Assembly: GCA_017511715.1 (NCBI GenBank)
Contig: JAFWJF010000001.1
Location: forward strand, 2,892-66,891
Direction of reading: 5' to 3'
From: Alphaproteobacteria bacterium
GTDB taxonomy: Bacteria > Pseudomonadota > Alphaproteobacteria > Rs-D84
DNA: 64,000 nucleotides
Positions 1 through 64,000 of the stretch are shown one piece after another. The notes beneath the pieces were generated by a model, which was not told where the DNA came from, did no database searches, and saw only the letters and a program-made list of their open reading frames with translations. Both the position numbers and the translations under genes were made by a program. Positions within the stretch are counted from its first letter, which is position 1; every line of letters starts with the position of its first letter.

Positions 1-11
1 TTGTTTGTGCG

Positions 12-899
12 TTGATAGTTATTTTGATTGCTATCTTGGTCATGCTTTTCAAGATTAACGCACCGGTAAAGGTTATAGCACCATCTGTTCCAGAACCTAT
101 TGTTCGTTCTGTAAGGAATAACGAAAAACACACTACGCCCTCTTTCGATTTGGTGCGTATTGAAAAATCAGGAAATATTATTGTGGCAGGACGCAATATT
201 CGTGAATCTAATATTTCTATTGTTATAAATAAAAAAGTCGTTGCCACGGCGCATACTAACAAAGACGGTGAATTTGTATATGCACCAAACGAAGCCTTAA
301 AACCAGGCAATTATGTAATTTCTTTGATTGATACAGATAAAAACATCAAGTCGGCAGATTCTGTATTTGTGTACATTTCTGAACAAGGATATAAAAATTC
401 TGTATCGTTATTGATGACAAAAAATGGCAGTAAAATTATGCAGGCACCTGTGTTGGCAGATGGCGATTTGGTCGTTTCCAAAATAGATTATATGAATAAT
501 GGTCGTATGGTCGTGACTGGCAAGGCGTTGCCAAGATTGCGCGTGTCGCTATCTTTGGATGATAAGTATATTGGTTTTTCGCGTGTGTCTGATTATAAAA
601 ATTTTGGTTTGGGTGCCGATGTGGGCAAATTAGAAAGCGGTAAAGAATACAAATTAAATATTCGTTTGCATGATGGCGAAGGTACCACAATCGCAAATAT
701 AGAACATCAATTTATTATGCCAGAAATGACTGGTGATGATGATACTTTTTATACAGTGCGCCGTGGTGATTGTTTATGGATAATTGCGCGTAATTTTTTG
801 CGCCGTGGTGTTTTGTTCACCATGATTGCAGAACGTAATAATATCAAAAATCCAGATTTGATTTTCCCTGAACAATTATTGCAAATACCTGTTAAATAA
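12..899 (+). CDS. LysM domain protein with N-terminal hydrophobic anchor; may extend upstream of the window
   Basis: C-terminal LysM-like motif (YTVRRGDCLWIIARNF...IFPEQLLQIP). N-terminus IVILIAILVMLF is hydrophobic. TTG start at 12 with no in-frame stop upstream. Confidence 0.5.
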   Translation: MIVILIAILVMLFKINAPVKVIAPSVPEPIVRSVRNNEKHTTPSFDLVRIEKSGNIIVAGRNIRESNISIVINKKVVATAHTNKDGEFVYAPNEALKPGNYVISLIDTDKNIKSADSVFVYISEQGYKNSVSLLMTKNGSKIMQAPVLADGDLVVSKIDYMNNGRMVVTGKALPRLRVSLSLDDKYIGFSRVSDYKNFGLGADVGKLESGKEYKLNIRLHDGEGTTIANIEHQFIMPEMTGDDDTFYTVRRGDCLWIIARNFLRRGVLFTMIAERNNIKNPDLIFPEQLLQIPVK

Positions 900-913
900 A
901 ATAGAGTATTACA

Positions 914-2029
914 ATGAAGTTTTATTCAGAAAACTGGTTTGAGGCAACATCTAAATTTGCACATCGCGCAATGGATGTCGGCGTGTTTTCTGCATATAAA
1001 ACACCCGATATGCAATACGAAATAACTTGTGTCACGATTGGTAGTGGTGATAATAAAATTGTTATAAATTCAGGTGTGCATGGTATCGAAGGGTATTTTG
1101 GCAGTGCTGCACAGAACATGTTCTTGGCAAATATGGTGTCAAAAATATCAGAACCTGCATTGGATAAATTCTCAATAGTTTTGATTCATGTAATCAATGG
1201 TTGGGGTATGCAAAACCGTATGCGCGAAGTGTTTGATAAAAAAAACGGTGGCTTAATAGATTTGAACAGAAATTTTGGTATAGATTTCTCCAAACCAGAG
1301 CAATTACCAATCAACCCTAAATATGCGATTGCGCATCCTGTGCTGTTATCCACACCAGATAAAATTATAAAGAAAGAAGCAATAAAAAAATTTAGGCAAG
1401 AACATCTTAAAGACGGTGTTTGGGCGGCGATAAGCCATGGTCAATATTATGAACCATATGGCTTGTTTTATGGTGGTTGTGAAAGATTGCCGGAAAACGT
1501 TGCAACCATGCGTATATATGATGATATTATGGGCAAAAATGCAAAGTCTTTGATATCCATTGGTTTGCATACTGGACTCGGTCGTTTTTATCGCAAAAAA
1601 GCTGATGTCACCAGTTCTTTGTTAGTGTCCCATCCGGAAACACACAAAAATACTTTGTTTTTCAAGGAAAAATTAGCACCAAATGTGCCGATAACGCCAG
1701 ACAACAACGCGATAAGTGGCCCTACTCTTTTGGGGGACTTGGTAGATTGCCTTGAAAACCGATACAAATCTAGAAATATACCTGTCTATACCGCCGATTT
1801 TGAAATCGGTACGGGTGAATTTCCGATAATGTCGCCTGTGTATAAGCGGATGGATATGGGGGATGCGCGTTATGATTTGTTGCACTATGGCAAGATAAAT
1901 AACGAAACATGGGCAAATTTAACGGAAAGTTGGTACCCATCAGATGTGCGGTGGAAGAACGCCGCTTTGCGCCGGGTTGAAATATTGTTTAATGATATTA
2001 TATATTATATGAATAGTATCTCAAAATAG
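914..2029 (+). CDS. DUF2817 / M14-like zinc carboxypeptidase family protein
   Basis: Motif VINSGVHGIEGYFGSAAQ resembles the GxHGxEGxxGS core of DUF2817 / M14-like proteins. Intact 371-aa ORF. Confidence 0.45.
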   Translation: MKFYSENWFEATSKFAHRAMDVGVFSAYKTPDMQYEITCVTIGSGDNKIVINSGVHGIEGYFGSAAQNMFLANMVSKISEPALDKFSIVLIHVINGWGMQNRMREVFDKKNGGLIDLNRNFGIDFSKPEQLPINPKYAIAHPVLLSTPDKIIKKEAIKKFRQEHLKDGVWAAISHGQYYEPYGLFYGGCERLPENVATMRIYDDIMGKNAKSLISIGLHTGLGRFYRKKADVTSSLLVSHPETHKNTLFFKEKLAPNVPITPDNNAISGPTLLGDLVDCLENRYKSRNIPVYTADFEIGTGEFPIMSPVYKRMDMGDARYDLLHYGKINNETWANLTESWYPSDVRWKNAALRRVEILFNDIIYYMNSISK

Positions 2030-2045
2030 TCCAAAGGGGGCAAAT

Positions 2046-2279
2046 ATGAATGAAGAAAAACATTTTGATTATGCAAGTGTAATAGATGCCACTGATTTGA
2101 GCATGCAGGTGCAGTCTTTTATCAATAAACACAAAACAATCAAGCCTGGCGATTGGATTGTGTTGAACAGATTGGTAAAACAACTTAATAAACAAAAGTA
2201 CAGTGAATCTCGTAAAGTTTTGCGCAGTATGCGAAACAGATTTGAAGCAATTCAGAATAAATACCAAAGAGAGCGTTAA
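2046..2279 (+). CDS. hypothetical small protein
   Basis: 77-aa ORF with no recognisable motif. Confidence 0.25.
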   Translation: MNEEKHFDYASVIDATDLSMQVQSFINKHKTIKPGDWIVLNRLVKQLNKQKYSESRKVLRSMRNRFEAIQNKYQRER

Positions 2280-2280
2280 A

Positions 2281-2595
2281 ATGGTAAAAACCAGACTTCA
2301 TATACGCCCAAAGTTTGATTGCGATCGCAGCACTGGGGGTGTGCCACCGCGTTCAAATTGCGATTCTATTATTGAAAAAATAAAACATTTGTTTTATTTG
2401 TATGGCGAAGATATGTCTTTGACGGAAAAACAACAATTATTAGATATATTAACGCAAATAGAAAAAAACAAAAAATGTATAGATACTCAGTTGAAAAGTG
2501 AAATGCATAAAATTGTTGAGTTAATAAAAAGAAAATATCTCGCAAGAGATAAAATGTATGAAATGCGCAGGGTTGTGAAGAGAAAGCTACGCTAA
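2281..2595 (+). CDS. hypothetical basic protein
   Basis: ORF from internal Met (MVKTRL...), K/R-rich, followed by a hairpin terminator at 2611-2643. Confidence 0.3.
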   Translation: MVKTRLHIRPKFDCDRSTGGVPPRSNCDSIIEKIKHLFYLYGEDMSLTEKQQLLDILTQIEKNKKCIDTQLKSEMHKIVELIKRKYLARDKMYEMRRVVKRKLR

Positions 2596-2610
2596 CAGTA
2601 TACGCAAGAT

Positions 2611-2663
2611 AAAAAATAAATCGCCCAAAAGGCGATTATCTTTTGGTGCGGGCAAAGGGAATC
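2611..2663. repeat. direct repeat DR1: terminator hairpin plus duplicated 3' end of tRNA-Gly(CCC)
   Basis: 53-bp copy (one mismatch) of 2791-2843. It contains aaataaatcgcccaaaaggcgat and the last ~20 nt of the minus-strand tRNA (tggtgcgggcaaagggaatc). Confidence 0.8.
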
Positions 2664-2790
2664 ACTCGACACTTCGTGTCTGTGTGGCAATCGTGACGAT
2701 TTTGGTGCGTTACACTTCCAAAATCTACTGCTTGTCGAACCCTTCGTTGCTGATGCAACTCTGGTCGGGTTCGCTTCCCTGCCCTTGGTA
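2664..2790 (-). mobile_element. tRNA-3'-end-associated repeat element, copy 1 (127 bp, bounded by DR1/DR2)
   Basis: Its reverse complement aligns closely with 32130-32243 (caacgaag..gggttcgacaagcagtagRttttggaag..cgcaccaaaa..acgattgcc..). It is immediately followed, in tRNA orientation, by the duplicated tRNA 3' end. Confidence 0.65.
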
Positions 2791-2843
2791 AAAAAATAAA
2801 TCGCCCAAAAGGCGATTATTTTTTGGTGCGGGCAAAGGGAATC
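2791..2843. repeat. direct repeat DR2, overlapping the genuine 3' end of tRNA-Gly(CCC)
   Basis: Identical to 2611-2663 except one base. Confidence 0.8.
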
Positions 2844-2897
2844 GAACCCTCGTCTAAAGCTTGGGAAGCTTTCGTTCTGCCATTATACCATGCCCGC
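2824..2897 (-). tRNA. tRNA-Gly (anticodon CCC)
   Basis: Reverse complement gcgggcatggtataatggcagaacgaaagcttCCCaagctttagacgagggttcgattccctttgcccgcacca. Cloverleaf with 7-bp acceptor stem, T-loop GGTTCGATTCC, encoded CCA. Confidence 0.85.
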
Positions 2898-3045
2898 AGA
2901 AACCGACCCAGTGATGATATATCTTTTTGTTTGAAATGTCCAGTGATTTTAATGCGCAAATGCAATTTTCTGCCTTTATTTATATATTGTGTGTATGCAA
3001 TAATCAGTCTGTTAGATGTTTTTTGGTTGTATAAAAGGTGTTCGT

Positions 3046-3642
3046 ATGACTAATAATGAAATTAAAGATACACTTAAGCAGGCAAGTCGCTTGGTTAATA
3101 CGATGGACAAAGAACATATAAAAAATTTATTAAGGGTATTTGTTGACGCGCAGTTTGAGAAAAACTGTGCGTCTTTCTTTTATATAGATATAAAAAAGAC
3201 ACTTAAAAAATTGTTAAGTGATTTGGTTAAAACAGAGCATGTGAACGGGGTTTTGAATCGTAAACAAATGAAGCAGGTTTTTGAGATAATGGGTGATTAT
3301 GGCTTTCGCCCTATATGCAAATTGTGTGGCAAACCAATAGAAATTAATTCCGTCAACCAAAGACATAAAGACCAGTTGAAAAATATGGCTTTCTCGTGGG
3401 ATCATCAGGTGCCAAAGTCAAAGGGTGGCAGTTATGATTTATCTAATTTGCAACCAACACATAAATTATGTAATAATAGACGCGGAACAAAGCCATTATA
3501 CAGCAGACACTATAAAATCAAGTTAAACATTGAACTTTCTGTAGAGTTAGAAGAACAAGGAACACGATATCGTCCTGCCAGCTTCGGTTTGCGAAAACAA
3601 GATTCTTGGTGTCATAAACAATGTTGCCAACGGCAAAGATAA
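3046..3642 (+). CDS. HNH endonuclease family protein
   Basis: Motifs CKLCGKPI...WDHQVPKSKGGSYDLSNLQPTHKLCNNRRG (HNH with zinc-binding Cys). Adjacent to the tRNA-Gly locus. The ORF could start at 3016. Confidence 0.6.
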   Translation: MTNNEIKDTLKQASRLVNTMDKEHIKNLLRVFVDAQFEKNCASFFYIDIKKTLKKLLSDLVKTEHVNGVLNRKQMKQVFEIMGDYGFRPICKLCGKPIEINSVNQRHKDQLKNMAFSWDHQVPKSKGGSYDLSNLQPTHKLCNNRRGTKPLYSRHYKIKLNIELSVELEEQGTRYRPASFGLRKQDSWCHKQCCQRQR

Positions 3643-3830
3643 TGTCTAACAAATATTTGACTTTTGATAAAATTTGATACATAATTACTGCGCAAATCCC
3701 AAAGATTGCCATTGTAAACGACCCTGTGTGCGGTATGCACAAGGAACATCAACCGGCGAGTTTTCGCTCTTGATGCGCGTTTTTGTGTGGCTTTTTTGGG
3801 AAAAATAACAAAAAACAGGAGTAAAATAAA

Positions 3831-4280
3831 ATGGCAACAGTTATCAGATTGGCACGTTATGGTGCAAAAAAACGCCCCTATTATCATATTGTAGTCACAG
3901 ATTCTCGTAATGCGCGTAATTCTGGGGCGATTTTGGAAACAGTTGGTAAATATAACCCAATGTTAGCAAAAGACGATGCAAAACGCGTTGTTTTAGAAAT
4001 TGAAAAAGTAAAAGCATGGATGGCAAAAGGTGCAAAAGCATCTGACCGTGTTTACAAATTCTTGGTAAATGCTGGCTTGGTTGCTGCAAAACCAGTTCCA
4101 ACACAAACCAAGAAAAACCAACCTTCAGAAAAAACTCAAATGAAGGCAAAAGATAAAGCTGAAAAATTGGCTAAAATAGCAGAAGAAAAAGCCGCTGCAG
4201 AAGCAGCCGCAAAAGCCGCTGCGGAAGCACCGACAGAAACACCAGCAGAAGAACCTGCTGCTGAAGCTGTTGCTGAATAA
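3831..4280 (+). CDS. rpsP: 30S ribosomal protein S16 with Ala/Glu-rich C-terminal extension
   Basis: N-terminus MATVIRLARYGAKKRPYYHIVVTDSRNARNSG is canonical S16. Tail EEKAAAEAAAKAAAEAP. Confidence 0.9.
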   Translation: MATVIRLARYGAKKRPYYHIVVTDSRNARNSGAILETVGKYNPMLAKDDAKRVVLEIEKVKAWMAKGAKASDRVYKFLVNAGLVAAKPVPTQTKKNQPSEKTQMKAKDKAEKLAKIAEEKAAAEAAAKAAAEAPTETPAEEPAAEAVAE

Positions 4281-4348
4281 TATCTTTTTGTTTTTTGATT
4301 ACTTGGCGGGCATCCGCCAAGTGAATTGTTTTTAAGAAAGGTACAAAA

Positions 4349-4648
4349 ATGAAAAAAATGTATGTCATCCCAAATATAGAGATTGTGCGTTTGGTGGGGA
4401 CTGGTTTTTTTGCAATAAGCACAGAAGAACACACAATAAAAAAGGTTTTTTGTTCGGAAACACGTTGCCCGTTTAATAACGAATGGTGTGTGGATAAACA
4501 AAAACGATTGGATGCTTGGCATAAGGCTGTAAACTATTTTGCAAAAAATCGTTCTAATGTTAGTTTTTCTACATCTGCAAATATGTTTGATGGTTGTCCT
4601 AATGGATATAAGTTTTTGTGCGGAGCATACAAACAAAAACAATGGTAA
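4349..4648 (+). CDS. hypothetical Cys-containing small protein between rpsP and rimM
   Basis: 99-aa ORF with an AAGG RBS-like sequence and no known motif. Confidence 0.3.
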   Translation: MKKMYVIPNIEIVRLVGTGFFAISTEEHTIKKVFCSETRCPFNNEWCVDKQKRLDAWHKAVNYFAKNRSNVSFSTSANMFDGCPNGYKFLCGAYKQKQW

Positions 4649-4651
4649 GAC

Positions 4652-5113
4652 ATGGATAGCAACAATAAAATCTTGGTTGGAAAAATTGTTGCCCCCCAAG
4701 GTATTCGGGGTGAATTTCGCGTGCAATCTTTTGCCGAAAAACCAGAAGATTTCAAGGGCTTTCGTATTGTTTGCGACAGATTTGATGCCGAAAAATTTCA
4801 TTTTGTTCGTGTGTTAAAACAAAATGTTATTATCGCAAAAATTGATGGTGTTGATGACAGAAACACCGCAGAATCTTTGCGTGGAACAGAATTGTTCGTT
4901 TTTCGTGATGATTTGCCAAAATTAAAAGAAAACGAATATTATCAATCTGATTTAATAGGCTTTGATGTTGTTCGTGATGGTAAAAAAATTGGGGTCGCAG
5001 ATTGTTTCCAAAATTTTGGTGGTGGCGACATTATTGAACTTGATAATGGCGAAATGGTTTCTTTTGTTGGGGCCAATGTTGATTTTGATAATCAAGTTAT
5101 AAATGTGAAATAA
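4652..5113 (+). CDS. rimM: 16S rRNA processing protein RimM
   Basis: ILVGKIVAPQGIRGEFRV motif and conserved position in the rpsP-rimM-trmD-rplS operon. Confidence 0.85.
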   Translation: MDSNNKILVGKIVAPQGIRGEFRVQSFAEKPEDFKGFRIVCDRFDAEKFHFVRVLKQNVIIAKIDGVDDRNTAESLRGTELFVFRDDLPKLKENEYYQSDLIGFDVVRDGKKIGVADCFQNFGGGDIIELDNGEMVSFVGANVDFDNQVINVK

Positions 5114-5379
5114 GAAGGTTAAATATGAGATTCATTTATGTAAATCACAGATGTATAAATATTGGTGTAGATTGCGGTTTCTTCCCAATAACAAAATGTT
5201 CTGTTCAGGTTTGGGCTGCCAAAAATAATATGCCATGCAGAAAGATTGCACATGGTCTTTTTGACCGTGAAATTCGGTTGCAGGCAGAACACGCCCAAGA
5301 ACAAACTATTGCAAAACAAATACAAGAAATTTGCGACAATTGTAAATACGATTATATAAAACAAAAAACACGGTAAAAG

Positions 5380-6069
5380 ATGCATTTCAATATATTGACT
5401 GTTTTTCCAGAAATGTTCCCAGGAACCCTTGATAAAGGGGTAGTTGGGCGTGCTTTGGATAAGGGTATATGGTCGTATAAAACAATCAATATTCGTGATT
5501 TTGCGATAAACAACTATGGCAGTGTTGATGATGAACAGTTTGGTGGTGGTGCCGGTATGGTTATGCGCCCTGATGTTCTGGGAAATGCCATAGATTCCAT
5601 AGAAAACAAAGGCAAAATCATATTCTTTTCACCACGTGGCAAACAATTAAATCAAAAATTAGTGCATGATTTTGCAAAATATGATACAATGACCCTGCTC
5701 TGTGGTCGGTATGAAGGTATTGACCAACGGGTTATTGATGAATATGACATTGAAGAGGTGTCAATCGGAGATTATGTTTTATCTGGCGGCGAAATAGCAG
5801 CGCAAGTTTTTGTTGACACTGCCGTTCGCGTGTTGGATAATGTACTTGGTGGCGGTGATGAAGCCGTCCAAAACGAAAGTTTCGAAATCGGCGGGCTTGA
5901 ATGGCCATTATATACCCGTCCGTCAGTATGGCGTGGACATAAAGTCCCAGAAGTCCTGCTGTCCGGTCACCATGGCAATATCAAACGGTGGCGGAAACAA
6001 CAATCGGACGAAATAACAAAGATACGTCGTCCGGATTTAATAAAGGAAAATGAAAATGAGCATAATTAA
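5380..6069 (+). CDS. trmD: tRNA (guanine37-N1)-methyltransferase
   Basis: [16 protein letters not shown]-terminus, [11 protein letters not shown] and YTRP motifs typical of TrmD. Confidence 0.9.
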
Positions 6070-6448
6070 AAAAATTGAACAAGAACAAGTTGCTAAATTG
6101 AAAGGCGATAAAGTTATCCCTGCTTTCAAGGCTGGTGACACAGTTAAAGTTCATGTAAAAATCAAAGATGGTGATAAATTCCGTATCCAAATGTTTGAAG
6201 GCGTAGTTATTGCGCGTGATGGTGGTACTGGAAACAATGCGTCTTTCACAGTGCGCCGTGAATCTTATGGCGTTGGTGTAGAACGCAAATTCCCATTGTA
6301 TAGTCCAGCAATCGAAAAGATTGAAAAAGTTCGTGTCGGTAAAGTTCGCCGTTCGAAATTGTTCTTCTTGCGTGGTTTGTCTGGCAAGAAAGCTCGTATC
6401 GTTGAAGATTTGTCTGCAAAGGCTAAAAACGCCGGCGAAGATAAATAA
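6050..6448 (+). CDS. rplS: 50S ribosomal protein L19
   Basis: [44 protein letters not shown] is canonical L19. Operon context. Confidence 0.9.
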
Positions 6449-6472
6449 TTATCAAAACAAAGGGGGTGCAGA

Positions 6473-6836
6473 GATGAACATTACAAAAATATTGTCTTGT
6501 TTGTTTATTGTGCCCCTGTTTTTATTGTCAAATTCCCCTGCTTTTGCATATGTTGAAAAAAATACTGCCGTACTTCGTGTAATGAATAAGGCCGCCGGAA
6601 AAACACAAATTGTTCCTGTTGCTGTTGGCAGTACAAAAAAGTATGATGGCTTAAATATAATCGTCAGAAATTGCAAACAAAGCGATCCTTTCGATGCAGA
6701 AAACTTTTTTGTGTTTGTTGAAATATATACAAAAACAGATGAAAGAATTTTTAGCGGTTGGATGAACCGTAATGAACCAGGACAAAATCCGTTGCAAAAT
6801 GATACGTATGATGTTTGGGTTGAAAAATGCGAGTAA
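6473..6836 (+). CDS. secreted DUF2155-like protein
   Basis: Signal peptide MNITKILSCLFIVPLFLLSNSPAFA, a GGGTG RBS upstream, and a conserved alphaproteobacterial small periplasmic protein pattern. Confidence 0.5.
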
Positions 6837-6839
6837 ACA

Positions 6840-7181
6840 ATGTCTCAAAATACTAGAATACAAAAGATAAAACTGTTTATAAAGATTTCTATCATTGTTG
6901 GTATATTGATTACATTTGTTGTGTTGGGGTTGTTTGTGCGCCCGATTACGACCTTTGAGAATGCACATATGAAAAAATGGTTGGTGCTGAACGATGTGCA
7001 ACGTATAAAAACTGTTGAACGCGTTGTTAAAACTCAAGAACATCAAGATTTGCTTATTAGATGTGTTGACAAGATTGCGAACTTGCCAAATTCTAATGAA
7101 ATGTTGATAAGTGATGCCGTGGCGATATGTTATGGCGGAATTCAACAGAATGCACAAAATGCACAGTCTGATGAAGAATAA
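6840..7181 (+). CDS. hypothetical membrane protein
   Basis: 113-aa ORF with one TM helix (ISIIVGILITFVVLGLFV). Confidence 0.35.
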   Translation: MSQNTRIQKIKLFIKISIIVGILITFVVLGLFVRPITTFENAHMKKWLVLNDVQRIKTVERVVKTQEHQDLLIRCVDKIANLPNSNEMLISDAVAICYGGIQQNAQNAQSDEE

Positions 7182-7866
7182 TTTATTTTTATTATCATTT
7201 TTACTTTTTGGGTGTGCAACAGAAACACATCAATATTATATTGGCGAACGTTATCTTGGGACAAAATATGTTTCTGACCCGTTGGGCGAAAAAAAATTTC
7301 CAGACCAAGACCCTTTAATTCGTTTTGATGCCTTTGATTGTACGACTTTTGTTGAAACGTCTTTAGCGGCAGGAAATGTAAAAAAATTAAATAAAATCAG
7401 ATATAAAAACGGCGAAGTTGATTTTATTTATCGCAATCATTTTATTGAAAGCGATTGGTTGAAAAACAATAAAAATTTTTTGGAAAATGTAAGCAACTTG
7501 TATGGCAAAACAGCAGTAAGGCATGTTGTTATTGATAAAAAATCTTGGTTTAAGCACGTGCATAATATTGATACTGATTTTTCCAAACAGGCTGTTGATA
7601 TTGAATATATACCGTATAAAAATTTATCAAAAATAGATATACAATCGCCATTAGTTGTGCTATTTATACATGACGGTGATGGTTTTTATGATAAAATCGG
7701 AACTGATTTAGCGGTTGTGCATATGGGATTTTTATTGCCAAATAACACACTGCGCCATGCATCCCGTAAACACGGAGTTGTCATGGATACAGATTTTTAT
7801 GAATATGTCAACAAACGCAAACAAAATGAACATAACCTTGGTATAGCATTGGTGAAAATAAAATGA
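7171..7866 (+). CDS. lipoprotein, DUF1460-like (amidase / transglutaminase-like fold)
   Basis: Lipobox LLFGC and motif DPLIRFDAFDCTTFVETSLA. Confidence 0.45.
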   Translation: MKNNLFLLSFLLFGCATETHQYYIGERYLGTKYVSDPLGEKKFPDQDPLIRFDAFDCTTFVETSLAAGNVKKLNKIRYKNGEVDFIYRNHFIESDWLKNNKNFLENVSNLYGKTAVRHVVIDKKSWFKHVHNIDTDFSKQAVDIEYIPYKNLSKIDIQSPLVVLFIHDGDGFYDKIGTDLAVVHMGFLLPNNTLRHASRKHGVVMDTDFYEYVNKRKQNEHNLGIALVKIK

Positions 7867-8987
7867 GTAAAGAAAATTTGATTATAACCGATATGGGAAA
7901 AAGCGAAAGCCACAAACATTCTGATAAACAGATTTTGTGTTTAGGCATAGAATCTTCGTGTGATGAAACCAGTGCTGCCATTGTGGACAGCGACAAGAAT
8001 ATTTTGTCGCATATCATTTATTCGCAAATTCCAGAACATCAAAAGTATGGGGGGGTTGTGCCTGAATTGGCGGCGCGCGCTCATATATTGGCAATTGACG
8101 AAGTTATTAAATTAACATTGGAACGTGCAGGAAAAGATATTAAAGATATTGACGTTGTTGCTGCAACCGCTGGTCCCGGTTTGATTGGCGGTGTTCTGGT
8201 TGGCTGGATGGCAGCAACCGGTATCGCTGACGCAACAAATAAGCCACTGGTTGCGGTAAATCATTTGGAAGGGCATGCGCTTGTGCCACGTCTTAAAGCC
8301 GCGTCAGCAAGCGATTCTGCAACAAATATAGATGTAGAATTCCCTTATTTATTAATGTTAGCATCTGGCGGGCATTGTCAGATATTGTTGGTTCGTGGTG
8401 TCGGTAAATACGAATTAATAGGTCAAACCTTGGATGACAGCGCCGGCGAAGCCTTTGATAAGATATCGAAAATGTTAGGGCTTGGGTATCCTGGCGGGCC
8501 TGTGGTTGACAAGCGCGCGCAAATGGGCGATAAAAAACGTTTTCATTTTCCTCGTCCGTTGTGTGATAAACCGGGATGTGATTTTTCGTTTTCTGGAATA
8601 AAAACGGCGGCGCGTATGCTGTTGGATAAAACCCCACAACCAGATATAGATGAACAATTTATAAATGATTTTTGTGCTTCTTTTCAGTCGGCTGTGGTTG
8701 ATTGTATAACAAACAGACTGCACAATGCCCTGCATGACAGTCGTGTTATAGAGGCACAACCTAAAACTATGGTTGTTGCCGGGGGTGTGGCAAAAAACAG
8801 CGCGGTTCGCGCAGCAATGGAAGATTTGGCAAACAAATCAAATATGTTGTTCGCAGCACCACCAATGAATTTGTGTACCGATAATGGTGCGATGATTGCG
8901 TGGGCAGGCTTAGAAAATTATCGCATTGGTAATGTTGTGCGCGAACCTGTCGCGCCACGTCCGCGTTGGCCGTTGACTGAACTGTAA
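7863..8987 (+). CDS. tsaD: tRNA N6-adenosine threonylcarbamoyltransferase (Kae1/YgjD family)
   Basis: LGIESSCDETSAAIV and NHLEGHAL motifs. Confidence 0.9.
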   Translation: MSKENLIITDMGKSESHKHSDKQILCLGIESSCDETSAAIVDSDKNILSHIIYSQIPEHQKYGGVVPELAARAHILAIDEVIKLTLERAGKDIKDIDVVAATAGPGLIGGVLVGWMAATGIADATNKPLVAVNHLEGHALVPRLKAASASDSATNIDVEFPYLLMLASGGHCQILLVRGVGKYELIGQTLDDSAGEAFDKISKMLGLGYPGGPVVDKRAQMGDKKRFHFPRPLCDKPGCDFSFSGIKTAARMLLDKTPQPDIDEQFINDFCASFQSAVVDCITNRLHNALHDSRVIEAQPKTMVVAGGVAKNSAVRAAMEDLANKSNMLFAAPPMNLCTDNGAMIAWAGLENYRIGNVVREPVAPRPRWPLTEL

Positions 8988-9007
8988 AATATGGTATAAT
9001 AAAACCT

Positions 9008-9505
9008 ATGGATGAAAAAGAAGAACTTTTTTATAAAAAAGCAACAGATAAATTGCTGGCGACCATTGAAAAAATGGGGATGGAAAAGATTCCACGTATG
9101 CGTGCAAAAAATTTAGCACTGTATTTTCGTGATTCTTTCAAGTTGGAAGATGTAAAATATCAAACTTTTGATAAAGAAAACGCAGATGCTTTTAGGTATT
9201 GTTCTGACGGTTTCTGTCGCGCTTCCAGTATTGATTTTGCGCTTATGATGGGTGGTGGCAAAGATTGGAAATTGATGTTCATCGACGATATGTGGGCGCA
9301 TGGACCGCATCATTATTTGTTGCACGTTCCATCAAATACAATATTAGATTTAACATATGACCAATATGCACATTCTGGAATAACAATTCCTTATTTCTTG
9401 GGCAAGCCAACAAAACTCTATTTTGATGAAAATGAATCAGAGGGGCGTTTTGCCAAGGCATTAAATTTGATGCCTTTGCTGGCTGCGAACAAACAAAAAG
9501 AATAG
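9008..9505 (+). CDS. hypothetical protein
   Basis: 165-aa ORF between tsaD and xseA with no recognised motif. Confidence 0.4.
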   Translation: MDEKEELFYKKATDKLLATIEKMGMEKIPRMRAKNLALYFRDSFKLEDVKYQTFDKENADAFRYCSDGFCRASSIDFALMMGGGKDWKLMFIDDMWAHGPHHYLLHVPSNTILDLTYDQYAHSGITIPYFLGKPTKLYFDENESEGRFAKALNLMPLLAANKQKE

Positions 9506-10741
9506 TTGATGCTGCAAAAACCAGAACCATTTGTTAAACCAGATATGATATTCAGTGTTTCTGATGCATCAATGCTGTTGAAAAAAGTTGTAGAAACGGC
9601 TTTCCCTGAAATACGGATTCGTGGTGAATTGTCGCAAATTACACATGCTACATCGGGGCATTTGTATATGACAATCAAGGATGCCGGGGCGGCAATAAAT
9701 GCGATTATTTGGCGCGGAACACCGGTTAATTTCAAGTTAGAAGAAGGCGCAGAAGTAATTATAACTGGGCGGTTTACCACCTATCCTGCGCGCAGCAATT
9801 ATCAAGTAATAATTACGTCAATTGAAATGGCTGGCGTTGGCGCGATTCTTAAAATGTTGGAAGAAAGAAAGCATAAATTGGCTGCGGAAGGTTTGTTTGA
9901 TGAATCACGCAAAAAACCTTTGCCACGTTTCCCGCAAACAATTGGCGTGGTAACCAGTCCGACAGGCGCAGCATTTCAAGATATCCAAAACAGATTGCGC
10001 GAAAGATTCCCAGTGCATGTGTTGCTTTATCCTGCAACAGTTCAAGGAGCAACAGCAGCAGAAGAAGTTGCCGCCGGTATTGAATATTTTAATCGCATGA
10101 ATAATGTTGATGTTATTATTGTTGCGCGCGGTGGCGGGGCGTTGGAAGATTTGCTGCCTTTTTCTGAAGAAATTGTTGTGCGTGCTGCTGCAAATAGCCG
10201 TATCCCGCTGATTTCTGGTGTTGGACACGAACCGGATTGGATGTTGATAGATTTTGCCGCCGATGTACGTGCCCCAACCCCAACTGGTGCGGCAGAAACT
10301 GTCGTGCCAACAAAAATATCACTGATTCAAGAATTGGATAATTTATCACACAGATTAAACACTGCTTTTATAACGCATTTGGGAAATCTTAAGCGTGGCT
10401 TGGCAAATATAACGCCCAAAAGCCCGAAGCAAGTTCTTATGGAACAATCTCAAAGACTTGACGATTTGTCGCATACAATGGATATTGTAATCGATAAAAA
10501 ACTGCAATATGTTCATCAGAAAATAGAATTAATGTCGCGCTTCCCTATGATTTTATCAAACAAATTGATAACACTAAATCAGTCTGTCCAACACATGGGT
10601 CAGATGTTAAATTCTTTGTCGTATAAAAATGTTTTGCAACGTGGATATGCGATTGTTCGTGATAAAGATAACAAAATTATAAGCACCTATTCTGCGGTTC
10701 CCGATTCCATTGAATTTGCAGACGGAATATTAAATTTATAA
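9506..10741 (+). CDS. xseA: exodeoxyribonuclease VII large subunit
   Basis: N-terminal OB-fold (IRGELSQITHATSGHLYMTIKD) and VIIVARGGGALEDLLPF motif. Confidence 0.85.
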   Translation: MMLQKPEPFVKPDMIFSVSDASMLLKKVVETAFPEIRIRGELSQITHATSGHLYMTIKDAGAAINAIIWRGTPVNFKLEEGAEVIITGRFTTYPARSNYQVIITSIEMAGVGAILKMLEERKHKLAAEGLFDESRKKPLPRFPQTIGVVTSPTGAAFQDIQNRLRERFPVHVLLYPATVQGATAAEEVAAGIEYFNRMNNVDVIIVARGGGALEDLLPFSEEIVVRAAANSRIPLISGVGHEPDWMLIDFAADVRAPTPTGAAETVVPTKISLIQELDNLSHRLNTAFITHLGNLKRGLANITPKSPKQVLMEQSQRLDDLSHTMDIVIDKKLQYVHQKIELMSRFPMILSNKLITLNQSVQHMGQMLNSLSYKNVLQRGYAIVRDKDNKIISTYSAVPDSIEFADGILNL

Positions 10742-10880
10742 TATGTGCCGGGTGTTGAATACAGCCTGCCAGAAAAATAATTGGAATTTAGTTTTTTTGT
10801 TGTATTCAACAAAATGCTTGGTAAAATGGTACTTCCGTATTATTTATATATGAGTGTAAAGACGCAAAAAAGGATAAAAT

Positions 10881-11351
10881 ATGCTAAAATGCCCAAAAAA
10901 ACCAACATATGCAAGCAAATTACCAAATGAAGATCATCCTGTTGTTTGGGCTGATTTACCGTTCGCTATTGAAAAAATATTGTATATGGAAAACGTTACT
11001 GCACGCCGTAGCGGTGCCACCAAGGACTATGACCATATATTGATAGAAAAAACAGATGTTGATAAAACATCCGGACAAAAAAATAAAAAATTACTTTTCG
11101 AATTTATTGAAGACATAAAATCTGAACGCGGATGTATTTACACTGGCAACAATCAATTAATTTATGCCGGGCATTTTCTTTGTGAAGAAGATGGGATTGC
11201 TGATATCTTTAATCAGGTTTTCTTTACAGTGACAGCAAATCATACTAATTCCCTTTTGCGAGAAGCGAAAGAGCAGAAAAAAATGTGTCCTGCGACAGAA
11301 CCAATATTTAATTATATTTTGCCGATATTGTACGAAGCTCGTACACGGTAA
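10881..11351 (+). CDS. hypothetical protein
   Basis: 156-aa ORF followed by a bidirectional terminator. Confidence 0.35.
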   Translation: MLKCPKKPTYASKLPNEDHPVVWADLPFAIEKILYMENVTARRSGATKDYDHILIEKTDVDKTSGQKNKKLLFEFIEDIKSERGCIYTGNNQLIYAGHFLCEEDGIADIFNQVFFTVTANHTNSLLREAKEQKKMCPATEPIFNYILPILYEARTR

Positions 11352-11370
11352 AATATTAAAGTAATATAAA

Positions 11371-11395
11371 AAACACCCGTCAGGGTGTTTTTAAT
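11371..11395. terminator. bidirectional rho-independent terminator
   Basis: aaaaaacacccgtcagggtgttttt hairpin between convergent genes. Confidence 0.6.
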
Positions 11396-13043
11396 GTTTA
11401 ATCAAATTCTTTGCACTTGCCAGTGATTCTGGTGTAATTTCTGCACCACTGATTATGCGGGCGATTTCATTAAGTCTTTCTTCGCCGGTTATTTCATTAA
11501 CAGAAGTTGTGGTGGTGTTTTGTTCGCTGTGTTTTGATATCTTAAAGTGTTTGTCGGCGAAACCGGCGACCTGGGCGGAATGGGTTATAACCAACAATTG
11601 TTCGTTTTTAGCAAGTTTATTTAACCTTTCACCAACAGCAGCGGCGGTTGCGCCACTTATCCCGGTGTCTAATTCATCAAAAACGATAGTCTTTTTATTT
11701 GTTGGGTTATTAAGAACGACACGCAGTGCCAACATAAAACGCGATAATTCGCCGCCTGATGCGATTTTGTTTAATGGGGCGAATGGTGTGCCTGGGTTTG
11801 TTTTTATCATAAAAGTAATGTCGTCAATGCCGTTTATGTTTGGGACAGTTGTTTTTATATCAACGTTGAAATCTGCCGAACCTAATTTCAGGTCTGGCAA
11901 TTCGGTCAATATTTGTTTGCGCAGGTTTATTGCGACGTTTTTGCGCAAATCAGACAATTCTTTGGCGCATTTATTAAAAACAGCAGAATATTGACTTAGC
12001 GCGGTTTTGCATTTTTTCAATTCCGCATCACTGTTGTCGATTGCGTTTAACTGTTTTTCCATTTCGGCTAACTTTTTAGGCAAATCATCGGCGGCACAGC
12101 GGTGTTTCCTTGCTGCAGCACGAATTGCAAACAGCCTTTCTTCAACAGAATCTATGTCTTCAACATTGGTGTTTTCAGGATGTATTTGTTCGCTGATTTC
12201 TGCAACTGTTGACGCGACATCGTATAATTTATCTATGGTTTCAGAATACGGGTTGGGGTCGGTTTTTATCCGTTCCAAAATGTGCGCAACCGAACAGATT
12301 TGTTCATCCAGTGAATTACCGTTGTTTTTCAGAATGTCCAATGCGTCATTCAAAATACCAGAACTTTTTTCTGCATCCATCATCTTGGCGCGCACGGTTG
12401 CTAATTCTTCTTCTTCGCCAATTTGTGGGTTAAGGTTTCGCAGTTCGGTTACATTGTGTTCCAAGAAATCGCGTTCGGTTTCCGATTTTTCCAGAATTTC
12501 TGTCAGTTGTTTCAGTTGTTTTTGCGCGCTGGCTAAATTTTTGTACGCTTTTTGCGTATCGGATAAAATGTTTGTGAATTTGTTGTCTTGCAATTTTGCG
12601 TATTCATCCAAAGATGTTAAATGTGTGGAAGGGTCTAAAAGAGAATGATTATCAAATTGCCCATGAATTTCGACAATTTCATCGCCGATTTGTTTCAAGA
12701 TTTTTACAGACACTGGTGTATCGTTAATCCATGCCCTGCTTTTTCCATCCAGAGATAATGTTCTGCGTAAAATTAAGCCATCGTCATAATCTATGCCGTT
12801 TTCATTTAATACTTCTTTGACTTTGTCGTTGACGGAATCAAATTCTGCCGTTACAGACGCATTGTCGCAACCTGCCCTTATTAAACCGATATCAGAACGC
12901 GCGCCCAGTGCCAAAGATAATGCATCCAATAAAATGCTTTTTCCCGCACCTGTTTCGCCGGTCATGATATTAAGCCCGTCGCCGAATTCCAAATTCAGTT
13001 TTTCAATCAAAACGATATTAGAAATATATAAACTTGTTAACAT
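11391..13043 (-). CDS. recN: DNA repair protein RecN
   Basis: N-terminal MLTSLYISNIVLIEKLNLEF..GETGAGKSIL Walker A. C-terminal ABC signature ASGGELSR and Walker B IVFDELDTG. Confidence 0.9.
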   Translation of the reverse strand: MLTSLYISNIVLIEKLNLEFGDGLNIMTGETGAGKSILLDALSLALGARSDIGLIRAGCDNASVTAEFDSVNDKVKEVLNENGIDYDDGLILRRTLSLDGKSRAWINDTPVSVKILKQIGDEIVEIHGQFDNHSLLDPSTHLTSLDEYAKLQDNKFTNILSDTQKAYKNLASAQKQLKQLTEILEKSETERDFLEHNVTELRNLNPQIGEEEELATVRAKMMDAEKSSGILNDALDILKNNGNSLDEQICSVAHILERIKTDPNPYSETIDKLYDVASTVAEISEQIHPENTNVEDIDSVEERLFAIRAAARKHRCAADDLPKKLAEMEKQLNAIDNSDAELKKCKTALSQYSAVFNKCAKELSDLRKNVAINLRKQILTELPDLKLGSADFNVDIKTTVPNINGIDDITFMIKTNPGTPFAPLNKIASGGELSRFMLALRVVLNNPTNKKTIVFDELDTGISGATAAAVGERLNKLAKNEQLLVITHSAQVAGFADKHFKISKHSEQNTTTTSVNEITGEERLNEIARIISGAEITPESLASAKNLIKH

Positions 13044-13079
13044 GCTTGAATTATAGTCAAAAAAATACCGAAAGTTCAA

Positions 13080-13526
13080 TTAAATAATTTTATCCAGACT
13101 CCAATCTTGCAACCATAAAATATAGCCTTTGATTTTATAGTTTGGATACGCAGAACACAACAATTCTGCATATTCTTGTAATTGTTTTGTATATTTTTCG
13201 ATAAAAGTATTTTTATTCGTATCTGTTTTATAGTCAATAAAATCTATCGTTTTTGCATCATGATTAATTAACATTCTGTCGATTCTGCGGCTTATGAAGT
13301 GCCCATGGATGATGCCGGCGATAGGTGCTTCTGTTTGCGCGGTTTTACTGAAAAACGGCAACAAATTTGGATGCTGTTTAATAGCATTAACAATATCTTT
13401 TTCGCCGATGACATAATCCGTGTCTATAATAACACGTTGTAAAATCGTGTGCGTGGCAGTACCTGTTTTGGTGGCAAAATTTTTATTTTTTGCACCAGTC
13501 AAAAATTGTGTCAAGTTTTGTGTCAT
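13080..13526 (-). CDS. addA: AddA C-terminal PD-(D/E)XK nuclease domain, a separate ORF overlapping the helicase ORF in another frame
   Basis: Motifs GIIHGHFISRRIDRM...IDFIDYKTD...EYAELL (RecB-family nuclease). Confidence 0.7.
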   Translation of the reverse strand: MTQNLTQFLTGAKNKNFATKTGTATHTILQRVIIDTDYVIGEKDIVNAIKQHPNLLPFFSKTAQTEAPIAGIIHGHFISRRIDRMLINHDAKTIDFIDYKTDTNKNTFIEKYTKQLQEYAELLCSAYPNYKIKGYILWLQDWSLDKII

Positions 13527-16113
13527 TTGTAATCTTTATAGTATCTTCGTTAATAAATAATTCTGGGGCACGTCCAAAAACATTCCACAATTGTTTGTGC
13601 CAAACCATTTCAGGCGCACGATCCGTGTCGCATCCGTATATATATAATTCATCGCGTGTGCGTGTCATGGCAACATACAACAATCGGTAATATTCCGCTA
13701 TTTGATCGGCTTTGTTTCTGTCAATAATGGGCTGCAGGTTTTCACTGGTTGCCGTTTTCCAAAGCCAAACATCAAAAGAATTATTATTATGCAAATAATT
13801 TACGTTTAATATGATATCTGGTTTTGGAAAAGTTAATGTATCGATTAAAAACACGACTGGTGATGCCAGACCTTTGCTGCCGTGGACTGTCATTATGCGC
13901 ACGCCTTGGGATGCGTCCATGTCGCGTTTAATTTCGCTGTCGCCGGTGATGAACCACTTAAGGAAATGGTGTAATGTGCCCGGTTGGGTGCGCTCATACG
14001 CCAAACACATTGTTAAAAATTCTTCAATTGGGTCAATGACCTGGTTGCCAAGCGCGGCTATGAATTTTTTGCGTGTATCATTTTTATCTAAAACATAACT
14101 AAAAAATGAATATGGTGCTAATTTTGCAGATTTTTCGATAGTGTCAATCAAGTCTGTATAAATATCAAGATTTTGTTCGCTTAAATTATCAAAAACGGTC
14201 GTTTTCTTGTTTCTACACAGATTAAAAATATCTTGTTCTTTCAATCTGTAAATTGGGCTTTTTAATACACAACATAAACTATAATCGTCGGTTTGGTCTG
14301 TGCAAAATCTAATCAGATACAACAAGTCTTTTATTGCAGGAAAATCAGGTAATTTGATTCTGTCGTTGCCGGCAATTGCGATATTGCGTTTTTTTAACGC
14401 AGTGGACAACAAGTTAACAAACGCGCCACGTTTTTGTACAAGTATCATAATATCTTTTGGGTTGCGCCCGGCGCGAACAAATTGTTCTATTTTATCTGCC
14501 AACATGTTCGTGTAGAGTTTGTTCTTTTCTGTGCCGGTCTTTTCGCACTTGAAAACGTCATGAATTTCAACAAAACCCGGTGCTTTCGCCCGAAAGCATT
14601 TGTGCTGATTATTGTGAAAACCTGTTGTTTTAATGATTTCCGGACAATCAAAAAACGCATCGACTGTATCTAGTATTGGTTTTACAGAACGAAAACTTTG
14701 GTCCAGAGATACTTCCTTTATAGTTCGATAATTTTGTTGAATCTGTTCTGCAATTGCGTCGCGACTTAGCGCAAAAGCGCGCGGGTCTGCGTTTTGGAAG
14801 CCGTATATAGACTGCTTTGTGTCGCCGACAACGAATAAAGAACGATTGTTGGCAGTGTTGCCGTCCGTAAAGAAATCGCCGGCTAATGCACGCAAAATGT
14901 TCCATTGTTGTGGACTGGTGTCTTGGGCTTCGTCAACCAGTATGTGCGACAAGGATATGTCCAGTTGGGACAAAACCCAGCCCATGACATCTGGTTTTTC
15001 GAATAATTGTTGCGTGTATAAAATCAAGTCCTCGAAATCTAGCAGGTTGCGCTCTCTTTTTATTTGGCGGTAAGTGTCGGCAAAACCCATAGACAGGTCA
15101 AAAAGTGCGATTGTGTCTTTAAGAATCTTTGTGTTTATAAGGTTTTGTTGAACGGTGTATACTCGCGTGGCTTCGGTTGCCAGCAAATCGTACTTTAATG
15201 TATTTTTTATTATTGTGTTATCACTGGTTAGATATGCGGACTTGTATTTATCGAAATCTATAGTGTTATCAATATATTGTTTGGTCAGGTGTATTGTGTT
15301 TTGTATGTATTGTGCCGGCTTTTTTGATTCTTTTTCGGTTTTGTATGCAAAATCTAAGATTTTTTGCAGATAATCTGGCTTGAATTCTGGGTTTATACCA
15401 TTGTTGATTTTTAGTATTTTTTGTGTTGTTTCAATAAAATATTCACGATATTTATAAATGTCTTTAACTTGAAAAAACGAGCGATATCTGGATAATAACA
15501 AACCACGCAATTCTTCCAAAAAGTATTCAGATTTGATTTCTGTTATTCGATTAAATGCCATCAATATATTTTGCATATTTGTTGTTTTGGTAAAAGATTT
15601 TGTTATCAAGGAATCAAATGCTTCTTGAAGTAAAACCGATTGGGCAGCACCAGACACCAAGGACCAAGATGGTGATATACCTGCCTCCAATGGAAAGCGG
15701 TGCAGAATCTCTTCGCAAAAACTGTGGATGGTTTTTATTTTAAGCATGTCGGGGTTGTCTATATACATATAAAAAACACGGCGAGCATATGCCAAATCTT
15801 TTTTTGTTGCAGGTTGATTTTCAGATATTCCATCCAAGAGCTCTGCTAATTCTGTATCGCTTGCGCGCGCCCAATTGCGCAGTTGGGCTAAGATTCTGTT
15901 GCGCATTTCGCCAGCGGCGGCGTTGGTATATGTCAAACAAAGAATGCCGGGGGCTATATCGTTATTAAATTCGCCATTCCTGAACAAAATTCGCAAAAGC
16001 CTTTGTACAAGGACAGTTGTTTTTCCTGTTCCTGCGTTGGCTTGAACCCAAATATTTTCAGATGGGTTTGATGCGATGTTTTGTGCATCTGAAAAATTTT
16101 CGTTTTGTGACAT
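13483..16113 (-). CDS. addA: double-strand break repair helicase AddA (UvrD-like helicase part)
   Basis: N-terminus QANAGTGKTTVLVQRLLRIL..ILCLTYTNAAAGEM (Walker A, motif Ia), UvrD-family motifs throughout. The 3' end overlaps the nuclease ORF in A/T homopolymer tracts. Confidence 0.85.
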   Translation of the reverse strand: MSQNENFSDAQNIASNPSENIWVQANAGTGKTTVLVQRLLRILFRNGEFNNDIAPGILCLTYTNAAAGEMRNRILAQLRNWARASDTELAELLDGISENQPATKKDLAYARRVFYMYIDNPDMLKIKTIHSFCEEILHRFPLEAGISPSWSLVSGAAQSVLLQEAFDSLITKSFTKTTNMQNILMAFNRITEIKSEYFLEELRGLLLSRYRSFFQVKDIYKYREYFIETTQKILKINNGINPEFKPDYLQKILDFAYKTEKESKKPAQYIQNTIHLTKQYIDNTIDFDKYKSAYLTSDNTIIKNTLKYDLLATEATRVYTVQQNLINTKILKDTIALFDLSMGFADTYRQIKRERNLLDFEDLILYTQQLFEKPDVMGWVLSQLDISLSHILVDEAQDTSPQQWNILRALAGDFFTDGNTANNRSLFVVGDTKQSIYGFQNADPRAFALSRDAIAEQIQQNYRTIKEVSLDQSFRSVKPILDTVDAFFDCPEIIKTTGFHNNQHKCFRAKAPGFVEIHDVFKCEKTGTEKNKLYTNMLADKIEQFVRAGRNPKDIMILVQKRGAFVNLLSTALKKRNIAIAGNDRIKLPDFPAIKDLLYLIRFCTDQTDDYSLCCVLKSPIYRLKEQDIFNLCRNKKTTVFDNLSEQNLDIYTDLIDTIEKSAKLAPYSFFSYVLDKNDTRKKFIAALGNQVIDPIEEFLTMCLAYERTQPGTLHHFLKWFITGDSEIKRDMDASQGVRIMTVHGSKGLASPVVFLIDTLTFPKPDIILNVNYLHNNNSFDVWLWKTATSENLQPIIDRNKADQIAEYYRLLYVAMTRTRDELYIYGCDTDRAPEMVWHKQLWNVFGRAPELFINEDTIKITNDTKLDTIFDWCKK

Positions 16114-16168
16114 TTATGCTCTTGCTTTATTGAAAATATTTTAGTATAAATTTCCTTAAGTTTCAAGG

Positions 16169-18112
16169 ATGTTATTTGTTAGGAGAAAGAGCATGAATCA
16201 AACTTTGTTAATTGTATTATTGTCCGTGGTTTCTTTGGTATTTGTTAATATGATTGCGATATTTTTTATTTCGCGCAAATCTCAACGCGTTATGGGGTCT
16301 TTGTTAGAAATTATGACAAATCCTGAACAGGCAAAAATACAAGATGCCGCCCGCGTTTTACAGACGATATTAAAGGACGAAATTACCAAAATTGATAATA
16401 ATTTTCAGATGATGGCAGGCGCAATGATGAACCAAATTGCGCACACAGAAGAAATAAAAAAGGCGCTTTCAGAACAAAATGATAAATTGGTCGCGACAGC
16501 GGATGAAGCAACAAAAAAAATTGCGGTTATGTCACAAAGACTGGAAAACACGATTGAAGGATTGAATGGTATCGTTTCGTCAAAAGGCTGGTTAGATGTG
16601 CAACAAAGCACGGATAATTTTTCTGCTGTAACGGAAGGCTTGTTAAACAAAATAACAGAAGCGACCACTGCAACCACAGAAAATGCATCTAAGATTCAAG
16701 AACAAATAAATCAGAGCATTGAAACAGAACAGCAAATAAGCGAACAGTTGCAAACGCATTTTGCAAATAATACTAATAATATGCAAGAATTGTCTGCTGC
16801 GGGCGTCGCGTTGCAACAACAACTGACTGATTTAAGTACTAGCGTGACCTCCGGCTTTGATAATGTCACGACTTCATCAAAGAATTATGAAGAAACAATG
16901 CGTCAAAACGATAAATTATTAAGCGAATATTTAACCAAAATGTCAGAATTTACAAAACGTGCAGGCAAAGAATTGACGCGCCAAGTTAACACAATGACCG
17001 AAACAGCAAATGTTGTTGGTGCAAATGTTCGTATGGCGGAAACATCAATAGATAAACAGTTGCGCAAATTAGAATCTGCAATAGAATCGCTTAATGCGTC
17101 GACAACGAACACAACGGCATCTGTACGTGGAATAACAAACGAATTGGCAGGGCTTACGAATCGTTTTGACAGTGAAATTCATGACTTTTCAACTGGGGTT
17201 GTTCGTGAAATCAAAGATGTGTCTGGTGTTGCAAACGCAACATTAGAAAACACTAAATCTGCAGCAACTGAATTTGCAGATTCTGTAAAAAGTATGGGTA
17301 TAGGCGTTCGTGAAACATTGATAGAAATGAACAAGGCACACACACAATTAGCCGGTCAGTCTGAAAACCTTATCAAAATGTCCACCGAAACCACGGAACA
17401 ATTAAAACCTTTGTCTGAATTGATAGAAAAGTATTATGTCGCCCTGCCCGATTTGGCGGCTGGTTCGCGCGACATGAGCGAAAACTTAAATACGATAGTT
17501 AACACGTTGGTTGAAAAAATCAACACTATGAAAACTACAATATCAGAATCTTTGGAAAACATAAACAATTCGTCTGTGCAGTTGGGTAATGTCGCGGGTG
17601 AATCACGTCAGCAAATGATAGATTTGATGGCTGATTATGCCAAGGCTGTTGATGCGATGCAAAGCCTTAATAAACAAATGATGGTTGCGCGGGCTTCTGC
17701 ACCGATGGATGCAATAAAGGTTGCGCCAAGTGCAAATTTTGCGCCGTTAAGCACGAAAGATTTTCTTAATAATGTAGATAAGTTATTTGATAAATTATAT
17801 GAACAGGCGGTCGATTTGACACGCGCATCTAATGCTGAAATACCTGATGTGGTGTGGGACAAATACAACGATGGCGACAAAAAGATATTTGCAAAGTGGT
17901 TGGTAAAAATGTTTAATGCCACGAACAAGAAACAAATTCATGATTTGTTGAAATCTGACAAGATATTTAATTCACAGGCAACGCAATTTGTCCGTAATTT
18001 CGAGAAAGTATTAAACGGTGCGAACCAAACTAATGAAGCAGATAAATTAAAGGCGACATTGCTTAAAACAGATTTGGGCGTAATATATACCGCGATACAT
18101 AAAAACATATAA
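16169..18112 (+). CDS. membrane-anchored coiled-coil protein (Q/T/N/E-rich), unknown function
   Basis: N-terminal TM segment LLIVLLSVVSLVFVNMIAIFFI followed by roughly 550 aa of predicted coiled coil. Confidence 0.5.
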   Translation: MLFVRRKSMNQTLLIVLLSVVSLVFVNMIAIFFISRKSQRVMGSLLEIMTNPEQAKIQDAARVLQTILKDEITKIDNNFQMMAGAMMNQIAHTEEIKKALSEQNDKLVATADEATKKIAVMSQRLENTIEGLNGIVSSKGWLDVQQSTDNFSAVTEGLLNKITEATTATTENASKIQEQINQSIETEQQISEQLQTHFANNTNNMQELSAAGVALQQQLTDLSTSVTSGFDNVTTSSKNYEETMRQNDKLLSEYLTKMSEFTKRAGKELTRQVNTMTETANVVGANVRMAETSIDKQLRKLESAIESLNASTTNTTASVRGITNELAGLTNRFDSEIHDFSTGVVREIKDVSGVANATLENTKSAATEFADSVKSMGIGVRETLIEMNKAHTQLAGQSENLIKMSTETTEQLKPLSELIEKYYVALPDLAAGSRDMSENLNTIVNTLVEKINTMKTTISESLENINNSSVQLGNVAGESRQQMIDLMADYAKAVDAMQSLNKQMMVARASAPMDAIKVAPSANFAPLSTKDFLNNVDKLFDKLYEQAVDLTRASNAEIPDVVWDKYNDGDKKIFAKWLVKMFNATNKKQIHDLLKSDKIFNSQATQFVRNFEKVLNGANQTNEADKLKATLLKTDLGVIYTAIHKNI

Positions 18113-18118
18113 ACATAA

Positions 18119-18149
18119 CGGCATAGAAAATATGCCGTTTGTTTTTTCT
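18119..18149 (+). terminator. rho-independent terminator
   Basis: cggcatagaaaatatgccg hairpin followed by a T-run. Confidence 0.6.
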
Positions 18150-18594
18150 CTTTTATTTGGTGTTTTTTTCTGTTAAAATAACTCTGTCGGCAAGAGTTTT
18201 GCCGATGGGGTGTCAGAACCCGTTTCGATGCGCGTCCATGATGACGTTAAAACTCCAACCAAATTGGGTTGGAGGGCTGCAAAATATATTGAATATGCAC
18301 ACAATTTCGCATTGAATTGTTCTGAACCTCCAACCGCCTGAAATTTCATGCGGTTTTTTTGGTGTTTGTCCCTTTCGTTGGGGTGTTGTGTGGCGATACA
18401 TACGCAAACATTTGCCACCGTCCCCCGAATAAAAGGGATAAAAAAGTTCTCCTCCGTTGGAGGAGTCCCCGCAGGGAGAGGTGGTCTTGAAAGGATGCCA
18501 GATATTTCAAATTCTTGAAAAAGACCACCCCGCCGTTCCGGCACCCCTCCGCAGGAGGGGAACTGGAAGCAGAGCGAATACAAAAAAAGGACAG

Positions 18595-18742
18595 AGAGAA
18601 TACAAGCAAGGTTTTGGAAACGAAGTGCACCGAAACCGTTGCGGTATACACGCAGACACAAAGTGTCGAGTGAATACGAGAACAAATAATTAGAAAAATC
18701 TTAAAAAATCGAAGTTTACAAGATTTTTTTGATTTTAATTAT
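18595..18742 (+). repeat. tRNA-associated repeat element, copy without tRNA duplication (long variant); likely carries a promoter
   Basis: ggttttggaaacgaagtgcaccgaaaccgtt...cacgcagacacaaagtgtcgagtg matches 32186-32243 and the reverse complement of 2664-2720. The 3' 75 bp matches 38622-38697. A TTTACA-N17-ATTATT promoter-like sequence and a GGAGG RBS lie directly upstream of 18763. Confidence 0.55.
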
Positions 18743-18762
18743 TGTTTATCGAGGAGGAAAAA

Positions 18763-19488
18763 ATGAAAAAGTTTTTGGTATTTATGTCGTTGGTGTTTGT
18801 GTGTGGTATTGCTTCCGCTGAAACAATAAATGTGAATTGGGTTGTTGATGGTGATACTTATGCGCAGACATCTTGCGAAACGGGTGGAAATTTTACTCTG
18901 CCAACAACGCCAACAAAATACGGGTATCATTTTGTTGGTTGGCAACAAGATGGTTCAATTGGTTATTGGGAACAATCGGGAACACCGACACCGGACAATC
19001 CAATCGAACCGATTTTCAGACAGTTTGGAAATACTGTTCTGCGTGCTGTGGGCAGTGGAAACAATTTAATTGCAGATAGTTATGATGTATCAACAGGAAA
19101 AATAACAAGAAGAATCGGGGTCAAGGTACTGGATGGAACGGAGACTTGGGCGACCGACCCGGTTGGAACAGGTGGACATATTAGATTTAATTATAGTTGG
19201 CCTGCTCCCTACAAAAAACCAGGGTTTGATATTTTGACAAATATGTTTCCTACTCAACCGGGCGTTGTTGGCCCAAACGCTACCAGTGCAGTGATAAGTG
19301 GGCACGACACTAACAGGAATATATACATTGCTTTCCCGGCAAACCTTTTAGATGGTGATTTAACCACTACTATAGGGCGCAGAACTGCCTTTAACAACTG
19401 GCTTTCTGCACAATACAACGCAGGTACACCTGTAATCATTTATTACCCATTGGCAACACCTGTTGAAGAAGCCTATAACGCACAATAA
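18763..19488 (+). CDS. secreted protein with a Listeria-Bacteroides-type repeat (Flg_new-like)
   Basis: Signal peptide MKKFLVFMSLVFVCGIASA. Motif NFTLPTTPTKYGYHFVGWQ. Related to parts of the giant protein at 41012. Confidence 0.6.
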   Translation: MKKFLVFMSLVFVCGIASAETINVNWVVDGDTYAQTSCETGGNFTLPTTPTKYGYHFVGWQQDGSIGYWEQSGTPTPDNPIEPIFRQFGNTVLRAVGSGNNLIADSYDVSTGKITRRIGVKVLDGTETWATDPVGTGGHIRFNYSWPAPYKKPGFDILTNMFPTQPGVVGPNATSAVISGHDTNRNIYIAFPANLLDGDLTTTIGRRTAFNNWLSAQYNAGTPVIIYYPLATPVEEAYNAQ

Positions 19489-19490
19489 AC

Positions 19491-20222
19491 ATGAGAAAGA
19501 TTGTTTTTGTTTTTATTGTTGTTTTTAATGCGCCCCTTGCATACGCTGATTTAATTACCGACAATACTTCTAATTATTGTGATTTTATAAGTATGCAGCC
19601 AAATTTATCGGCAGTATTTGAACCGAATGAATACACCTGTGCAAGCGGTTATTATTTACCTGTGAATCACGATGGGTGCGAACCATGCCCAAGTGAACAC
19701 ACATGCAATGGCGGAACTTTTACTTTTGATGAAAATGAATCACAGGGGATAACGTATGGCACAATAATAACATCTGGATATGATTACGGCTGTGACCCAC
19801 ATCTTGCTTTTGGTTTTTATACGGCGGTATTCGAACCAAATTCTCACGAATGTTCATCGGGTTATTATTTGCCGGCAAGCACCGACGAATGTATAATTTG
19901 TCCGCAAAATTCTTATTGTAGTGGTGGTGTGTTCTTTTTTAATGAAACAGAAAATCAGGGTATAAATACATGTGCGCCAGGTTTATTTTCGCCGTCTGGT
20001 TCGTCATCTGATTCACAGTGTGGACATAAATTACACGTTGGTAATGATGTTGTTTATCTGCGTAGTGTAAAAAAGACAGTGCCATCACTTCATGTGAAAA
20101 TTGGCAATGATATTTATTATGGCAATATGACAAAGATACGAACAAAGATGAACACAGATTTAATGCGGTATTTTCGTATCGGTGATTATTATTTGTGTGA
20201 TGATACAACGTGTCCAGAATAA
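19491..20222 (+). CDS. secreted cysteine-rich repeat protein that shares a ~65-aa C-terminal domain with the giant surface protein
   Basis: Signal peptide. Two CxSGYYLPxxxDxCxxCP repeats. C-terminus CGHKLHVGNDVVYLRSVKKTVPSLHVKIGNDIYYGNMT...YYLCDDTTCPE parallels the last 65 aa of the 3533-aa protein. Confidence 0.6.
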   Translation: MRKIVFVFIVVFNAPLAYADLITDNTSNYCDFISMQPNLSAVFEPNEYTCASGYYLPVNHDGCEPCPSEHTCNGGTFTFDENESQGITYGTIITSGYDYGCDPHLAFGFYTAVFEPNSHECSSGYYLPASTDECIICPQNSYCSGGVFFFNETENQGINTCAPGLFSPSGSSSDSQCGHKLHVGNDVVYLRSVKKTVPSLHVKIGNDIYYGNMTKIRTKMNTDLMRYFRIGDYYLCDDTTCPE

Positions 20223-20223
20223 T

Positions 20224-20252
20224 AAAAAAAACGCCCATACAGGCGTTTTTGT
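20224..20252. terminator. bidirectional rho-independent terminator
   Basis: aaaaaaaacgcccatacaggcgttttt. Confidence 0.6.
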
Positions 20253-20253
20253 C

Positions 20254-20886
20254 TTATTTGATACGTTGAGAAGCAGACTTAATAAATGTACGCAGGCGGT
20301 CATCAAATGCGATAGTTTGAGTGTTTGATACAACTATGTGGTCGATGTGTAAGCCTGATGCCCTAAAATCGCTTGCATTACATGTGTTTGTGCGCCGAAC
20401 ATCTATGTCGTTTGGCATGTTTTGTCGTTTTTGTATAATTTCCATGTTGTTTATCATAGGAACAAACCATGCAATACGAAATTTATAAATGTGCGCTGCA
20501 TCGTGGCAGGAAAACCAGTCCATCATTTGACGAACATAACGCGGTTGAATCACATCGTAAGTAAAGTTTTCGCCCCAGTGCGCCGTTATTTCAGATTCTG
20601 GCACACCGTAAAGCCATTTTGGTTGACCCGGTTTCCAAAATTGTTCGTTCACAAACAGTTTGGTTGCGAATTTTTCTTTGTCAAAATAGTTTTCGTCCCT
20701 GAAATAGTATTCGCGACCGTCTTTTTCCCCATCGCGCATTGGGCGTGTTGTTGCAGATTTAAGATTATAAAATGCACCACGTGGTAAAATATTTTTTATG
20801 AAATACGATTTGCCGCTGCCAGATAAGCCCGTGCAAAATAATATTGTTGATTGTTTCTTCATTTTTTGTCCCATAAAAACCCGCAA
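20254..20886 (-). CDS. guanylate kinase-like P-loop protein (divergent)
   Basis: Walker A CTGLSGSGKSY and Gmk-like SATTRPMRDGEKDGREYYF motif. The C-terminal half is not typical Gmk. Confidence 0.45.
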   Translation of the reverse strand: MRVFMGQKMKKQSTILFCTGLSGSGKSYFIKNILPRGAFYNLKSATTRPMRDGEKDGREYYFRDENYFDKEKFATKLFVNEQFWKPGQPKWLYGVPESEITAHWGENFTYDVIQPRYVRQMMDWFSCHDAAHIYKFRIAWFVPMINNMEIIQKRQNMPNDIDVRRTNTCNASDFRASGLHIDHIVVSNTQTIAFDDRLRTFIKSASQRIK

Positions 20887-20904
20887 GACGCGGGTTAGTT
20901 AAAT

Positions 20905-22995
20905 TTAGTCTTCCAAGAAACTGCGTAATTTACGCGCACGTGTTGGGTGTTTCAATTTATTAAGAGCCTTTTGTTCAATCTGACGAATACGTTCGCGTGT
21001 TACACCGATGTATTCACCAACCTCTTCCAAAGTGCTGGTTTTATTGGTTGACATACCAAAACGTTGACGCAGAACAGTTTCTTCTTTTGGGTCAAGTTCA
21101 GATAAAATCTGGGTGACGATTTTACGCAGATTCTTTTGTGCTGCCGATGTGAACGGATTTTTCGCCGTTTCGTCAGCAATAATTTCAATGCGCGAACTGT
21201 CATCTTCGCTGCCAACAGGTGCTTCCAGGGACATAGGTTTAAGATTAACCTTTAATGCCTTGTGTATCTTGTCAACAGGCAGATAAATAATCTTTGATAA
21301 TTCTTCGGCTGTTGGTTGACGACCGTATTTGTGCATAAATTGACGCGATGCACGTTGAATCTTGTGTATGTTGTCAATCATGTGTACCGGGATACGAATT
21401 GTACGCGCTTGGTCGGCAATACTGCGCGAAATACCCTGTTGTATCCAGTTGGTAGCATAAGTTGAAAACTTGTTGCCCAAACGATAATCAAATTTATCAA
21501 CGGCTTTCATCAAACCGATGTTTCCATCTTGAACCAAATCAGAGAAGTCTAAACCAAGACCGCGATTGCTAGATTTCTTTGCAAATTTTATAACAAGGCG
21601 CAGGTTGGCTTCTATCATTTCGCGTTTTGCGCGAGCGGCTTCGGCTTGACCGCGACGAACCAGTTCGACAACTTTTTTGTATTCTGCGGTTGGTTGGCCT
21701 GTTTCTTTTGCAATCGCGGTTATGTCTTCTTGAATTTTCAAGACATCTTCTTTGTGGTTGATTGCAAAGTTTTGCCACGCTGCACTTTTGTTTCTTGCTA
21801 GTTTTTTAACCCAATTATGGTTTATTTCGTTACCTGTATATTCGGTCAAGAAGTCTTCACGTTTAACCTTGCACGCAAGCGCAAGACGCAACATTTTACC
21901 TTCCAACCCCATAAGCAATTGATCGCGCTGGGTTAATTTTTCCATTATTTCAGCGATTCTGTCATCGTTAAGACGAATTTTTCCGACATGCTCAAACAAT
22001 TCTACGCGCAATTTGTTGTACTTTTTTTCCAGTGCTTCGTCTGGTGTTGATGATACCAACAAATTATCCAGGCGTTTCGATTGCAACTTTTGCATACTGG
22101 AAAATACGCGTTTTATTTTTGCAAATAAATCTGTAATCATCGGCATCAAAGCGTCTTCCATCACAGGAATTGGAACGCCAGACGAACTGCGTTGCCCATC
22201 TTCTTTTTTGCCGTCTTCGTCTTCATCAAGTTCTTCTTCGTCTTCATCGCTTTCATTAGATACAGAATCTTCCAATGCATCCAAATCTTCATCGTCTAAA
22301 TCATCAACGCGGTCAACGCCTTTTGATTTCAATGTGTCAGCCAGTGCAGCCAATGATTTTTGTTCAGATTCACTGGAATACATAACTTCCAAATTTATGA
22401 TATGACGCAAACGAATATTGCCATTTAACAATTGCTGATACCAATCAAGCATGGCTTGAATTGTCATAGGGCTTTCGCACAGACCGTAAACCATTAAACG
22501 CGAAGCGGCTTCAATTCTTTGTGCAATAGCGATTTCGCCTGCCGCGGTCAATAATTGAACTGTCCCAATTTGTTTCAGATATGATTGAACAGAATCTTGG
22601 ATGCCCAAAACTAAATTGCCCGTAGAACTACGTTCCAATTGTTTTGCATAATGTTCGTAATCATCATCGTTAACATCGACTTGTTCTGCATCGGCATTTA
22701 ATAAATCACGAGATTTATCGCGATTATAGTTTTCATCATCTTCTTCGTAATATTTTTCCATATCACGCGCAAAACTGTTGCTGTCTGTATCAAGGAATTC
22801 CAGTTCCAAGTCCTGCTTAAAGAACTCCAACACTTCGTCTTTTTCTTCGTCTGGGACTTCATCTGCCTGAATCGCAGAATCAAAATCTGTCTGGGACAAA
22901 TAGCCGATTTCATTTGCAGACAGTGCCAATTCTTTCAAGTTCTCTGGCAAAGAATCAATTAATAACTTTGTCGCTTCATCCAGTTTTTTAGTCAT
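20905..22995 (-). CDS. rpoD: RNA polymerase sigma factor RpoD (sigma-70) with acidic non-conserved insert
   Basis: Regions 2-4 include the LIEANLRLVIKFAKKSSNRGLGLDFSDLVQDGNIGLMKAVDKFD rpoD box and EEVGEYIGVTRERIRQIEQKAL. Confidence 0.95.
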   Translation of the reverse strand: MTKKLDEATKLLIDSLPENLKELALSANEIGYLSQTDFDSAIQADEVPDEEKDEVLEFFKQDLELEFLDTDSNSFARDMEKYYEEDDENYNRDKSRDLLNADAEQVDVNDDDYEHYAKQLERSSTGNLVLGIQDSVQSYLKQIGTVQLLTAAGEIAIAQRIEAASRLMVYGLCESPMTIQAMLDWYQQLLNGNIRLRHIINLEVMYSSESEQKSLAALADTLKSKGVDRVDDLDDEDLDALEDSVSNESDEDEEELDEDEDGKKEDGQRSSSGVPIPVMEDALMPMITDLFAKIKRVFSSMQKLQSKRLDNLLVSSTPDEALEKKYNKLRVELFEHVGKIRLNDDRIAEIMEKLTQRDQLLMGLEGKMLRLALACKVKREDFLTEYTGNEINHNWVKKLARNKSAAWQNFAINHKEDVLKIQEDITAIAKETGQPTAEYKKVVELVRRGQAEAARAKREMIEANLRLVIKFAKKSSNRGLGLDFSDLVQDGNIGLMKAVDKFDYRLGNKFSTYATNWIQQGISRSIADQARTIRIPVHMIDNIHKIQRASRQFMHKYGRQPTAEELSKIIYLPVDKIHKALKVNLKPMSLEAPVGSEDDSSRIEIIADETAKNPFTSAAQKNLRKIVTQILSELDPKEETVLRQRFGMSTNKTSTLEEVGEYIGVTRERIRQIEQKALNKLKHPTRARKLRSFLED

Positions 22996-23032
22996 AAAAA
23001 AACCTTTGATTTATTGATGTGAAACATAAAAC

Positions 23033-23560
23033 TTATTTGCTGCTTTTTTTAGCCTTTGCAACTGCTTCGTGCAGTGCAGATTCAGAAACCAACCCCAACA
23101 CGATTGGGCTTTGAATTTGAATCAAAGAATAAGATTTGTGTACCTTTTCGCGAATAGATTTTACAGTTGGGTTTGTGCTGCGCATAAGGCGTGCAATTTG
23201 TCCGTCCGTTAATTCAGGATAATTTTTCACAATCCATAAAATACCACCCAAGCGATTTTGACGATGTAATTTCGGAGTATAGCCAACGCCTCTCTTGTTT
23301 TGTTGCTTTTGTGCTTCAACAATGGCTTCGCGCAAAGTCAATCTTGCATTTGGATCTGCTTCGCATTTTTCGATATCTTCACGTGTGACCTGTCCGTTGA
23401 TAATCGGGTTTAACCCTTGCATTTTATTAGATTCTGCATCAGCAATATTTTTAACTTCCAATTCGTGCAATCCGCAGAATTCAGCAATTTGTTCAAATGT
23501 TAGTGCAGTGTTTTCAATCAACCAAAGTGCGGTAGATTTAGGCATATATGGATAGTTCAT
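23033..23560 (-). CDS. DUF1013 domain protein (alphaproteobacteria-conserved)
   Basis: N-terminus MPKSTALWLIENTALTFEQIAEFCGLHELEV. Confidence 0.55.
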   Translation of the reverse strand: MNYPYMPKSTALWLIENTALTFEQIAEFCGLHELEVKNIADAESNKMQGLNPIINGQVTREDIEKCEADPNARLTLREAIVEAQKQQNKRGVGYTPKLHRQNRLGGILWIVKNYPELTDGQIARLMRSTNPTVKSIREKVHKSYSLIQIQSPIVLGLVSESALHEAVAKAKKSSK

Positions 23561-23636
23561 GGATGTTCCCTTTGTTTAGACGCGTTCTAATATAGCACAA
23601 AATGCGCTATATTCAAGCAGTTTTTTTATTATTTTT

Positions 23637-25061
23637 TTACAGTTTTTTTACTAATTTGAAACCATCAACAGTATCCATCACTGTCCAGCCGCTTTTGTCA
23701 ATTTGCGTGCGCAAAGCATCCGCGGTTGCAAAGTCGCGATTTTTCTTTGCCGCAAGGCGTTTTTGTGCCATTTCTTGAATTTCCGATGGGGCTGTTTCAG
23801 ATTCTGCATCGTGTAATTTTTGTGCGTGTTCCATAAATTGCAACCCCAACAAATCATCGACAAATTGTACCAGTGCTAATTTAGTTGCGGTATTAACAGA
23901 TTTGTCTTTCAGCAATTCTTGGAAAACAACCAGCGATTCTGCGGTTTTAAGGTTGTCCGAAACAGGTGCTAAAATTTTGTCGTGCCATTGTTGATACAAG
24001 GTTGTATCTGTATCGCCAGATTTGTCATTTAATAAATCTGCGATTTTACGAACGATGTTTTTATATCCTGATTCTGCGGCTTCCAAGGCTTCGAAAGAAA
24101 ACGCTAATTGAGATTGATAATGACCCAATACTATCCAATAACGGTAAATAATAGGTTCAATATTGCGGGCGCGAACAGCGTTCATGCCCAAAAATTCGCC
24201 TTTTGATTTAGACATTTTGTCGCCACTTTTATCAACCAAGAAACTGAAATGCACCCAGTAATGCACCCACGGCTTTCCAACAATAGGCTCGCTTTGTGCG
24301 ATTTCGTTTGTGTGATGAACACGCGATAAATCTTCGCCACCAGTATGAATATCAAAATGAGCCCCAAGTAATTTCATGCTCATAACACAGCATTCTGTAT
24401 GCCAGCCCGGGAAACCAATTCCCCATGGACTGTCCCATTCCATTTGGCGTTTTACATCTTTGGGTGAATATTTCCACAGTGCAAAATCTGTTGGGTTGCG
24501 TTTCGCGTCATTGTATTCAACGCGCGCACCTGCACGCTGACCGGACAAAGACCCGCCTGTCAGAGCCCCATAATCTGCGAATTTAGATGTATCATAATAT
24601 ATTCCATCTCCTGGAATTTCGTATGTATATCCCAATTTTTCAAGTTGCTGAATCAATTCGATTTGTTCACGAATGTATTCTGTGGCGCGTGGCATGGTCG
24701 TCGGACGCATAATATTCAAATCGTCACTGTCGCGTAAAAATTCATCCAAATAAAATTGCGCAATATCCCACACAGATTTATGGTCGCGCGCAGCGCCCTT
24801 TTCCATTTTATCTTCGCCAGAATCATTGTCTTCATCGGTTAAATGTCCAACATCAGTGATGTTCATAACATGATTAACGTCAAAACCGTTTGCCAAAAAC
24901 ATGCGTTTAAGCAAATCGTTGTGAACCATTGTGCGCAGATTTCCCAAATGGGCATAATGATAAACTGTTGGGCCACAAGAATAAAAACCAACATGATTAG
25001 GGATAATTGGCTTAAAATCTTCGACTTTGCGTGTAAGGGTATTAAATAGTCTGATTTGCAT
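23637..25061 (-). CDS. cysS: cysteinyl-tRNA synthetase
   Basis: HIGH-type CGPTVYHYAHLGN, KMSKS, and zinc-binding Cys. Confidence 0.95.
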   Translation of the reverse strand: MQIRLFNTLTRKVEDFKPIIPNHVGFYSCGPTVYHYAHLGNLRTMVHNDLLKRMFLANGFDVNHVMNITDVGHLTDEDNDSGEDKMEKGAARDHKSVWDIAQFYLDEFLRDSDDLNIMRPTTMPRATEYIREQIELIQQLEKLGYTYEIPGDGIYYDTSKFADYGALTGGSLSGQRAGARVEYNDAKRNPTDFALWKYSPKDVKRQMEWDSPWGIGFPGWHTECCVMSMKLLGAHFDIHTGGEDLSRVHHTNEIAQSEPIVGKPWVHYWVHFSFLVDKSGDKMSKSKGEFLGMNAVRARNIEPIIYRYWIVLGHYQSQLAFSFEALEAAESGYKNIVRKIADLLNDKSGDTDTTLYQQWHDKILAPVSDNLKTAESLVVFQELLKDKSVNTATKLALVQFVDDLLGLQFMEHAQKLHDAESETAPSEIQEMAQKRLAAKKNRDFATADALRTQIDKSGWTVMDTVDGFKLVKKL

Positions 25062-25246
25062 AATGATTCCTTTTGATTTCAGTGCAGATGTTAATAAAAA
25101 TAGAAAGATATTGCAAACATTATGTTTGCGAAAGAAAAAACATTAACGACAACAGTAAAAATTGATAAATAATATTGTCATGAAAGAAAGTTTAACAAAT
25201 TTTTATAAAAAAATCAAAAGAAAAACTGCCATGTATGGCAGTTTTT

Positions 25247-26014
25247 TTATGCAAAATATTGTTTTTGTTTAAGACTTTTGTATTTCAACATTTTTTGATA
25301 ATCTGAAACATTTTTTGCTATCGCGCTCCGGGCATCAAAAATTTCTTTTTTGCCAGATTTCCAGCCTTCAAGTTCTTTGATTGCGCGCATCACGCGTTCT
25401 AATTCATCAGGCGTTAAGTGTTTCAGTCTTTTCTGAAGGTTCAAGCCTGTCATATGCGACAATTTTTGTTGATATAATCTTGTGTTGTTATTGTCGCTTG
25501 GTGGGGCGTATTTATATATCGCCGCAGCGATTGTCAGGTTTGTGTATTTATCAGATTGCAACAAAGCCCGCAAAGCGTTCATACCGTGTTCTTCGGTTGG
25601 GAATACGGCGAATCCGCCTGCTGAACCGCAAGAACCATATTGACGCGAAATTTCACCAGGTCTTAATGCCCCCGGATTCATATTGCGCCATGTGCGCGAA
25701 CCGCCCGTACGAATAAAGCCACTGCCGTCTTCTGATGTGTATTTTACCCATGATTTGCCCTGCCATGATATTGTATAAGAAACAGAGTCCTCTTGTTCGG
25801 TTTGTGCTTCAACAGAATCTGCACTTTGTGCAAATGATTTCGCAAATAGCGGTAAACAACTTGGCGGTAACCAATTACAAGAATCATTTTTTATATTATA
25901 TAAAGCAGAATCTGGCTTTGTGTTATACGCCCCTGCCTTGCTTGTTTTTGGTGTTATGCCAACCAAAAAAGCATTCAAAACAAAGAGGGACGGCAATACG
26001 AATTTTTTCTTCAT
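25247..26014 (-). CDS. secreted hypothetical protein
   Basis: Signal peptide MKKKFVLPSLFVLNAFLVG, then a conserved-looking block TGGSRTWRNMNPGALRPG. Confidence 0.45.
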   Translation of the reverse strand: MKKKFVLPSLFVLNAFLVGITPKTSKAGAYNTKPDSALYNIKNDSCNWLPPSCLPLFAKSFAQSADSVEAQTEQEDSVSYTISWQGKSWVKYTSEDGSGFIRTGGSRTWRNMNPGALRPGEISRQYGSCGSAGGFAVFPTEEHGMNALRALLQSDKYTNLTIAAAIYKYAPPSDNNNTRLYQQKLSHMTGLNLQKRLKHLTPDELERVMRAIKELEGWKSGKKEIFDARSAIAKNVSDYQKMLKYKSLKQKQYFA

Positions 26015-26343
26015 AATGATATCCTTTTGGTTTGATGTCAAACAGATAAAACGCAGAATACAAAATGCATATTATGCGTTATCTGTTCACAGTTTTTGTT
26101 TTTGATTGGTTCATCACAAAAGGAAGGTAAATTGTGATGTACATTCAGACATACTAAACAATCGTACGCCCCGACTTGTCTTTCTAGACAGCCCGCCCCG
26201 TCCGGGGAACCAAGATGATGTATATATAGCATATTTTGAGCATGCTGTCAATACAAAATCATAAAAAAATTTAATGAATTTTTATTTAGGCAAAAATTCA
26301 CACTTGCATTTATAAAAGCATTTATATATAATAGTCCCCGTTC

Positions 26344-26432
26344 GGAGCGTTGGCAGAGTGGTAATGCAGCGGATTGCTAATCCGTGACCGTGTTATAGCG
26401 GTCCATAGGTTCGAGTCCTATACGCTCCGCCA
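26344..26432 (+). tRNA. tRNA-Ser (anticodon GCU)
   Basis: ggagcgttggcagagtggtaatgcagcggattGCTaatccgtgaccgtgttatagcggtccataggttcgagtcctatacgctccgcca. Long variable arm, CCA encoded. Confidence 0.85.
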
Positions 26433-26463
26433 GATTTAAACCACCCGCAAGGGTGGTTTTTTA
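26433..26463. terminator. bidirectional terminator
   Basis: aaaccacccgcaagggtggtttttt. Confidence 0.6.
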
Positions 26464-28200
26464 TACCTGTTTTTCTTCGGGTGTGTGCCCAGGTTGAAAG
26501 ATTTCAACGTCGCGCGTCATCGCCAGGAATTTTTTTGCACGCGATTGCACCAATTCTTCAATTGGAATTTCTTTCAATTCCATCAATGCATCTGATACAG
26601 ATTTTGCCAACAATTCCATTGTAGTTTGCCAATCTTTGTGTGCGCCGTCTGCCGGTTCGTCGATGATTTTATCAATCACATTTAATGATGCCATATCACG
26701 CGCAGTCAATTTTAATGCGGTTGCCGCCTGTGCCTTGAATTTGTTGTCTTTCCACAAAATACTGGCACAAGATTCGGGTGCAATAACTGAATAAATCGAA
26801 TTTTCCAACATCATTACGCGGTCGCCTGTTCCAATCGCGATTGCACCGCCAGAGCCACCTTCGCCGACATTAACAGCAACATAAGGCGTTCTTGCCCGCA
26901 GTCCCATTGCGATTGTTGATGCCACCGCCTGAGATTGACCGCGTTCTTCCGCCGCGCCACCGGCAAATGCACCAGCAGTGTCAAACAGCGAAATAATCGG
27001 CAAATCAAATTTTTCAGCCAATTTCATCAAACGTTGTGCCTTTCTGTATCCTTCTGGATTAGGCATGCCGAATCTGTGTTTTTGGCGTGTTTCAATGGTG
27101 CGCCCTTTTTCTTGTCCAATAATAACAGCCGGCGTTCCATACCAATAACCTATTCCGCCACACATGGCTGCGTCTTCGCCAAAACACCTGTCCCCGGCAA
27201 GGTATGTCCATTTGTCCACAATGCCGTTCACATAGTCCAAAAAATGCGGTCTGTTTTCATTTCGTGCCAAAAGTACCTTGTCATATTCAGGCGTTTTGCC
27301 CGCATCACGCGATTTCTTTGGCGCGTCATATTTAGGTGTTTTTACATCAATAACTTTGGGTTCGGCAGGTTGTTTTGTTAATACAGTTAATACGCGTTCC
27401 AGTGTTTCTTTTAATTCTGAACGATTAACAACTATGTCTACCATACCATGTTCATACAAATAATCTGCAGTCTGGAAATTAGACGGCAATTTTTCGTGTA
27501 TATTTTGTTCAATTATGCGACGACCAGCAAAGCCAATACGCGCGCCCTTTTCGGCAATATGGATATCGCCCAACATCGCAAACGAAGCCGTCACACCACC
27601 AAATGTTGGGTCTGTTAAAATAACTATGTACGGCAATTTATTTTCATGCAGTTTATTTACTGCGACAGTTGTGCGTGCCATTTGCATCAACGACAAAATG
27701 TTTTCTTGCATACGCGCGCCGCCACTGCATGTGACCATAACGAAAGGTTGCTTTAATTCAATCGCGTGTTCAATACTGGCAATAATCGCATCACCTGCAG
27801 CACGCCCCATAGACCCCATCATAAAGTCCCCGTTCATCACGCATACCGTCGAATTTATACCCCCTATTTTGCCATCGGCGGTTGATATAGAATCATTAGT
27901 TCCTGCATCTTCACGCGCTTCTTTTAATCTTTCTTTGTATGGTATTCTGTCGACAAAATTCAGCGGGTCATCTGTCACAATCGGTAAATCAAATTTTTGC
28001 CAATTCACATCATCAAACAATAAATCAAATCTTTGTTTGGGTGACATTATAAACGCACGTCCGCACTTTGGACAAACGTATTGATTGTTTTTATAGTCTT
28101 TATAAAACACTAAACGACCACACGCTTCGCATTTTATCCACATCAATTTGCGCACGCGTTCGTATTTGTCACGATTATGATTTGTAATACCCCTTGACAT
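26461..28200 (-). CDS. accD-accA: acetyl-CoA carboxylase carboxyltransferase, fused beta (AccD) and alpha (AccA) subunits
   Basis: N-terminus has the AccD zinc ribbon CEACGRLVFYKDY...CPKCG and carboxyltransferase fold. C-terminal half has AccA motifs (PNPEGYRKAQRLMKLAEKFDLPIISLFDTAGAFAG...VGEGGSGGAIA). One 579-aa ORF. Confidence 0.85.
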   Translation of the reverse strand: MSRGITNHNRDKYERVRKLMWIKCEACGRLVFYKDYKNNQYVCPKCGRAFIMSPKQRFDLLFDDVNWQKFDLPIVTDDPLNFVDRIPYKERLKEAREDAGTNDSISTADGKIGGINSTVCVMNGDFMMGSMGRAAGDAIIASIEHAIELKQPFVMVTCSGGARMQENILSLMQMARTTVAVNKLHENKLPYIVILTDPTFGGVTASFAMLGDIHIAEKGARIGFAGRRIIEQNIHEKLPSNFQTADYLYEHGMVDIVVNRSELKETLERVLTVLTKQPAEPKVIDVKTPKYDAPKKSRDAGKTPEYDKVLLARNENRPHFLDYVNGIVDKWTYLAGDRCFGEDAAMCGGIGYWYGTPAVIIGQEKGRTIETRQKHRFGMPNPEGYRKAQRLMKLAEKFDLPIISLFDTAGAFAGGAAEERGQSQAVASTIAMGLRARTPYVAVNVGEGGSGGAIAIGTGDRVMMLENSIYSVIAPESCASILWKDNKFKAQAATALKLTARDMASLNVIDKIIDEPADGAHKDWQTTMELLAKSVSDALMELKEIPIEELVQSRAKKFLAMTRDVEIFQPGHTPEEKQV

Positions 28201-28204
28201 AATT

Positions 28205-28483
28205 TTATCCGTTCATTTTTTTAGTTAATTCACGACTTGGCTTGAACAAAATGGTTTTGTTCGCGCTTAAATGTATTCTTTCGCCAGTGCTTGGGTTAAA
28301 GCCTAGTTTGGTTGCACGCTTGCGTGGTTGAAAAGTGCCAAAACCACGTATTTCAATTCTGTTATCATTTGCAACAGCCGTTTTTATTTCATCAACAACA
28401 CAATCAAGCATTGCCATCGCATCAGAAGTTCTCATGCGATTAAATTGAACTTTTATTGATCTTACCACGTCAGAACGTTTCAT
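28205..28483 (-). CDS. integration host factor / HU family DNA-binding protein
   Basis: RIEIRGFGTFQPRKR...NPSTGERIHL...FKPSRELTKK matches the IHF beta-arm consensus. Confidence 0.8.
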   Translation of the reverse strand: MKRSDVVRSIKVQFNRMRTSDAMAMLDCVVDEIKTAVANDNRIEIRGFGTFQPRKRATKLGFNPSTGERIHLSANKTILFKPSRELTKKMNG

Positions 28484-28611
28484 AATAAATCATCCTTTTT
28501 TCTATTATGATACCATATTTTACAAAAAATAAAGCAAATTATCAATTAAGAAAAGGCTCTTATCAAAAAACACTTATGCATATGGTAAAATCTGCATATC
28601 AGGGAGCAACT

Positions 28612-29340
28612 ATGTACGAAGAAACATATGATGAAAATTGCGAACATTTGCCACTTATTGGTGATGTCGCGCCATATTTCAGTGCGAATACCACAACGGG
28701 ACCAATAAATTTTCCAATTGATTTTCGCGGACGCTGGGTTGTGCTGTTTTCTCATCCGATGGATTTTACGCCGGTCTGCACAACAGAATTTTTGGCTTTT
28801 CAATCAATGTTGCACGAATTTCAAGAACTGGATACAGAATTAATCGGGCTGTCTGTTGGGGCAATATCTTCGCACTTGGCTTGGTTTCGTTCAATTTATG
28901 ATGAAATAGATTTCAATAATTGGAAAAATGTAGATATTACTTTCCCTGTTATTGCAGATATAGATTTGCATGTATCAAAACTGTACGGGATGATTCATCC
29001 AAACACTTCAGATACAAAAACAGTGCGCGCAGTGTTTATAATTGACCCCAAAAGTATAATTCGCACTATTTTGTATTATCCGCAAACAACCGGTCGAAAC
29101 ATGAAAGAAATCAAACGCATATTAATTGCCCTGCAAACCAATGATGCATTCAAGGTATCTACGCCAGCAGACTGGACACCAGGACAGCCCGTTATTGCAC
29201 CAAGTCCACAAAATATTCAAGATTTACAAAAAAGGCTTAATAATCACAACAAGAATATTGATGTGCAAAGTTGGTATTTGGCATTTCGCGATTTGCCTGA
29301 AAACAAGATTTACGAAAAAATTAAAAAGAAAAAATCTTAA
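28612..29340 (+). CDS. peroxiredoxin (1-Cys / Prx6-like)
   Basis: WVVLFSHPMDFTPVCTTE peroxidatic Cys motif. AGGGAG RBS before the Met at 28612. The ORF could start at 28507. Confidence 0.85.
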   Translation: MYEETYDENCEHLPLIGDVAPYFSANTTTGPINFPIDFRGRWVVLFSHPMDFTPVCTTEFLAFQSMLHEFQELDTELIGLSVGAISSHLAWFRSIYDEIDFNNWKNVDITFPVIADIDLHVSKLYGMIHPNTSDTKTVRAVFIIDPKSIIRTILYYPQTTGRNMKEIKRILIALQTNDAFKVSTPADWTPGQPVIAPSPQNIQDLQKRLNNHNKNIDVQSWYLAFRDLPENKIYEKIKKKKS

Positions 29341-29684
29341 AACTTTAATGGCAAATCACGTAAATCAATCGGAGCATTTTCAGATTCTGGAAGCCAACGA
29401 TATTTCGCAACATCTATTTTCCCGTCTTTGGTAAAACCAACGCCTTCTGCGCGCAACATTTTACGTTGAACTGCCGCCCATTGACCATCCCACAAACGTC
29501 CATCAGAAAAAGTTACGCGATGCCATGGTCGATTATCAGTTTCACAAACAGCGTTCATCGCATACCCCACAAAACGTGCAGCACGTGGTCGCCCCAGCAT
29601 TTTTGCAATATCGCCATAAGTGGCAACTCTTCCCTTTGGAATCTTTTCAACTATATCATAAACTTGTTCGTAAAAATTTTTCAT
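29337..29684 (-). CDS. atl: alkyltransferase-like protein (MGMT DNA-binding fold lacking the catalytic Cys: PWHRV)
   Basis: GRVATYGDIA...RAARFVG...PWHRV, where the canonical motif is PCHRV. Confidence 0.75.
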   Translation of the reverse strand: MKNFYEQVYDIVEKIPKGRVATYGDIAKMLGRPRAARFVGYAMNAVCETDNRPWHRVTFSDGRLWDGQWAAVQRKMLRAEGVGFTKDGKIDVAKYRWLPESENAPIDLRDLPLKF

Positions 29685-29713
29685 TTTTTATAAAACCGGT
29701 ATAAAAATTCAAT

Positions 29714-31141
29714 CTATTCTCTACCTTGGTACACAGTGTTCGAATAACCAAAACTGTGTTTTAATTTTTCAACCAATTTATTATAGTCCGGTTTTTTTGT
29801 TAATTTTTCACGCCATGCATTATACTCTGCAGATAAACGGGTTGTGTGTTTGCGAAAACTATCAGATAAATTCTTGTCAAAATCTGCCATAGTATTTATC
29901 TTAGACAATCTCTTTAATTCATCTGTTGCCCTTTTTTGCCATTTTTTTGCTTCTTCGATTTCAGTATTTTTACGTGCTTCATCGGGAAAACGCCAAGAAG
30001 GTATTTCTTCCTCTAGTCTACGCGTAGCGTTTTCTAAATCAAATTGGGCATTTACCCTTTCTGCGGACACGAGTTCCATAAATTGTGTTTCATACAATTT
30101 CATGAAATCAATCGGCGTATTGTTCATAATGCTGCGTTTTATTTCTGAAACAAATATCTGGGGTAACCCAGACGGTGTAGAAATGCTATCAACCAAAGAG
30201 CCTATGGTTGCAGCATTCATTATGCCACCATCTTTTTTGGTTAAAGATTCACCTTTTAGATACATGTAAACGCATTCGGACAAATTATCCATCTGGCAGT
30301 ATAACGAATAAGAATGTCCTTTGTTTGATGTGGCGCCTTTAATCCCCGCGGCAGTTGCGGCTTCGTATATAGCTACAACAGGTTCGCTGCCATCGCTGGT
30401 CGCAACTAATTCATGAAAATGCATCTTTTCCATCGCCATATGAACAACTGCATCGCGCAAAAAGTGTGACAAAATATCGAAACGACTTTCTTCAAACAGC
30501 CCACGCAAAAAAGCCTTTTTGTCTTTGGCAGAATCGTACATTTTCTTTACGCGTTCATCGAACCTAAATTCTTCTTCTACTTCATAATCTTTCAAATCAC
30601 CGTTTTTGTATTTTTCATATGTTGCACGATCGCTATCGTTCAGCATCTTTAATATTGTTTCAACTTCCTCTTCGGTATAATTATCGCGTTTGTATGTTGC
30701 GCCATGTTCATCAATTTTGAACAGAACATCATTAGATGGGCGAATAACAAAAGTGCTTTTTGGCAAGACCAATCCACGCTCTGGATTTGTTGACCAGTAT
30801 GTATCAACCGCGGCAATTTCTGCGGGATTACCGTTTTCTTTGACTATGTCTTTATAGGGGGACAAAATTACAATCGGCATATCATCCCAAGAACCCGATC
30901 CATGTGCTTTTACAACATGGTTTAATGTTGTATGAACAGTAGCACGCGGAAGGTCAAAATTCGTAGCCATTCCCGTTGATTGAATAAACATCAAACCGTC
31001 CGAATTTTTATGCGGCATATATTTTGTAGCATGAACGACACACCAATTATTCATATCAGACATATATTCTTCATCAGCATAATTTTTTTGTAATTTCTCT
31101 ACTGCCTGTCTAAAAAGCTCTATTCTATTCATAAAAATCAC
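29714..31141 (-). CDS. hypothetical protein (475 aa), lineage-specific
   Basis: Long intact ORF with no recognised motifs. Ends just before tRNA-Ser(CGA). Confidence 0.5.
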   Translation of the reverse strand: MIFMNRIELFRQAVEKLQKNYADEEYMSDMNNWCVVHATKYMPHKNSDGLMFIQSTGMATNFDLPRATVHTTLNHVVKAHGSGSWDDMPIVILSPYKDIVKENGNPAEIAAVDTYWSTNPERGLVLPKSTFVIRPSNDVLFKIDEHGATYKRDNYTEEEVETILKMLNDSDRATYEKYKNGDLKDYEVEEEFRFDERVKKMYDSAKDKKAFLRGLFEESRFDILSHFLRDAVVHMAMEKMHFHELVATSDGSEPVVAIYEAATAAGIKGATSNKGHSYSLYCQMDNLSECVYMYLKGESLTKKDGGIMNAATIGSLVDSISTPSGLPQIFVSEIKRSIMNNTPIDFMKLYETQFMELVSAERVNAQFDLENATRRLEEEIPSWRFPDEARKNTEIEEAKKWQKRATDELKRLSKINTMADFDKNLSDSFRKHTTRLSAEYNAWREKLTKKPDYNKLVEKLKHSFGYSNTVYQGRE

Positions 31142-31263
31142 CTTTCTTTGATAAGAATTATATCAAAAATCACGCAAAAAAGCAATCCGAATAACCGGTA
31201 AAAGAATTAACGCAAAAGCATTTGATTTTTTATCGAAAACAGTTATAATACCAACACACAGAC

Positions 31264-31354
31264 GGAGATGTGGCAGAGCTGGTTGAATGCGCGTGACTCG
31301 AAATCACGTATACGGGCAACCGTATCGGGGGTTCGAACCCCTCCATCTCCGCCA
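31264..31354 (+). tRNA. tRNA-Ser (anticodon CGA)
   Basis: ggagatgtggcagagctggttgaatgcgcgtgactCGAaatcacgtatacgggcaaccgtatcgggggttcgaacccctccatctccgcca. Long variable arm, CCA encoded. Confidence 0.85.
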
Positions 31355-31369
31355 GAAAAAAGGTTGTTT

Positions 31370-31948
31370 ATGAACAAAAATTTGCACGATATTATTTTTT
31401 CAATATACGAATATTTTGGCAAGGATAGAGAAAAACTTGATGAGGCGCGGTCCGAATTTTACCGTATTGGCGAAGCCAACCCACGTGTAGCCCTTATGTT
31501 ATATCGAGCATTATTGACAGATTATATAAACCAAAAAAAGAAAAAAATTGCTTTAGCCGATACAATGCGAATATATTTGATAGTTTCTACTAACGCAGAC
31601 TTTTATCTGATACACCCTATTGATGCATTGTCCATGCCAGAAGCAGATAAGTTCTATGAAACATATCACATAAGATATCCGCGTTCATCAACCATATCAA
31701 AAATCTTAATTAACATGAACAGATTTGATTCTGACAAACCAAAAGGCAAACTAGATTTTAAGAACAAATTGCGCGTAAAATATACAGTAAAAGATTCAAA
31801 CTATCCACACTCGTTCAATAAAAGGATGTTTTTACTGAATAAAAATCGCATCAGCAAAGATACCGTATATAAGAAATTAAGCGGATTAAACAAATTTTTC
31901 ATAGCACAAGCCTATAAAAAATACTTGAAAAAACAAAAATCTTTGTAA
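31370..31948 (+). CDS. hypothetical protein inside the tRNA-Ser islet
   Basis: 192-aa ORF (MNKNLHDIIF...) lying between the tRNA and the duplicated tRNA 3' end. Confidence 0.4.
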   Translation: MNKNLHDIIFSIYEYFGKDREKLDEARSEFYRIGEANPRVALMLYRALLTDYINQKKKKIALADTMRIYLIVSTNADFYLIHPIDALSMPEADKFYETYHIRYPRSSTISKILINMNRFDSDKPKGKLDFKNKLRVKYTVKDSNYPHSFNKRMFLLNKNRISKDTVYKKLSGLNKFFIAQAYKKYLKKQKSL

Positions 31949-31962
31949 AAAGAAATCACACA

Positions 31963-32108
31963 TCAAAATCATATGAATTAACAGATTTTACAATCGCATC
32001 AACCAATTTGTTTTGATGAGAATCTGATTTTAATAATTTTTCTTCGTTTTTGTTGGACAAATGCCCCAGTTCTATCAATGCACCCGGTACAGTCGAACGC
32101 AATACTGG
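31963..32108. repeat. direct duplicate of the 3' end of amiC (~145 bp, one mismatch), partner at 33898-34042
   Basis: tcaaaatcatatgaattaacagattttacaatcgcatcaacc...cgaacgcaatactg present twice. Confidence 0.85.
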
Positions 32109-32258
32109 TCATTTTTTATTTATCGTGTATGGGTATGGGGTTAGACGCTACAACGAAGTTGTTGGGTTCGACAAGCAGTAGGTTTTGGAAGCAAGGCGCA
32201 CCAAAACCGTTACGATTGCCCCGCAGGCGAAAGCCGAGGAAATCCTCCATCTCCGCCA
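32109..32258 (+). mobile_element. tRNA-3'-end-associated repeat element (short variant) ending in a duplicated tRNA-Ser(CGA) 3' end
   Basis: Core caacgaagttgttgggttcgacaagcagtaggttttggaagcaaggcgcaccaaaaccgttacgattgcc, about 85% identical to the reverse complement of 2664-2760. The final 15 nt cctccatctccgcca equal 31340-31354. Confidence 0.7.
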
Positions 32259-32288
32259 TAAATAAAAAAAGACACAAACCGGTCTTTT

Positions 32289-33875
32289 TTATCTGCTGTT
32301 GTCAGGAATTGTCTTGTCCTGTGTTTTTGTAGTTGTTTTTTTTAACAGTTTTTTTACTGCATTTTTCAATTTTTCTTTTTTGCTTTCCCCTTGCATTTTC
32401 AATTTCAGTTCGTTTGCGAAATCTTTAAACTTTTCATGCAAAACAATTGATACTTTGTGAGGTTCTGGTTTCACAAAAATATTATCACTCCATAAAAAAT
32501 CACTCCCTATTCCTTTAACATTTGGCAGATTTATCGACTTTAAGTTTGTATTTTCAGTTAAAAATTCATCGCCAATATCTTCTACTTTCGGTAAACTTAT
32601 TGATGTTAACATTTTATTGTAATACAAGAATCTATTACCAATTTTTTCAACTTTTGGCATGTTTATTGATGTTAATATTTCGTTATTTTCCAAGAAATAG
32701 TCGCCAATTCTTTTTACAGATGGCAAATCTATTGATGTCAATGCGTTATTAGAATTTAAGAAATGCATACCGATTTGTTCGACCTTTGGTAGCGCTATTG
32801 ATGATAACATCTTGTTCTTCACTAAGAAATCACAACCAATTTTCTTAACATTTGGTAAATTTATTGTTGTTAAACTTTTGTTGTGTTCTAAAAAAACGTC
32901 TTTAATTTTTTCTGTTGTAGCTAAATCTAATTCTATAATCTGCCCTTTGAATATTACAATACGATTGCCGTCCAGTGTGGATAACGTCGTTTCTTTTGTT
33001 ATTTTGTTATATGTTCTGGTAACTTTTTTCCCGTTAAATGCCAGATAAAAAACATCAAATGTTGTGCCGTAATCAATTGGTGAAGTTATTGTTTTATCTT
33101 TATCATTATAAATCATGCCATCAAACATGATTTCGCGGTCTTTGTTCAATCGTGTAATTGTGCCACCAGTAAAATAATAATCGTCACCGATGTAAATGTT
33201 GTCTCTTTCAAAACTGTACCAGACCAACTGGTCATTAACCCAAACATAGTTATTTGGCATTTTAATATCAGAAACATTGAATTCTACATCAAAGAATTTT
33301 CGCAATGAATTTGTAAGTCCCGGGATGATATTATCTGGGTTATTACCGAATGTTGCATCTGGATTGTTTACTGTATGGTTATAACGATTTTTAATAGATA
33401 TAAATCCACCACCCTTTGCAATTTGAATTGATATAACAGATGTTCCGTATTCGTCTTCGCGTTCTGGATTTGCGGATGGTTTTATTTTGTCTGCGCCACG
33501 TTTTACCGCATGAATTATATAAAAGTTTTCATGCCTATTGGGGTCACTGAAAGTACATAATTCTTCGCCGGGGCGATAATATTTTTTTATTGAATCTTTT
33601 TGTTTTTTACTTTCAACTATAAACGCGTCATAGCCCGCTTCATCTAACAATTCTAACGGCTTTTTATCTGTGGTATATTGGGATGCAGACATTATTTTAC
33701 ATTTAGACCGGATTGTTGGTATCAATCTTTCTAGATCTTCTAATTGTGTAAATTCTAATATGTGTTCAATATTTGGAACATCCAGCAATTCGGCATTGCG
33801 AAGAATCTTGGCAAAACGTTCACCGCGATGCTTTTTAATATTTTTAAAAACTTCGGCTGTATCTATTTCTTTCAT
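32289..33875 (-). CDS. BspA-type leucine-rich repeat protein with unknown N-terminal domain
   Basis: C-terminal tandem repeats of about 23 aa (LPNVKKIGCDFLVKNKMLSSIALPKVEQIGMHFL...). No signal peptide. Confidence 0.7.
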   Translation of the reverse strand: MKEIDTAEVFKNIKKHRGERFAKILRNAELLDVPNIEHILEFTQLEDLERLIPTIRSKCKIMSASQYTTDKKPLELLDEAGYDAFIVESKKQKDSIKKYYRPGEELCTFSDPNRHENFYIIHAVKRGADKIKPSANPEREDEYGTSVISIQIAKGGGFISIKNRYNHTVNNPDATFGNNPDNIIPGLTNSLRKFFDVEFNVSDIKMPNNYVWVNDQLVWYSFERDNIYIGDDYYFTGGTITRLNKDREIMFDGMIYNDKDKTITSPIDYGTTFDVFYLAFNGKKVTRTYNKITKETTLSTLDGNRIVIFKGQIIELDLATTEKIKDVFLEHNKSLTTINLPNVKKIGCDFLVKNKMLSSIALPKVEQIGMHFLNSNNALTSIDLPSVKRIGDYFLENNEILTSINMPKVEKIGNRFLYYNKMLTSISLPKVEDIGDEFLTENTNLKSINLPNVKGIGSDFLWSDNIFVKPEPHKVSIVLHEKFKDFANELKLKMQGESKKEKLKNAVKKLLKKTTTKTQDKTIPDNSR

Positions 33876-33890
33876 TTTGTTATTCTCTTT

Positions 33891-35084
33891 TTAAACGTCA
33901 AAATCATATGAATTAACAGATTTTACAATCGCATCAACCAATTTGTTTTGATGAGAATCTGATTTTAATAATTTTTCTTCGTTTTTGTTGGACAAATGCC
34001 CCAGTTCTATCAACGCACCCGGTACAGTCGAACGCAATACTGCAAATGGCGCATGACGGACAGATGGGCCTTTTTGTTGTTCTATGCTTGCGCGATTAAA
34101 CGATTTAGCACATCCATTTGCGTATTCTTCGCTTAATTCTGCAACAGCACGTTGTTGCAGTGAAGACAAGGCAACACGAATATCTTTGGAAAATTGTTCA
34201 AATCCGTTAACATCTATTTTATCCGCAGCATTTTCTGAATCTGCCAATTTTTGCGCTTCTTCGTCTGATGCTTTTTCAGACAAAGTATAAATTGAAAAGC
34301 CCTTCATGTCACGACTTGGGTTTGCGTTTGCATGCAAAGAAATGAATAAATCGGCGTGTTTCTTTTCGGCAAATTCTGCGCGTTCTGCCAATTTAAGAAA
34401 AGTATCATTAGAACGAGTCAGGTATGTTTTGTATCCGTTTGCTTCCAGTTTGCTTTTCAGTTTTTTTGCGACAGACAAAACAACCGTTTTTTCTTGTGTG
34501 CCACCACGCCCTGTACATCCCGGGTCTTTGCCACCATGTCCAGGATCAATAACTATGACACGTTTCGCAGAATTATTATTTGTTGTTGATTTTGTTTCTG
34601 ACTTTGTTGCTGTTTTTGCAGTCGTTGTTGATACGGGGGCTGATACGTCTATTCCGCGCCCTGTCCCGGCAGCAAAATCAATAACCAACCGATAATCGTT
34701 ATCGCCATTTGGTTCCAGAATCATTATTTGTTTTTTATCAATCGCGTCTATAAGCCCAGATAATGCACACAACACCTGTAATTTCGTACCATCTTGAATT
34801 TGGGTGACGCGCTTTATCATTGTGTCGTTTGCCAGTTTTGGCTGTATACTGCTGCTGCCCGAAGTGTTTGACAGATTTACAATTAACTGTTTGTCACCAT
34901 AAGATAAATCATATACTGGACGTGAAGAAGTTTCGATTACTAATCGTGTCTTGCCGCCTGGTTGCAGACCTGTTCTTATTGAACGCACCGCATTCGGTGC
35001 AGAAAAAGCAACACGTGGTGCAATCCCAACGACTAACGCACTGAAACTAACTGTCCTTAAAAGTTGTCTGCGACTTAATTTCAT
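33891..35084 (-). CDS. amiC: N-acetylmuramoyl-L-alanine amidase (AmiC-like; Tat signal, AMIN and Amidase_3 domains)
   Basis: Tat motif SRRQLLRTVSF and amidase core VIVIDPGHGGKDPG...LFISLHANA. The ORF could start at 35132. Confidence 0.9.
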   Translation of the reverse strand: MKLSRRQLLRTVSFSALVVGIAPRVAFSAPNAVRSIRTGLQPGGKTRLVIETSSRPVYDLSYGDKQLIVNLSNTSGSSSIQPKLANDTMIKRVTQIQDGTKLQVLCALSGLIDAIDKKQIMILEPNGDNDYRLVIDFAAGTGRGIDVSAPVSTTTAKTATKSETKSTTNNNSAKRVIVIDPGHGGKDPGCTGRGGTQEKTVVLSVAKKLKSKLEANGYKTYLTRSNDTFLKLAERAEFAEKKHADLFISLHANANPSRDMKGFSIYTLSEKASDEEAQKLADSENAADKIDVNGFEQFSKDIRVALSSLQQRAVAELSEEYANGCAKSFNRASIEQQKGPSVRHAPFAVLRSTVPGALIELGHLSNKNEEKLLKSDSHQNKLVDAIVKSVNSYDFDV

Positions 35085-35162
35085 GAGAATCATTATATCA
35101 AAAAAAAGACATGGTTTCAAGAAAAGTTGCAATAAAAAAAACCGCCACTGTGGCGGTTTGAT

Positions 35163-36413
35163 TTATCTGTTTATACAATTCGCAAACGATTGAGATATTA
35201 TTGATGTTTCTGTTGGCGTCAATGTTTGGACTGGCACGACATAACACCGCGAACTGTCGCGAATAACAAAGACTTTTGTGCCCATTTTATATGCATTTTG
35301 CATATTTGTCATTTGTGCAGAACTTAAAAATGAATTTGGCGTTGTCAATGCGTTGTTAGAAAGTCCAGCGTTCACAACTTGCTGTGCGCTTGCATAATCA
35401 TAGATTTCGGACATAGATGTTACTTCCATATATACCGACCAGTTTCCAGGTTTTTCAATTGACGGTTCTGTTGCCGCAGGAAATGCAACGTTTGCCATTA
35501 TCGCAACAGCGTTTTGTAAGTTAGGTGTCGTATTTGTTGTGGTTGGGTGTGCCACCTGATTCAACTGTAAATTATCACCACACGCTAAATTCATACGATT
35601 TGTATAACTTGCCAAAACAGCATCGACAGCGGCCTCCCAATTTGCACCTTTGGAATTCAGGTCAAGGCTTACTATCTTTTCTGCCCAACCCCAAATGCTT
35701 GCCCCTACATTTCCAGCATTAGCAAAACGAGTCACCATTTCGGCCGAACCACCCGCGACACCCGCACCACAATAATCTGTTAATTGCGTTGTTAACATGC
35801 TGTTGGTTTCGTTTCCATATGCCAACGCCACAGAATGACATGCCATGGCGGCTTCTAATTCGCGTCTACGTTGTACACACAAATCAGAATGAGATTTTGT
35901 CAGTTTGTCCGCCATATTTGCCATTGACAAATAAGACATCAATTCTTGTTGGACATAAGACGGGCAAAGACGTGCCGCTGTATTCATCCCGCCAGAACCG
36001 TTTTTAGTGATAGTATTATATTGTGGCAACAAAATTGAAGTATCTTTCTGCAAACAGAGTAATGTATAGTTATATAATTCACTTTCTGTTGCATACATAC
36101 AACGCCCAGAAGTTTTTCCCGGAACAATTGTTGTGTCCCCACAATAATCGGTTAAACAATTCATAATCTTTTGACGACATGCAGTATCAACATCAGGCTG
36201 GGTTATCATAAAATAAGTATTTCGTTGATTTTGTATGTATGCGTTAACCACACCATTTTGACCACGTGATCCGGCATTAGAATAACCAGTTGATGTAGTA
36301 TAAATAGTGGCACGCCCACCATCGTTTGCAACCGTTCCTGCAGATATTGCCATTGCCGCGCCAGACATTAAAAATGCGCCAACACAACCAAATGTTAACA
36401 AGCTTTTTTTCAT
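35163..36413 (-). CDS. secreted hypothetical protein (416 aa, Cys-containing)
   Basis: Signal peptide MKKSLLTFGCVGAFLMSGAAMA. Confidence 0.5.
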   Translation of the reverse strand: MKKSLLTFGCVGAFLMSGAAMAISAGTVANDGGRATIYTTSTGYSNAGSRGQNGVVNAYIQNQRNTYFMITQPDVDTACRQKIMNCLTDYCGDTTIVPGKTSGRCMYATESELYNYTLLCLQKDTSILLPQYNTITKNGSGGMNTAARLCPSYVQQELMSYLSMANMADKLTKSHSDLCVQRRRELEAAMACHSVALAYGNETNSMLTTQLTDYCGAGVAGGSAEMVTRFANAGNVGASIWGWAEKIVSLDLNSKGANWEAAVDAVLASYTNRMNLACGDNLQLNQVAHPTTTNTTPNLQNAVAIMANVAFPAATEPSIEKPGNWSVYMEVTSMSEIYDYASAQQVVNAGLSNNALTTPNSFLSSAQMTNMQNAYKMGTKVFVIRDSSRCYVVPVQTLTPTETSIISQSFANCINR

Positions 36414-36532
36414 GAAAAATCCCTCTCTGTTGAAGATATTCTATCATATTTTACACCCCAACGCAATAAAACTTTCATGAAAAAATATAAAAAAGTTGAT
36501 TTAAGCCAATAAACTGATATATTTTTACTGTT

Positions 36533-37604
36533 ATGGTGATTAACAATGAAGTTTTAAATCAAATTGCCGACGACATTTCTGCCGTAAGGGGGTTTCTTTG
36601 ACCCCGAAAAAATTCAATCTGAAATCAACAAATTAAACGATATTTCTAATAAGCCTGATTTATGGGACAAACCGGACGAAGCCCGCAGTGTTTTGCAGAA
36701 AAAATCAAATTTAGAAAAACAGTTGGCTGAATTAAATAGTTTAGAAAACGAATACAAAAATTTGGTTGATTTGTACGATTTGTCGCCAGGAGATCCAGAT
36801 ATCAACAAAGCAGTATCAGAATTGGCGCAATCTGCACACAAAGCAAAATTTATCACTCTATTTAGCGACCCAATGGACAACAACGGCGCGTTTTTATTTA
36901 TTCAGTCCGGTGCGGGTGGTACCGAAGCGCAAGATTGGGCACAAATGTTGTCGCGCATGTACACGCGTTGGTGCGAAAGACATGGTTTTGCTATCGAAGT
37001 TGTCGAAGAACACCCCGGCGATGTCGCAGGTATAAAAAGTATTACGTTCAGAATATCTGGCGAGCGTGCATTTGGTTGGCTGAAAAACGAAATTGGCGTG
37101 CACAGGTTGGTTCGCATATCACCGTTTAACGCAAACGGAAAACGCCAAACCAGTTTTGCTTCGGTTGATGTATGGCCTGATGTTGACGATTCAATAGAAA
37201 TTGAAATAAACGAAAAAGATTTGCGCATTGATACATATCGTGCCAGCGGCGCAGGCGGGCAGCATGTTAACAAGACAGATTCCGCGGTTCGCATAACTCA
37301 TATTCCTACAAATACTGTGGTTACTTGTCAGAACGAACGCAGTCAAATTCAGAACAAAGATATGGCGATGAAAATGTTGCGTTCTAAATTGTACGAACTT
37401 GAAATGCAGAAACGTGCCGCAGAAGAGGATGCAGCAAAAGCCGCCCAAAAGAAAATTGAATGGGGCAGTCAAATAAGAAACTATGTCCTTTATCCATATC
37501 AGTTGGTCAAAGATGTGCGAACAAACGTGGAAAAGACAGATTCTGCCGCGGTTTTAGACGGTGATCTGGATGATTTTATGTTGGCAATGTTGCAACAAGA
37601 GTAA
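36533..37604 (+). CDS. prfB: peptide chain release factor 2 with programmed +1 ribosomal frameshift
   Basis: Frame 0 reads MVINNEVLNQIADDISAVRGFL, then an in-frame TGA at 36599. The +1 frame continues DPEKIQSEINK... into the main ORF, which carries the SPF and GGQ (RASGAGGQHVNKTDSAVRI) motifs. Confidence 0.85.
36585..36602 (+). promoter_or_regulatory. prfB +1 frameshift site (internal SD-like AGGGGG, CTT TGA C slippery context)
   Basis: taagggggtttctttgac parallels the E. coli AGGGGGUAUCUUUGAC site. Confidence 0.8.
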
Positions 37605-37608
37605 ACAC

Positions 37609-38415
37609 ATGAAAAAACTATCTGAAGAATTTTGTTATAACGCGATAAGGGGAACATTTCCAGGCGCGAACAAAATAAGAATTCCGGCTGTTCCGGGGCA
37701 TGTCGCAAAAGTTTTTATTTTTAAGATTAACAATGGTTCGCGCGTATGTCGTTTTAATGAAAAAACACTTGTTATGCGCAATCAAAAACTGACGAAAATG
37801 TTGGTTGATTATGGGGTTCCAATAAAAACAACTCAGGTTCACACTTTCCAAGGACAATATTTTGAATCTTATGAATACGACCCACACAAAACATTGGCAG
37901 AATGCGAAACTGAAATGTCTGATGATGAGATTATAAATGCGTATAAAAGTGCATTGCGCATTCAGGCGCATTTGGCATTATTTCCGTTGCAACAGTTTAA
38001 TCAGATAGATAAATCTCACTTTATGGATGTGTATAAAATAACTATGACTAAATGTATAAACAACTATATGATGCAATATTTGTATCGCGCTGTTTATAAG
38101 CGTTTTTCTGTTGGCAAAAATATGTGTGTAGCACATACTGATTTGACACCCGCAAATATGTTGGTATCAGACAATCATAATGATATCGTACGACTTATTG
38201 ATTTTGATGCTATTTCGATTTGCAATGAAAATATGGCTGTTTTCAGTGCGTTACGCTTATACCCATTATCTAGTGCAAAAGAACTTGTTGAATATTATCA
38301 AGACATATCAGGACACAAATTAAACTATCGCGAGATTATGTTTATGTTGAAACTGTTCAAAGGAACCCTGGACTTTCGCAAACGGCTAAATGACATTTCG
38401 TTCAGACAGCATTAG
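37609..38415 (+). CDS. phosphotransferase (APH / choline-kinase-like) family protein
   Basis: Brenner motif HTDLTPANMLV and RLIDFDA (DFD). Confidence 0.65.
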   Translation: MKKLSEEFCYNAIRGTFPGANKIRIPAVPGHVAKVFIFKINNGSRVCRFNEKTLVMRNQKLTKMLVDYGVPIKTTQVHTFQGQYFESYEYDPHKTLAECETEMSDDEIINAYKSALRIQAHLALFPLQQFNQIDKSHFMDVYKITMTKCINNYMMQYLYRAVYKRFSVGKNMCVAHTDLTPANMLVSDNHNDIVRLIDFDAISICNENMAVFSALRLYPLSSAKELVEYYQDISGHKLNYREIMFMLKLFKGTLDFRKRLNDISFRQH

Positions 38416-38458
38416 TTTCTTGCTTTTGTATGTTAAATATTTATAATTAGATTGATTT

Positions 38459-38535
38459 GCACCCATAGCACAACTGGATAATGCGTTGGCCTCCGAAGCC
38501 AAAGATTGCAGGTTCGAGTCCCGCTGGGTGCGCCA
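38459..38535 (+). tRNA. tRNA-Arg (anticodon CCG)
   Basis: gcacccatagcacaactggataatgcgttggcctCCGaagccaaagattgcaggttcgagtcccgctgggtgcgcca. Confidence 0.85.
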
Positions 38536-38539
38536 TGAA

Positions 38540-38572
38540 TAAAAAAAGACCCAGCAGGGTCTGTTTTTTATT
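38540..38572 (+). terminator. rho-independent terminator after tRNA-Arg
   Basis: aaaaaaagacccagcagggtctgtttttt. Confidence 0.6.
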
Positions 38573-38575
38573 CAC

Positions 38576-38712
38576 TTATGAAGCACCGCGGGACAGGTCA
38601 GAGCGAAGCGCATGACCAATCCGCAGATAAACAATTAAGAAAATATTAAAAAATCGACGTTCACGAGATTTTTTTGATTTTATTTATTGTTTATCAAGGG
38701 CTGGGTGCGCCA
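38576..38712 (+). mobile_element. tRNA-associated repeat element (long variant) ending in a duplicated tRNA-Arg 3' end
   Basis: 38622-38697 is about 85% identical to 18667-18742. The upstream part is a diverged version of the core (aagcgca..acc.a.ccgcag). It ends with gctgggtgcgcca, equal to 38523-38535. Confidence 0.6.
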
Positions 38713-38876
38713 CAAATAAAAAGCCGGTCTTTTAATTATTTTTTTATATAAAAATGCGTCAAAAAGGCCGGCAACAAAAACAAACTGTTTTTTTAATTTT
38801 TTGCGTTATATCAATCAGAAATCGCATGTTATTAAAGCAAAAAATAAAACCGGTTGTTCAACCGGTTTTTATCTGC

Positions 38877-40691
38877 TTATTTTTGCACAAAGTGTACGCT
38901 GTATTGTGGTTTTTTGTCTGCCCCCAAACTGGCGCGCACGACTTTGTTTGATGCAACCTGAACTGCATGGACTAAATTATCACGATTTTTGCGTTCTGTT
39001 TTGGTTAATTTATCAATCGCATTTGTGATTTCGATTTGTATTTGGCGTTTCATAAAACCTGTGTCATCAGACTCAAAGATTCCTGCACTAGAAACTTCTG
39101 GCACACCTTTAAGGAAACCGCGCTTGTCCACCGGCAAAGTCACAAAGATTGCACCATTTGAAGCGATTTTTTTGCGTGTTTTATACACTGGGTCATTGGC
39201 ACTGCGTTCTGTTTCGCCTTCCATAACGACAAAGCCCGTTGGGATAGATTCGCAAACATACGGTTCTGTGCCGTCTTTGAGCGCGATAACATCGCCATTA
39301 TGGACAATCATCATATGTTTAGCCCCACCGCGTTCCATAGCCATTTTTCCGTTCAACATTTCAGAAATAAATTCCCCATGCATTGGAATTGACACTTGTG
39401 GGTGCACTAAATCATAGAATCTTTCCAATTCAGGACGCCCCGCATGGCCAGAAGCATGCAAATTATCTGTATCAAATATTGTGTAAGTTTTGATACCCAT
39501 GCGCGCCAATTTGTTGTAAAGATAAGAAACGTCTTGTTCACGCCCAGGAATAATAATTGCGCTGAAAACCACAGTATCTGTCGGCATCAATTTCAATTCT
39601 TTTACGTGCCCATTACAAAGACGTGTTAACATAGCGAATTTTTCACCCTGGGAACCGGTCAAGAATATAGCCTGTTTTTCGGCTGGCAAATCTTTGATTT
39701 CATCAAAAGTATAAACGTCATCTTTGCCGATATAGCCGTATTCTATACCGATTTCGCGGAATTCTGGCAACCCGACATAAGGCACAGGATTTGGGTTGCT
39801 GCGTTCTTTGATACAGGCGACCCTGCCTGCGGCTTTTGCGGCTTCTGAAAACATTTTGATACGCGCAAGGCTGCGAGAATAGCCGGTAACCAGTACGCGT
39901 CCTGGTGCTTTTTTCATAATTTCTGTTAACGTTTCACGCACCTGAACTTCTGTAGTTTGTGGGGTTTGTCTTTCTGCCGATGTAGAATCACAAACGCACG
40001 CCAACAATTTTGGGTCGGACCCTATTTCTGCCAGGCGAGTATAATTTGTCTTTGGTTCGATTGGGTTGTCATCATTGAAAGTCCAATCGCCCGTATGCAA
40101 GATTTTTCCAGCCGGTGTCTTGATTATCAACATTTGTGCTTCTGGGATAGAGTGTGAAACATGGAAAGTTTCAACTATAAATGGGTCAAGATTAAGTTCT
40201 GCCCCGTTTGCATCAAATTCGATGATATCTTTTTCTGGGTTATAGTCCAATTCGATTCCATCAAATGTGCGGCGCAATATTTCGGCCGGGAAACGCGTGC
40301 AATAGATAGGTTTTCTAAACTTTGGCCAGATGTATTTCAGTGCGCCGATATGGTCTTCGTGTCCGTGAGTAATAACAAAACCCACGACATCTTTTTTGTG
40401 TTTTTCCAGCCATGTTGTATCACAGTATTGAACATCGCCTGCCCCGATTTCTTCTTCCAAGAAGCCCATACCGCAATCAACGATTAAATATTTACCTTTA
40501 TATTTATATACATACATATTTTGACCGACGTGTTCCAAACCGCCAAGTGCCATAAAATATACTTTATCATCGTTTTTATTGCTTTCCGGTTTTTCTTTTA
40601 CGGTGCTGGCGCGTGCTGGCGCGCTCTTTTTTGTCGTAGTTTTGGCTTTTTTTGCCAATTTTTCTTTAATTTTTTCTTTTATTTTCATCAT
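38877..40691 (-). CDS. rnj: ribonuclease J with Lys-rich N-terminal extension
   Basis: Metallo-beta-lactamase HGHEDHIG, beta-CASP and RNase J C-terminal domain. N-terminus KIKEKIKEKLAKKAKTTTKK. Confidence 0.9.
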   Translation of the reverse strand: MMKIKEKIKEKLAKKAKTTTKKSAPARASTVKEKPESNKNDDKVYFMALGGLEHVGQNMYVYKYKGKYLIVDCGMGFLEEEIGAGDVQYCDTTWLEKHKKDVVGFVITHGHEDHIGALKYIWPKFRKPIYCTRFPAEILRRTFDGIELDYNPEKDIIEFDANGAELNLDPFIVETFHVSHSIPEAQMLIIKTPAGKILHTGDWTFNDDNPIEPKTNYTRLAEIGSDPKLLACVCDSTSAERQTPQTTEVQVRETLTEIMKKAPGRVLVTGYSRSLARIKMFSEAAKAAGRVACIKERSNPNPVPYVGLPEFREIGIEYGYIGKDDVYTFDEIKDLPAEKQAIFLTGSQGEKFAMLTRLCNGHVKELKLMPTDTVVFSAIIIPGREQDVSYLYNKLARMGIKTYTIFDTDNLHASGHAGRPELERFYDLVHPQVSIPMHGEFISEMLNGKMAMERGGAKHMMIVHNGDVIALKDGTEPYVCESIPTGFVVMEGETERSANDPVYKTRKKIASNGAIFVTLPVDKRGFLKGVPEVSSAGIFESDDTGFMKRQIQIEITNAIDKLTKTERKNRDNLVHAVQVASNKVVRASLGADKKPQYSVHFVQK

Positions 40692-40802
40692 TTAGTATCC
40701 TTTTTTAAGGTTTAACATTTTGCGCACCCACCAAATTCATTGTCAATAAAGACATATTTTCTTTATCAATAGTAAATCTGTGGGTGTGCGACTTGTGACA
40801 AA

Positions 40803-40824
40803 AGACATATTAAGAAAAATATGT
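40803..40824. promoter_or_regulatory. perfect 7-bp inverted repeat with 8-bp spacer upstream of the giant gene
   Basis: gacatat taagaaaa atatgtc. Confidence 0.3.
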
Positions 40825-40953
40825 CGTTGTTTTTATCATATTCTGTATAATATCGCAAAAAACACACAAAATCAAGGAATAATATTTATGCAGTGTGTTA
40901 TTGGAAAAGCTGTCAAAACAAAAAATAAAAAAAATTACAACAAAAAGCGATTG

Positions 40954-40988
40954 ACACATTACGGAATTTTTTTCTACACTGATAGACA
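40954..40988 (+). promoter_or_regulatory. putative sigma-70 promoter of the giant surface-protein gene
   Basis: TTGACA, 17-bp spacer, TACACT. AAGGAAG RBS 9 nt before the ATG at 41012. Confidence 0.3.
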
Positions 40989-41011
40989 AGAAAAGAAGGA
41001 AGTTTGTTCAG

Positions 41012-44000
41012 ATGGCGGGAATCAAGCCTTTTTATAACATGTTAAAGCGTTTAATATTTGCAATATTCGTAGTGTTTACTGCAAATTCTGCATTTGCGGC
41101 GTGTGCTAGCAATCAAATTGATGTAAATGGTGATGGAACCAAATGTGAGGATGTGAAATTCACATTAGACCTTTCCAGAAGTTCAAACATAACGGTTTTC
41201 AATTTCTTTATGTCTGCCAAAGGAACATTTTATGTCGATTGCGGCAATGGCGGAACATTGACCAGCAATTCTGCCACTAATTACCCGGTATCGGGCAAAA
41301 CAGTTAACCGTACCTATGGAACGGGTAATGTAAGGTACTCTTGTACATGGGCCAATGGCAGCAAGACACAAACAATTAGGTTTGGTGGGGTTGCAGAAGG
41401 ATATAGCACCAATACAAGCACCGCCGCAATACGTTTTAATTATAATGCAACACAAGCGGCATATATAACATCAGTTTCTGGTAATTTGTCCGCTATGTTC
41501 CCGTATATTACAAACAATGCACAAAGTGGTGCACAACCAAGATTTTATATGACTTTTGATAAAGCGACAAACCTGAAAAGTATCCCCGATACATTGTTTG
41601 CAAATTACACAACACCGGCAACAAATATGTTTCATTCTACGTTTAACAATTCAGGATTGACATCAATACCTAGCAATTTGTTTTCCACCATATCTGGCGC
41701 AGCAGAAGGTCTGTTTTCTAGCACATTTAATGGATGTACCGGCTTAACATCAATACCTGGCAATTTGTTTTCCACCATATCTGGCGCAGCAAACAGCTTG
41801 TTCTATGGCACATTTCAGAATTGTACCGGCTTAACATCAATACCTAGCAATTTGTTTTCCGGGGTGTCTGGCGGGGCAAGTTCTATGTTTTTTTTCACGT
41901 TTAAAGGATGTACCGGCTTAACATCAATACCTGGCAATCTGTTTTCCACCATATCTGGCGCAGCAAACAGCTTGTTCTATGGCACATTTAGTGGATGTAC
42001 CGGCTTGACATCAATACCTAGCAATTTGTTTTCCACCATATCTGGCGCAGCAGACGGTCTGTTTTCTAACACATTTAATGGATGTACCGGCTTAACATCA
42101 ATACCTGGCAATCTGTTTTCCGGGGTGTCTGGCGGGGCAAGTTCTATGTTTTCTTACACGTTTAATGATTGCAGTTCGATATCTGCAATACCGGCAGGAC
42201 TATTTTCCGGTGTAAACCAGGCGGCAACAGGTTTGTTCATGAATGCATTTTCTGGTTCTGGGGTAAGTGGTTATATACCACCGACCACATTTTCCGGGTT
42301 GATTTCGGCGGGCAGCCCACAAAGTTCAGATATGTGGCTAGATACATTTTCATACACGAATTTAACAGCGACTTGTCCACAGGGAACAACGCAGTATATG
42401 ACAGGATACGAAGGTGGCACTAATGGTCCTACATGGAATGGGATGGTTTCTTGTACGCCAAATTCGACCACTGCAATTGCAGTAACTTTGGACAGTGCAG
42501 GCGCGACCACAAATGCCACACCTTCGACAATATATCTTCGATACGAGGATCGTTGGTACAGTAATTCTGCCCTTTCTGTTCAGATAAGTTCGCTTAACAC
42601 CATTCCATCAAAAACGGGATATATGTTCGGCGGTTTTTACACTCAACCAAATGGTTCCGGAATACAAATTATCAATTCAAATGGTTACATCTTGCAAACC
42701 ATGGAAGCAATCACGTTTACAACCACACCGACAACCGTGTATGCTTATTGGATAGAACCAAAGTTCACATTAACAACATCATCGACCAACAGTTTTCAAT
42801 TTAAACTATCTGCCGCTGGTACATTCTATGTAGACTGCGGAAACGGTGGAACGTTAAGTGGAACCGGGGCGTCCGGAAACACAATTACGCGTGCCGACAC
42901 AACCGAAGCGACATATACATGTTCATGGACCAACAGTGCAACACGAACAATCAGATTCAGCGGTGCCGCAACCGGGTATAATTCGTCTTATGGTGTTGCA
43001 GCAATAAAGTTTAATATGACAGATGCTGCCACTGATGCAAACGCAGCATTGTTAACGGGTATGTCTGGCACACTGGGGTCAATATTCGGAACAGTTGCCA
43101 CCGCCAGCACAGGCTCTGTTCAACCAGCATTTAATAAGACATTTTATGGTGCATCAAACCTTAATGCGTCAATACCGTCAAACTTTTTTGCGGGCGTTCA
43201 TGGTGCACCACGCGGGGGAATGTTTCAACAAACCTTTTCTGGATGCAGCAGTTTGACCGGCTCTATCCCAGAAACCCTATTCTGTGAAAACACGACCAAT
43301 CCAAGTGCATCAAACTGTATCTATGGAGCACCAATTGGGGCAATGTTTGAACATACATTCCTTGGTTGTAGTGGTTTGACGGGTTCTATCCCAGAAAAAC
43401 TGTTTGTGGGTATCCATGGCGCGCCTGCAAGTTATATGTTTTCTCAGACATTTAATGGATGTAGTGGTTTGACGGGTTCTATCCCAGAAAAACTATTCTG
43501 TCAAAACACAACCAGCCCATCTGCATCAAACTGTATCTATGGCGCACCGGCATCATCTATGTTTGCCTTGACATTTTATGGATGTAGTGGATTAACTGGC
43601 TCTATTCCAGAAAAACTGTTCGTTGGTATCCATGGTGCACCAGCAAATAATATGTTTCAACAAACATTCTATAATTGTAGTGGTTTAACTGGCTCTATTC
43701 CAGAAAAACTATTCTGTCAAAACACAACCAGTCCATCTACATCAAACTGTATCTATGGCGCGCCGGCAAGAGCTATGTTTTTTCACACTTTTTCTGGTTG
43801 TACAAATTTAACTGGTTTGATACCACAAAACCTTTTCAAAGGGATATACGGCGCGCCGGCAGAAAATATGTTTAATGGTACATTTAGGAATGACAACAAA
43901 TTGACAGGAATAACCGACGGCACAACTACCACAACCTATGTTCCATCAACATTCCTTAGCGCGATTAACAACACAAGCGCAACAACACCAGCAACAGGAA

Positions 44001-47000
44001 TGTTTACTGGTACGGGGCTTGCATCGTCTTGTCCGACGTGGGCAGCCGCCGCAACACCGGTATGGGCAACTGATGCTGGTAAGCCATGGTGCGAACCAGA
44101 TATAAAATTCACATTAAACACATTAGCGACTAACAGTTTTCAATTTAAACTATCTGCCGCTGGTACATTCTATGTAGACTGCGGAAATGGCGGAAGGTTA
44201 AGTGTGGTAAACGGTAACGGAACAGTTTCTGGGAATACGATAACAAAAACAGGTACTTCGTGGGGGACATTTGAATGTTCTTGGGATGATACCGAACCAC
44301 AAACACTTCGATTTGGTGGTGCAGCATCAGGGTACACTGCAAGCCAATCAGGCGGTGCAATAAGATTTAATGTTTCTGATACAAACCAAGATGATGATAC
44401 AAACGCACCAAAGATCACCGGAATATCCGGGTCATTGGGTGCAATATTTGGAACCATAGATGGCACGGTTTCCCCAACAGGCGCGGAATCACAACCAAGA
44501 TTCTATGGAACATTTTGGGCTGCATCCAACCTTGCTGGTTCAATACCAGACGAGCTTTTCTATGGCATACATGGCACACCAATATCATATATGTTTAACC
44601 GTACTTTCCGTGGTTGTAGCAGTTTAACTGGAAAAATACCTGAAACATTATTCTGTCAAAACACAAGCAACCCAAATGCATCAAACTGTATTTATGGCGC
44701 ACCGACACAACAGATGTTTTACATGACTTTTCACGGATGTAGCGGTTTGACAGGAAATTCTTCAACCGGATATGCCATTCCTGCAAAATTATTTGCAGGT
44801 ATTCGTGGTGATCCATCTTCAGCATCGAGTGTGTTTGGTTATACATTTTCCGGTTGTAGTGGTTTAAATGGGCAAATACCTGAAACATTATTCTGTCAAA
44901 ACCCGAACAGCCCCAGTGCATCAAACTGTATCTATGGTGCGCCGGCATCAAATATGTTTTCATTTACATTCCAAGGATGCACTGGTTTGACAGGTGACGG
45001 TATACATGCCGTTCCAGTAAAGTTGTTTGCAGGTCTCCATGGCGCGCCGGCACCAAAAATGTTTCAATCTACTTTTACTGGCGACACAGGATTGACAGGG
45101 GAAATTCCACCTGCGCTATTCTGTGGTGGTAATACGAATAATCTGAGTAATCCATCTGCCTCAAACTGTATCTATGGCACCCCGGCAACAGAAATGTTTA
45201 ATAGTACGTTTTATAATACTAGAATAACACATGTAGATAAAAATATGTTTGCGGGGATATCCGGTACTTCTGCGGAAAAGATGTTCTATCGTACATTTAA
45301 AAGTTGTAGTTCATTGTCGTACATAAATGATACCTTTAACACAAAAGCGACAACTTACATTCCGTCAGATTTCCTTGGTGGCATTACTGATGGATCCGTG
45401 ACAAATGACGCAACAGAAATGTTCACAGGTACGGGACTCACATCACCTTGTCCGACGGGGACAGCCACCGCAACACCGGCGTGGGCAACGGATGCTGCCA
45501 AACCATGGTGTGCACCCAACACATATAGCATTACATATGATATGAATGGTGGAACAAACTATTCCGGCGCACCTACAACATATGTTTATGGGACAAGTAC
45601 AACAATTAATGGCGCACCAACAAAATCAGGCTATATATTCAAAGGATGGACTGGTTCTAATGGTTCAACACCACAACCAACCGTGACGATTGGTGCAAGT
45701 GCCACCGGGGCAAAATCTTACACTGCGAACTGGGAAACGGCAAAATTCACATTAACCACATCAGGAATGAGCGATTTCAGCTTCAAGCTTTCGCCAAAGG
45801 GAACATTCTATGTCGATTGCGGAAATGGTGGAACGTTAAGTGGTCAAAGCGCGTCCGGCAGTACAGTTTCCGTCAACACAATCACACGTACAACCACAAC
45901 CGCAACAACATATACTTGTAGCTGGGCCAGTAGTGCTGGAAACAAAACAATATCTTTTGGCGGGTCTGCCACAAATACCACAACAACATATAACTCAGAT
46001 ACGAACGTACCAGCAATACATTTTTTGGAAAGTAGTAATGCAGACTCAATCAAAAGCGTATCTGGTAATTTGTCCGCGATGTTCCCGTACATCACATCAA
46101 ATGCACAAAGTGGTGCTCAACCAAGGTTTAACAGAACATTTTATGATGCAACACACTTGACCAGTGTTCCCGATACATTATTCGCAAATTATACCACACC
46201 CGCAACATATATGTTTAGTAATACATTTGCAAGTTCTGGGTTAACATCGATACCGGCGGGACTGTTTTCCCGCATAACCGGTGCAGCAACCGGTTTGTTC
46301 GAGGGTACATTTAGCGGTGCGCGCTTAACATCAGTGCCGGCGGGGCTATTTGCCGGGATATCTGGTGTGGCAGACAGTTTGTTTAATAGCACATTTACTG
46401 GCACACCAATAACATCTATACCAGAGAATTTGTTTGCCGGGGTATCGGGGTCTGCATCTGGCGTGTTTTCTTACGCTTTTTATCGTTGCGCTAGCCTGGC
46501 CACCATAACAAATGGGCAAACAAGTACGACCTATGTTCCGGGAACGTTCCTTAGTGATGTTACTGGCAATGACAATTACATTGGTGCCGACATGTTTGGC
46601 ATGACAGACTTGGCTGACACCTGTCCATATGGTATGGGCGATACAACACCGGCATGGGCAAGTGATGCTGGTAAACCATGGTGTTCTCCCAATACATATA
46701 CAATAACCTATTCTGCCGGTCAAGGTGGCGTTGGTGCAAACCAAACGGAAAACGTTGTGTTTGGCACCACATTTACCACAAAATCTGCAAATACGTTTAG
46801 TAAACCACACGCTACATTTACAGGCTGGGATACTCTTGAATACTCTTCAGCCTGGACACAACCAGATACAACATATACTTATGATTTGCCGTCAGATATT
46901 ACGATTGCAGCACAATGGACATGTGATTCTGGATACACATTAAATAACAGCACCGGAAATTGCGATGCCAACAGTATCACATGTGATCCAGGTTTTTATC

Positions 47001-50000
47001 TGAAAGGCAACACTCTAACATGTACGGCATGTCCTGCTGGTAAATATTGCGCGGGTGGCACATACACTCATAACGGTACGGACTTAGGTATAACTGGCGA
47101 TGTTACGGCGGGATATTTTGCTTCTGGTGGTGCAAAGGTCGCAGCCCCAACCAGCAACAGCGATTGCTTAAGCGGTAATACATGCGGTAAATGTACGACA
47201 GATTCTGCCACTGGTCGTCCTGCGTATTCAACAGCTGGAGCAGCAAGTTGTTCGGCATGCCCTGCAGTAACGGGCGATATGGCAAGTCGTGTTATCTCTT
47301 ATGCAGGTTGGTGGAGCAACGATATACATAATGCGGTTACAGGATGCGCTGCCTGGTTCAATGATACAGATAATGATGCAACATTCAGAGTGTATTGCTA
47401 TTATAACACTACAGATGGTGCCTATGGTGGTTCAAACAGCATTTGCCAAGTATGGCATCCGACTGCTTGTGCAGCAGGAAAATATGATACGATAGAATCA
47501 ACAACGGAATGGCTTGCTTCTGCTAATTACACACGTGGGAAAGGTGTAGATTTCATGAATGGCAAGGTTTGTACAAACACAGATGCAGGTTATTACAGTG
47601 CCGAAGGTTCTTTGACACAAACCGCATGTGCAGCAGGCTCTTACAGCAGTGCGGGCGCAAGTACATGTACGGCATGTCCGGCGGGTAAGACAACCGCTGG
47701 CACTGGAACGGCTTTCAACACTAATGCAAACACTACATGTTCAACAAGTTGTTCGTCTATCGCAAACCTGAAAACTTGGAACAGTCAGACTTGGAACAGC
47801 GCAAATAATACAGTGACTAATTTGTGCACGGTTGCAACTTGTAATGCTGGGGCATATAAGTCTGGTAACACTTGTCCGGTTTGTGGTGCGAATTCTTGGT
47901 CAGATGATGGTGCAAGCAGCTGTACAGCATGTAACACGACCAATGGATACACGAACAGTGGAACAACAGCGGCGGCTCATGCTGGTCAGTACAGTTGTAA
48001 GACCACGTGTGCGGCAGGTAAACAAGTTGCAAGTCCTGGCGAGGCATGTTCTACCCCCGGTGGCAGTTGGTATTCTGTTCAACACACTGTAGGGGAAGGA
48101 TCGACATCCGCTGTTCAGCTGATAAGTAATCCGAATGTATTTGATTGTTTAATTGGTGGCTATGCAACACCTGACACAACTATACAAACAGACCACGATG
48201 CAAGCACAGATTGTAGGATAACATGTTCTGCAGGAAGCAGAGTCACAACGCCTAATGGTATGTGTACAGCGATAACGAGTGGCAATGTATATATGCTTGA
48301 ACATACTGTTGCCCAGGGATCTACATCACCAAAAGCAACATCATGCCCAACAAGTTATACAATCAGCGGTTCTACACAAGCAGACCACGATGCGAAGAAC
48401 GATTGTAAGATAACATGTGGTGCTGGATATGTTGTTGACACAGAAGATGGTAATTGTATTGTGCCAGAAGAAGGTTTCCAGACAGGGATACATACAGTAA
48501 GCGCAGGAAGTGTGACACGAATAGATAAAGATCCAGGCATGAACGTACCCCGTGCAGGAATATGGTATGACTGTTTGACTAACTATAGTGCGACAGGCAA
48601 AAGCGCAATCAACCACGATCAAAGAAGTGATTGTAAAATAACATGTAATGCGGGAACACAGATTGCAACTAACAATGCAACTAGGTGCACGACACCGACA
48701 GGAAGTTGGTACACAGAACAACATACAGTAAGTGCAGGCAGCACGAGTAGTCCAACCAGTTGTGCGACAGGCTATGCAACAGCAAACACATCAACCGCAA
48801 CAGACCACGATGCGCAAGCCGATTGTAAGATTGGGTGCAGTGCTGGATATTATATACCAACAGCAGGTGGTGGATGCAAGGCATGTCCTGCTGGTAAATA
48901 CTGCACAGCAATAAGTGGTATTGCAGAAACTGCAACATCTGCCGCGACAGGAAACATAACGGCTGGGTATTTTGCTTCTGGTGGTGCAAAGGTCGCAACC
49001 CCAACAAGTAGCAGCGATTGCTTAAGCGGTAATACATGCGGCACATGCCAGGGACAGAATGGACCAAATGGTCGTCCACTTTATACTGATGCAACCGGCG
49101 GCGCAGCACAATGTTCTGAGTGTCCAGCAGTAGAAGCATCTTTAACAAGTCGTGTTGTCTCATATGGTTATTGGCCAGATACGCGTGACAGAGGGATACA
49201 AAATTGTTCTGCGAAATTCACTGATACAGATCCTGATGCTACGTTTACTACGGAATGTTATTATAGAGGCTCTAATTATCATGAATCCTTTAACTGTCAA
49301 ACCGCCGCACCAACCGCTTGTGCTGCGGGTAAGTATGAAACTATCAGAACAACAGACAAATGGGGCACATATTACGCCATTGGTACTGGAGTAGATCATA
49401 TGAACGGTAAGGTTTGTACGGATACAGATGCAGGTTATTACAGTGCCGAAGGTTCTTTGACACAAACCGCATGTGCAACGGGTTCATACAGCAGTGCTGG
49501 CGCAAGTACATGTACGGCATGTCCGGCGGGTAAGACAACCGCTGGCACCGGAACAGCTTTCAACACTAATGCAAACACTACATGTTCAACAAGTTGTTCG
49601 TCTATCACAAACCTAAAAACTTGGAACAGTCAGACATGGAACAGTTCAAATAATACAGTGACTAATTTGTGCACGGTTGCGACTTGTAATGCTGGGGCAT
49701 ATAAGTCTGGTAACACTTGTCCGGTTTGTGGGGCGAATTCTTGGTCAGATGCTGGTGCAAGCAGCTGTACAGCATGTCAAACAGATTATACCAACAGCGG
49801 AACAACAGCGACAAACCATGCAGGAAACGCATCTTGTAAGATAACTGTATCTGGCGGTCATTATATTGGCACACCCGGTCAAAACAGCACAAACTGGGGA
49901 ACATGTGATGCAGGAACCTTTAAGGCGCAACATACCGTGGCATATGGCAGCACAAGTAGTTGTTCGAACTGCGAAGGCAGAACGAAGTACAGTGCGGCAG

Positions 50001-51613
50001 GTGCATCATCTTGTTCAACTGTAAGCAGTGGATATTACTCAACAGGATGTACATCTAATAATAACTGTACAGGACAATCACAGTGTACGGGTGCAACATA
50101 CTGTGCAAGTGGTGTACAAAACAACTGTCCGACAGCAGAAAGCACATGGACACAGGGTACTGGTAATGGATGGACAGCTGTAACACAGTGCTTTGAGACC
50201 AAGAACGCAACAGATGTAAGCAGTTATTGCAGTGCTGGACAATTAAAGAAGAACGCTACGAACACCACGACCTGGGGCGACAGCACAATAAGCACAGCGT
50301 TGAAAGCAAAAGCGGGTTCTATTGTAAGCGGACAAACATGTACACAATGTACAGGTGCCACATTCTCGGCTGGTGATACTGCGACAAGTTGTAGTGCATG
50401 CCCGACTGGATATGATGCGAACACAGATGCTGGCAAGAGCACGAACACACAATGCCAGATAAGTGTGACGGGCGGTCATTATATTGGTACGAAGGGTCAG
50501 ACAAGTTCTAACTGGGATACATGTGCGGCAGGTACATACAAGGCAGCACACACTGTGAACTATAACAGCACAAGTAGTTGTTCGAACTGCGAAGGCAGAA
50601 CGAAGTACAGTGCGGCGGGTGCATCATCTTGTTCAACTGTCACCAGCGGATACTATTCAACCGGTTGTGACACATCGACAAACAATAACTGTACAGGACA
50701 ATCAAAGTGTACTGGAAAAACATATTGCACAAATGGTGTACAGGAAGATTGTCCAGCCGCAGCTGATCACAAACGTACAACGTTCCCAGCAGCATATTAT
50801 TCGCCAACAATTACAAGCACATCCATAATGAGTGCCAGTAGACGCAAGGCAATCACAGAATGTAAGGCTTCTTCGACAATGACTGGGGCACGCGGAACAT
50901 TGATTGATCAAGCAACATATAACCCAACCACAGAAGAATACGACACCACAACATGGTATGGATATTATAATGTTAAACCGGGGTATTATTTGACCACCAC
51001 GGGCAGTTGCGGAACATACGCATACTATCAAAATGCGGAAATTTGTCCAGATGGTGCTTATTGTCCGGGCAAGGCGGGGGTTAAGTGTGATTCTAGCAAC
51101 GAAGCAACCGTTCATACGCCAACATTCGGTCTGGAAGAATGTTCAGCATTGAACAGCGAATATACAAAATCTGATAGTGGGCGCAATGCAGCAACCGATT
51201 GCTATCTGAACACGACAGCAACAAAATATGTTGCAACTGCTGGTGAAAACCAAGTTGATTGTATTGCAGACGGATATTGTCCGGGTAATGTAAAGATATA
51301 TTATAACAGCATTGGTGGACGCACTGCGTGCCCTGCCACAGCACCATATAGTGGCGCGGGTATGTCAAGGCCCGAACAATGCGGACGCAAGTTGCATATT
51401 GGCGATAACGTAATGTATTTGCGTTCTGAAAAAGCAACGACACCTTCGCTGAACGTCAATTTTGGTGGCATGACATATTATGGAAATATGGCAGAAACCC
51501 AAGCAAACATTACAAGTTCTTCAACCAAAGAATTGAAGATTAAATACAAAAATAATAACAAATTGTACTACTTGTGTGATGACACAACCTGTCCAGAGGC
51601 AGACAACGATTAA
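41012..51613 (+). CDS. giant secreted mosaic surface protein (3533 aa): four N-modules with BspA-like LRR blocks, Listeria-Bacteroides repeats, ephrin-receptor-like Cys-rich repeats, conserved C-terminal domain
   Basis: Signal peptide MAGIKPFYNMLKRLIFAIFVVFTANSAFA. Four copies of KFTL..F.FKLSAAGTFYVDCGNGGTLSG...TYTCSW...TIRFGG. LRR repeats LFxxISGAAxxLFxxTFxGCTGLTSIP. Repeats of the form YxITYxxNGG...GYxFKGW. More than 20 C..G.Y..(A)G...C..CPAGKxxxG motifs. Single uninterrupted ORF. Confidence 0.9.
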   Translation: MAGIKPFYNMLKRLIFAIFVVFTANSAFAACASNQIDVNGDGTKCEDVKFTLDLSRSSNITVFNFFMSAKGTFYVDCGNGGTLTSNSATNYPVSGKTVNRTYGTGNVRYSCTWANGSKTQTIRFGGVAEGYSTNTSTAAIRFNYNATQAAYITSVSGNLSAMFPYITNNAQSGAQPRFYMTFDKATNLKSIPDTLFANYTTPATNMFHSTFNNSGLTSIPSNLFSTISGAAEGLFSSTFNGCTGLTSIPGNLFSTISGAANSLFYGTFQNCTGLTSIPSNLFSGVSGGASSMFFFTFKGCTGLTSIPGNLFSTISGAANSLFYGTFSGCTGLTSIPSNLFSTISGAADGLFSNTFNGCTGLTSIPGNLFSGVSGGASSMFSYTFNDCSSISAIPAGLFSGVNQAATGLFMNAFSGSGVSGYIPPTTFSGLISAGSPQSSDMWLDTFSYTNLTATCPQGTTQYMTGYEGGTNGPTWNGMVSCTPNSTTAIAVTLDSAGATTNATPSTIYLRYEDRWYSNSALSVQISSLNTIPSKTGYMFGGFYTQPNGSGIQIINSNGYILQTMEAITFTTTPTTVYAYWIEPKFTLTTSSTNSFQFKLSAAGTFYVDCGNGGTLSGTGASGNTITRADTTEATYTCSWTNSATRTIRFSGAATGYNSSYGVAAIKFNMTDAATDANAALLTGMSGTLGSIFGTVATASTGSVQPAFNKTFYGASNLNASIPSNFFAGVHGAPRGGMFQQTFSGCSSLTGSIPETLFCENTTNPSASNCIYGAPIGAMFEHTFLGCSGLTGSIPEKLFVGIHGAPASYMFSQTFNGCSGLTGSIPEKLFCQNTTSPSASNCIYGAPASSMFALTFYGCSGLTGSIPEKLFVGIHGAPANNMFQQTFYNCSGLTGSIPEKLFCQNTTSPSTSNCIYGAPARAMFFHTFSGCTNLTGLIPQNLFKGIYGAPAENMFNGTFRNDNKLTGITDGTTTTTYVPSTFLSAINNTSATTPATGMFTGTGLASSCPTWAAAATPVWATDAGKPWCEPDIKFTLNTLATNSFQFKLSAAGTFYVDCGNGGRLSVVNGNGTVSGNTITKTGTSWGTFECSWDDTEPQTLRFGGAASGYTASQSGGAIRFNVSDTNQDDDTNAPKITGISGSLGAIFGTIDGTVSPTGAESQPRFYGTFWAASNLAGSIPDELFYGIHGTPISYMFNRTFRGCSSLTGKIPETLFCQNTSNPNASNCIYGAPTQQMFYMTFHGCSGLTGNSSTGYAIPAKLFAGIRGDPSSASSVFGYTFSGCSGLNGQIPETLFCQNPNSPSASNCIYGAPASNMFSFTFQGCTGLTGDGIHAVPVKLFAGLHGAPAPKMFQSTFTGDTGLTGEIPPALFCGGNTNNLSNPSASNCIYGTPATEMFNSTFYNTRITHVDKNMFAGISGTSAEKMFYRTFKSCSSLSYINDTFNTKATTYIPSDFLGGITDGSVTNDATEMFTGTGLTSPCPTGTATATPAWATDAAKPWCAPNTYSITYDMNGGTNYSGAPTTYVYGTSTTINGAPTKSGYIFKGWTGSNGSTPQPTVTIGASATGAKSYTANWETAKFTLTTSGMSDFSFKLSPKGTFYVDCGNGGTLSGQSASGSTVSVNTITRTTTTATTYTCSWASSAGNKTISFGGSATNTTTTYNSDTNVPAIHFLESSNADSIKSVSGNLSAMFPYITSNAQSGAQPRFNRTFYDATHLTSVPDTLFANYTTPATYMFSNTFASSGLTSIPAGLFSRITGAATGLFEGTFSGARLTSVPAGLFAGISGVADSLFNSTFTGTPITSIPENLFAGVSGSASGVFSYAFYRCASLATITNGQTSTTYVPGTFLSDVTGNDNYIGADMFGMTDLADTCPYGMGDTTPAWASDAGKPWCSPNTYTITYSAGQGGVGANQTENVVFGTTFTTKSANTFSKPHATFTGWDTLEYSSAWTQPDTTYTYDLPSDITIAAQWTCDSGYTLNNSTGNCDANSITCDPGFYLKGNTLTCTACPAGKYCAGGTYTHNGTDLGITGDVTAGYFASGGAKVAAPTSNSDCLSGNTCGKCTTDSATGRPAYSTAGAASCSACPAVTGDMASRVISYAGWWSNDIHNAVTGCAAWFNDTDNDATFRVYCYYNTTDGAYGGSNSICQVWHPTACAAGKYDTIESTTEWLASANYTRGKGVDFMNGKVCTNTDAGYYSAEGSLTQTACAAGSYSSAGASTCTACPAGKTTAGTGTAFNTNANTTCSTSCSSIANLKTWNSQTWNSANNTVTNLCTVATCNAGAYKSGNTCPVCGANSWSDDGASSCTACNTTNGYTNSGTTAAAHAGQYSCKTTCAAGKQVASPGEACSTPGGSWYSVQHTVGEGSTSAVQLISNPNVFDCLIGGYATPDTTIQTDHDASTDCRITCSAGSRVTTPNGMCTAITSGNVYMLEHTVAQGSTSPKATSCPTSYTISGSTQADHDAKNDCKITCGAGYVVDTEDGNCIVPEEGFQTGIHTVSAGSVTRIDKDPGMNVPRAGIWYDCLTNYSATGKSAINHDQRSDCKITCNAGTQIATNNATRCTTPTGSWYTEQHTVSAGSTSSPTSCATGYATANTSTATDHDAQADCKIGCSAGYYIPTAGGGCKACPAGKYCTAISGIAETATSAATGNITAGYFASGGAKVATPTSSSDCLSGNTCGTCQGQNGPNGRPLYTDATGGAAQCSECPAVEASLTSRVVSYGYWPDTRDRGIQNCSAKFTDTDPDATFTTECYYRGSNYHESFNCQTAAPTACAAGKYETIRTTDKWGTYYAIGTGVDHMNGKVCTDTDAGYYSAEGSLTQTACATGSYSSAGASTCTACPAGKTTAGTGTAFNTNANTTCSTSCSSITNLKTWNSQTWNSSNNTVTNLCTVATCNAGAYKSGNTCPVCGANSWSDAGASSCTACQTDYTNSGTTATNHAGNASCKITVSGGHYIGTPGQNSTNWGTCDAGTFKAQHTVAYGSTSSCSNCEGRTKYSAAGASSCSTVSSGYYSTGCTSNNNCTGQSQCTGATYCASGVQNNCPTAESTWTQGTGNGWTAVTQCFETKNATDVSSYCSAGQLKKNATNTTTWGDSTISTALKAKAGSIVSGQTCTQCTGATFSAGDTATSCSACPTGYDANTDAGKSTNTQCQISVTGGHYIGTKGQTSSNWDTCAAGTYKAAHTVNYNSTSSCSNCEGRTKYSAAGASSCSTVTSGYYSTGCDTSTNNNCTGQSKCTGKTYCTNGVQEDCPAAADHKRTTFPAAYYSPTITSTSIMSASRRKAITECKASSTMTGARGTLIDQATYNPTTEEYDTTTWYGYYNVKPGYYLTTTGSCGTYAYYQNAEICPDGAYCPGKAGVKCDSSNEATVHTPTFGLEECSALNSEYTKSDSGRNAATDCYLNTTATKYVATAGENQVDCIADGYCPGNVKIYYNSIGGRTACPATAPYSGAGMSRPEQCGRKLHIGDNVMYLRSEKATTPSLNVNFGGMTYYGNMAETQANITSSSTKELKIKYKNNNKLYYLCDDTTCPEADND

Positions 51614-51717
51614 TAATTCTCGTTTGAGACAATCGTTGTCCTGGGCCTGTAAAATGTGCAAGCGCCCCACCCCGCAGCACATATCGCGATAGCGTCCCGC
51701 AAAGAATCAATAAAACA

Positions 51718-51752
51718 CTTGATTTTCTAAATAAAACGGTATAAAATGTGCA
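51718..51752 (+). promoter_or_regulatory. putative promoter of rpsD
   Basis: TTGATT, 17-bp spacer, TAAAAT, followed by a ~110-nt leader. Confidence 0.3.
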
Positions 51753-51863
51753 ACGCTGAATAACCAGAACTGATTAAACAATGGTGTCTTTTGGTCCCAT
51801 TAGCGATAAGGATTCTGTGAAGTGTTCGGCACAAGAAAAACCAAAAACTAAAAGGAATATATT

Positions 51864-52496
51864 ATGGCAAGAGCTGGTGCAAAACGTAGCACACGTAAAC
51901 TTAAAATTGGCCGTTCTTTGGGTGTTAACCTTTGGGGTCAGGCTAAATCTCCATTTAATAAACGCAAATATAAACCAGGACAACATGGTCCAACTTCACG
52001 TGGATCTTCTTCGTCTGATTACGCAAAACAGATGCGCGCAAAACAGACATTAAAAGGTTATTATGGTAATATCGGCGAAAAGAAATTCCATGCTTATTAT
52101 GCAGAAGCAGAAAATATGAAAGGTGACGCACCTGAAAACTTGATTGGTTTGTTGGAAAGACGTTTGGATGCTGTTGTTTACCGTTCCAAATTAGCACCAA
52201 CAGTGTTTTCTGCACGTCAGTTGGTAAGCCACGGTCATATTTATGTTAACGGCAAACGCGTTAAAATTGCTTCTTATCGTGTGAACCCGGGCGATGTTAT
52301 CACTGTCAGTGAAAAAGCAAAACAAATGCCTTTGGTCGTGTTGGCTTTGGAATCTGGTGAACGCAATTTCCCAGACTATATCACAGTGGACAGTGCAAAT
52401 TTCACCGCAACATTTACACGCGTTCCAGCGTTTGAAGACGTTCCATATCCAGTGCAAATGCAACCAGAATTGGTCGTCGAATTCTATTCTCGTTAA
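51864..52496 (+). CDS. rpsD: 30S ribosomal protein S4
   Basis: KYKPGQHGPTSRG and the S4 RNA-binding domain. Monocistronic, as in alphaproteobacteria. Confidence 0.9.
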   Translation: MARAGAKRSTRKLKIGRSLGVNLWGQAKSPFNKRKYKPGQHGPTSRGSSSSDYAKQMRAKQTLKGYYGNIGEKKFHAYYAEAENMKGDAPENLIGLLERRLDAVVYRSKLAPTVFSARQLVSHGHIYVNGKRVKIASYRVNPGDVITVSEKAKQMPLVVLALESGERNFPDYITVDSANFTATFTRVPAFEDVPYPVQMQPELVVEFYSR

Positions 52497-52504
52497 TAGA
52501 AATT

Positions 52505-52535
52505 AATTCTGTTGAAAAAGCCCCACGATTGTGGG
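52505..52535 (+). terminator. rho-independent terminator
   Basis: aaaaagccccacgattgtggggtttttgtttt. Confidence 0.55.
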
Positions 52536-52597
52536 GTTTTTGTTTTGATTTTTTTATATGTTTATGTTATCATTTGTTAAAAATAAAGGTCTTAGGT

Positions 52598-53590
52598 ATG
52601 GATGATAAAATTGTTTTAACAGGTATTAAACCCACAGGTACACCACACATAGGGAATTATATTGGCGCACTGAAGCCCTTGATTGACATGTCGCAAAATC
52701 ACAAAACGATTATGTTTATCGCAGATTTGCACGCACTTAACGCGGTACATGATGCAAAAGAAATTAAACAGCATACTTATGAAATTGCCGCATTGATGAT
52801 TGTAATGGGGTTAAATTTGGAAAATACCGCTTTTTTCCGTCAGTCTGATATTGATGAAATATATAAATTGTCTGAATTTTTAATGAATGTGACACCAAAG
52901 GGACTGATGAACCGCGCCCATTCATACAAGGCGATGGTTGAAAAAAATACTGAAATTGGTACGGATGTCGATGCCGGCGTAAATATGGGGCTTTATACAT
53001 ACCCCGTGCTGATGGCGGCAGATATTTTGCTTTATAATTCTGATATTGTGCCGGTCGGCAAAGACCAAAAACAGCATGTTGAATTTGCACGCGATATTGC
53101 AGGATATTTTAATAATATCTATGGCGAAACTTTCAAATTACCAACACCTGTTATTGGCGAAGAAAGTGGATATCTGCCCGGGCTTGATGGTCGCAAGATG
53201 AGCAAATCTTATGATAATACTATTCCAATGTTCGCGCCAAGCAACGAATTAAAGAAAAAAATTATGCGTATTATCACAGATTCCAAGACCCCTGAAGAAC
53301 CCAAAAACCCGGACGAATCAACAATATTCCAGATTTATAAATTCTTTGCAAATGAACAAGAAATCGCAAAATTCCGTAAAATGTTCCTTGATGGTGGCAT
53401 GGGTTATGGCGATGCAAAAACAATACTATATGAAAAAATAGATTCTGTATTAAACGAACCACGCAAAGAATACGAAAGATTGATGGCAAATAAATCTGAA
53501 ATTGATGCGATTTTAGATGAAGGGGCAAAACGCGCTAAATTTATTGCCGCAAAAACTATCGCAAAAGTAAAAAAGAAAATGTTGGGATAA
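52598..53590 (+). CDS. trpS: tryptophanyl-tRNA synthetase
   Basis: LTGIKPTGTPHIGNYIGA (HIGH-like) and KMSKS motifs. Confidence 0.9.
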   Translation: MDDKIVLTGIKPTGTPHIGNYIGALKPLIDMSQNHKTIMFIADLHALNAVHDAKEIKQHTYEIAALMIVMGLNLENTAFFRQSDIDEIYKLSEFLMNVTPKGLMNRAHSYKAMVEKNTEIGTDVDAGVNMGLYTYPVLMAADILLYNSDIVPVGKDQKQHVEFARDIAGYFNNIYGETFKLPTPVIGEESGYLPGLDGRKMSKSYDNTIPMFAPSNELKKKIMRIITDSKTPEEPKNPDESTIFQIYKFFANEQEIAKFRKMFLDGGMGYGDAKTILYEKIDSVLNEPRKEYERLMANKSEIDAILDEGAKRAKFIAAKTIAKVKKKMLG

Positions 53591-53611
53591 AAAATATAGG
53601 AGAGAGAAAAA

Positions 53612-54349
53612 ATGAAAAAATATATTATTTGGATTTTATCTGTTATTGGTGTTGCTGCCGTTGTGTCTTTGGCTTTTGATTTTATTAAAAAACCAGATGA
53701 AATTCGCAAAATAAATGTAAGTGGCGAATGTTTGACTTCTGTTCCAAAGGACAGAACCGCAATTACTCTGCGCGTGACAACGTTAGATAAAAACGCCGCA
53801 GTTTCTATGAAAATGGCGACTGAAAAAATGGCAGAAATCACAGATTATCTGAAAACTATTGATGTTAAAATGCAAACCACCGAATTCAATTCGTATGAAA
53901 AAACAGAATGGAATCATGTCGCACAAAAATCAGAAAACCTGGGCATAGAAACGCGTATCGCAATTGAAGTTTCTGCTAAAAATCCTGAAATCATAGAAGC
54001 CGTACTGAATAAGTATGCAGGGCAACAAGATGTATTCACCGAAAATTTGCGAATGTTCACAAGCACAGAAGCAATGAAGCCTGCACTTGATAAATGTTTA
54101 TCTGTCGCAGTAGAGGATGCACGCAATCGCGCAAATGCATTGGTTGTCGCAGATAATCTTAAGGCTGGAAAATTGTTATCTGTATCTTATGACAATGTAT
54201 CTTACAACGAAAGACCTGTTGCCAACTATCGTTTAATGGGTGCAAAAATGGCAACTATGGAATCTGCTGCGTTTGATGCCGGCGGAACTATCGTTGGCAA
54301 AGACACAGAAATTACAGTCACAGTATCTGCAACTTTCGAAATAAAATGA
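53612..54349 (+). CDS. SIMPL / DUF541 periplasmic protein (BP26/Omp28-like)
   Basis: Signal anchor, then ITLRVTTLDKNAAVSMKMATEKM...ARNRANALV, the typical SIMPL pattern. Confidence 0.6.
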   Translation: MKKYIIWILSVIGVAAVVSLAFDFIKKPDEIRKINVSGECLTSVPKDRTAITLRVTTLDKNAAVSMKMATEKMAEITDYLKTIDVKMQTTEFNSYEKTEWNHVAQKSENLGIETRIAIEVSAKNPEIIEAVLNKYAGQQDVFTENLRMFTSTEAMKPALDKCLSVAVEDARNRANALVVADNLKAGKLLSVSYDNVSYNERPVANYRLMGAKMATMESAAFDAGGTIVGKDTEITVTVSATFEIK

Positions 54350-55263
54350 ATGATATAATTGCTGAATTTGTTAACTATTTATTAAAAACAAAACACTATT
54401 CAACGCATACCGCAACGGCATACGAAACAGACGTTTGTGATTTTGTCCAATTCTTGAAGCGATTTAATAACGGTAATGCAGAATTATCCGATGTCGCAAA
54501 TGCAGATACTTTCGCATTTCGTGGTTGGATGGCAGATCGTGCAAAACGCGAATTAACACACAAATCAACTGCGCGTGCACTGTCTGGTCTGCGCACATTT
54601 TACAAATGGTTATTGCGTTATAAAAACATCCAAAACGATGCCATAGATTTAATTTCTGCCCCAAAGGTTGAACGCAAATTATCAAAAGCAATAGAGGCAA
54701 CAGATATATCAGATATGCATGCGGCAATACGTTCCCTTGATTTCGAAGAACCATGGATTGCAGCACGCGATTGGGCGTTGATAGTTTTGATATTCGGATG
54801 CGGTTTGCGAATAAGTGAGGCTTTGTCATTAAAAAATTCTGATGTAGCAAATAAACCAGATTCTTTGCGCATAATCGGCAAAGGGAATAAAGAACGTATC
54901 GTGCCGGTTTTGCCTGCCGTGCATGTCGCAATTGAAAAATATATGAAAATAAATCCGTTTGGCACACGAAGTGATGACGCCCTGTTCCGCAGTGTGCGCG
55001 GGCTTCCTATGTCGGCACGAATGGCAGAAAAAGTTGTGGAAAAACTGCGCCATTATTTACAATTACCAGATTATGTGACACCGCATGCGTTGCGTCATAC
55101 CTTTGCAACGGCTTTGCTGGCCGGGGGCGCAGATTTACGAAGCCTGCAAGAATTATTGGGACATTCATCGCTTTCTACTACGCAACTGTACACAAAGGTA
55201 AACATGGCGGAAATTATGGATGCGTATAAACACGCCCACCCAATGGCAAATGAAAACAATTAA
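54346..55263 (+). CDS. tyrosine recombinase XerC/XerD family
   Basis: RALSGLRTFYKWLL, GLRISEALSL, HALRHTFATALLAGGADLRSLQELLGHSSLSTTQLYTKV with catalytic R-H-R-Y. Confidence 0.85.
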   Translation: MNDIIAEFVNYLLKTKHYSTHTATAYETDVCDFVQFLKRFNNGNAELSDVANADTFAFRGWMADRAKRELTHKSTARALSGLRTFYKWLLRYKNIQNDAIDLISAPKVERKLSKAIEATDISDMHAAIRSLDFEEPWIAARDWALIVLIFGCGLRISEALSLKNSDVANKPDSLRIIGKGNKERIVPVLPAVHVAIEKYMKINPFGTRSDDALFRSVRGLPMSARMAEKVVEKLRHYLQLPDYVTPHALRHTFATALLAGGADLRSLQELLGHSSLSTTQLYTKVNMAEIMDAYKHAHPMANENN

Positions 55264-55267
55264 AAAA

Positions 55268-56443
55268 TCAAATAGATTTTTGTTTTAATATACGAATGTA
55301 TTTTTGTATTTCTGTTGTTGCTCCGTGGATTAAGAAAGCTTTTGGACATGCGCATCGTTTAGCATCGGTATCACATTTCATCAAAGAGCATAAATTACAA
55401 TTCATTGTTTGCAAAGCAACACATGCGGGCATCATAGATACTATAGGTTCTTGATATTTGGTGTATAATTTAGAATATTCTTCTGGTTTGTTCTTTCTTA
55501 AATTCATCAAAAATAAATATACCGCACACACATTACGCGCAACACGAGCACATTGTCTACGTTTTCTTCTTGCTTCGTTGCTCGTCTTGCAGTGATCTTC
55601 TTTGTTTGCTTCGTAATATTTTTTGCGTCTTGTTTTTATTTTTGCACTGTTTTCTTGTCTATATTGTTTTTGTTGTGTCAATATGTCATTTTTGTTTTCT
55701 TTATAGTATTTTTTTCTTTTTATACTTCTTTCTTCTGCGTGTTCAGCATTATATTCTCTTTGATGTTGTAAAATTTTATCTTTGTTTTCTTCATAATATG
55801 CTTTGTGTTGAACCTGCCGTTTTGCCTTGTGTTTTTGATACATAGCAGCCAAATACACTTTATAAATATCTTTGCGTTCTTGATAGTCCGCTTTTTTTCT
55901 GGCTAATAATTCTGTTTTGTGTTCCTGATAGTATCTGGTCACTTTTTCGATAATTTTTTCCCTGTTCTTTTTATAATATTTTTTGTCTTTATTTCTTTTT
56001 TTTATTTTTATTTGTTCTGATTTTTCCAACAATATTTCTTTTATTTTATTTGCAACAGGTTTTGTTATCAAACGTGCGTTTTTGTTTGCTTTTCTGGTTG
56101 CCTCATTTAAATGCAACAAACGCTTCAATGTTATTGAAAAAGGTATTTTTAACCAAATTAAACTCACCATATCATTTTTTAGATATGCGGTCCCCGCAAT
56201 CAAATCTATGAAATCAGATTCTGTGAAAATGTCTTCTATGCTTTCTGAAGTTAAAAAAGTTTTTATATCTTTTTCATGTTCGGAATCAAATAAATACCAT
56301 TCTGTAACAACTTCTGCAAAAGAAGAAACGTGTTGCGCCACAGTATTTTTTGTTGCATATGTTATCGCATTTAAACCATCGGCAACACAAACTTTACCTG
56401 ACAATTCTTGAAACAAAGATTCTATTTCAACACTATTTCGCAT
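55268..56443 (-). CDS. K/E/Y-rich tandem-repeat protein with Cys-rich C-terminus, unknown function
   Basis: Roughly 25-aa repeats of the form (R/K)KKYYKENK(D/N)xIxxxQxxYxxE, six or more copies. C-terminus has 9 Cys. Confidence 0.5.
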   Translation of the reverse strand: MRNSVEIESLFQELSGKVCVADGLNAITYATKNTVAQHVSSFAEVVTEWYLFDSEHEKDIKTFLTSESIEDIFTESDFIDLIAGTAYLKNDMVSLIWLKIPFSITLKRLLHLNEATRKANKNARLITKPVANKIKEILLEKSEQIKIKKRNKDKKYYKKNREKIIEKVTRYYQEHKTELLARKKADYQERKDIYKVYLAAMYQKHKAKRQVQHKAYYEENKDKILQHQREYNAEHAEERSIKRKKYYKENKNDILTQQKQYRQENSAKIKTRRKKYYEANKEDHCKTSNEARRKRRQCARVARNVCAVYLFLMNLRKNKPEEYSKLYTKYQEPIVSMMPACVALQTMNCNLCSLMKCDTDAKRCACPKAFLIHGATTEIQKYIRILKQKSI

Positions 56444-56524
56444 ATTATTTACTTTATTTTAAACCATTAATTTTTACATAATAGTACATTTGTCAAATTT
56501 GTCAACAAGACATTCAAATAAAAA

Positions 56525-56556
56525 AATACCGCCTTATTTGGTGGTATTTTTTTTAC
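56525..56556 (-). terminator. terminator downstream of cspA
   Basis: aaaataccgccttatttggtggtatttttttt, a near-palindrome with a T-run. Confidence 0.5.
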
Positions 56557-56569
56557 AATATTTATATTT

Positions 56570-56911
56570 TTATTTTTTCCAAAATGCAAAACCACGTCTT
56601 TCCTTATGTTCTTCACGAGATTTGCGTTCTTCGCGTGCGCGCCTGCGTTCTGCGCGGCGTTCTTGAAATCTTTTTGCAGATTCTTCATCACGTTGTATCA
56701 ATTTCAGAGTTGTCACAGATAATTTTCCATTACGAACTTCTTCATCAAATTCAACGATGTCATTTTCATTCAAGAAACGAATATCTGCTGCCTTTAATGC
56801 AGAAGAATGAACAAATACATCATCTGTATTTCCATCTTCATTTGGAGTGTCCGGGGCAATAAAACCAAAACATTTTTTGCCGTTATACCATTTTACCTTT
56901 CCTTGACGCAT
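56570..56911 (-). CDS. cspA: cold-shock domain protein with charged R/E-rich C-terminal extension
   Basis: GKVKWYNGKKCFGFIAP...DVFVHSSAL (RNP1/RNP2 motifs). Tail RAERRRAREERKSREEHKERRG. Confidence 0.85.
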   Translation of the reverse strand: MRQGKVKWYNGKKCFGFIAPDTPNEDGNTDDVFVHSSALKAADIRFLNENDIVEFDEEVRNGKLSVTTLKLIQRDEESAKRFQERRAERRRAREERKSREEHKERRGFAFWKK

Positions 56912-57010
56912 AATTGTATCCTTTTTATGCTTGGGTTAATGGTTGTTGCGAACCTTTTCAACAACCTGATTATATTTTACATTAAATGCCAAACAAAACG
57001 CAAGAAAAAA

Positions 57011-57035
57011 CGCAGGGGATAAAATCTTATCCCCC
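57011..57035 (-). terminator. terminator downstream of the 468-aa ORF
   Basis: gcaggggataaaatcttatcccc hairpin. The minus strand reads ...tatcccctgcgttttttc. Confidence 0.5.
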
Positions 57036-57041
57036 GACACA

Positions 57042-58448
57042 CTATTTCTTATAATAGCGTTGCAATTCTTTCATTATAAAGTTGAAAAACTTGCCCGACA
57101 TAGTGTCTGTATTTACAGTCCAATTAGAATCTGAATACGGCATCGCAGATACCAAAATAAACTTTGCCATCCATCTAAATATTCGTATTTCTTGGTCGCG
57201 AGTCAATTTTGCAGGCGCGTTTTCAACATAAAACACTTCATTTTCAACCGCATTATCAACCTTTTCCATTATAATATCTGTGATTTTCTGTGGATAATAT
57301 ACGGTTGATATTCTGGGGAAGCCTTCAAATAATTTATCTTCGTTGCCGGCACTATATAAAATATTCCACCCTATTCTGTCAAACAAATCTTCGACACATT
57401 CACATATTATTGCATTGTATTTTTTTATGCCTTCTTGGTGTAAAATTTCTGTTTGAGTTTCAATTTGAGCCGCCGATTTGATTTTTCTGGTTTCGGCACG
57501 TCTTGATTTTTCATACGCCGCGTGGGTTTGATGTTCAAATTCGAAAAATGTACGAACCTGGCATATAATTTCCATTGGAATAACTTTGTCTGCCGTTCCA
57601 ATATTCAATATCAATTTCGCATCACGATAGCCACGCGGGTTTGCGATATCAAAAAACTTGTCCCGCACAGCAATTATCTTGTCCGGCCACATGTTACAGA
57701 TACGTTCAATAAATGTTCGCGCTTGGGGAACCAAATCAAACAAGCATTTTATGCGCCAAACATCTTCAAGTCTGGCGTATGGTGTACGAATCTGGTCAAG
57801 GGCGCGCACCAATTCAACCGATACTTGTTCATGCCCAGATCCTATTATCTTCAATACCTTTGCAGACGCATCTGTAATGAAAGATTTAGAAAAAGTTTCA
57901 TGAATTTTATCCGATATCGCCCGCGCAGATGCTAATTTTTTTGTCCGCCCTATAACCATATATGCGGTTTGCGCAACTTCATTTACATAATCATTATAAT
58001 ATTTCCCAGTAATTTTATCCAATGTTCGCGCAACACTTTTTTGGGCCCCCACGATAACCGTCACAATTGACGACACCGCCAAATCTATTTTATGTCCACG
58101 TGTTGCCACAAAAAATTGATTACGCATTGGATCTTCGTCCAATCTGTGATTTACCAAATATGGTTCCAGAGGATTAATATCCGATATTGTTATTTTTTTG
58201 TTTACTGCTGAATCTGTTTCATAATCATATGCGTGAACAGCTGCCTTTGGCGCACCGAAACATTTACCGATATACAAGAAAACTTCACGAAAATTATTCA
58301 TTGAATTGGAATACAAAGTTATCAAATATTCGCGTGTTGCGTTATCTATGCGGTCTTCTGAAAAGGCTTTTTCGATAAGTTCCAGATTTTTGTTGTCATG
58401 CGCTTTTGTCAATGCAAATATAACGCCATCTTCTGTGTCGGCAACCAT
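57042..58448 (-). CDS. hypothetical 468-aa protein with a possible RelA/SpoT-like nucleotidyltransferase core (tentative)
   Basis: Segment PRGYRDAKLILNIG...PMEIICQVRTFFEFEHQTHAAYEK loosely matches the RSD GYxSxH ... E(I/V)QIRT...H...YK motifs. Confidence 0.4.
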   Translation of the reverse strand: MVADTEDGVIFALTKAHDNKNLELIEKAFSEDRIDNATREYLITLYSNSMNNFREVFLYIGKCFGAPKAAVHAYDYETDSAVNKKITISDINPLEPYLVNHRLDEDPMRNQFFVATRGHKIDLAVSSIVTVIVGAQKSVARTLDKITGKYYNDYVNEVAQTAYMVIGRTKKLASARAISDKIHETFSKSFITDASAKVLKIIGSGHEQVSVELVRALDQIRTPYARLEDVWRIKCLFDLVPQARTFIERICNMWPDKIIAVRDKFFDIANPRGYRDAKLILNIGTADKVIPMEIICQVRTFFEFEHQTHAAYEKSRRAETRKIKSAAQIETQTEILHQEGIKKYNAIICECVEDLFDRIGWNILYSAGNEDKLFEGFPRISTVYYPQKITDIIMEKVDNAVENEVFYVENAPAKLTRDQEIRIFRWMAKFILVSAMPYSDSNWTVNTDTMSGKFFNFIMKELQRYYKK

Positions 58449-58462
58449 AACAAATCCTTTTG

Positions 58463-59929
58463 TTATTTCATTATCGGAAAGAGTATAACATCACGCGCGG
58501 TCGGCTGATTAAACACAATCATCGCCAAACGGTCTATACCCATACCCACACCAGAAATCGGTGGAAAACCATGTTCCATTGCACGGACAAAGTCATTATC
58601 TGGGTTAAAGGCTTCTTCTTCACCACCTGCAATATTTTTTGCCTGCTCTTCAAATGCAGCCAGTTGCTGTATTGGGTTTACCAATTCAGAATAGCCCTTG
58701 CATAATTCGCCACCGGCGACCAACAATTGATACATATCAAGTCTGCGGTCATCTTCGTCATTGTGGCGTGCCAATGGCACCATATATGTCGGATAATTAT
58801 AAAGGAATGTAGGTTGAACTATTTGATTCCTGATTTTACGTTTATAGACATAATCAACCAATGTTGGAATTGATTTCAAATCATCTAATTCGCCCGCAGG
58901 GAACATGCCCTGTTCCACCAATTGATTGCGCAGTTTGTCTACATCATCAAAATCAAGTATATTGCATCCGAACAATTCGTTCATTTTTGCAGTATAGTCC
59001 ATCATTTCATATTTACTGAAATCTAACATTGTGCCCTGATATTCAATCTGCAAAGTACCGCGCGCCTTTTGCACTAATTCTTGAACCATTTGCCACGTAA
59101 AATCGATATTTCTTTTATAGTCCCAATATGCAGCATACCATTCTATCATTGTAAATTCTTGCAAATGCATGGCATCCATGCCTTCATTACGAAAATCTTT
59201 TGCCACTTCGTAAACCCGGTCAAAGCCCGCACCAATCGCTTGTTTCAAGAATAATTCAGGTGAAATACGCAACTGGAAATCTGCATCCAAGGCGTTATGG
59301 TGTGTTGTAAATGGTTTTGCCGCCGCCCCAGAAGCAATATTTTGCATAATCGGTGTTTCAATTTCCAAAAAACCATTTCTGTTCATAAACTCACGCAAAT
59401 TATGAGTCATTTGAAAACGCCCCAGCAACGCATTACGTGCCTCTGGATTAGAAATTATGTCTAAATATCTTTGGCGATAACGTGTTTCTGTATCTGTCAA
59501 ACCATGATACTTTTCTGGCAGTGGGCGCAGAGCTTTTGCCAGAATTTCATATTTCGATACGCGAACGGTCAATTCTCCCGCAGTTGTGTGGTAAAGCGTA
59601 CCGGTAATTCCTATAAAATCGCCCAGATCAACATTGGCTTTCATAAACTTATAATTTTCTTCGCCTAATTCTTCGCGGGACATAGAAAACTGTATTTCGC
59701 CTTCGATATCATAAATGCGTCCAAACATCAATTTGCCAAGCCACCGCAAAGCCGTCACACGCCCACACAACACAACAGGCGTATCGTCCGCCAATTCACG
59801 CGCTTCGCTAATCTTATGTGTTCTATCAAATTTATCTTTCCAAACGACACCATCACGTTGTTTAATGTTTTCAACCTTTTGCAAGCGTGCTTCGGTTTCA
59901 TTTGTAGATATATTTGTGTTTTCTGCCAT
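58463..59929 (-). CDS. lysS: lysyl-tRNA synthetase, class II
   Basis: N-terminal OB anticodon-binding domain, class II motifs (FRNEG, GGELCKGYSELVNP, GVGMGIDRL). Confidence 0.9.
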   Translation of the reverse strand: MAENTNISTNETEARLQKVENIKQRDGVVWKDKFDRTHKISEARELADDTPVVLCGRVTALRWLGKLMFGRIYDIEGEIQFSMSREELGEENYKFMKANVDLGDFIGITGTLYHTTAGELTVRVSKYEILAKALRPLPEKYHGLTDTETRYRQRYLDIISNPEARNALLGRFQMTHNLREFMNRNGFLEIETPIMQNIASGAAAKPFTTHHNALDADFQLRISPELFLKQAIGAGFDRVYEVAKDFRNEGMDAMHLQEFTMIEWYAAYWDYKRNIDFTWQMVQELVQKARGTLQIEYQGTMLDFSKYEMMDYTAKMNELFGCNILDFDDVDKLRNQLVEQGMFPAGELDDLKSIPTLVDYVYKRKIRNQIVQPTFLYNYPTYMVPLARHNDEDDRRLDMYQLLVAGGELCKGYSELVNPIQQLAAFEEQAKNIAGGEEEAFNPDNDFVRAMEHGFPPISGVGMGIDRLAMIVFNQPTARDVILFPIMK

Positions 59930-60118
59930 TGTTTTTCCTTTTTACTTGAAAAAACGGACACACAAAAGTGCGTCCGTCACATTTATTTATTGATGGTCGC
60001 ACCTGTTTAATTGAAAAAGCGTTTTATACACAATTTCATCATATACACCGCTAAATTTGTTTTCACAATGATTTATAGCACAAATATTCTGATTTTTCAA
60101 CTATAATTTTTTTTGGTA

Positions 60119-61228
60119 TTAGACCGAATATTTCTCAAAAACCTTGTTTAACTGATTATGAACCTTTATCAGTGTTGCACATTTTGGCATGTTTTTTACA
60201 GATGATGCGCCAATATATGTACAACAAGATGCTATTCCACCAGAAATATCTTGCAAAATTTTGTCCAAAGAACCAGTGTATGGTATTAATAATTCACGTC
60301 CTTCGGATGTTTTATAATTGCACATACCTCCTGCGAATTTATTGTTTGCATATTCCGAAGACATCCCATAATACTGCTTGAAACGTTTTGTTTGTACTAC
60401 AGATTGACCGTCAATCATTTCATTCGTTTGATATTGTTTTTCGATGATTTCGCCTTCGGCTTCATCAGAACCAGCAAACATGCCGCCCGCCATCACAAAA
60501 TCTGAATTCAGACAAAAAGCCTTGCATATATCACCGATATCAACAATTCCACCATCTGCGCAAATGTGCCCGTTAACAGAATGTGCGATATCCGCGCATT
60601 CCAAAATCAATGATACCATCGGCGTTCCGCACCCCGTCTGTTTGCGCGTTAAGCACGCGGAACCACTGCCAATGCCACATTTGATAATATCTGCATAATC
60701 TAGCAATTTTAGACATACATCGCCGCTGGCAATATTACCCACCATTATTACAGCATCTGGAAATTCATGTCGAACATCTATCAACATATCCCATGCCTTT
60801 GGGATATAAAAGTTTGGTGCGTCAATACAGATATTACGCGTCCCAATCCAGTTATATTTTGATTCTAAATCTTTCAATTTTTGTATTTGTTCTGCTGCAT
60901 TTTTCAATCCGATTGTAATAAACAGATTATCAATAGAAATATTGCCTGCGCGACAATCATCTAAAAATTGTCCTATCTCATCAACTGTGTAATGTTTATG
61001 AATTGTTGCAAACATGCCACGCGCCAATAATTTTTTTGCAATTGCAAAATTGCCCACAGTTGCCATGTTTGCATTAAAAACCCCAAGTCCTGTCCTGGTT
61101 TGACCGTGTTTGAATTTGAACAATCTTTGCAGATTGACTTCACGTCTTGAATTAAGATTTATTCCCATTTTCGGCTTAATTAAAATATCAGAATAATCAA
61201 GATATTCTTCTGATAATACTTGTGTCAT
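60119..61228 (-). CDS. GMP reductase / IMP dehydrogenase family protein (GuaC-like, no CBS insert)
   Basis: GIGSGSACLTR and GCGTP catalytic-loop motifs. About 370 aa. Confidence 0.7.
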   Translation of the reverse strand: MTQVLSEEYLDYSDILIKPKMGINLNSRREVNLQRLFKFKHGQTRTGLGVFNANMATVGNFAIAKKLLARGMFATIHKHYTVDEIGQFLDDCRAGNISIDNLFITIGLKNAAEQIQKLKDLESKYNWIGTRNICIDAPNFYIPKAWDMLIDVRHEFPDAVIMVGNIASGDVCLKLLDYADIIKCGIGSGSACLTRKQTGCGTPMVSLILECADIAHSVNGHICADGGIVDIGDICKAFCLNSDFVMAGGMFAGSDEAEGEIIEKQYQTNEMIDGQSVVQTKRFKQYYGMSSEYANNKFAGGMCNYKTSEGRELLIPYTGSLDKILQDISGGIASCCTYIGASSVKNMPKCATLIKVHNQLNKVFEKYSV

Positions 61229-61311
61229 ATTTTACCTCTTTTCCACCTGCGATTATACACAATTAAAGGAAGTTATTTCAACACAATAAAATACCTTTGC
61301 TCTAAAAAAAA

Positions 61312-61335
61312 CACCCTTTCGGGTGTTCAAACTTT
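61312..61335 (-). terminator. terminator following the duplicated tRNA-Gly(GCC) 3' end
   Basis: Plus strand aaaaaacaccctttcgggtgttcaaac. Minus strand is a hairpin plus T-run. Confidence 0.5.
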
Positions 61336-61348
61336 GGTGCGAGCAAAG
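61333..61348. repeat. duplicated 3' end of tRNA-Gly(GCC) (tttggtgcgagcaaag), partner at 61436-61451
   Basis: 16-bp exact direct repeat flanking an 87-bp insert. Confidence 0.75.
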
Positions 61349-61437
61349 TACTTCGGCAACTAGCGTTGCCTCGCCTCGCAACTCGCCCCTTTGCCGCAAA
61401 AATCAAAAACCGCCCTAACGGACGGTTTTAAAATTTT

Positions 61438-61514
61438 TGGTGCGAGCAAAGGGGCTCGAACCCTCGACCTCAACCTTGGCAAGGTTGCGCTCTAGCCAAC
61501 TGAGCTACGCTCGC
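61438..61514 (-). tRNA. tRNA-Gly (anticodon GCC)
   Basis: Reverse complement gcgagcgtagctcagttggctagagcgcaaccttGCCaaggttgaggtcgagggttcgagcccctttgctcgcacca. Confidence 0.85.
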
Positions 61515-61594
61515 ATTGCCCGCATATTCTGACATACTTTTTTATACATTGCAAGCACTTTTTGCAAAAAAACACCGCCCAAACGGGCGGATGC

Positions 61595-62581
61595 TTATAT
61601 TCCGAACCAACGCCACGGTTGAAACGCGCGCAAAAGCCCCAACGCAGTGCGTTTGTCGGCAATCGTATGACCACAACGTGGGCACACCAGGAACGGCTTC
61701 AAGAAGGCATTAACTTTGGAAAAAACAACACCCCAGATAAAGATTCCCGCAATCCATGCTGCAATTACCAAGCCCCACGCAACCAAGTTGAAATAATGGT
61801 TAACTGTGCGGGTCAAGATTTGAACAACACCTAAATTTGATTTCTCTAAATCGTTATAAATCCTTGTTGCCACTGGCCAAGATGATGGACGCCATGGATA
61901 CACATGTTTGATTCCATAATTGGTCAACAATGTTGTACCAAGTCCCGTTTTTTTATCAAGTTGCTTTTTGATTGCTTCATCAATCATCTTGTCGACTTCA
62001 ATTTGGGAAACTTTGACAAGTTCGGTTTTAACAGAATCAAGTTTTTTATTAACCTGTTCTGCCACAGCATCAACCTTTGCGATACCTTTATCAGCGGTCG
62101 CAACTGCTTTGTTCGTTTCTTCAACGGCCTTGTCTATTTCGCCTGTTTTAATTCCAAATTTATTTGCCAAACCAGTTATCGCAGAAACTTTTTTTGTTTC
62201 TTGTTTTACTTTATTTGTTTGTTCTTTGGCTTTGGCGGTTGTATCGGTCACTTTATCGACCTGTTTTTCAACTATTTTTACCTTTTCAATCGCAACACCT
62301 ATCGGTTTTTCAAGGTTAATAGAATCTTTTATTCCATCCAACAATCTTTGATATTGTTCTTGGATATTACGTTGCAAATCAAAAAACATGGATACAACCA
62401 TAGACTTTTTGATTGGACCAGCATAATGATTCTTTACATACAACGGAAACCATGCAACAAATATAAGCCATATCACAGATATAACCGCAAAAACGCGTTT
62501 AGTCATTTTGATAACAGACGGTTTTTTTGCAACTGTTTTTGCACCGCCACGATCAATTACTTCGATTTCTTTTCTTGCCAT
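61595..62581 (-). CDS. membrane protein with coiled-coil region and C-terminal CPRCGH zinc-ribbon-like motif
   Basis: TM helices near both ends, a K/E-rich coiled coil between them. The antisense ORF 61904-62659 is F-rich junk. Confidence 0.5.
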   Translation of the reverse strand: MARKEIEVIDRGGAKTVAKKPSVIKMTKRVFAVISVIWLIFVAWFPLYVKNHYAGPIKKSMVVSMFFDLQRNIQEQYQRLLDGIKDSINLEKPIGVAIEKVKIVEKQVDKVTDTTAKAKEQTNKVKQETKKVSAITGLANKFGIKTGEIDKAVEETNKAVATADKGIAKVDAVAEQVNKKLDSVKTELVKVSQIEVDKMIDEAIKKQLDKKTGLGTTLLTNYGIKHVYPWRPSSWPVATRIYNDLEKSNLGVVQILTRTVNHYFNLVAWGLVIAAWIAGIFIWGVVFSKVNAFLKPFLVCPRCGHTIADKRTALGLLRAFQPWRWFGI

Positions 62582-62641
62582 AATATTTTCCCCTTGGTTG
62601 ATTACATGATATTAAAATTTAGTATTGCATTTCAAGTGTTT

Positions 62642-64000
<1,359 letters not shown>

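Follow-up and report, generated by a model that had tools for sequence, protein, structure and literature searches.

The C-terminal domain of T9SS substrates (CTD; TIGR04183, Por_Secre_tail), described in the Bacteroidota, is a lineage-restricted, all-beta segment of about 70-90 aa that occurs once per protein and always at the extreme C-terminus, on many unrelated Sec-exported proteins, very large ones included. The solved CTDs are Ig-like beta-sandwiches, and to our knowledge there is no T9SS in Alphaproteobacteria. Type I dockerins (PF00404), of which there are dozens per genome, are single-copy tags of about 70 aa on signal-peptide proteins, mostly C-terminal yet position-tolerant, and consist of helical, EF-hand-like duplicated segments. 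SLH, CWB2, LysM and GW modules are conserved parts of variable surface proteins that may stand at either terminus, usually in tandem and with known folds. The Listeria-Bacteroides or InlB B-repeat (Flg_new, PF09479) is a further beta-rich extracellular module of about 70 aa.

The domain described here was found twice in the window, which is the whole stretch of 64,000 nucleotides analysed, from an Alphaproteobacteria contig. It resembles the T9SS CTD in size, in its predicted all-beta character, in its single occurrence per protein, in its restriction to one lineage and in the range of its exported carriers. Unlike the CTD, it is internal in 23% of the representatives and N-terminal in some, its predicted fold does not match the Ig-like sandwich, and TIGR04183 and TIGR04131 matched neither the 70-aa domain nor either full-length carrier protein of the window (NCBIfam, E≤1). 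With the dockerins it shares its length, its mostly terminal but tolerant position, its presence on many exported proteins and, in a subset, DxDxDG-type loops, but it is predicted to form three beta-hairpins, has no Pfam match and has no known cohesin-like partner. It differs from SLH, CWB2, LysM and GW modules in being always single, in having no sequence or structure match and in belonging to a diderm host. Flg_new repeats occur in the same proteins, and the C-terminal 70-aa segment did not match PF09479 or TIGR02543 even at E≤1. Sortase (LPXTG) and exosortase/rhombosortase signals at the C-terminus consist of a short motif, a hydrophobic TM segment and then a basic tail; neither LPXTG or another such motif nor a TM helix is present here, and there is no Pfam match to T5SS autotransporter anchors and no terminal aromatic beta-signal. 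Nor do the proteins resemble T1SS substrates, since they have N-terminal Sec-type signal peptides and no RTX match.

Two homologous C-termini in the window

The initial annotation had listed two open reading frames, for a giant and a small protein, and had pointed out a parallel between their C-termini. Both reading frames are present as it gave them (Table 1), and the parallel reflects true homology. In a tblastn search against the whole window, the terminal ~75 aa showed 48.6% identity over 74 aa (E ~5e-21), and in BLASTP the final 126 aa of the small protein and the C-terminus of the giant were 39% identical (E = 8e-23). The latter alignment also takes in the final Cys-rich repeat of the giant, which pairs with its counterpart in the small protein. 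By sequence comparison, the two C-termini are therefore homologous. Copy 1 matched positions 1-74 of the family profile (E = 8.5e-37) and copy 2 matched the A3 profile with an i-Evalue of 6.9e-30 (hmmsearch). No third copy was found in the window, where the next-best tblastn match had an E-value of 0.06 and a 117-sequence profile detected nothing beyond the giant and the small protein. The domain start had been placed at 51400, which is within the domain but about 30 nt late with respect to the HMM bounds. Copy 1 is followed by four residues (ADND) and the stop codon.

Table 1. Features of the two carrier genes and of the adjoining partner gene, in window coordinates.
Feature	Position	Strand	Remarks
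Partner gene, 248 aa, signal peptide and Flg_new repeat, no domain	18742..19488	+	Pfam Flg_new 1.7e-06
Small carrier gene, 243 aa	19491..20222	+	NCBI MBR3147745.1 (IKF41_00135), hypothetical protein
Predicted Sec signal peptide of the small protein (MRKIVFVFIVVFNAPLAYA, followed by D)	19491..19547	+	read from sequence; kept in 21/21 aligned orthologues
Second Cys-rich repeat of the small protein, aa 121-172	19851..20006	+	contiguous with the domain
Domain copy 2	20007..20219	+	small protein aa 173-243, reaching its final residue
Giant carrier gene, 3533 aa	41012..51613	+	NCBI MBR3147764.1, named 'InlB B-repeat-containing protein'
Predicted Sec signal peptide of the giant (MAGIKPFYNMLKRLIFAIFVVFTANSAFA, followed by AC)	41012..41098	+	read from sequence
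Last Cys-rich repeat of the giant, aa ~3406-3453	51227..51370	+	directly upstream of the domain
Domain copy 1, ~75 aa, predicted all-beta	51371..51598	+	giant aa 3454-3529 (HMM bounds)

Composition does not account for the similarity, since 628 proteins among 1.84 billion are recovered with that same 117-sequence profile. Of the three observations named in advance as speaking against the proposal, a merely compositional similarity and an absence elsewhere were not made, but the third, internal positions of the domain, was. Since the DNA identity between the two copies is only about 60%, they are confirmed at the sequence level as old paralogues and not a recent copy, as had been proposed.

Architecture of the two carriers

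The small protein had been called secreted, and both proteins carry an N-terminal Sec-type signal peptide with an AxA site, as read from the sequence. In the giant, cleavage is predicted between AFA and AC, and Met10 may be the true start. The signal peptide is followed by four 'FxFKLSAxGTFYVDCGNGG' modules, with a BspA/PARCEL-like repeat block after each, and then by Listeria-Bacteroides (Flg_new) repeats, a long Cys-rich stalk of the Ephrin_rec_like type and the terminal domain. The NCBI name of this protein rests on Flg_new (PF09479), matches to which lie at aa 1505-1574 only, away from the C-terminal domain. An N-terminal lipoprotein anchor was considered and rejected, as the Cys follows an AxA SPase-I site, a junction also seen in the homologues, and is not part of a lipobox.

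The small protein belongs to a conserved family of ~245-275 aa and consists of a signal peptide (predicted cleavage between AYA and DL), two Cys-rich repeats and the terminal domain. The most conserved stretch of this family is formed by residues 121-200, that is the second Cys-rich repeat and the first half of the domain, with a mean pairwise identity of ~0.6 versus 0.45 for the part of the mature protein that precedes the domain. The domain (0.47) does not stand out in conservation against the Cys-rich repeat next to it (0.45). The partner gene ends 2 nt before the start of the small gene. This two-gene cassette is kept in at least 21 related loci, and in locus L024 the two genes are fused into one ORF.

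Predicted fold and conserved residues

Structure prediction, which the initial annotation had suggested, yielded an all-beta model with six strands arranged in three hairpins for copy 1 (AF2; pLDDT 83, pTM 0.73) and, independently, an identical six-strand pattern for copy 2 (pLDDT 83, pTM 0.71). Because these models agree, and because five representatives have the domain without a preceding Cys-rich repeat, the shared C-terminus is shown by modelling to be an autonomously folding, all-beta domain of ~70-75 residues with three beta-hairpins. The strands are short and have one polar face. A loop between hairpins 1 and 2 (Y-L-R-S-x-K-K-T-T-P-S-L) is highly conserved, and 28 of 151 members have a DxDxDG-type insertion in hairpin 2 that probably binds Ca. 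Many small-protein orthologues have HQ-S-P-A-N-P-T-E-H-R-L in place of this conserved basic loop.

The first Cys of the domain is present in 115 of 117 sequences. Two conserved Cys pairs had been postulated, but the terminal Cys residues (LCDDTTC) are found in only 30 and 16 of the 117 sequences, and a terminal Cys pair was thus dropped as the defining disulfide. Most members end in the consensus YSVYDD[ST]; the window copies end in ...LYYLCDDTTCPEADND and ...YYLCDDTTCPE. At the C-terminus, acidic or polar residues stand in place of F, W or Y, and the ends of the window copies contain no hydrophobic stretch.

The domain had no match to any described family in Pfam, NCBIfam or PHROG. Its only structural echoes were weak, non-significant similarities to uncharacterised gut-phage proteins (best E = 0.26, TM ≤0.49). 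The family is annotated in no database, and neither sequence nor structure databases contain a detectable relative.

Size, lineage and hosts of the family

A profile search for further copies, as had been recommended, detected 628 carriers at E≤1e-3 and 340 at E≤1e-10 among 1.84 billion representative proteins (HMMER). The carriers range from 60 to 6644 aa, and 45 of them have at least 1000 aa; as Sec-exported proteins they span 200 to over 6000 aa. It should be noted that a word-indexed protein search badly under-reports this family, the size of which was revealed by the exhaustive HMMER search: the two C-termini returned one fragment and the 117-sequence profile 34 short fragments.

Every named match is a protein from an 'Alphaproteobacteria bacterium' MAG. 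Likewise, the 37 loci placed in GTDB species genomes, a lower bound as this census used a 3-sequence alignment and was limited to two peptide patterns, all belong to gut or rumen Alphaproteobacteria MAGs, several of which hold at least 3-4 copies. All named or genome-placed relatives are from uncultured gut or rumen Alphaproteobacteria with reduced genomes, namely Candidatus Enterousia and relatives (GTDB order Rs-D84). This lineage is common in the guts of animals and humans. LptC, OmpA, an OMP beta-barrel and a secretin in related contigs mark it as diderm. Candidatus Enterousia has been placed in Rs-D84, with genomes of less than 1 Mb (2025 paper). Most biosynthesis is missing and dependence on partner cells is suspected (PMC12306168); a partner-dependent lifestyle with many unexplained membrane and surface proteins has been proposed for the lineage (PMC12306168). 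A phage origin was rejected, as no relatives were found in viral contigs and neither the domain nor the tails nor the cassette partner had a PHROG match.

Position of the domain in its carriers

Each carrier has one significant copy of the domain. The view that this copy lies at the extreme C-terminus of every signal-peptide carrier holds for the majority only: in 116 of the 151 best representatives it ends within 15 aa of the C-terminus, but in the other 35 (23%) it is followed by 20-300 residues. Recurrent tails are a ~130-aa 'CWC' tail (13 representatives) and a tail of ~180-230 aa (10 representatives), and in tail-bearing proteins the domain lies exactly between the stalk and a terminal domain of ~130-230 aa. 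Five representatives have the domain at the start of the mature protein, right behind the signal peptide, and these lack both the Cys-rich repeat and the first Cys. In one pair of proteins (P0074 and P0004), the domain stands at opposite ends of the same ~200-aa partner domain. Wherever the upstream sequence is long enough (135 of 135 representatives), two or more Cys lie within the 45 aa before the domain.

A Sec-type signal peptide is present in both window proteins, in 21/21 orthologues of the small protein and, by a crude sequence rule, in at least 71 representatives. The signal peptides are of the SPase-I type, and no lipobox, TM segment or beta-barrel match was detected in the carriers. 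Exported proteins without the domain also occur in the same genomes, for example the Flg_new partner, a 528-aa LRR_5 protein (32289..33875) and neighbours in three loci (L009, L013 and L016). A separate cytoplasmic form of the domain was weighed for three domain-only genes on long contigs (P0157, P0175 and P0178) and rejected for the latter two. P0178 has an in-frame remnant of a Cys-rich repeat upstream, and P0175, which has no signal peptide, starts inside the terminator of a secretin gene; these two therefore resemble 3' remains of larger genes that were deleted. P0157 also lacks a signal peptide.

Gene neighbourhood

Co-occurring secretion or processing genes had been proposed as a further line of evidence, but no conserved neighbour of this kind was found within 3 kb in the 37 related loci. 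Among 38 further ORFs of the window, Pfam and NCBIfam identified housekeeping and peptidoglycan genes only, without a secretion system, and no T9SS component was seen among the Pfam-scanned neighbours, which come from the window and from loci no longer than 20 kb. One domain ORF, P0175, lies 26 nt downstream of genes for TcpQ and a secretin. A link to the secretin was rejected, in view of the features of this ORF described above and the absence of a secretin beside the other copies.

Possible functions of the domain

We tentatively read the domain as a constant module for docking or anchoring that tolerates different positions, rather than a cleaved export signal, with a probability of about 0.35. 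This is the softer half of the initial proposal of an export or anchoring signal, and we infer it as the best remaining guess. What stands of that proposal is a discrete, single-copy, lineage-restricted and mostly terminal domain; it is the export signal that sits badly with the internal positions. In the proposed scheme, the variable N-terminal parts (LRR-like blocks, Flg_new repeats and the Cys-rich stalk) would be the business end, and the domain would tether the protein, without a covalent bond, either to a conserved part of the producing cell's envelope or to a shared partner protein, probably via the conserved basic loop. The logic would be that of dockerins or of SLH/CWB2-type anchors. 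Dockerins may be the closest functional analogy, the resemblance being functional only; as in anchors of the latter type, the basic loop could bind an anionic envelope polymer. For docking speaks that the carriers, otherwise unrelated in size and architecture, share a single copy of the domain, which is widespread, folds autonomously and may stand at either end of the same partner domain. The partner-dependent lifestyle proposed for the lineage (PMC12306168) also counts in its favour. Moreover, a retention device would be needed, because the carriers of this diderm lineage have no lipobox, TM segment or beta-barrel match. Against docking speaks the unexceptional conservation of the domain in the small-protein family. 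A universal single ligand is doubtful because the basic loop is replaced in many orthologues of the small protein, and the domain is not a general requirement for surface display because other exported proteins of the same genomes lack it.

The usual association with a Cys-rich stalk could also mean that the domain is a structural cap, a connector or a folding or oligomerisation nucleus of that stalk without a ligand of its own, comparable to LRR C-caps or a fibre foldon. Such a role would account for the Cys-rich repeat directly before the domain in 135/135 representatives with upstream sequence, for the first Cys, which probably pairs with the upstream repeat, for the location of the best-conserved stretch of the small-protein family across the repeat-domain junction, and for the placement between stalk and terminal domain in tailed proteins. 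Fibre nucleation domains, too, are single-copy and mostly terminal. Nevertheless, we consider this role doubtful, since the five domains behind a signal peptide have no stalk to cap and since exposed polar and basic loop residues are conserved across very different carriers, beyond what a cap needs. A dedicated C-terminal export or sorting signal, recognised by a lineage-specific outer-membrane machinery that may remove it or attach it covalently, appears very unlikely. It would fit the single copy within 15 aa of the C-terminus of 116/151 signal-peptide proteins, the many paralogues per small genome in one lineage, the diderm envelope, which demands an outer-membrane route, and the secretin and TcpQ pair next to one domain ORF. 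The recurrent tails of 35/151 representatives and the five N-terminal domains are hard to reconcile with it, as is the lack of any match to the T9SS CTD, autotransporter or other sorting models and to the fold of any solved CTD. In addition, no secretion gene is a conserved neighbour in the 37 loci, and the secretin is missing near all other copies, the one ORF beside it being a 3' relic without a signal peptide that starts in the secretin's terminator.

If anchoring were provided by something else, the domain could instead be a distal ligand-binding module, an adhesin tip that contacts a conserved receptor of the host or of a partner microbe. Receptor binding is common among small beta-domains at fibre tips, a probably Ca-binding DxDxDG-type insertion is present in 28/151 members, the sole structural echoes, weak and non-significant as they are (best E = 0.26), come from gut-phage proteins, and the organisms are thought to be partner-dependent (PMC12306168). 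However, adhesin tips are usually the most variable part, whereas here the domain is constant and the variation lies in the LRR and Flg_new regions, modules that typically serve in binding. The carriers show no other detectable anchor, be it a lipobox, a TM segment or a beta-barrel, and the domain is not at the tip in 35/151. We therefore regard this role as unlikely. A bolder version of docking, which we consider quite unlikely, would make the domain the tag by which an undescribed surface-display pathway of the probably partner-dependent order Rs-D84 recognises its proteins; a lineage-specific outer-membrane or envelope receptor would capture all carriers, including the giants of 3000-6600 aa. 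It would then be the handle for assembling a variable surface coat and, thus, a cell-cell interaction apparatus.

Implications for the surface of Rs-D84 bacteria

The domain would add a new family to Pfam or InterPro. Should it be a true export tag, it would represent a new sorting system in Proteobacteria; were it a structural cap only, it would still be a useful marker of a lineage-specific family of giant adhesins. The giant protein alone takes up ~10.6 kb for one surface protein, which would be more than 1% of a genome of less than 1 Mb. A simple HMM search could define the surface proteome of these organisms, and the domain could serve as bait for its receptor in the envelope or on a partner. 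As the constant single-copy module of hundreds of exported proteins, it offers a concrete handle on how these bacteria build their surface.

Two window proteins with homologous C-termini

In BLASTP, the C-terminal 126 residues of the small protein (243 aa) and the end of the giant protein (3533 aa) were 39% identical (E=8e-23), and when the whole window was searched by tblastn with the last ~75 residues, identity was 48.6% across 74 aa (E about 5e-21). Besides this pair, the tblastn search returned no match below E=0.06, and a 117-sequence profile found no further copies in the window. The homology of the two C-termini proposed in the initial annotation is thereby borne out by BLASTP, tblastn and profile, although the segment, which had been placed at 51400-51613, was started ~30 nt too late compared with the profile. 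Since the domain-coding DNA segments are ~60% identical, the two genes are old paralogues rather than recent copies, as had been suggested. Both proteins start with Sec-type signal peptides with terminal AxA sites, as read from the sequence.

The G+C content of the giant gene (0.44-0.46) is markedly above that of the rest of the window (~0.35-0.40) and its AT skew is strongly positive, which may reflect either a Thr/Gly/Ala/Cys-rich composition or a different history. In its Cys-rich stalk, a ~125-aa unit reading MNGKVCT[ND]TDAGYYSAEGSLTQTACA...CGANSWSD.GASSCTAC is present twice in near-identical form (aa ~2185-2310 and ~2800-2925), which suggests a recent intragenic duplication. Two other segments of ~120 aa each (aa ~2950-3075 and ~3130-3250) are also very similar. 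The Cys-rich repeat upstream of the domain in the small protein (aa ~124-152) gave borderline Pfam matches to DUF7631 and Ephrin_rec_like, and DUF7631 exceeded its cut-off in the homologue P0015 (31.4 bits vs 27). The stalk thus has its relatives among Cys-rich repeats of the eukaryote-like GCC2/GCC3 or TNFR type.

Positions of the features in the window and in related loci (L039-L043)
Sequence	Feature	Position	Strand	Details
Window	Giant carrier gene	41012..51613	+	3533-aa ORF; MBR3147764.1, NCBI name 'InlB B-repeat-containing protein'
Window	Domain copy in giant protein	51371-51598	+	aa 3454-3529 by profile; then ADND and stop codon
Window	Near-identical units of giant protein	~47570-47950, ~49415-49795
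Window	Small carrier gene	19491..20222	+	243-aa ORF; MBR3147745.1, hypothetical
Window	Domain copy in small protein	20007-20219	+	aa 173-243 by profile
Window	Cys-rich repeat of small protein	19851-19940
Window	Cassette partner of small gene	18742..19488	+	248 aa, signal peptide and Flg_new; ends 2 nt before small gene
Window	647-aa protein	16169-18112	+	just upstream of cassette
Window	LRR_5 protein	32289-33875	-	528 aa
Window	XerC/D-type tyrosine recombinase	54346-55263	+	305 aa; ~2.7 kb downstream of giant gene
Window	HNH endonuclease ORF	3016-3642	+	208 aa
Window	accD-accA fusion	26461-28200	-	578-aa ORF
L039	LptB-like ABC ATPase, LptC, OmpA-family protein	11872-15600
L040	TcpQ and secretin	7407-9975
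L042	OMP beta-barrel	5572-6267
L042	Prepilin peptidase (Peptidase_A24), then four unannotated genes	14718-19156
L039	Short domain-only ORF	9887-10270
L040/L041	Short domain-only ORF	9971-10291
L042/L043	Short domain-only ORF	10001-10237

Size and distribution of the family

Pfam, NCBIfam and PHROGs contain no family for the shared segment, and a word-indexed protein search with the C-termini returned almost no matches. When 1.84 billion representative proteins were searched exhaustively by HMMER with a profile of three sequences, 628 of them matched at E<=1e-3, including 340 at E<=1e-10. Among the best 150 of the 628, the carriers range from 60 to 6644 aa, 45 having at least 1000 and 17 at least 3000 residues. 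The members that carry a name are all entered as 'MAG: hypothetical protein [Alphaproteobacteria bacterium]', and the window, too, comes from an NCBI MAG. In a pattern scan that took one genome for each GTDB species, 37 loci were detected, all of them in Alphaproteobacteria MAGs from gut or rumen (Candidatus Enterousia spp., UBA1218, UBA1185, several RUG and RGIG rumen MAGs and Hadza gut MAGs), with at least 3-4 copies per MAG in several cases. No relatives were found in the viral contigs searched. Candidatus Enterousia belongs to the GTDB order Rs-D84; members of the order have genomes of mostly <1 Mb, miss most biosynthetic pathways and are suspected to depend on partners (PMC12306168). The window genome, reported to be without complete fatty-acid synthesis, encodes in a single ORF a fusion of the beta-type (Zn ribbon and Carboxyl_trans) and alpha-type (ACCA) carboxyltransferase parts of acetyl-CoA carboxylase.

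Sequence features and predicted fold

The consensus reads xxCGR-I-L-H-x-G-xxxx-Y-L-R-S-x-K-K-T-T-P-S-L-N-V-x-I-G-xxx-F-Y-G-N-M-T-T-...-L-K-x-x-Y-...-Y-x-V-Y-D-D-[ST]. Two conserved Cys pairs had been proposed, but only the first Cys is general (115/117 sequences), the terminal cysteines of LCDDTTC being a subfamily trait (30/117 and 16/117). AlphaFold2, run with a 36-sequence alignment, predicted six strands forming three consecutive hairpins for the giant copy (mean pLDDT 83, core ~90; pTM 0.73). An independent run in which the small-protein copy was placed first gave an identical strand pattern (pLDDT 83, pTM 0.71). Hydrophobic and polar residues alternate along the strands, as expected of a soluble beta-domain, and the sequence has neither a hydrophobic segment nor a C-terminal aromatic residue. 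In 28 of 151 members, the turn of hairpin 2 carries a DxDxDG-type insertion that is probably a Ca-binding loop. A Foldseek search of the PDB with the model gave a best E of 1, a profile search of PDB sequences gave no matches, and a viral structure library returned weak echoes in uncharacterised gut-phage proteins (E>=0.26, TM<=0.49). The model may possibly represent a new small beta fold.

Architecture of the carriers

Local hmmsearch found a single significant copy in each of the 151 best representatives. In 116 of them no more than 15 residues separate the domain from the C-terminus, and in 35 (23%) it is followed by further sequence. Thirteen of these tails are of a type (tail a) of ~130 aa with the motif CWC...KCG[YF]YCANNM, given more fully as 'CWC...KCG[YF]YCANNM...RTNLY'; P0054, P0059 and P0064 are among its carriers. 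Ten are of a second type (tail b; ~180-230 aa, '...Y[IL][EQ]S[ST]G[TS]QYIDTG ... CG[ML]YD.V...F'). The remaining 12 include LRR-type repeats (P0150). The ~200-aa domain of tail b, 'Y[IL]ESTGTQYIDTG...CG[ML]YD.V...F', occurs in P0018, P0061, P0074, P0110, P0004 and others. Tail a and tail b are thus two more recurrent extracellular modules of this protein family, and neither matched Pfam or PHROG. In five representatives (P0065, P0074, P0110, P0137, P0138) the domain directly follows the signal peptide and precedes a ~200-aa tail-b domain, while P0004 shows the reverse order. A Cys-rich repeat directly precedes the domain in all 135 representatives that have upstream sequence. Judged by these architectures, the domain is a mobile, autonomous, single-copy extracellular module for which the extreme C-terminus is preferred but not required.

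Genomic context

Housekeeping genes surround both window genes (uvrD, rpoD and a gmk-like gene for the small gene; RNase J, rpsD and trpS for the giant gene). The small gene is the second of a two-gene cassette, in which a ~250-280-aa signal peptide and Flg_new protein precedes a ~245-275-aa Cys-rich protein ending in the domain. This cassette is kept in at least 21 of the 37 related loci (L002-L038), as a single fused ORF in L024, and several cassettes can occur in one <1-Mb genome or MAG. Conservation of the upstream partner is confined to its first ~90 aa. Within 3 kb in the 37 loci, no neighbour family is conserved except further surface-protein genes, and neighbours read by sequence only (an AMP-dependent ligase-like protein, a protein with an N-terminal Cys nucleophile and a small membrane protein) included nothing secretion-related.

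The window also encodes an HNH endonuclease, a XerC/D-type recombinase and a 647-aa protein with one N-terminal TM segment, a weak Baculo_PEP_C match only and a long region that is probably coiled coil. A putative surface protein with BspA-type LRR_5 repeats (2.8e-17) lacks the domain, which is therefore no general requirement for the exported repeat proteins of this genome.

Related contigs encode LptC, an LptB-like ABC ATPase, OmpA, an OMP beta-barrel, a secretin, a prepilin peptidase and GcrA, and the lineage is therefore that of a diderm alphaproteobacterium. At least one secretin-based system, a candidate export route, is thus present. One domain ORF closely follows TcpQ and the secretin, but it has no signal peptide, its start lies inside the terminator of the secretin gene, and no secretin is found near other copies; we therefore rejected a secretin link. 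It is one of the short, intact domain-only ORFs without signal peptide that occur on long contigs amid housekeeping genes of related genomes. Judging from this start position and from an in-frame Cys-rich repeat remnant upstream of another, these ORFs appear to be 3' relics left when larger genes were deleted.

Possible functions of the domain

The initial annotation took the domain for a candidate sorting or anchoring module, because a conserved domain at the extreme C-terminus of secreted proteins would mark a dedicated export or anchoring signal. A sorting signal would account for the preference for the C-terminus, the occurrence as a single copy and the restriction to one lineage. However, this reading is contradicted by the internal and N-terminal occurrences, internal positions being what the initial annotation itself had named as refuting, and also by the failure to find a sorting motif, a model match or an associated machinery. 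In size, beta character and use as a single copy the domain is similar to the T9SS CTD, and in logic to dockerins and SLH/CWB2-type anchors, but it failed all membership tests run (match to a profile or a fold, obligatory position at the terminus, sorting motifs). The Flg_new repeat, from which the giant protein has its NCBI name, is a different module.

Among the three remaining readings we favour, with a probability of roughly 0.35, a position-tolerant docking or anchoring module through which exported proteins of variable build would be tied to a partner protein or to a conserved part of the envelope. This preference is based on the domain being the constant element across otherwise unrelated carriers, on its placement at either end of a partner domain, on its strongly conserved and exposed basic loop, and on the carriers, which in a diderm cell have their signal peptides cleaved off and show no further means of retention that could be detected. 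It is weakened by the small-protein family, where conservation of the domain does not exceed that of the adjacent repeat and many orthologues have substitutions in the basic loop, and by other exported proteins of these genomes that lack the domain. In view of the invariable Cys-rich neighbour and the conservation centred on the repeat-domain junction, a nearly as good, if in itself rather unlikely, reading would be that the domain caps or connects the Cys-rich stalk or acts as a nucleus for its folding or oligomerisation. A distal ligand-binding tip would be the third. What is shown is that the domain exists, how it is distributed, the architecture of its carriers and its predicted fold, whereas any function given to it is inferred.

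No paper mentioning the domain was found in the literature searched and, to our knowledge, no comparable tag-like terminal module has been described in this lineage. We regard it as an undescribed domain family that forms a tag-like terminal module conserved among surface proteins. The present data weaken the idea of a new sorting pathway, which would be the most exciting one; the large unannotated family itself is a solid and reusable finding in an enigmatic gut lineage.

Follow-up and report, generated by a model that had tools for sequence, protein, structure and literature searches.

Gene X and the lysS operon

The window analyzed here is a stretch of 64,000 nucleotides from an Alphaproteobacteria bacterium (GCA_017511715.1, JAFWJF010000001.1:2892-66891). 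Towards its right-hand end lies an ATG-initiated reading frame of 468 codons, henceforth gene X, whose position relative to its neighbors is as originally described: lysS, encoding lysyl-tRNA synthetase (LysRS), is found upstream, and a cold-shock gene (csp) is found downstream, all on the same strand. Details of the locus, together with the predicted parts of the X protein, are given in Table 1.

Table 1. Features of the lysS–X–csp locus and predicted elements of the X protein, in order of transcription
Feature	Position	Strand	Details
lysS, class II lysyl-tRNA synthetase, operon-proximal gene	58463..59929	(-)	NCBIfam NF001756 (lysine--tRNA ligase), 528 bits
Ribosome-binding site AAGGA of gene X	58455..58459	(-)	6 nt before ATG, within the 14-nt lysS–X spacer; read from sequence
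Gene X, 468-aa divergent RSD-fold protein	57042..58448	(-)	stop codon TAG at 57042-57044
N-terminal three-helix region (aa 6-63)	58260..58433	(-)	model helices 6-30, 36-45, 49-63; common to both clades
First half of RSD core (aa 67-151)	57996..58250	(-)	four strands, then triphosphate-binding helix
Clade-specific conserved loop (aa 101-128)	58065..58148	(-)	HRLDEDPMRNQFF...GHKID; 28 residues
Syn1-like motif	57996..58049	(-)	G134-A-Q-K137-S-V-A-R141-T-L-D-K145-I-T-G-K149-Y-Y vs RelQ G-R46-V-K48-P-V-A-S52-I-L-E-K56; first Arg replaced by Ala
~70-aa helical insertion (aa 152-222), Syn1–Syn2 interval	57783..57995	(-)	helices 149-169, 172-188, 194-202, 207-218
Second half of RSD core (aa 223-318), Syn2 to Syn5	57495..57782	(-)	aligned to RelQ by hhalign
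Syn2-like motif	57747..57764	(-)	D229-V-W-R232-I-K234 vs RelQ D72-I-A-G75-L-R77; Asp kept, Gly replaced by invariant Arg, Arg by Lys
Acceptor 'G-loop'	57615..57641	(-)	N270-P-R272-G-Y274-R275-D276-A-K278 vs RelQ S-G-Y116-R-S-Y-H120; GY aligns to GY
Syn4/Syn5-like motif	57501..57572	(-)	E293-I-I-C-Q297-V-R299-T...H309..Y312-E313..R316 vs RelQ E139-I-Q-I-R143-T...H..Y-K
C-terminal helical domain (aa 326-467)	57048..57473	(-)	no recognisable relative; conserved end ...ELQRYYKK
Intrinsic-terminator-like hairpin and T-run	57003..57036	(-)	CGGGGGATAAGATTTTATCCCCTG; 5 nt past the gene X stop codon
csp, cold-shock domain protein with R/E-rich tail	56570..56911	(-)	Pfam CSD 4.3e-15; conserved neighbor downstream of X

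The start codon of X follows the lysS stop codon by only 14 nt, with AAGGA in between, and X therefore reads as the distal gene of the lysS operon, predicted to share a transcript with lysS and to end at a terminator of its own. The terminator that had been claimed for X is indeed present, as a GC-rich hairpin of 10 bp with a T-run, but X has no transcription start of its own. An Rfam scan of the operon region returned a tRNA-Gly alone; neither a leader nor a riboswitch was found.

Gene order was compared across 80 species-level loci, with denominators given by the loci that had enough flanking sequence. A same-strand lysS lies directly upstream of X in 69 of 74 loci (∼93%), with a median gap from lysS stop to X start of 14 nt (range 1–80), and 53 of the 80 loci have a similar hairpin with a T-run after X. 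A same-strand csp lies directly downstream in 67 of 76, at a median distance of 127 nt and beyond the terminator: its transcript is probably separate from that of lysS–X. Csp was considered as a functional partner or antitoxin of X, yet with a terminator and ∼127 nt between the two genes the adjacency was taken as synteny only. The outer neighbors are far less conserved (a GuaC-like gene in 14/69, XerC in 23/59 and a 391-aa neighbor in 1/66), so lysS–X(–csp) survives rearrangements as one unit.

A narrow protein family in gut Alphaproteobacteria

The original prediction had called X an orphan, a label that does not hold. A word-indexed search of 5.8 billion proteins returned 604 homologues at E≤0.01, and when the GTDB species were scanned, each by one representative genome, 277 of these genomes contained relatives. 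The best 120 of the 604 homologues are all full-length, at least 59% identical, unnamed, and derived from 'Alphaproteobacteria bacterium' or Ca. Enterousia MAGs. The family is nonetheless narrow as well as real, since 1.84 billion cluster representatives, searched exhaustively with a profile, yielded just 53 matches.

Members fall into two groups that are ∼19% identical: the Enterousia clade (∼465 aa), to which X belongs, and a distant clade (450–690 aa), likewise from uncultured Alphaproteobacteria. All of the 80 carrier genomes listed, of the 277, are gut, rumen or faecal alphaproteobacterial MAGs, one being a closed chromosome of 958,618 bp; the family is restricted to uncultured gut Alphaproteobacteria. 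Ca. Enterousia belongs to the order Rs-D84 and has genomes of less than 1 Mbp that lack the TCA cycle and respiratory chain and encode an incomplete glycolysis; its lifestyle is presumed to be obligate and partner-dependent (PMC12306168). No description of X was found in the searchable literature.

X is under strong purifying selection. The reading frame is intact in 81 of 81 orthologues, among which 107 of the 468 positions are invariant, residues of the catalytic motifs included. Median pairwise dN/dS is 0.07 (205 pairs; dS is ∼1.6 and hence near saturation), and median identity across species is 61% for X vs 84% for LysRS. The family was found neither on plasmids (tblastn of X) nor on phages (tblastn of P0158) nor on IMG/VR viral contigs (pattern scans with both clades), and on these grounds a phage or plasmid origin of X was ruled out.

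The distant clade occurs in varied chromosomal contexts in which translation-related neighbors recur. A YbaK-type tRNA_edit gene adjoins the X-family gene divergently at two loci, where the family proteins share 59% identity; elsewhere a Peptidase_U32 gene starts 2 nt downstream, fmt, era and rnc lie near one family member, and an ABC-F gene lies near another. This neighborhood is no more than suggestive, as small genomes are rich in translation genes.

The RelA/SpoT-type core of X

X carries a RelA/SpoT-like synthetase core (RSD) at about residues 230–340, as had been proposed from a segment that corresponds to residues 271–314. Searches by sequence did not reveal it. X has no significant match in Pfam, NCBIfam, PADLOC or PHROGs; matches to REC1 and Pus10_C were dismissed as weak and far below threshold. 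PF04607 (gathering score 27 bits) does not match X even at E≤1. It does match 3 of 22 divergent relatives below threshold (best E 0.031), and it is the sole Pfam family matched by more than one member of the X family. Sequence searches of the PDB with X, A1 and A2 produced chance-level matches (haemoglobin, folliculin) plus one sub-threshold segment of SaSAS, which aligns on the Syn4/Syn5-like motif of X. The original prediction was to be abandoned if profile searches gave no hit; that rule would here wrongly reject an RSD core.

The core was recovered by structure. Two independent structure predictions and the associated fold searches support the RSD fold. The AlphaFold2 model of X, built with 31 family members, has a pLDDT of 78.6 and a pTM of 0.75, and the first 48 matches returned by a Foldseek search of the PDB with this model are all RelA/SpoT-type synthetase domains (probability 0.80–1.00), among them CapRel, RelP, RelQ, SaSAS, FaRel2 and RelSeq. 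X does not group with the classical Pol-beta-type nucleotidyltransferases (CD-NTase, MenT/AbiEii, KNTase): it has neither their hG[GS]...D-x-[DE] signature nor its closest fold match among them.

Profile–profile alignment gave the same answer. The reference set comprised eight RSDs: B. subtilis RelQ (matched residue for residue to PDB 5ded), two RelQ-type PDB chains, Phrann gp29, Salmonella RelA and three other phage-encoded RSDs. Against these the alignment of 22 family sequences scored E 3.4e-5 in hhalign (probability 72%) and placed X 220–314 on RelQ 61–160; enlarging the family alignment to 69 sequences brought no gain (E 1.5e-4, probability 52%) and returned the same region of X. From this 22-sequence alignment come the equivalences between X and RelQ from D229 through Y312/E313. 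Those in the Syn1 helix (GAQKSVARTLDK vs GRVKPVASILEK) come from a separate local alignment in which the predicted register was chosen (E 0.2, not significant alone and consistent with that register). Residue roles in X follow from alignment, not from geometry.

So aligned, the catalytic Asp and Glu that hold the metal in Syn2 and Syn4 correspond to D229 (RelQ D72) and E293 (E139), and the Tyr that stacks on the acceptor base within G-Y-x-S-x-H corresponds to Y274, with G273-Y274 at the position of G115-Y116 in the acceptor loop. In the Syn1 helix K137 takes the place of K48, R141 that of S52 and K145 that of K56; Y312/E313 occupy the positions of the RelQ Y/K pair. Seven positions invariant in the RSD set are replaced in X: R46 (by A135), G75 (by R232, a new invariant Arg), R77 (by K234), the His of the G-loop motif, H120 (by K278), Q141 (by I295), R143 (by Q297) and T144 (by Val). 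The Syn4 signature E-x-Q-x-R-T accordingly reads E293-I-I295-C-Q297-V in X; the distant clade keeps E-x-Q-x-K.

Conservation within the family falls on the same residues. Only six are invariant across 22 divergent members (K137, D229, R232, Y274, E293 and H309), five of which sit at RSD motif positions, while R141, K145, D276, K278, Y312, E313 and R316 are near-invariant. All six are kept in 81/81 orthologues as well, which also retain, without exception, R141, K145, K149, Y150 and Y151 of the Syn1-like motif and N270, R275 and K278 of the acceptor loop. Of the positions with a replaced arginine, 135 is Ala in 78 of 81 orthologues, and 234 is Thr or Ser in the distant clade.

The structure of FaRel2 with APCPP shows what these positions do in a known enzyme (PMC11782079): the donor adenine stacks against R64 and R95, touches G93 and Q147 and offers its NH2 to E145 in a hydrogen bond; K66, S70, K74 and R77 bind the triphosphate, D90 binds Mg2+, and Y128 accommodates the acceptor base. 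With FaRel2 R64/R95 equated to RelQ R46/R77 by motif spacing, the RSD pair of donor-adenine arginines is absent from X, where A135 and K234 are found. On the alignment, then, the X family retains the predicted metal site, phosphate helix and acceptor Tyr; both adenine-stacking arginines appear to be replaced, and the same holds for Syn4 Q-x-R-T in the Enterousia clade. An adenosine donor is likely, because E293 matches the Glu that hydrogen-bonds the adenine NH2. With both stacking arginines gone, ATP may be bound weakly or in an altered way. Since both are replaced and a new invariant arginine, R232, has appeared, donor geometry, regulation or even the identity of the substrate may differ from those of known RSH enzymes. 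We infer an active enzyme with a remodelled donor pocket.

Outside the catalytic core X differs in architecture from known systems. Many distant relatives match best in the N-terminal region, the consensus of which is NL..I..A...G.ID..T..YL..LY.D.M..[FY]REV. Within the Enterousia clade no stretch is better conserved than the loop at residues 101–128 (84% mean identity), yet it is modelled at a pLDDT of 33–44 and the distant clade lacks it; it may act as a lid or bind a partner. RelP/SAS2 and RelQ/SAS1 (PDB 6ewz, 6fgk, 5dec/5ded) are 12–18% identical to X and measure ∼210 aa vs 468: X alone has the extra N-terminal helices, the 28-aa loop, the ∼70-aa insertion between Syn1 and Syn2 and a C-terminal domain of ∼145 aa, and it is operonic with lysS. 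Where X has its helical insertion, RelQ has only ∼15 residues (K56–D72), the canonical SAS segment being much shorter. Superposition on CapRel(SJ46), a fused toxin–antitoxin tRNA pyrophosphokinase (PDB 7ztb), is limited to the RSD core; the C-terminal domain is helical in X and a pseudo-zinc-finger in CapRel(SJ46), and X is a fixed chromosomal core gene whereas CapRel(SJ46) is prophage-borne and defence-associated. The hydrolase, TGS, AH, RIS and ACT domains of long RSH proteins (Rel/RelA/SpoT) were not detected in X by Pfam or NCBIfam, in agreement with the earlier statement that X lacks Rel/SpoT regulatory domains. In contrast to Tas1/Apk1 and the exported alarmone synthetases (PDB 6ox6, 8vx3), X has no secretion signal, immunity gene or toxin context.

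Taken together, it is highly probable that X is an RSD-fold protein with an intact predicted catalytic centre. X resembles a small alarmone synthetase, yet fails the sequence tests for one (PF04607, the arginine sandwich and E-x-Q-x-R-T): it is a very divergent, hitherto overlooked relative of the ppGpp-synthesizing enzymes.

Activity and function of X

Our preferred reading, to which we assign a probability of roughly 0.45, is that X is a catalytically competent, divergent RSD enzyme: an ATP-Mg pyrophosphokinase with a housekeeping or regulatory role, co-expressed with LysRS and predicted to make an alarmone-type product. X would bind ATP-Mg and transfer the beta,gamma-pyrophosphate of ATP to the 3′-OH of a purine nucleoside moiety. 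The acceptor would most likely be a free nucleotide, giving a (p)ppGpp- or (p)ppApp-like alarmone; basic residues flank Y274 (R272, R275 and K278), as they do in alarmone synthetases. X would be a constitutive enzyme, its dose tied to expression of LysRS, and no toxin. The adjacency to lysS, the terminator, a dN/dS of ∼0.07, the presence in 277 species and the lack of phage, viral or plasmid copies argue for such a housekeeping enzyme over a toxin–antitoxin toxin or an effector. Of the functions originally offered, the small-alarmone-synthetase-like one fits best. The toxSAS, fused toxin–antitoxin and host-effector options are disfavoured by the fixed lysS operon (∼93% of loci), the lack of an antitoxin-like neighbor, an empty PADLOC search, the lack of mobile copies and the low dN/dS.

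A more radical version is conceivable, and we put it forward tentatively. X would represent a new housekeeping RSD branch with a non-canonical reaction. Either its remodelled donor pocket (with both adenine-stacking arginines lost, the new R232, the conserved K-Y-Y-x-x-Y element and the DPMRNQFF loop) would allow it to synthesize an undescribed nucleotide messenger, or it would pyrophosphorylate tRNA (tRNA-Lys, for example) or another RNA 3′-end reversibly, as a non-toxic regulatory mark. In both cases it would couple the status of LysRS and translation to growth in these partner-dependent bacteria with genomes of less than 1 Mbp.

The main rival, less likely than the preferred reading, keeps its fold and chemistry and changes the acceptor. 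Here the pyrophosphate would be placed on an RNA at its 3′ adenosine, with the CCA end of tRNA the most plausible target, as in FaRel2, CapRel and PhRel2; X would act as a regulated brake or marker on tRNA that is co-expressed with LysRS. CapRel is among the top structural matches, the acceptor Tyr is conserved, X shares an operon with an aminoacyl-tRNA synthetase in 69/74 species loci, and the additional N- and C-terminal domains together with loop 101–128 could form an RNA-binding surface. The translation-related neighbors (lysS and, in the distant clade, YbaK-type tRNA_edit, Peptidase_U32, fmt and ABC-F) fit an RNA acceptor about as well as a nucleotide, but in a genome of 900 genes so many serve translation that such neighbors may occur by chance. 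Moreover the protein is not basic (pI 7.1), R272, R275 and K278 beside the Tyr are reminiscent of the patch with which nucleotide-acceptor enzymes bind phosphate, and the known tRNA-pyrophosphorylating RSDs are toxins restrained by antitoxins (PMC11782079), a kind of partner that X lacks.

The remaining explanations, in which X is a pseudoenzyme, a toxin or an effector, are disfavoured because the locus is a fixed part of the core genome, there is no partner gene, evolution is slow and the catalytic residues are invariant. That X has the RSD fold but no pyrophosphokinase activity, serving instead as a nucleotide sensor or as a scaffold that binds, for example, LysRS, the ribosome or Csp, is unlikely. 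In its favor are the seven substitutions at positions invariant in the RSD set, which include both adenine-stacking arginines and Syn4 Q-x-R-T, and conservation along the whole length, covering the non-catalytic domains and a probably disordered loop, which suggests many interaction surfaces. However, what stays invariant across clades that are otherwise ∼19% identical is the chemistry itself: both metal ligands (Asp and Glu), the basic residues (Lys and Arg) of the phosphate helix and the Tyr for the acceptor. Such a pattern is typical of an active enzyme.

It is more improbable still that X is a toxSAS or a CapRel-like fused toxin–antitoxin or defence protein, its C-terminal domain inhibiting the RSD until a trigger such as phage arrives. 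The conserved domain of ∼145 aa that follows the RSD core gives X a superficially CapRel-like order, and just past the ATP-binding helix there is a YxxY-type element, Y151-N-D-Y154; a motif of this kind (YXXY) blocks the donor site of CapRel and ATfaRel2 (PMC11782079). Against this, no small gene adjoins X, which has the 14-nt spacer on one side and the terminator on the other, and no antitoxin-like neighbor was seen; the fixed locus in 277 species, the dN/dS and the lack of PADLOC matches and of phage, viral-contig or plasmid copies point the same way. Least credible of all is a protein secreted or injected, like Tas1 or the exported alarmone synthetases, into the partner or host cell of presumed obligate symbionts: the lineage is inferred to be partner-dependent (PMC12306168), Tas1 and SaSAS are among the structural matches and among the products of the window are large surface-type proteins, namely that of a 3533-aa ORF and one BspA-type LRR protein, but no signal peptide or hydrophobic N-terminus is seen in the X sequence, no secretion-system or immunity gene was found beside X, and effectors do not typically evolve so slowly or share a transcript with lysS.

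Under the preferred reading, that of an alarmone-type pyrophosphokinase, X bears on several wider questions. RelA/SpoT homologues are counted by means of sequence profiles, and since the X family escapes these completely, the known repertoire of alarmone-type pyrophosphokinases is incomplete. X is a slowly evolving core gene in genomes of ∼900 genes that have been stripped of respiration, the TCA cycle and part of glycolysis; as a non-mobile gene physically coupled to lysyl-tRNA synthetase it is a candidate for a minimal control link between translation and growth, in an uncultured lineage that presumably depends on a partner and occurs widely in the guts of animals and humans. The replacement of the adenine-stacking arginines beside a preserved metal site and acceptor Tyr amounts to a natural experiment on donor-nucleotide binding by RSDs, and, were the product or acceptor to prove new, X would define a new signalling nucleotide or RNA mark.

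Canonical Rel/SpoT was also looked for alongside the X family. A tblastn search with RelA and RelQ was empty in 1.06 Mb of Enterousia loci, all of them from the same region, and no mention of the stringent response was found in the Enterousia literature; a probe with a related gut alphaproteobacterial Rel returned matches that were all at least 83% identical and came from larger genomes. For one distant-clade relative the two occur together: contig L099 carries a canonical long RSH of 715 aa, with HD, RelA_SpoT, TGS, AH, RIS and ACT domains, at a distance of 4.5 kb from an X-family member. In at least some relatives the X family therefore coexists with Rel/SpoT, and it is neither simply a replacement for it nor simply 'the' stringent factor.

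A conserved loop and divergent C-termini

Within the Enterousia clade, comprising X (the divergent RelA/SpoT synthetase-domain (RSD) fold protein encoded after lysS) and its close orthologues, the most conserved stretch of X is a loop at aa 101-128 (HRLDEDPMRNQFF...GHKID; 84% identity). Confidence in the predicted structure is very low across this segment (pLDDT 33-44), and the distant clade of relatives is entirely devoid of a counterpart. The loop may act as a lid that is disordered, or it may bind a partner.

The two clades also differ at the C-terminus: the Enterousia clade ends in …RYYKK, whereas nearly all distant-clade members carry a basic tail with a final Arg (…NRGR, …EKDR, …QKSR, …KKAR, …SKNR, …TKDR, …QKGR, …KKER; tails compared in P0149, P0150, P0155, P0158, P0159, P0163, P0166, P0170 and P0171). 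In another distant member, P0172 (424 aa, from a 2-kb Logan contig), the RSD-like core of the family (…GYRDAN…CEIQCQARPFYKFNHDHHVVYE…) is fused on its C-terminal side to a globin domain (Pfam Globin, E 5.7e-22). P0172 may come from a eukaryote; the fusion itself would suggest a gas- or redox-regulated activity.

Gene neighborhoods of X and its relatives

The cold-shock gene csp lies downstream of X in 67 of 76 species loci, and a terminator separates the two despite this kept gene order. Its product has a normal CSD and, after it, a tail of ~45 residues rich in Arg and Glu. Beyond csp lies a gene for a protein that contains repeats resembling 'KKYYKENK' and has a C-terminus rich in Cys. This protein returned no family match, and its place next to csp is not conserved in other species (one of 66 loci). 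On the other side, the GMP-reductase/IMPDH-family gene adjoins lysS in only 14/69 other species loci.

At locus L099, 4.5 kb separate a distant-clade member of the family from a canonical bifunctional Rel/SpoT, which is in the same block as acpS, lepB, rnc, era and fmt. At L012 an ORF matching CdiA_C is situated ~270 nt upstream of P0126, an intermediate-clade member.

Coordinates of features in the window and at loci of relatives
Feature	Location	Strand	Remarks
391-aa protein	window 55268-56443	-	K-, E-, R-, Y-rich
csp, cold-shock protein	window 56570-56911	-	
Conserved loop of X	window 58065-58148		aa 101-128
GMP-reductase/IMPDH-family gene	window 60119-61228		precedes lysS
tRNA-Gly(GCC)	window 61438-61514	-	upstream of GMP-reductase/IMPDH-family gene
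Canonical bifunctional Rel/SpoT	L099 12404-13905		715 aa; contig JAZUAM010000018.1
ORF with a CdiA_C (tRNase toxin) domain match	L012 7379-7732		117-aa ORF
Giant ORF	window 41012-51613	+	3533 aa
BspA-type leucine-rich-repeat protein	window 32289-33875	-	
Carboxyltransferase ORF	window 26461-28200	-	579 aa

Other genes of the window

Together, the giant ORF and the BspA-type leucine-rich-repeat protein suggest that large proteins for the cell surface or for adhesion are encoded here, in keeping with a cell-attached lifestyle. Elsewhere, a single ORF holds both the beta part of the acetyl-CoA carboxylase carboxyltransferase, with a zinc ribbon and Carboxyl_trans, and the alpha part, with ACCA; it is apparently a fused accD-accA gene.

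Follow-up and report, generated by a model that had tools for sequence, protein, structure and literature searches.

Genomic islands and prophages that are mobilized by integrases leave attL/attR repeats of tRNA-gene 3' ends, and direct repeats of tRNA 3' ends are widely taken as the footprint of an integrase. In other systems a tRNA-like end is carried by an RNA: the tRNA-like domain of tmRNA, viral tRNA-like structures, mascRNA and the external guide sequences of RNase P are RNAs of this kind that are matured by tRNA enzymes. Small RNAs are also known from the 3' external transcribed spacers of tRNAs, 3'ETS-leuZ of E. coli being one example. Fragments of tRNA genes have been reviewed (bioRxiv 10.1101/2022.07.05.498093).

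The DNA described here belongs to a Candidatus Enterousia-like alphaproteobacterium with a reduced genome. Candidatus Enterousia belongs to the uncultured order Rs-D84 and is a gut and rumen lineage with genomes that are mostly smaller than 1 Mb and ~90% coding (PMC12306168). In the window, the whole 64-kb stretch of DNA that was analysed, the tRNA-Gly(GCC) gene is followed by an 87-bp insert and a second copy of the tRNA 3' end. The first-pass annotation had suggested that this arrangement may be a decayed insertion. We conclude with high confidence that the insert and the repeat are one copy of a locus-specific, genus-wide module appended to tRNA-Gly(GCC), a unit that we call M. M is conserved, structured and specific to its locus, and it combines an invariant core with a terminator and with sequence from the 3' third of the tRNA itself.

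The repeat and insert at tRNA-Gly(GCC)

A search of the window for the 16-mer TTTGGTGCGAGCAAAG returned two exact copies, at 61333-61348 and 61436-61451, with a spacing of 87 bp (61349-61435). When up to two mismatches were allowed there were 4 matches against 0.10 expected, and four or more were found in none of 100 shuffled sequences; the remaining two matches are the equivalent repeat at tRNA-Gly(CCC). Because ARAGORN and Rfam both place tRNA-Gly(GCC) at 61438-61514, the copy at 61436-61451 is the genuine 3' end of the minus-strand tRNA plus 2 nt, as the first-pass annotation had proposed. The features of the locus, listed from the tRNA onward, are:

61438-61514, minus strand: tRNA-Gly(GCC), CCA encoded (ARAGORN; Rfam RF00005, 65.9 bits)
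61436-61451, minus strand: direct repeat 1, the true tRNA 3' end (CTTTGCTCGCACCA + AA on the tRNA strand)
61406-61429, minus strand: terminator 1, within the insert and directly 3' of the tRNA, AAAACCGTCCGTTAGGGCGGTTTT followed by TGATTTTT
61385-61397, minus strand: B-piece, the 5' arm, GCGGCAAAGGGGC, in which GCCCCTTTGC(T)CGC of the tRNA is copied in inverted orientation
61382-61389, minus strand: junction J1 GGGGCGAG, overlapping the B-piece, 97% identical in 20 species
61370-61381, minus strand: junction J2 TTGCGAGGCGAG, 100% identical in 20 species
61356-61369, minus strand: hairpin P3 (GCAAC GCTA GTTGC), variable in sequence between species, pairing kept
61349-61355, minus strand: junction J3 CGAAGTA (with the next C, CGAAGTAC), 100% identical in 20 species
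61333-61348, minus strand: direct repeat 2, the 3' arm, consisting of the tRNA's last 14 nt including CCA, plus AA
61309-61328, minus strand: terminator 2 (GAACACCCGAAAGGGTGTTT + T-run), 3' of the second repeat
61294-61301, minus strand: residual AGCAAAGG past terminator 2, the truncated start of a further inverted arm

The two terminators share the strand of the tRNA. The second repeat had been said to precede a terminator, caccctttcgggtg, and a terminator-like minus-strand hairpin is indeed found at 61328-61309. This terminator 2 is of the original type, to judge from sister species (L001 and L002). As had been suggested, the 87 bp do behave like DNA inserted 3' of the tRNA, ahead of the trailer and terminator that originally followed it: in L002 a terminator of the CACCC type is the only one and adjoins the tRNA. 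The tRNA-proximal terminator of the window is of the CCGTCC type, unlike that of L002, and forms the middle of a long palindrome, in which the tRNA 3' end and trailer make up the left arm. Residuals resembling AGCAAAGG also follow the last terminator in L016, L028, L010, L039 and L049.

The 87-bp insert contains no ORF, and neither does any unit at any locus. No promoter-like site was found between tRNA-Gly(GCC) and M, and a promoter of M's own was rejected for this reason. Three independent assemblies from other samples (L079, L080 and L081) are identical to the window over the stretch that they cover, L081 ending inside the tRNA, which excludes an assembly artefact.

Distribution, conservation and predicted fold of M

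Orthologous loci, at least 55 in number, were collected by a scan with the neighbouring GMP-reductase-like protein. The 55 loci listed all come from genomes of gut or rumen bacteria that are labelled either Candidatus Enterousia or unclassified Alphaproteobacteria. The tRNA-Gly(GCC) gene is present in 37 of the 55, and 24 of these 37 have a second copy of the tRNA 3' end 102-147 nt past the tRNA. M is absent from the remaining 13 tRNA-bearing loci and is therefore dispensable. The idea that relatives would lack the 87 bp holds for these 13 and fails for the majority, which possess the unit.

A covariance model built from 25 units yielded 39 significant matches to M in the window and in 30 of the 55 orthologous loci listed (670 kb). 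All except one adjoin tRNA-Gly(GCC), or its 3'-end copy where the tRNA lies beyond the locus sequence; the exception is L021, where no tRNA was detected. Full units located 3' of a detected tRNA are without exception on the tRNA strand, and the model found no further match elsewhere in the 64-kb window. A weak match at 11723 in L038 lies within coding sequence and was dismissed as chance. M is carried by ~30 related gut-bacterial species and is the standard form in the genus, with 0-3 copies per genome; L012 and L037 have three tandem copies of the tRNA 3' end, and partial units close several loci. Whether the core occurs in relatives apart from the flanking repeat has a mixed answer. Most have the unit together with the repeat, and the last unit of L014, the last unit of L022 and L021 consist of the core alone.

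Units follow a constant order, in which a trailer and intrinsic terminator of the unit's own precede a structured core of 60-72 nt and a further trailer and terminator come after it. The aligned core reads [A/G]GCAA[A/T]GGGGCGAG, an optional hairpin P2, TTGCGAGGCGAG, the variable P3, CGAAGTAC and [T/A]TTGC[T/C]CGCACCA. P2 has the form AACCC-GNA-GGGTT, and the unit in the window is a short form without it.

The segments of the core differ greatly in their conservation. In 20 species, pairwise identities average 0.97 in J1, 1.00 in J2, 1.00 in J3 and 0.94 in the 3' arm, beside 0.979 in the tRNA. The averages fall to 0.53 in the P3 stem, 0.51-0.59 in the trailers and 0.42 in the 40 nt upstream of the tRNA. 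J2 and J3 together have zero substitutions in 20 nt of sequence that does not derive from the tRNA. The invariant blocks of 8 and 12 nt contain three GCGAG repeats, and the J2 12-mer occurs once in the window. P3 varies in a different manner: five of its six pairs have changes on both sides, 96% of cells are paired as compared to 27-49% when the partner is slid by 1-3 columns, and the covariation score was matched by none of 500 shuffles. The segment identities and the compensatory pairing of P3 show purifying selection on an undecayed unit. The claim that the insert has decayed is contradicted by these data, since its non-hairpin segments are 97-100% identical in 20 species, compared to 42-59% for the flanking non-coding DNA, and hairpin pairing is kept.

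P3 types largely track the GuaC tree, indicating that M is mainly inherited vertically, and M is old. The presence or absence of P2, the terminator types and the P3 types form a mosaic among sister species. An exchange of units would account for this mosaic no less well than a host RNA gene would.

Several lines of evidence connect the unit to the tRNA that precedes it. The B-piece matches an inverted copy of the tRNA with z = 8.2 (0 of 300 shuffles), and simple integration is inadequate as an explanation because part of the insert is the tRNA itself, inverted. Past the terminator, 17 of 17 loci have a significant inverted copy of the tRNA 3' end and trailer (z = 5.7-13.2). The sequence that runs from CCCCTTTGC in the tRNA to GCAAAGGGG in the unit can be folded as one long hairpin with the terminator at its tip, at -25 to -43 kcal/mol in 25 units and -39.2 kcal/mol in the window; the terminator palindrome is 2.6 kcal/mol more stable in the sense than in the antisense direction. 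Compensatory differences extend to the spacers, as in GATATTT/AAATATC, GAAATC/GATTTC and GAATT/AATTC. The 5' arm also tracks lineage-specific variants of the tRNA, AGCAAAG occurring with CTTTGCT and GGCAATG with CATTGCC. A role as an RNA, taken alone, leaves this identity of the arms with the neighbouring tRNA unexplained.

The tRNA-derived part of the core has clear limits. Its first 10-18 nt alone are demonstrably the reverse complement of the tRNA (p < 0.001 for the first 18 nt of the long form), and the half comprising J2, P3 and J3 has no significant similarity to either strand of the tRNA (p = 0.03-0.46). M as a complete inverted pseudo-tRNA was rejected on these grounds.

In the predicted fold the B-piece pairs with the 3' arm in a closing helix, P1. 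P1 has 6-11 pairs, with at least 8 in 16 of 23 units. In the window it consists of 10 pairs (-12.9 kcal/mol) that reach C72 with one bulge and are followed by ACCA; the P1 of other species often ends short of position 72. On the tRNA-sense strand, G-U pairs outnumber A-C mismatches by 8 to 2 in P2 and P3 and by 18 to 2 in P1. A helix between the GCGAG repeats and CTCGC in the 3' arm was considered and rejected: GCGAG remains constant in lineages where the tRNA ends in CCCGC, so selection for this helix is not supported. An alternative acceptor-like stem proposed by RNAalifold fits the data, and its columns are without covariation.

When the sequence was searched with Rfam 15, the tRNA alone matched at gathering thresholds; the next-best scores fell far below them, and nothing else credible appeared at E <= 10. 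A known RNA family was rejected for M because of this result and because the cores of the hammerhead and other ribozymes, compared by eye, did not fit. M belongs to no described family.

Modules at other tRNA genes and genomic islands

M is not the only module of its design. Modules built in the same way, with arms that match their own tRNA in each case, are found at tRNA-Gly(CCC), tRNA-Ser(CGA), tRNA-Ser(UGA) and tRNA-Arg(CCG). Three of them lie in the window:

2611-2843, minus strand: module at tRNA-Gly(CCC)
32124-32258, plus strand: module at tRNA-Ser(CGA), with an inverted piece, hairpins, an X core (its 27-mer at 32165-32191) and, at 32242-32258, a copied tRNA 3' end
38523-38712, plus strand: module at tRNA-Arg(CCG), with GCTGGGTGCGCCA at 38523-38535 and 38700-38712 and an inverted GCACCGCGGGAC past the terminator

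Three tRNAs of the window, tRNA-Gly(CCC), tRNA-Arg(CCG) and tRNA-Gly(GCC), combine a direct 3' copy with an inverted copy past the terminator; none of the five other window tRNAs tested does so. The tRNA-Gly(CCC) module is bounded by 53-nt repeats (2611-2663 and 2791-2843) that consist of the tRNA 3' end and a terminator; the X core (27-mer at 2715-2741) lies between them, along with hairpins and a piece of inverted tRNA. The 3' copy at tRNA-Ser(CGA) is displaced, and the ~95 nt that precede it are homologous to the tRNA-Gly(CCC) module. The 27-mer GGTTCGACAAGCAGTAGRTTTTGGAAG occurs in these two modules and nowhere else in the window, its two versions being identical save one purine. An RNA role alone leaves this recent copying of the X core to another tRNA, with rewritten arms, unexplained.

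Related genomes confirm the order of tRNA, terminator, module, 3' copy and terminator at tRNA-Ser(CGA) (L088) and at tRNA-Ser(UGA) (L085 and L086), all three having the same X scaffold with tRNA-matched arms. Compensatory changes were seen in three hairpins of X modules across three different tRNAs. The right half of an X module is the 3' third of the tRNA with the scaffold inserted in the T loop, and the left arm is its complement. M is built likewise around a shorter insert; a comparison of M with X gave no demonstrable sequence homology.

These observations bear on the family proposed in the first-pass annotation. The motifs common to the tRNA-Gly(GCC) and tRNA-Gly(CCC) inserts are real; they come from two similar tRNA-Gly 3' ends, each copied in inverted form, together with the T-run of a terminator. 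Its suggestion that the insert may be the most decayed member of one family survives in part: the building plan is shared with the inserts at tRNA-Gly(CCC) and tRNA-Ser(CGA), and the unit is not decayed.

The tRNA-Gly(CCC) and tRNA-Arg(CCG) modules are absent from species at 83-87% protein identity. Both are young, and the tRNA-Arg(CCG) module is lineage-specific. For tRNA-Gly(CCC), a metagenome scan gave at least 6 orthologous loci, too few for an analysis of covariation; synteny at the tRNA-Arg(CCG) locus is poor, and the one informative relative is without the module. The ORF at 31370-31948 was considered as a mobilization gene for the tRNA-Ser insert and rejected, having no Pfam match and one distant homologue. 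It lies outside the module, since it is the native neighbour of a tRNA-Ser(CGA) that lacks the module in L082.

Genuine genomic islands also use this tRNA-Gly(GCC) at some loci. Decayed islands of ~3 kb flanked by tRNA-end copies are present in L022, L038 and L051. The L038 island carries NgoFVII restriction-modification genes, a resolvase fragment and an N-terminal integrase fragment (DUF6538, a weak match of 21.8 bits, under the Pfam cut-off of 27 bits), and the L051 island carries a RhuM/Fic gene. Integrase-related fragments are restricted to these separate 3-kb islands, whose ends show no resemblance to M by eye. The island junction is exactly at the 3' copy of M in L022 and L051 and at the true tRNA in L038. 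The tRNA-end copy of M works as an attachment site, because the islands of L022 and L051 join there. In L043 and L049 the tRNA-proximal side of M adjoins the right end of an island, which places the island upstream of M. Rearrangement is also seen on a larger scale: whole tRNA cassettes, from the promoter to the last terminator, are flipped in some species relative to others, with the same two genes on either side.

Explanations for M and comparison with known systems

Our best explanation, put forward tentatively from comparative sequence data, is that M may be a structured RNA that is produced by read-through of terminator 1 and freed by means of its tRNA-like end. RNA polymerase would at times pass terminator 1, and the two tRNA-derived arms would pair to form an acceptor-like helix with an ACCA tail. 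Enzymes of tRNA maturation could then excise and trim the unit, with RNase P, for example, acting on its 5' side and the usual trimming on its 3' end. The predicted product is a stable RNA of ~60-70 nt with the invariant junction nucleotides as its working surface. The RNA reading is indirectly supported by the lack of a promoter between the tRNA and M and by terminators on the same strand. In its favour are also the invariant junctions, the covariation in P3 and in the X hairpins, the 5' arm that tracks tRNA variants, the G-U bias and the greater stability of the terminator palindrome in the sense direction; against it are the absence of M from 13 of the 37 tRNA-bearing loci and the mosaic of terminator, P2 and P3 types. 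Covariation is weaker as proof of an RNA because hairpin pairing can also be made and repaired by template switching in DNA (PMC8794818).

The module may have originated as a fold-back or template-switch duplication of the tRNA 3' third around the terminator hairpin. This origin is plausible and fits the inverted-plus-direct design and the in-place inversions (PMC8794818). Copy number would shift by recombination between repeated blocks of tRNA end plus terminator, and the use of the tRNA-end copy by genomic islands as a second attachment site would be a side effect.

Doubtful, in our estimation, is a reading in which M and X represent an undescribed class of retargetable tRNA-end modules. Each would be a conserved folded scaffold with two arms rewritten per tRNA, one complementary and one identical to the tRNA 3' third, the scaffold being M at tRNA-Gly(GCC) and X at tRNA-Ser(CGA), tRNA-Ser(UGA) and tRNA-Gly(CCC). 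The occurrence of one scaffold behind different tRNAs with matched arms points to an undescribed process of copying or retargeting. If this reading is true, the module would be a guide-like RNA against a specific tRNA or tRNA gene, or else a folded single-strand attachment site through which a cassette without an integrase could exploit tRNA genes.

The main rival to the RNA reading, which we think unlikely, regards M as a miniature non-autonomous integration cassette. A single strand would fold with the inverted arm on the direct arm and so rebuild the duplex of the tRNA 3' third, comparable to integron attC and the attP of the CTX phage; a recombinase acting in trans would insert it at a tRNA 3' end, each integration adding one terminator-bearing unit. 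This is the best account of the arrays, the differing terminators and the retargeted X copies. Every unit is flanked by tRNA-end direct repeats, the 3' copy is a working attachment site for islands, presence is patchy, and tandem arrays of 2-3 units occur (L012, L037 and L009). The proximal terminator may differ from the distal, host-type one (the window, L004, L011, L023, L029 and L040). Furthermore, the X core is common to tRNA-Ser(CGA), tRNA-Ser(UGA) and tRNA-Gly(CCC) with arms matched to each, the two X 27-mers of the window genome are near-identical (one purine apart), and the modules at tRNA-Gly(CCC) and tRNA-Arg(CCG) are young.

Other observations are difficult to reconcile with a cassette. 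A recombinase gene is linked to none of the 39 copies of M, and none was found linked to M in the 55 loci listed. M and X were not found in 2.9 million viral contigs, in which the X 27-mer has 0 matches, and BLAST of M against phage and plasmid collections returned nothing, so that no integrase, phage or plasmid counterpart of M was found. A phage or plasmid origin was rejected: the pattern GCGAGGCGAG..CGAAGTAC has 13 matches in viral contigs, and all of them arose by chance in GC-rich coding DNA, with neither a tRNA nor the flanking motifs. P3 types follow host phylogeny, M persists in places without the tRNA or the 3' copy (L021, and the last unit in L014 and L022), and no polymorphism between empty and filled sites was seen within the strain. 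A cassette also leaves the rewriting of the inverted arm at a new tRNA unexplained.

We consider it very unlikely that M is a neutral by-product of replication with no function, in which a switch at the terminator hairpin copies the tRNA end backwards, an upstream switch-back duplicates the tRNA end and terminator, and unequal crossing-over alters the copy number. The joint occurrence of inverted and direct copies at tRNA-Gly(CCC), tRNA-Arg(CCG) and tRNA-Gly(GCC) as opposed to 0 of 5 other tRNAs, the mirror of the tRNA end and trailer past the terminator in 17 of 17 loci, and the in-place inversion of whole tRNA cassettes between species are all as expected from such a process, and template switching is documented for the making and upkeep of hairpins (PMC8794818). 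Nonetheless, it fails on the zero substitutions in the 20 nt of J2 and J3 beside trailers and a P3 stem that are ~50% identical, and it does not explain the X core at different tRNAs. Template switching is likely to be the origin of the module and not the whole story.

Equally improbable is that M serves as a protein-binding site at the level of DNA, its GCGAG-repeat blocks being half-sites around a cruciform, possibly as a spare landing pad that diverts integrating elements from the single-copy tRNA gene. The invariant 8- and 12-nt blocks with three GCGAG repeats, and the islands of L022 and L051 that lie at the M copy and not at the true tRNA, would suit this role. Islands are found upstream of M in L043 and L049, however, and double-stranded binding does not explain the one-strand G-U bias and the hairpin covariation.

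The earlier view, that M is a decayed integrase-mobilized element with the 16-mers as attL/attR and most of the element deleted, draws on real decayed islands that use the same tRNA and are flanked by tRNA-end copies (L038 and L051) and on the tRNA gene fragments known from integrating elements (bioRxiv 10.1101/2022.07.05.498093), but it is largely refuted by the conservation pattern and now has little probability, given the invariance of the junction segments in 20 species, the identical end points in ~30 species, the inverted tRNA and trailer within the insert, and island ends that are unlike M by eye.

An implication of these results is that tRNA 3'-end repeats can belong to a conserved module built from the tRNA, and that island predictors based on repeats would mis-call such loci. 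Non-coding DNA that is retained in reduced genomes of this kind is usually functional, which makes M and X candidates for new families of RNA or of recombination sites. M is a strongly constrained non-coding element. Since real islands use the tRNA-end copy, the modules also shape the landing sites of foreign DNA.

M differs from dispersed repeats of the MITE or REP type in its location, 38 of 39 matches in 670 kb being at tRNA-Gly(GCC) or its 3'-end copy. It shares with template-switch quasipalindromes (PMC8794818) a reverse-complement copy centred on a hairpin, compensatory changes and in-place inversions, whereas its invariant non-palindromic segments and the scaffold common to several loci set it apart. 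Like 3'ETS-leuZ, M is a candidate functional RNA in the 3' trailer of a tRNA without a promoter of its own; unlike it, M lies beyond an intrinsic terminator, has a second tRNA end and is unrelated in sequence.

M is like integron attC and the CTX-phage attP(+) in being an imperfect palindrome whose outer parts are conserved while its central hairpin varies, in a fold that would rebuild a duplex mimicking the target, and in ORF-less units arrayed beside a fixed site. The target of M, however, is a tRNA 3' end, there are no cassette genes, and no partner of the IntI or Xer type was identified. Judged by eye, M units have no R/L box consensus of attC (GTTRRRY), and they agree with E. coli dif at 8 of 11 positions of one arm and not at all along the other. 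Xer-like proteins are encoded by Enterousia.

M can also be compared with attL/attR scars and with RNAs that have tRNA-like ends. As at such scars, a direct repeat of the tRNA 3' end brackets the insert (16 nt exact in the window; ~25 loci), the tRNA-proximal end brings a terminator, presence varies, and the same tRNA has true islands (L022, L038 and L051). Yet M is ~100 nt long with no integrase gene or remnant, forms tandem arrays, is partly inverted tRNA, and is invariant across species rather than decaying. As in RNAs with tRNA-like ends, the ends of M are predicted to pair as an acceptor-like helix followed by ACCA, and the remainder would replace the body of the tRNA. It differs from them in being without a T arm or elbow and in having arms copied from the neighbouring tRNA gene, and its helix is the perfect complement of the 3' strand, often 1-3 bp short of position 72.

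Inversion of tRNA cassettes

Entire tRNA cassettes, running from the promoter through the tRNA and module to the last terminator, keep their position between the same two neighboring genes but lie in opposite orientation in different species. Such inversions were seen for tRNA-Gly(GCC) and tRNA-Gly(CCC) alike, and their boundaries lie within the A/T runs of the palindromic terminators on the flanks. The loci in related genomes carry L-numbers.

Window 61300-61600 versus L001 5660-5930: tRNA-Gly(GCC) cassette inversion, also in L008, L009, L013, L028, L031, L033, L034 and L037
Window 2824-2897 versus L071 5855-5928: tRNA-Gly(CCC) cassette inversion

The window's tRNA-Gly(CCC) is adjoined by an HNH endonuclease gene (3016-3642; Pfam PF01844). 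At L071 the tRNA, which lies in the opposite orientation to that of the window and lacks the module, is followed by an ORF whose N-terminus is closely similar to that of the HNH gene.

Variant M units and neighboring elements

M is the conserved structured unit appended to tRNA-Gly(GCC). At L021 (1689-1736) an intact M core of the short form, without hairpin P2, is positioned after a terminator, and its covarying hairpin P3 reads GTGGC-ATGT-GCCAC. Neither a tRNA gene nor a copy of the tRNA 3' end was detected at this locus, indicating that the M core is able to persist alone. The first M unit of L014 (5690-5836) has an internal duplication of ~35 nt, in which a portion of the terminator is repeated together with the beginning of the inverted tRNA arm (GGCAAAGGGCGTTAGGTCGG...GGCAAAGGGGCGAG); it is an example of slippage within the palindrome.

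Other elements adjoin the tRNA-Gly(GCC) end copies. A second recurrent element, which is GC-rich (...AAATTTAGTGGCGCGCCGTAGC...GGCGGCGAAGGCGGCC), comes after them in four loci:

L015 55-180: GC-rich element
L025 3706-3790: GC-rich element
L049 5795-5910: GC-rich element
L051 4391-4520: GC-rich element

In L041 (5485-5600), M's 3' copy is immediately followed by a long inverted repeat of high GC content (TCCGTCTTCGCTTCGCTCCGTCGCG...CGCGACGGAG...GACGG). The ORF that comes next has a putative GIY-YIG-like N-terminus, judged by eye. Together they may constitute a further small inserted element.

Repeats in the window and the tRNA-Ser/amidase region

Window positions 41567-50762 are highly repetitive. 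The periods are 87, 216 and 240 nt, and the repeats, which reach 300 nt at 91% identity, may be part of large repeat-rich proteins. Direct repeats of 148 bp (31960-32107 and 33895-34042; 99% identity) are the duplicated 3' end of an N-acetylmuramoyl-L-alanine amidase gene. The 1.9-kb segment between them holds the tRNA-Ser module, built on X, the scaffold of similar modules at tRNA-Ser and tRNA-Gly(CCC) genes, and a protein gene:

32289-33875, minus strand: BspA-type leucine-rich-repeat (LRR) gene

Gene order is tRNA-Ser-ORF-amidase in L082 and tRNA-Ser-module-LRR-amidase in L088, and the window's tRNA-Ser/amidase region looks like a recombinant of these two types of arrangement.
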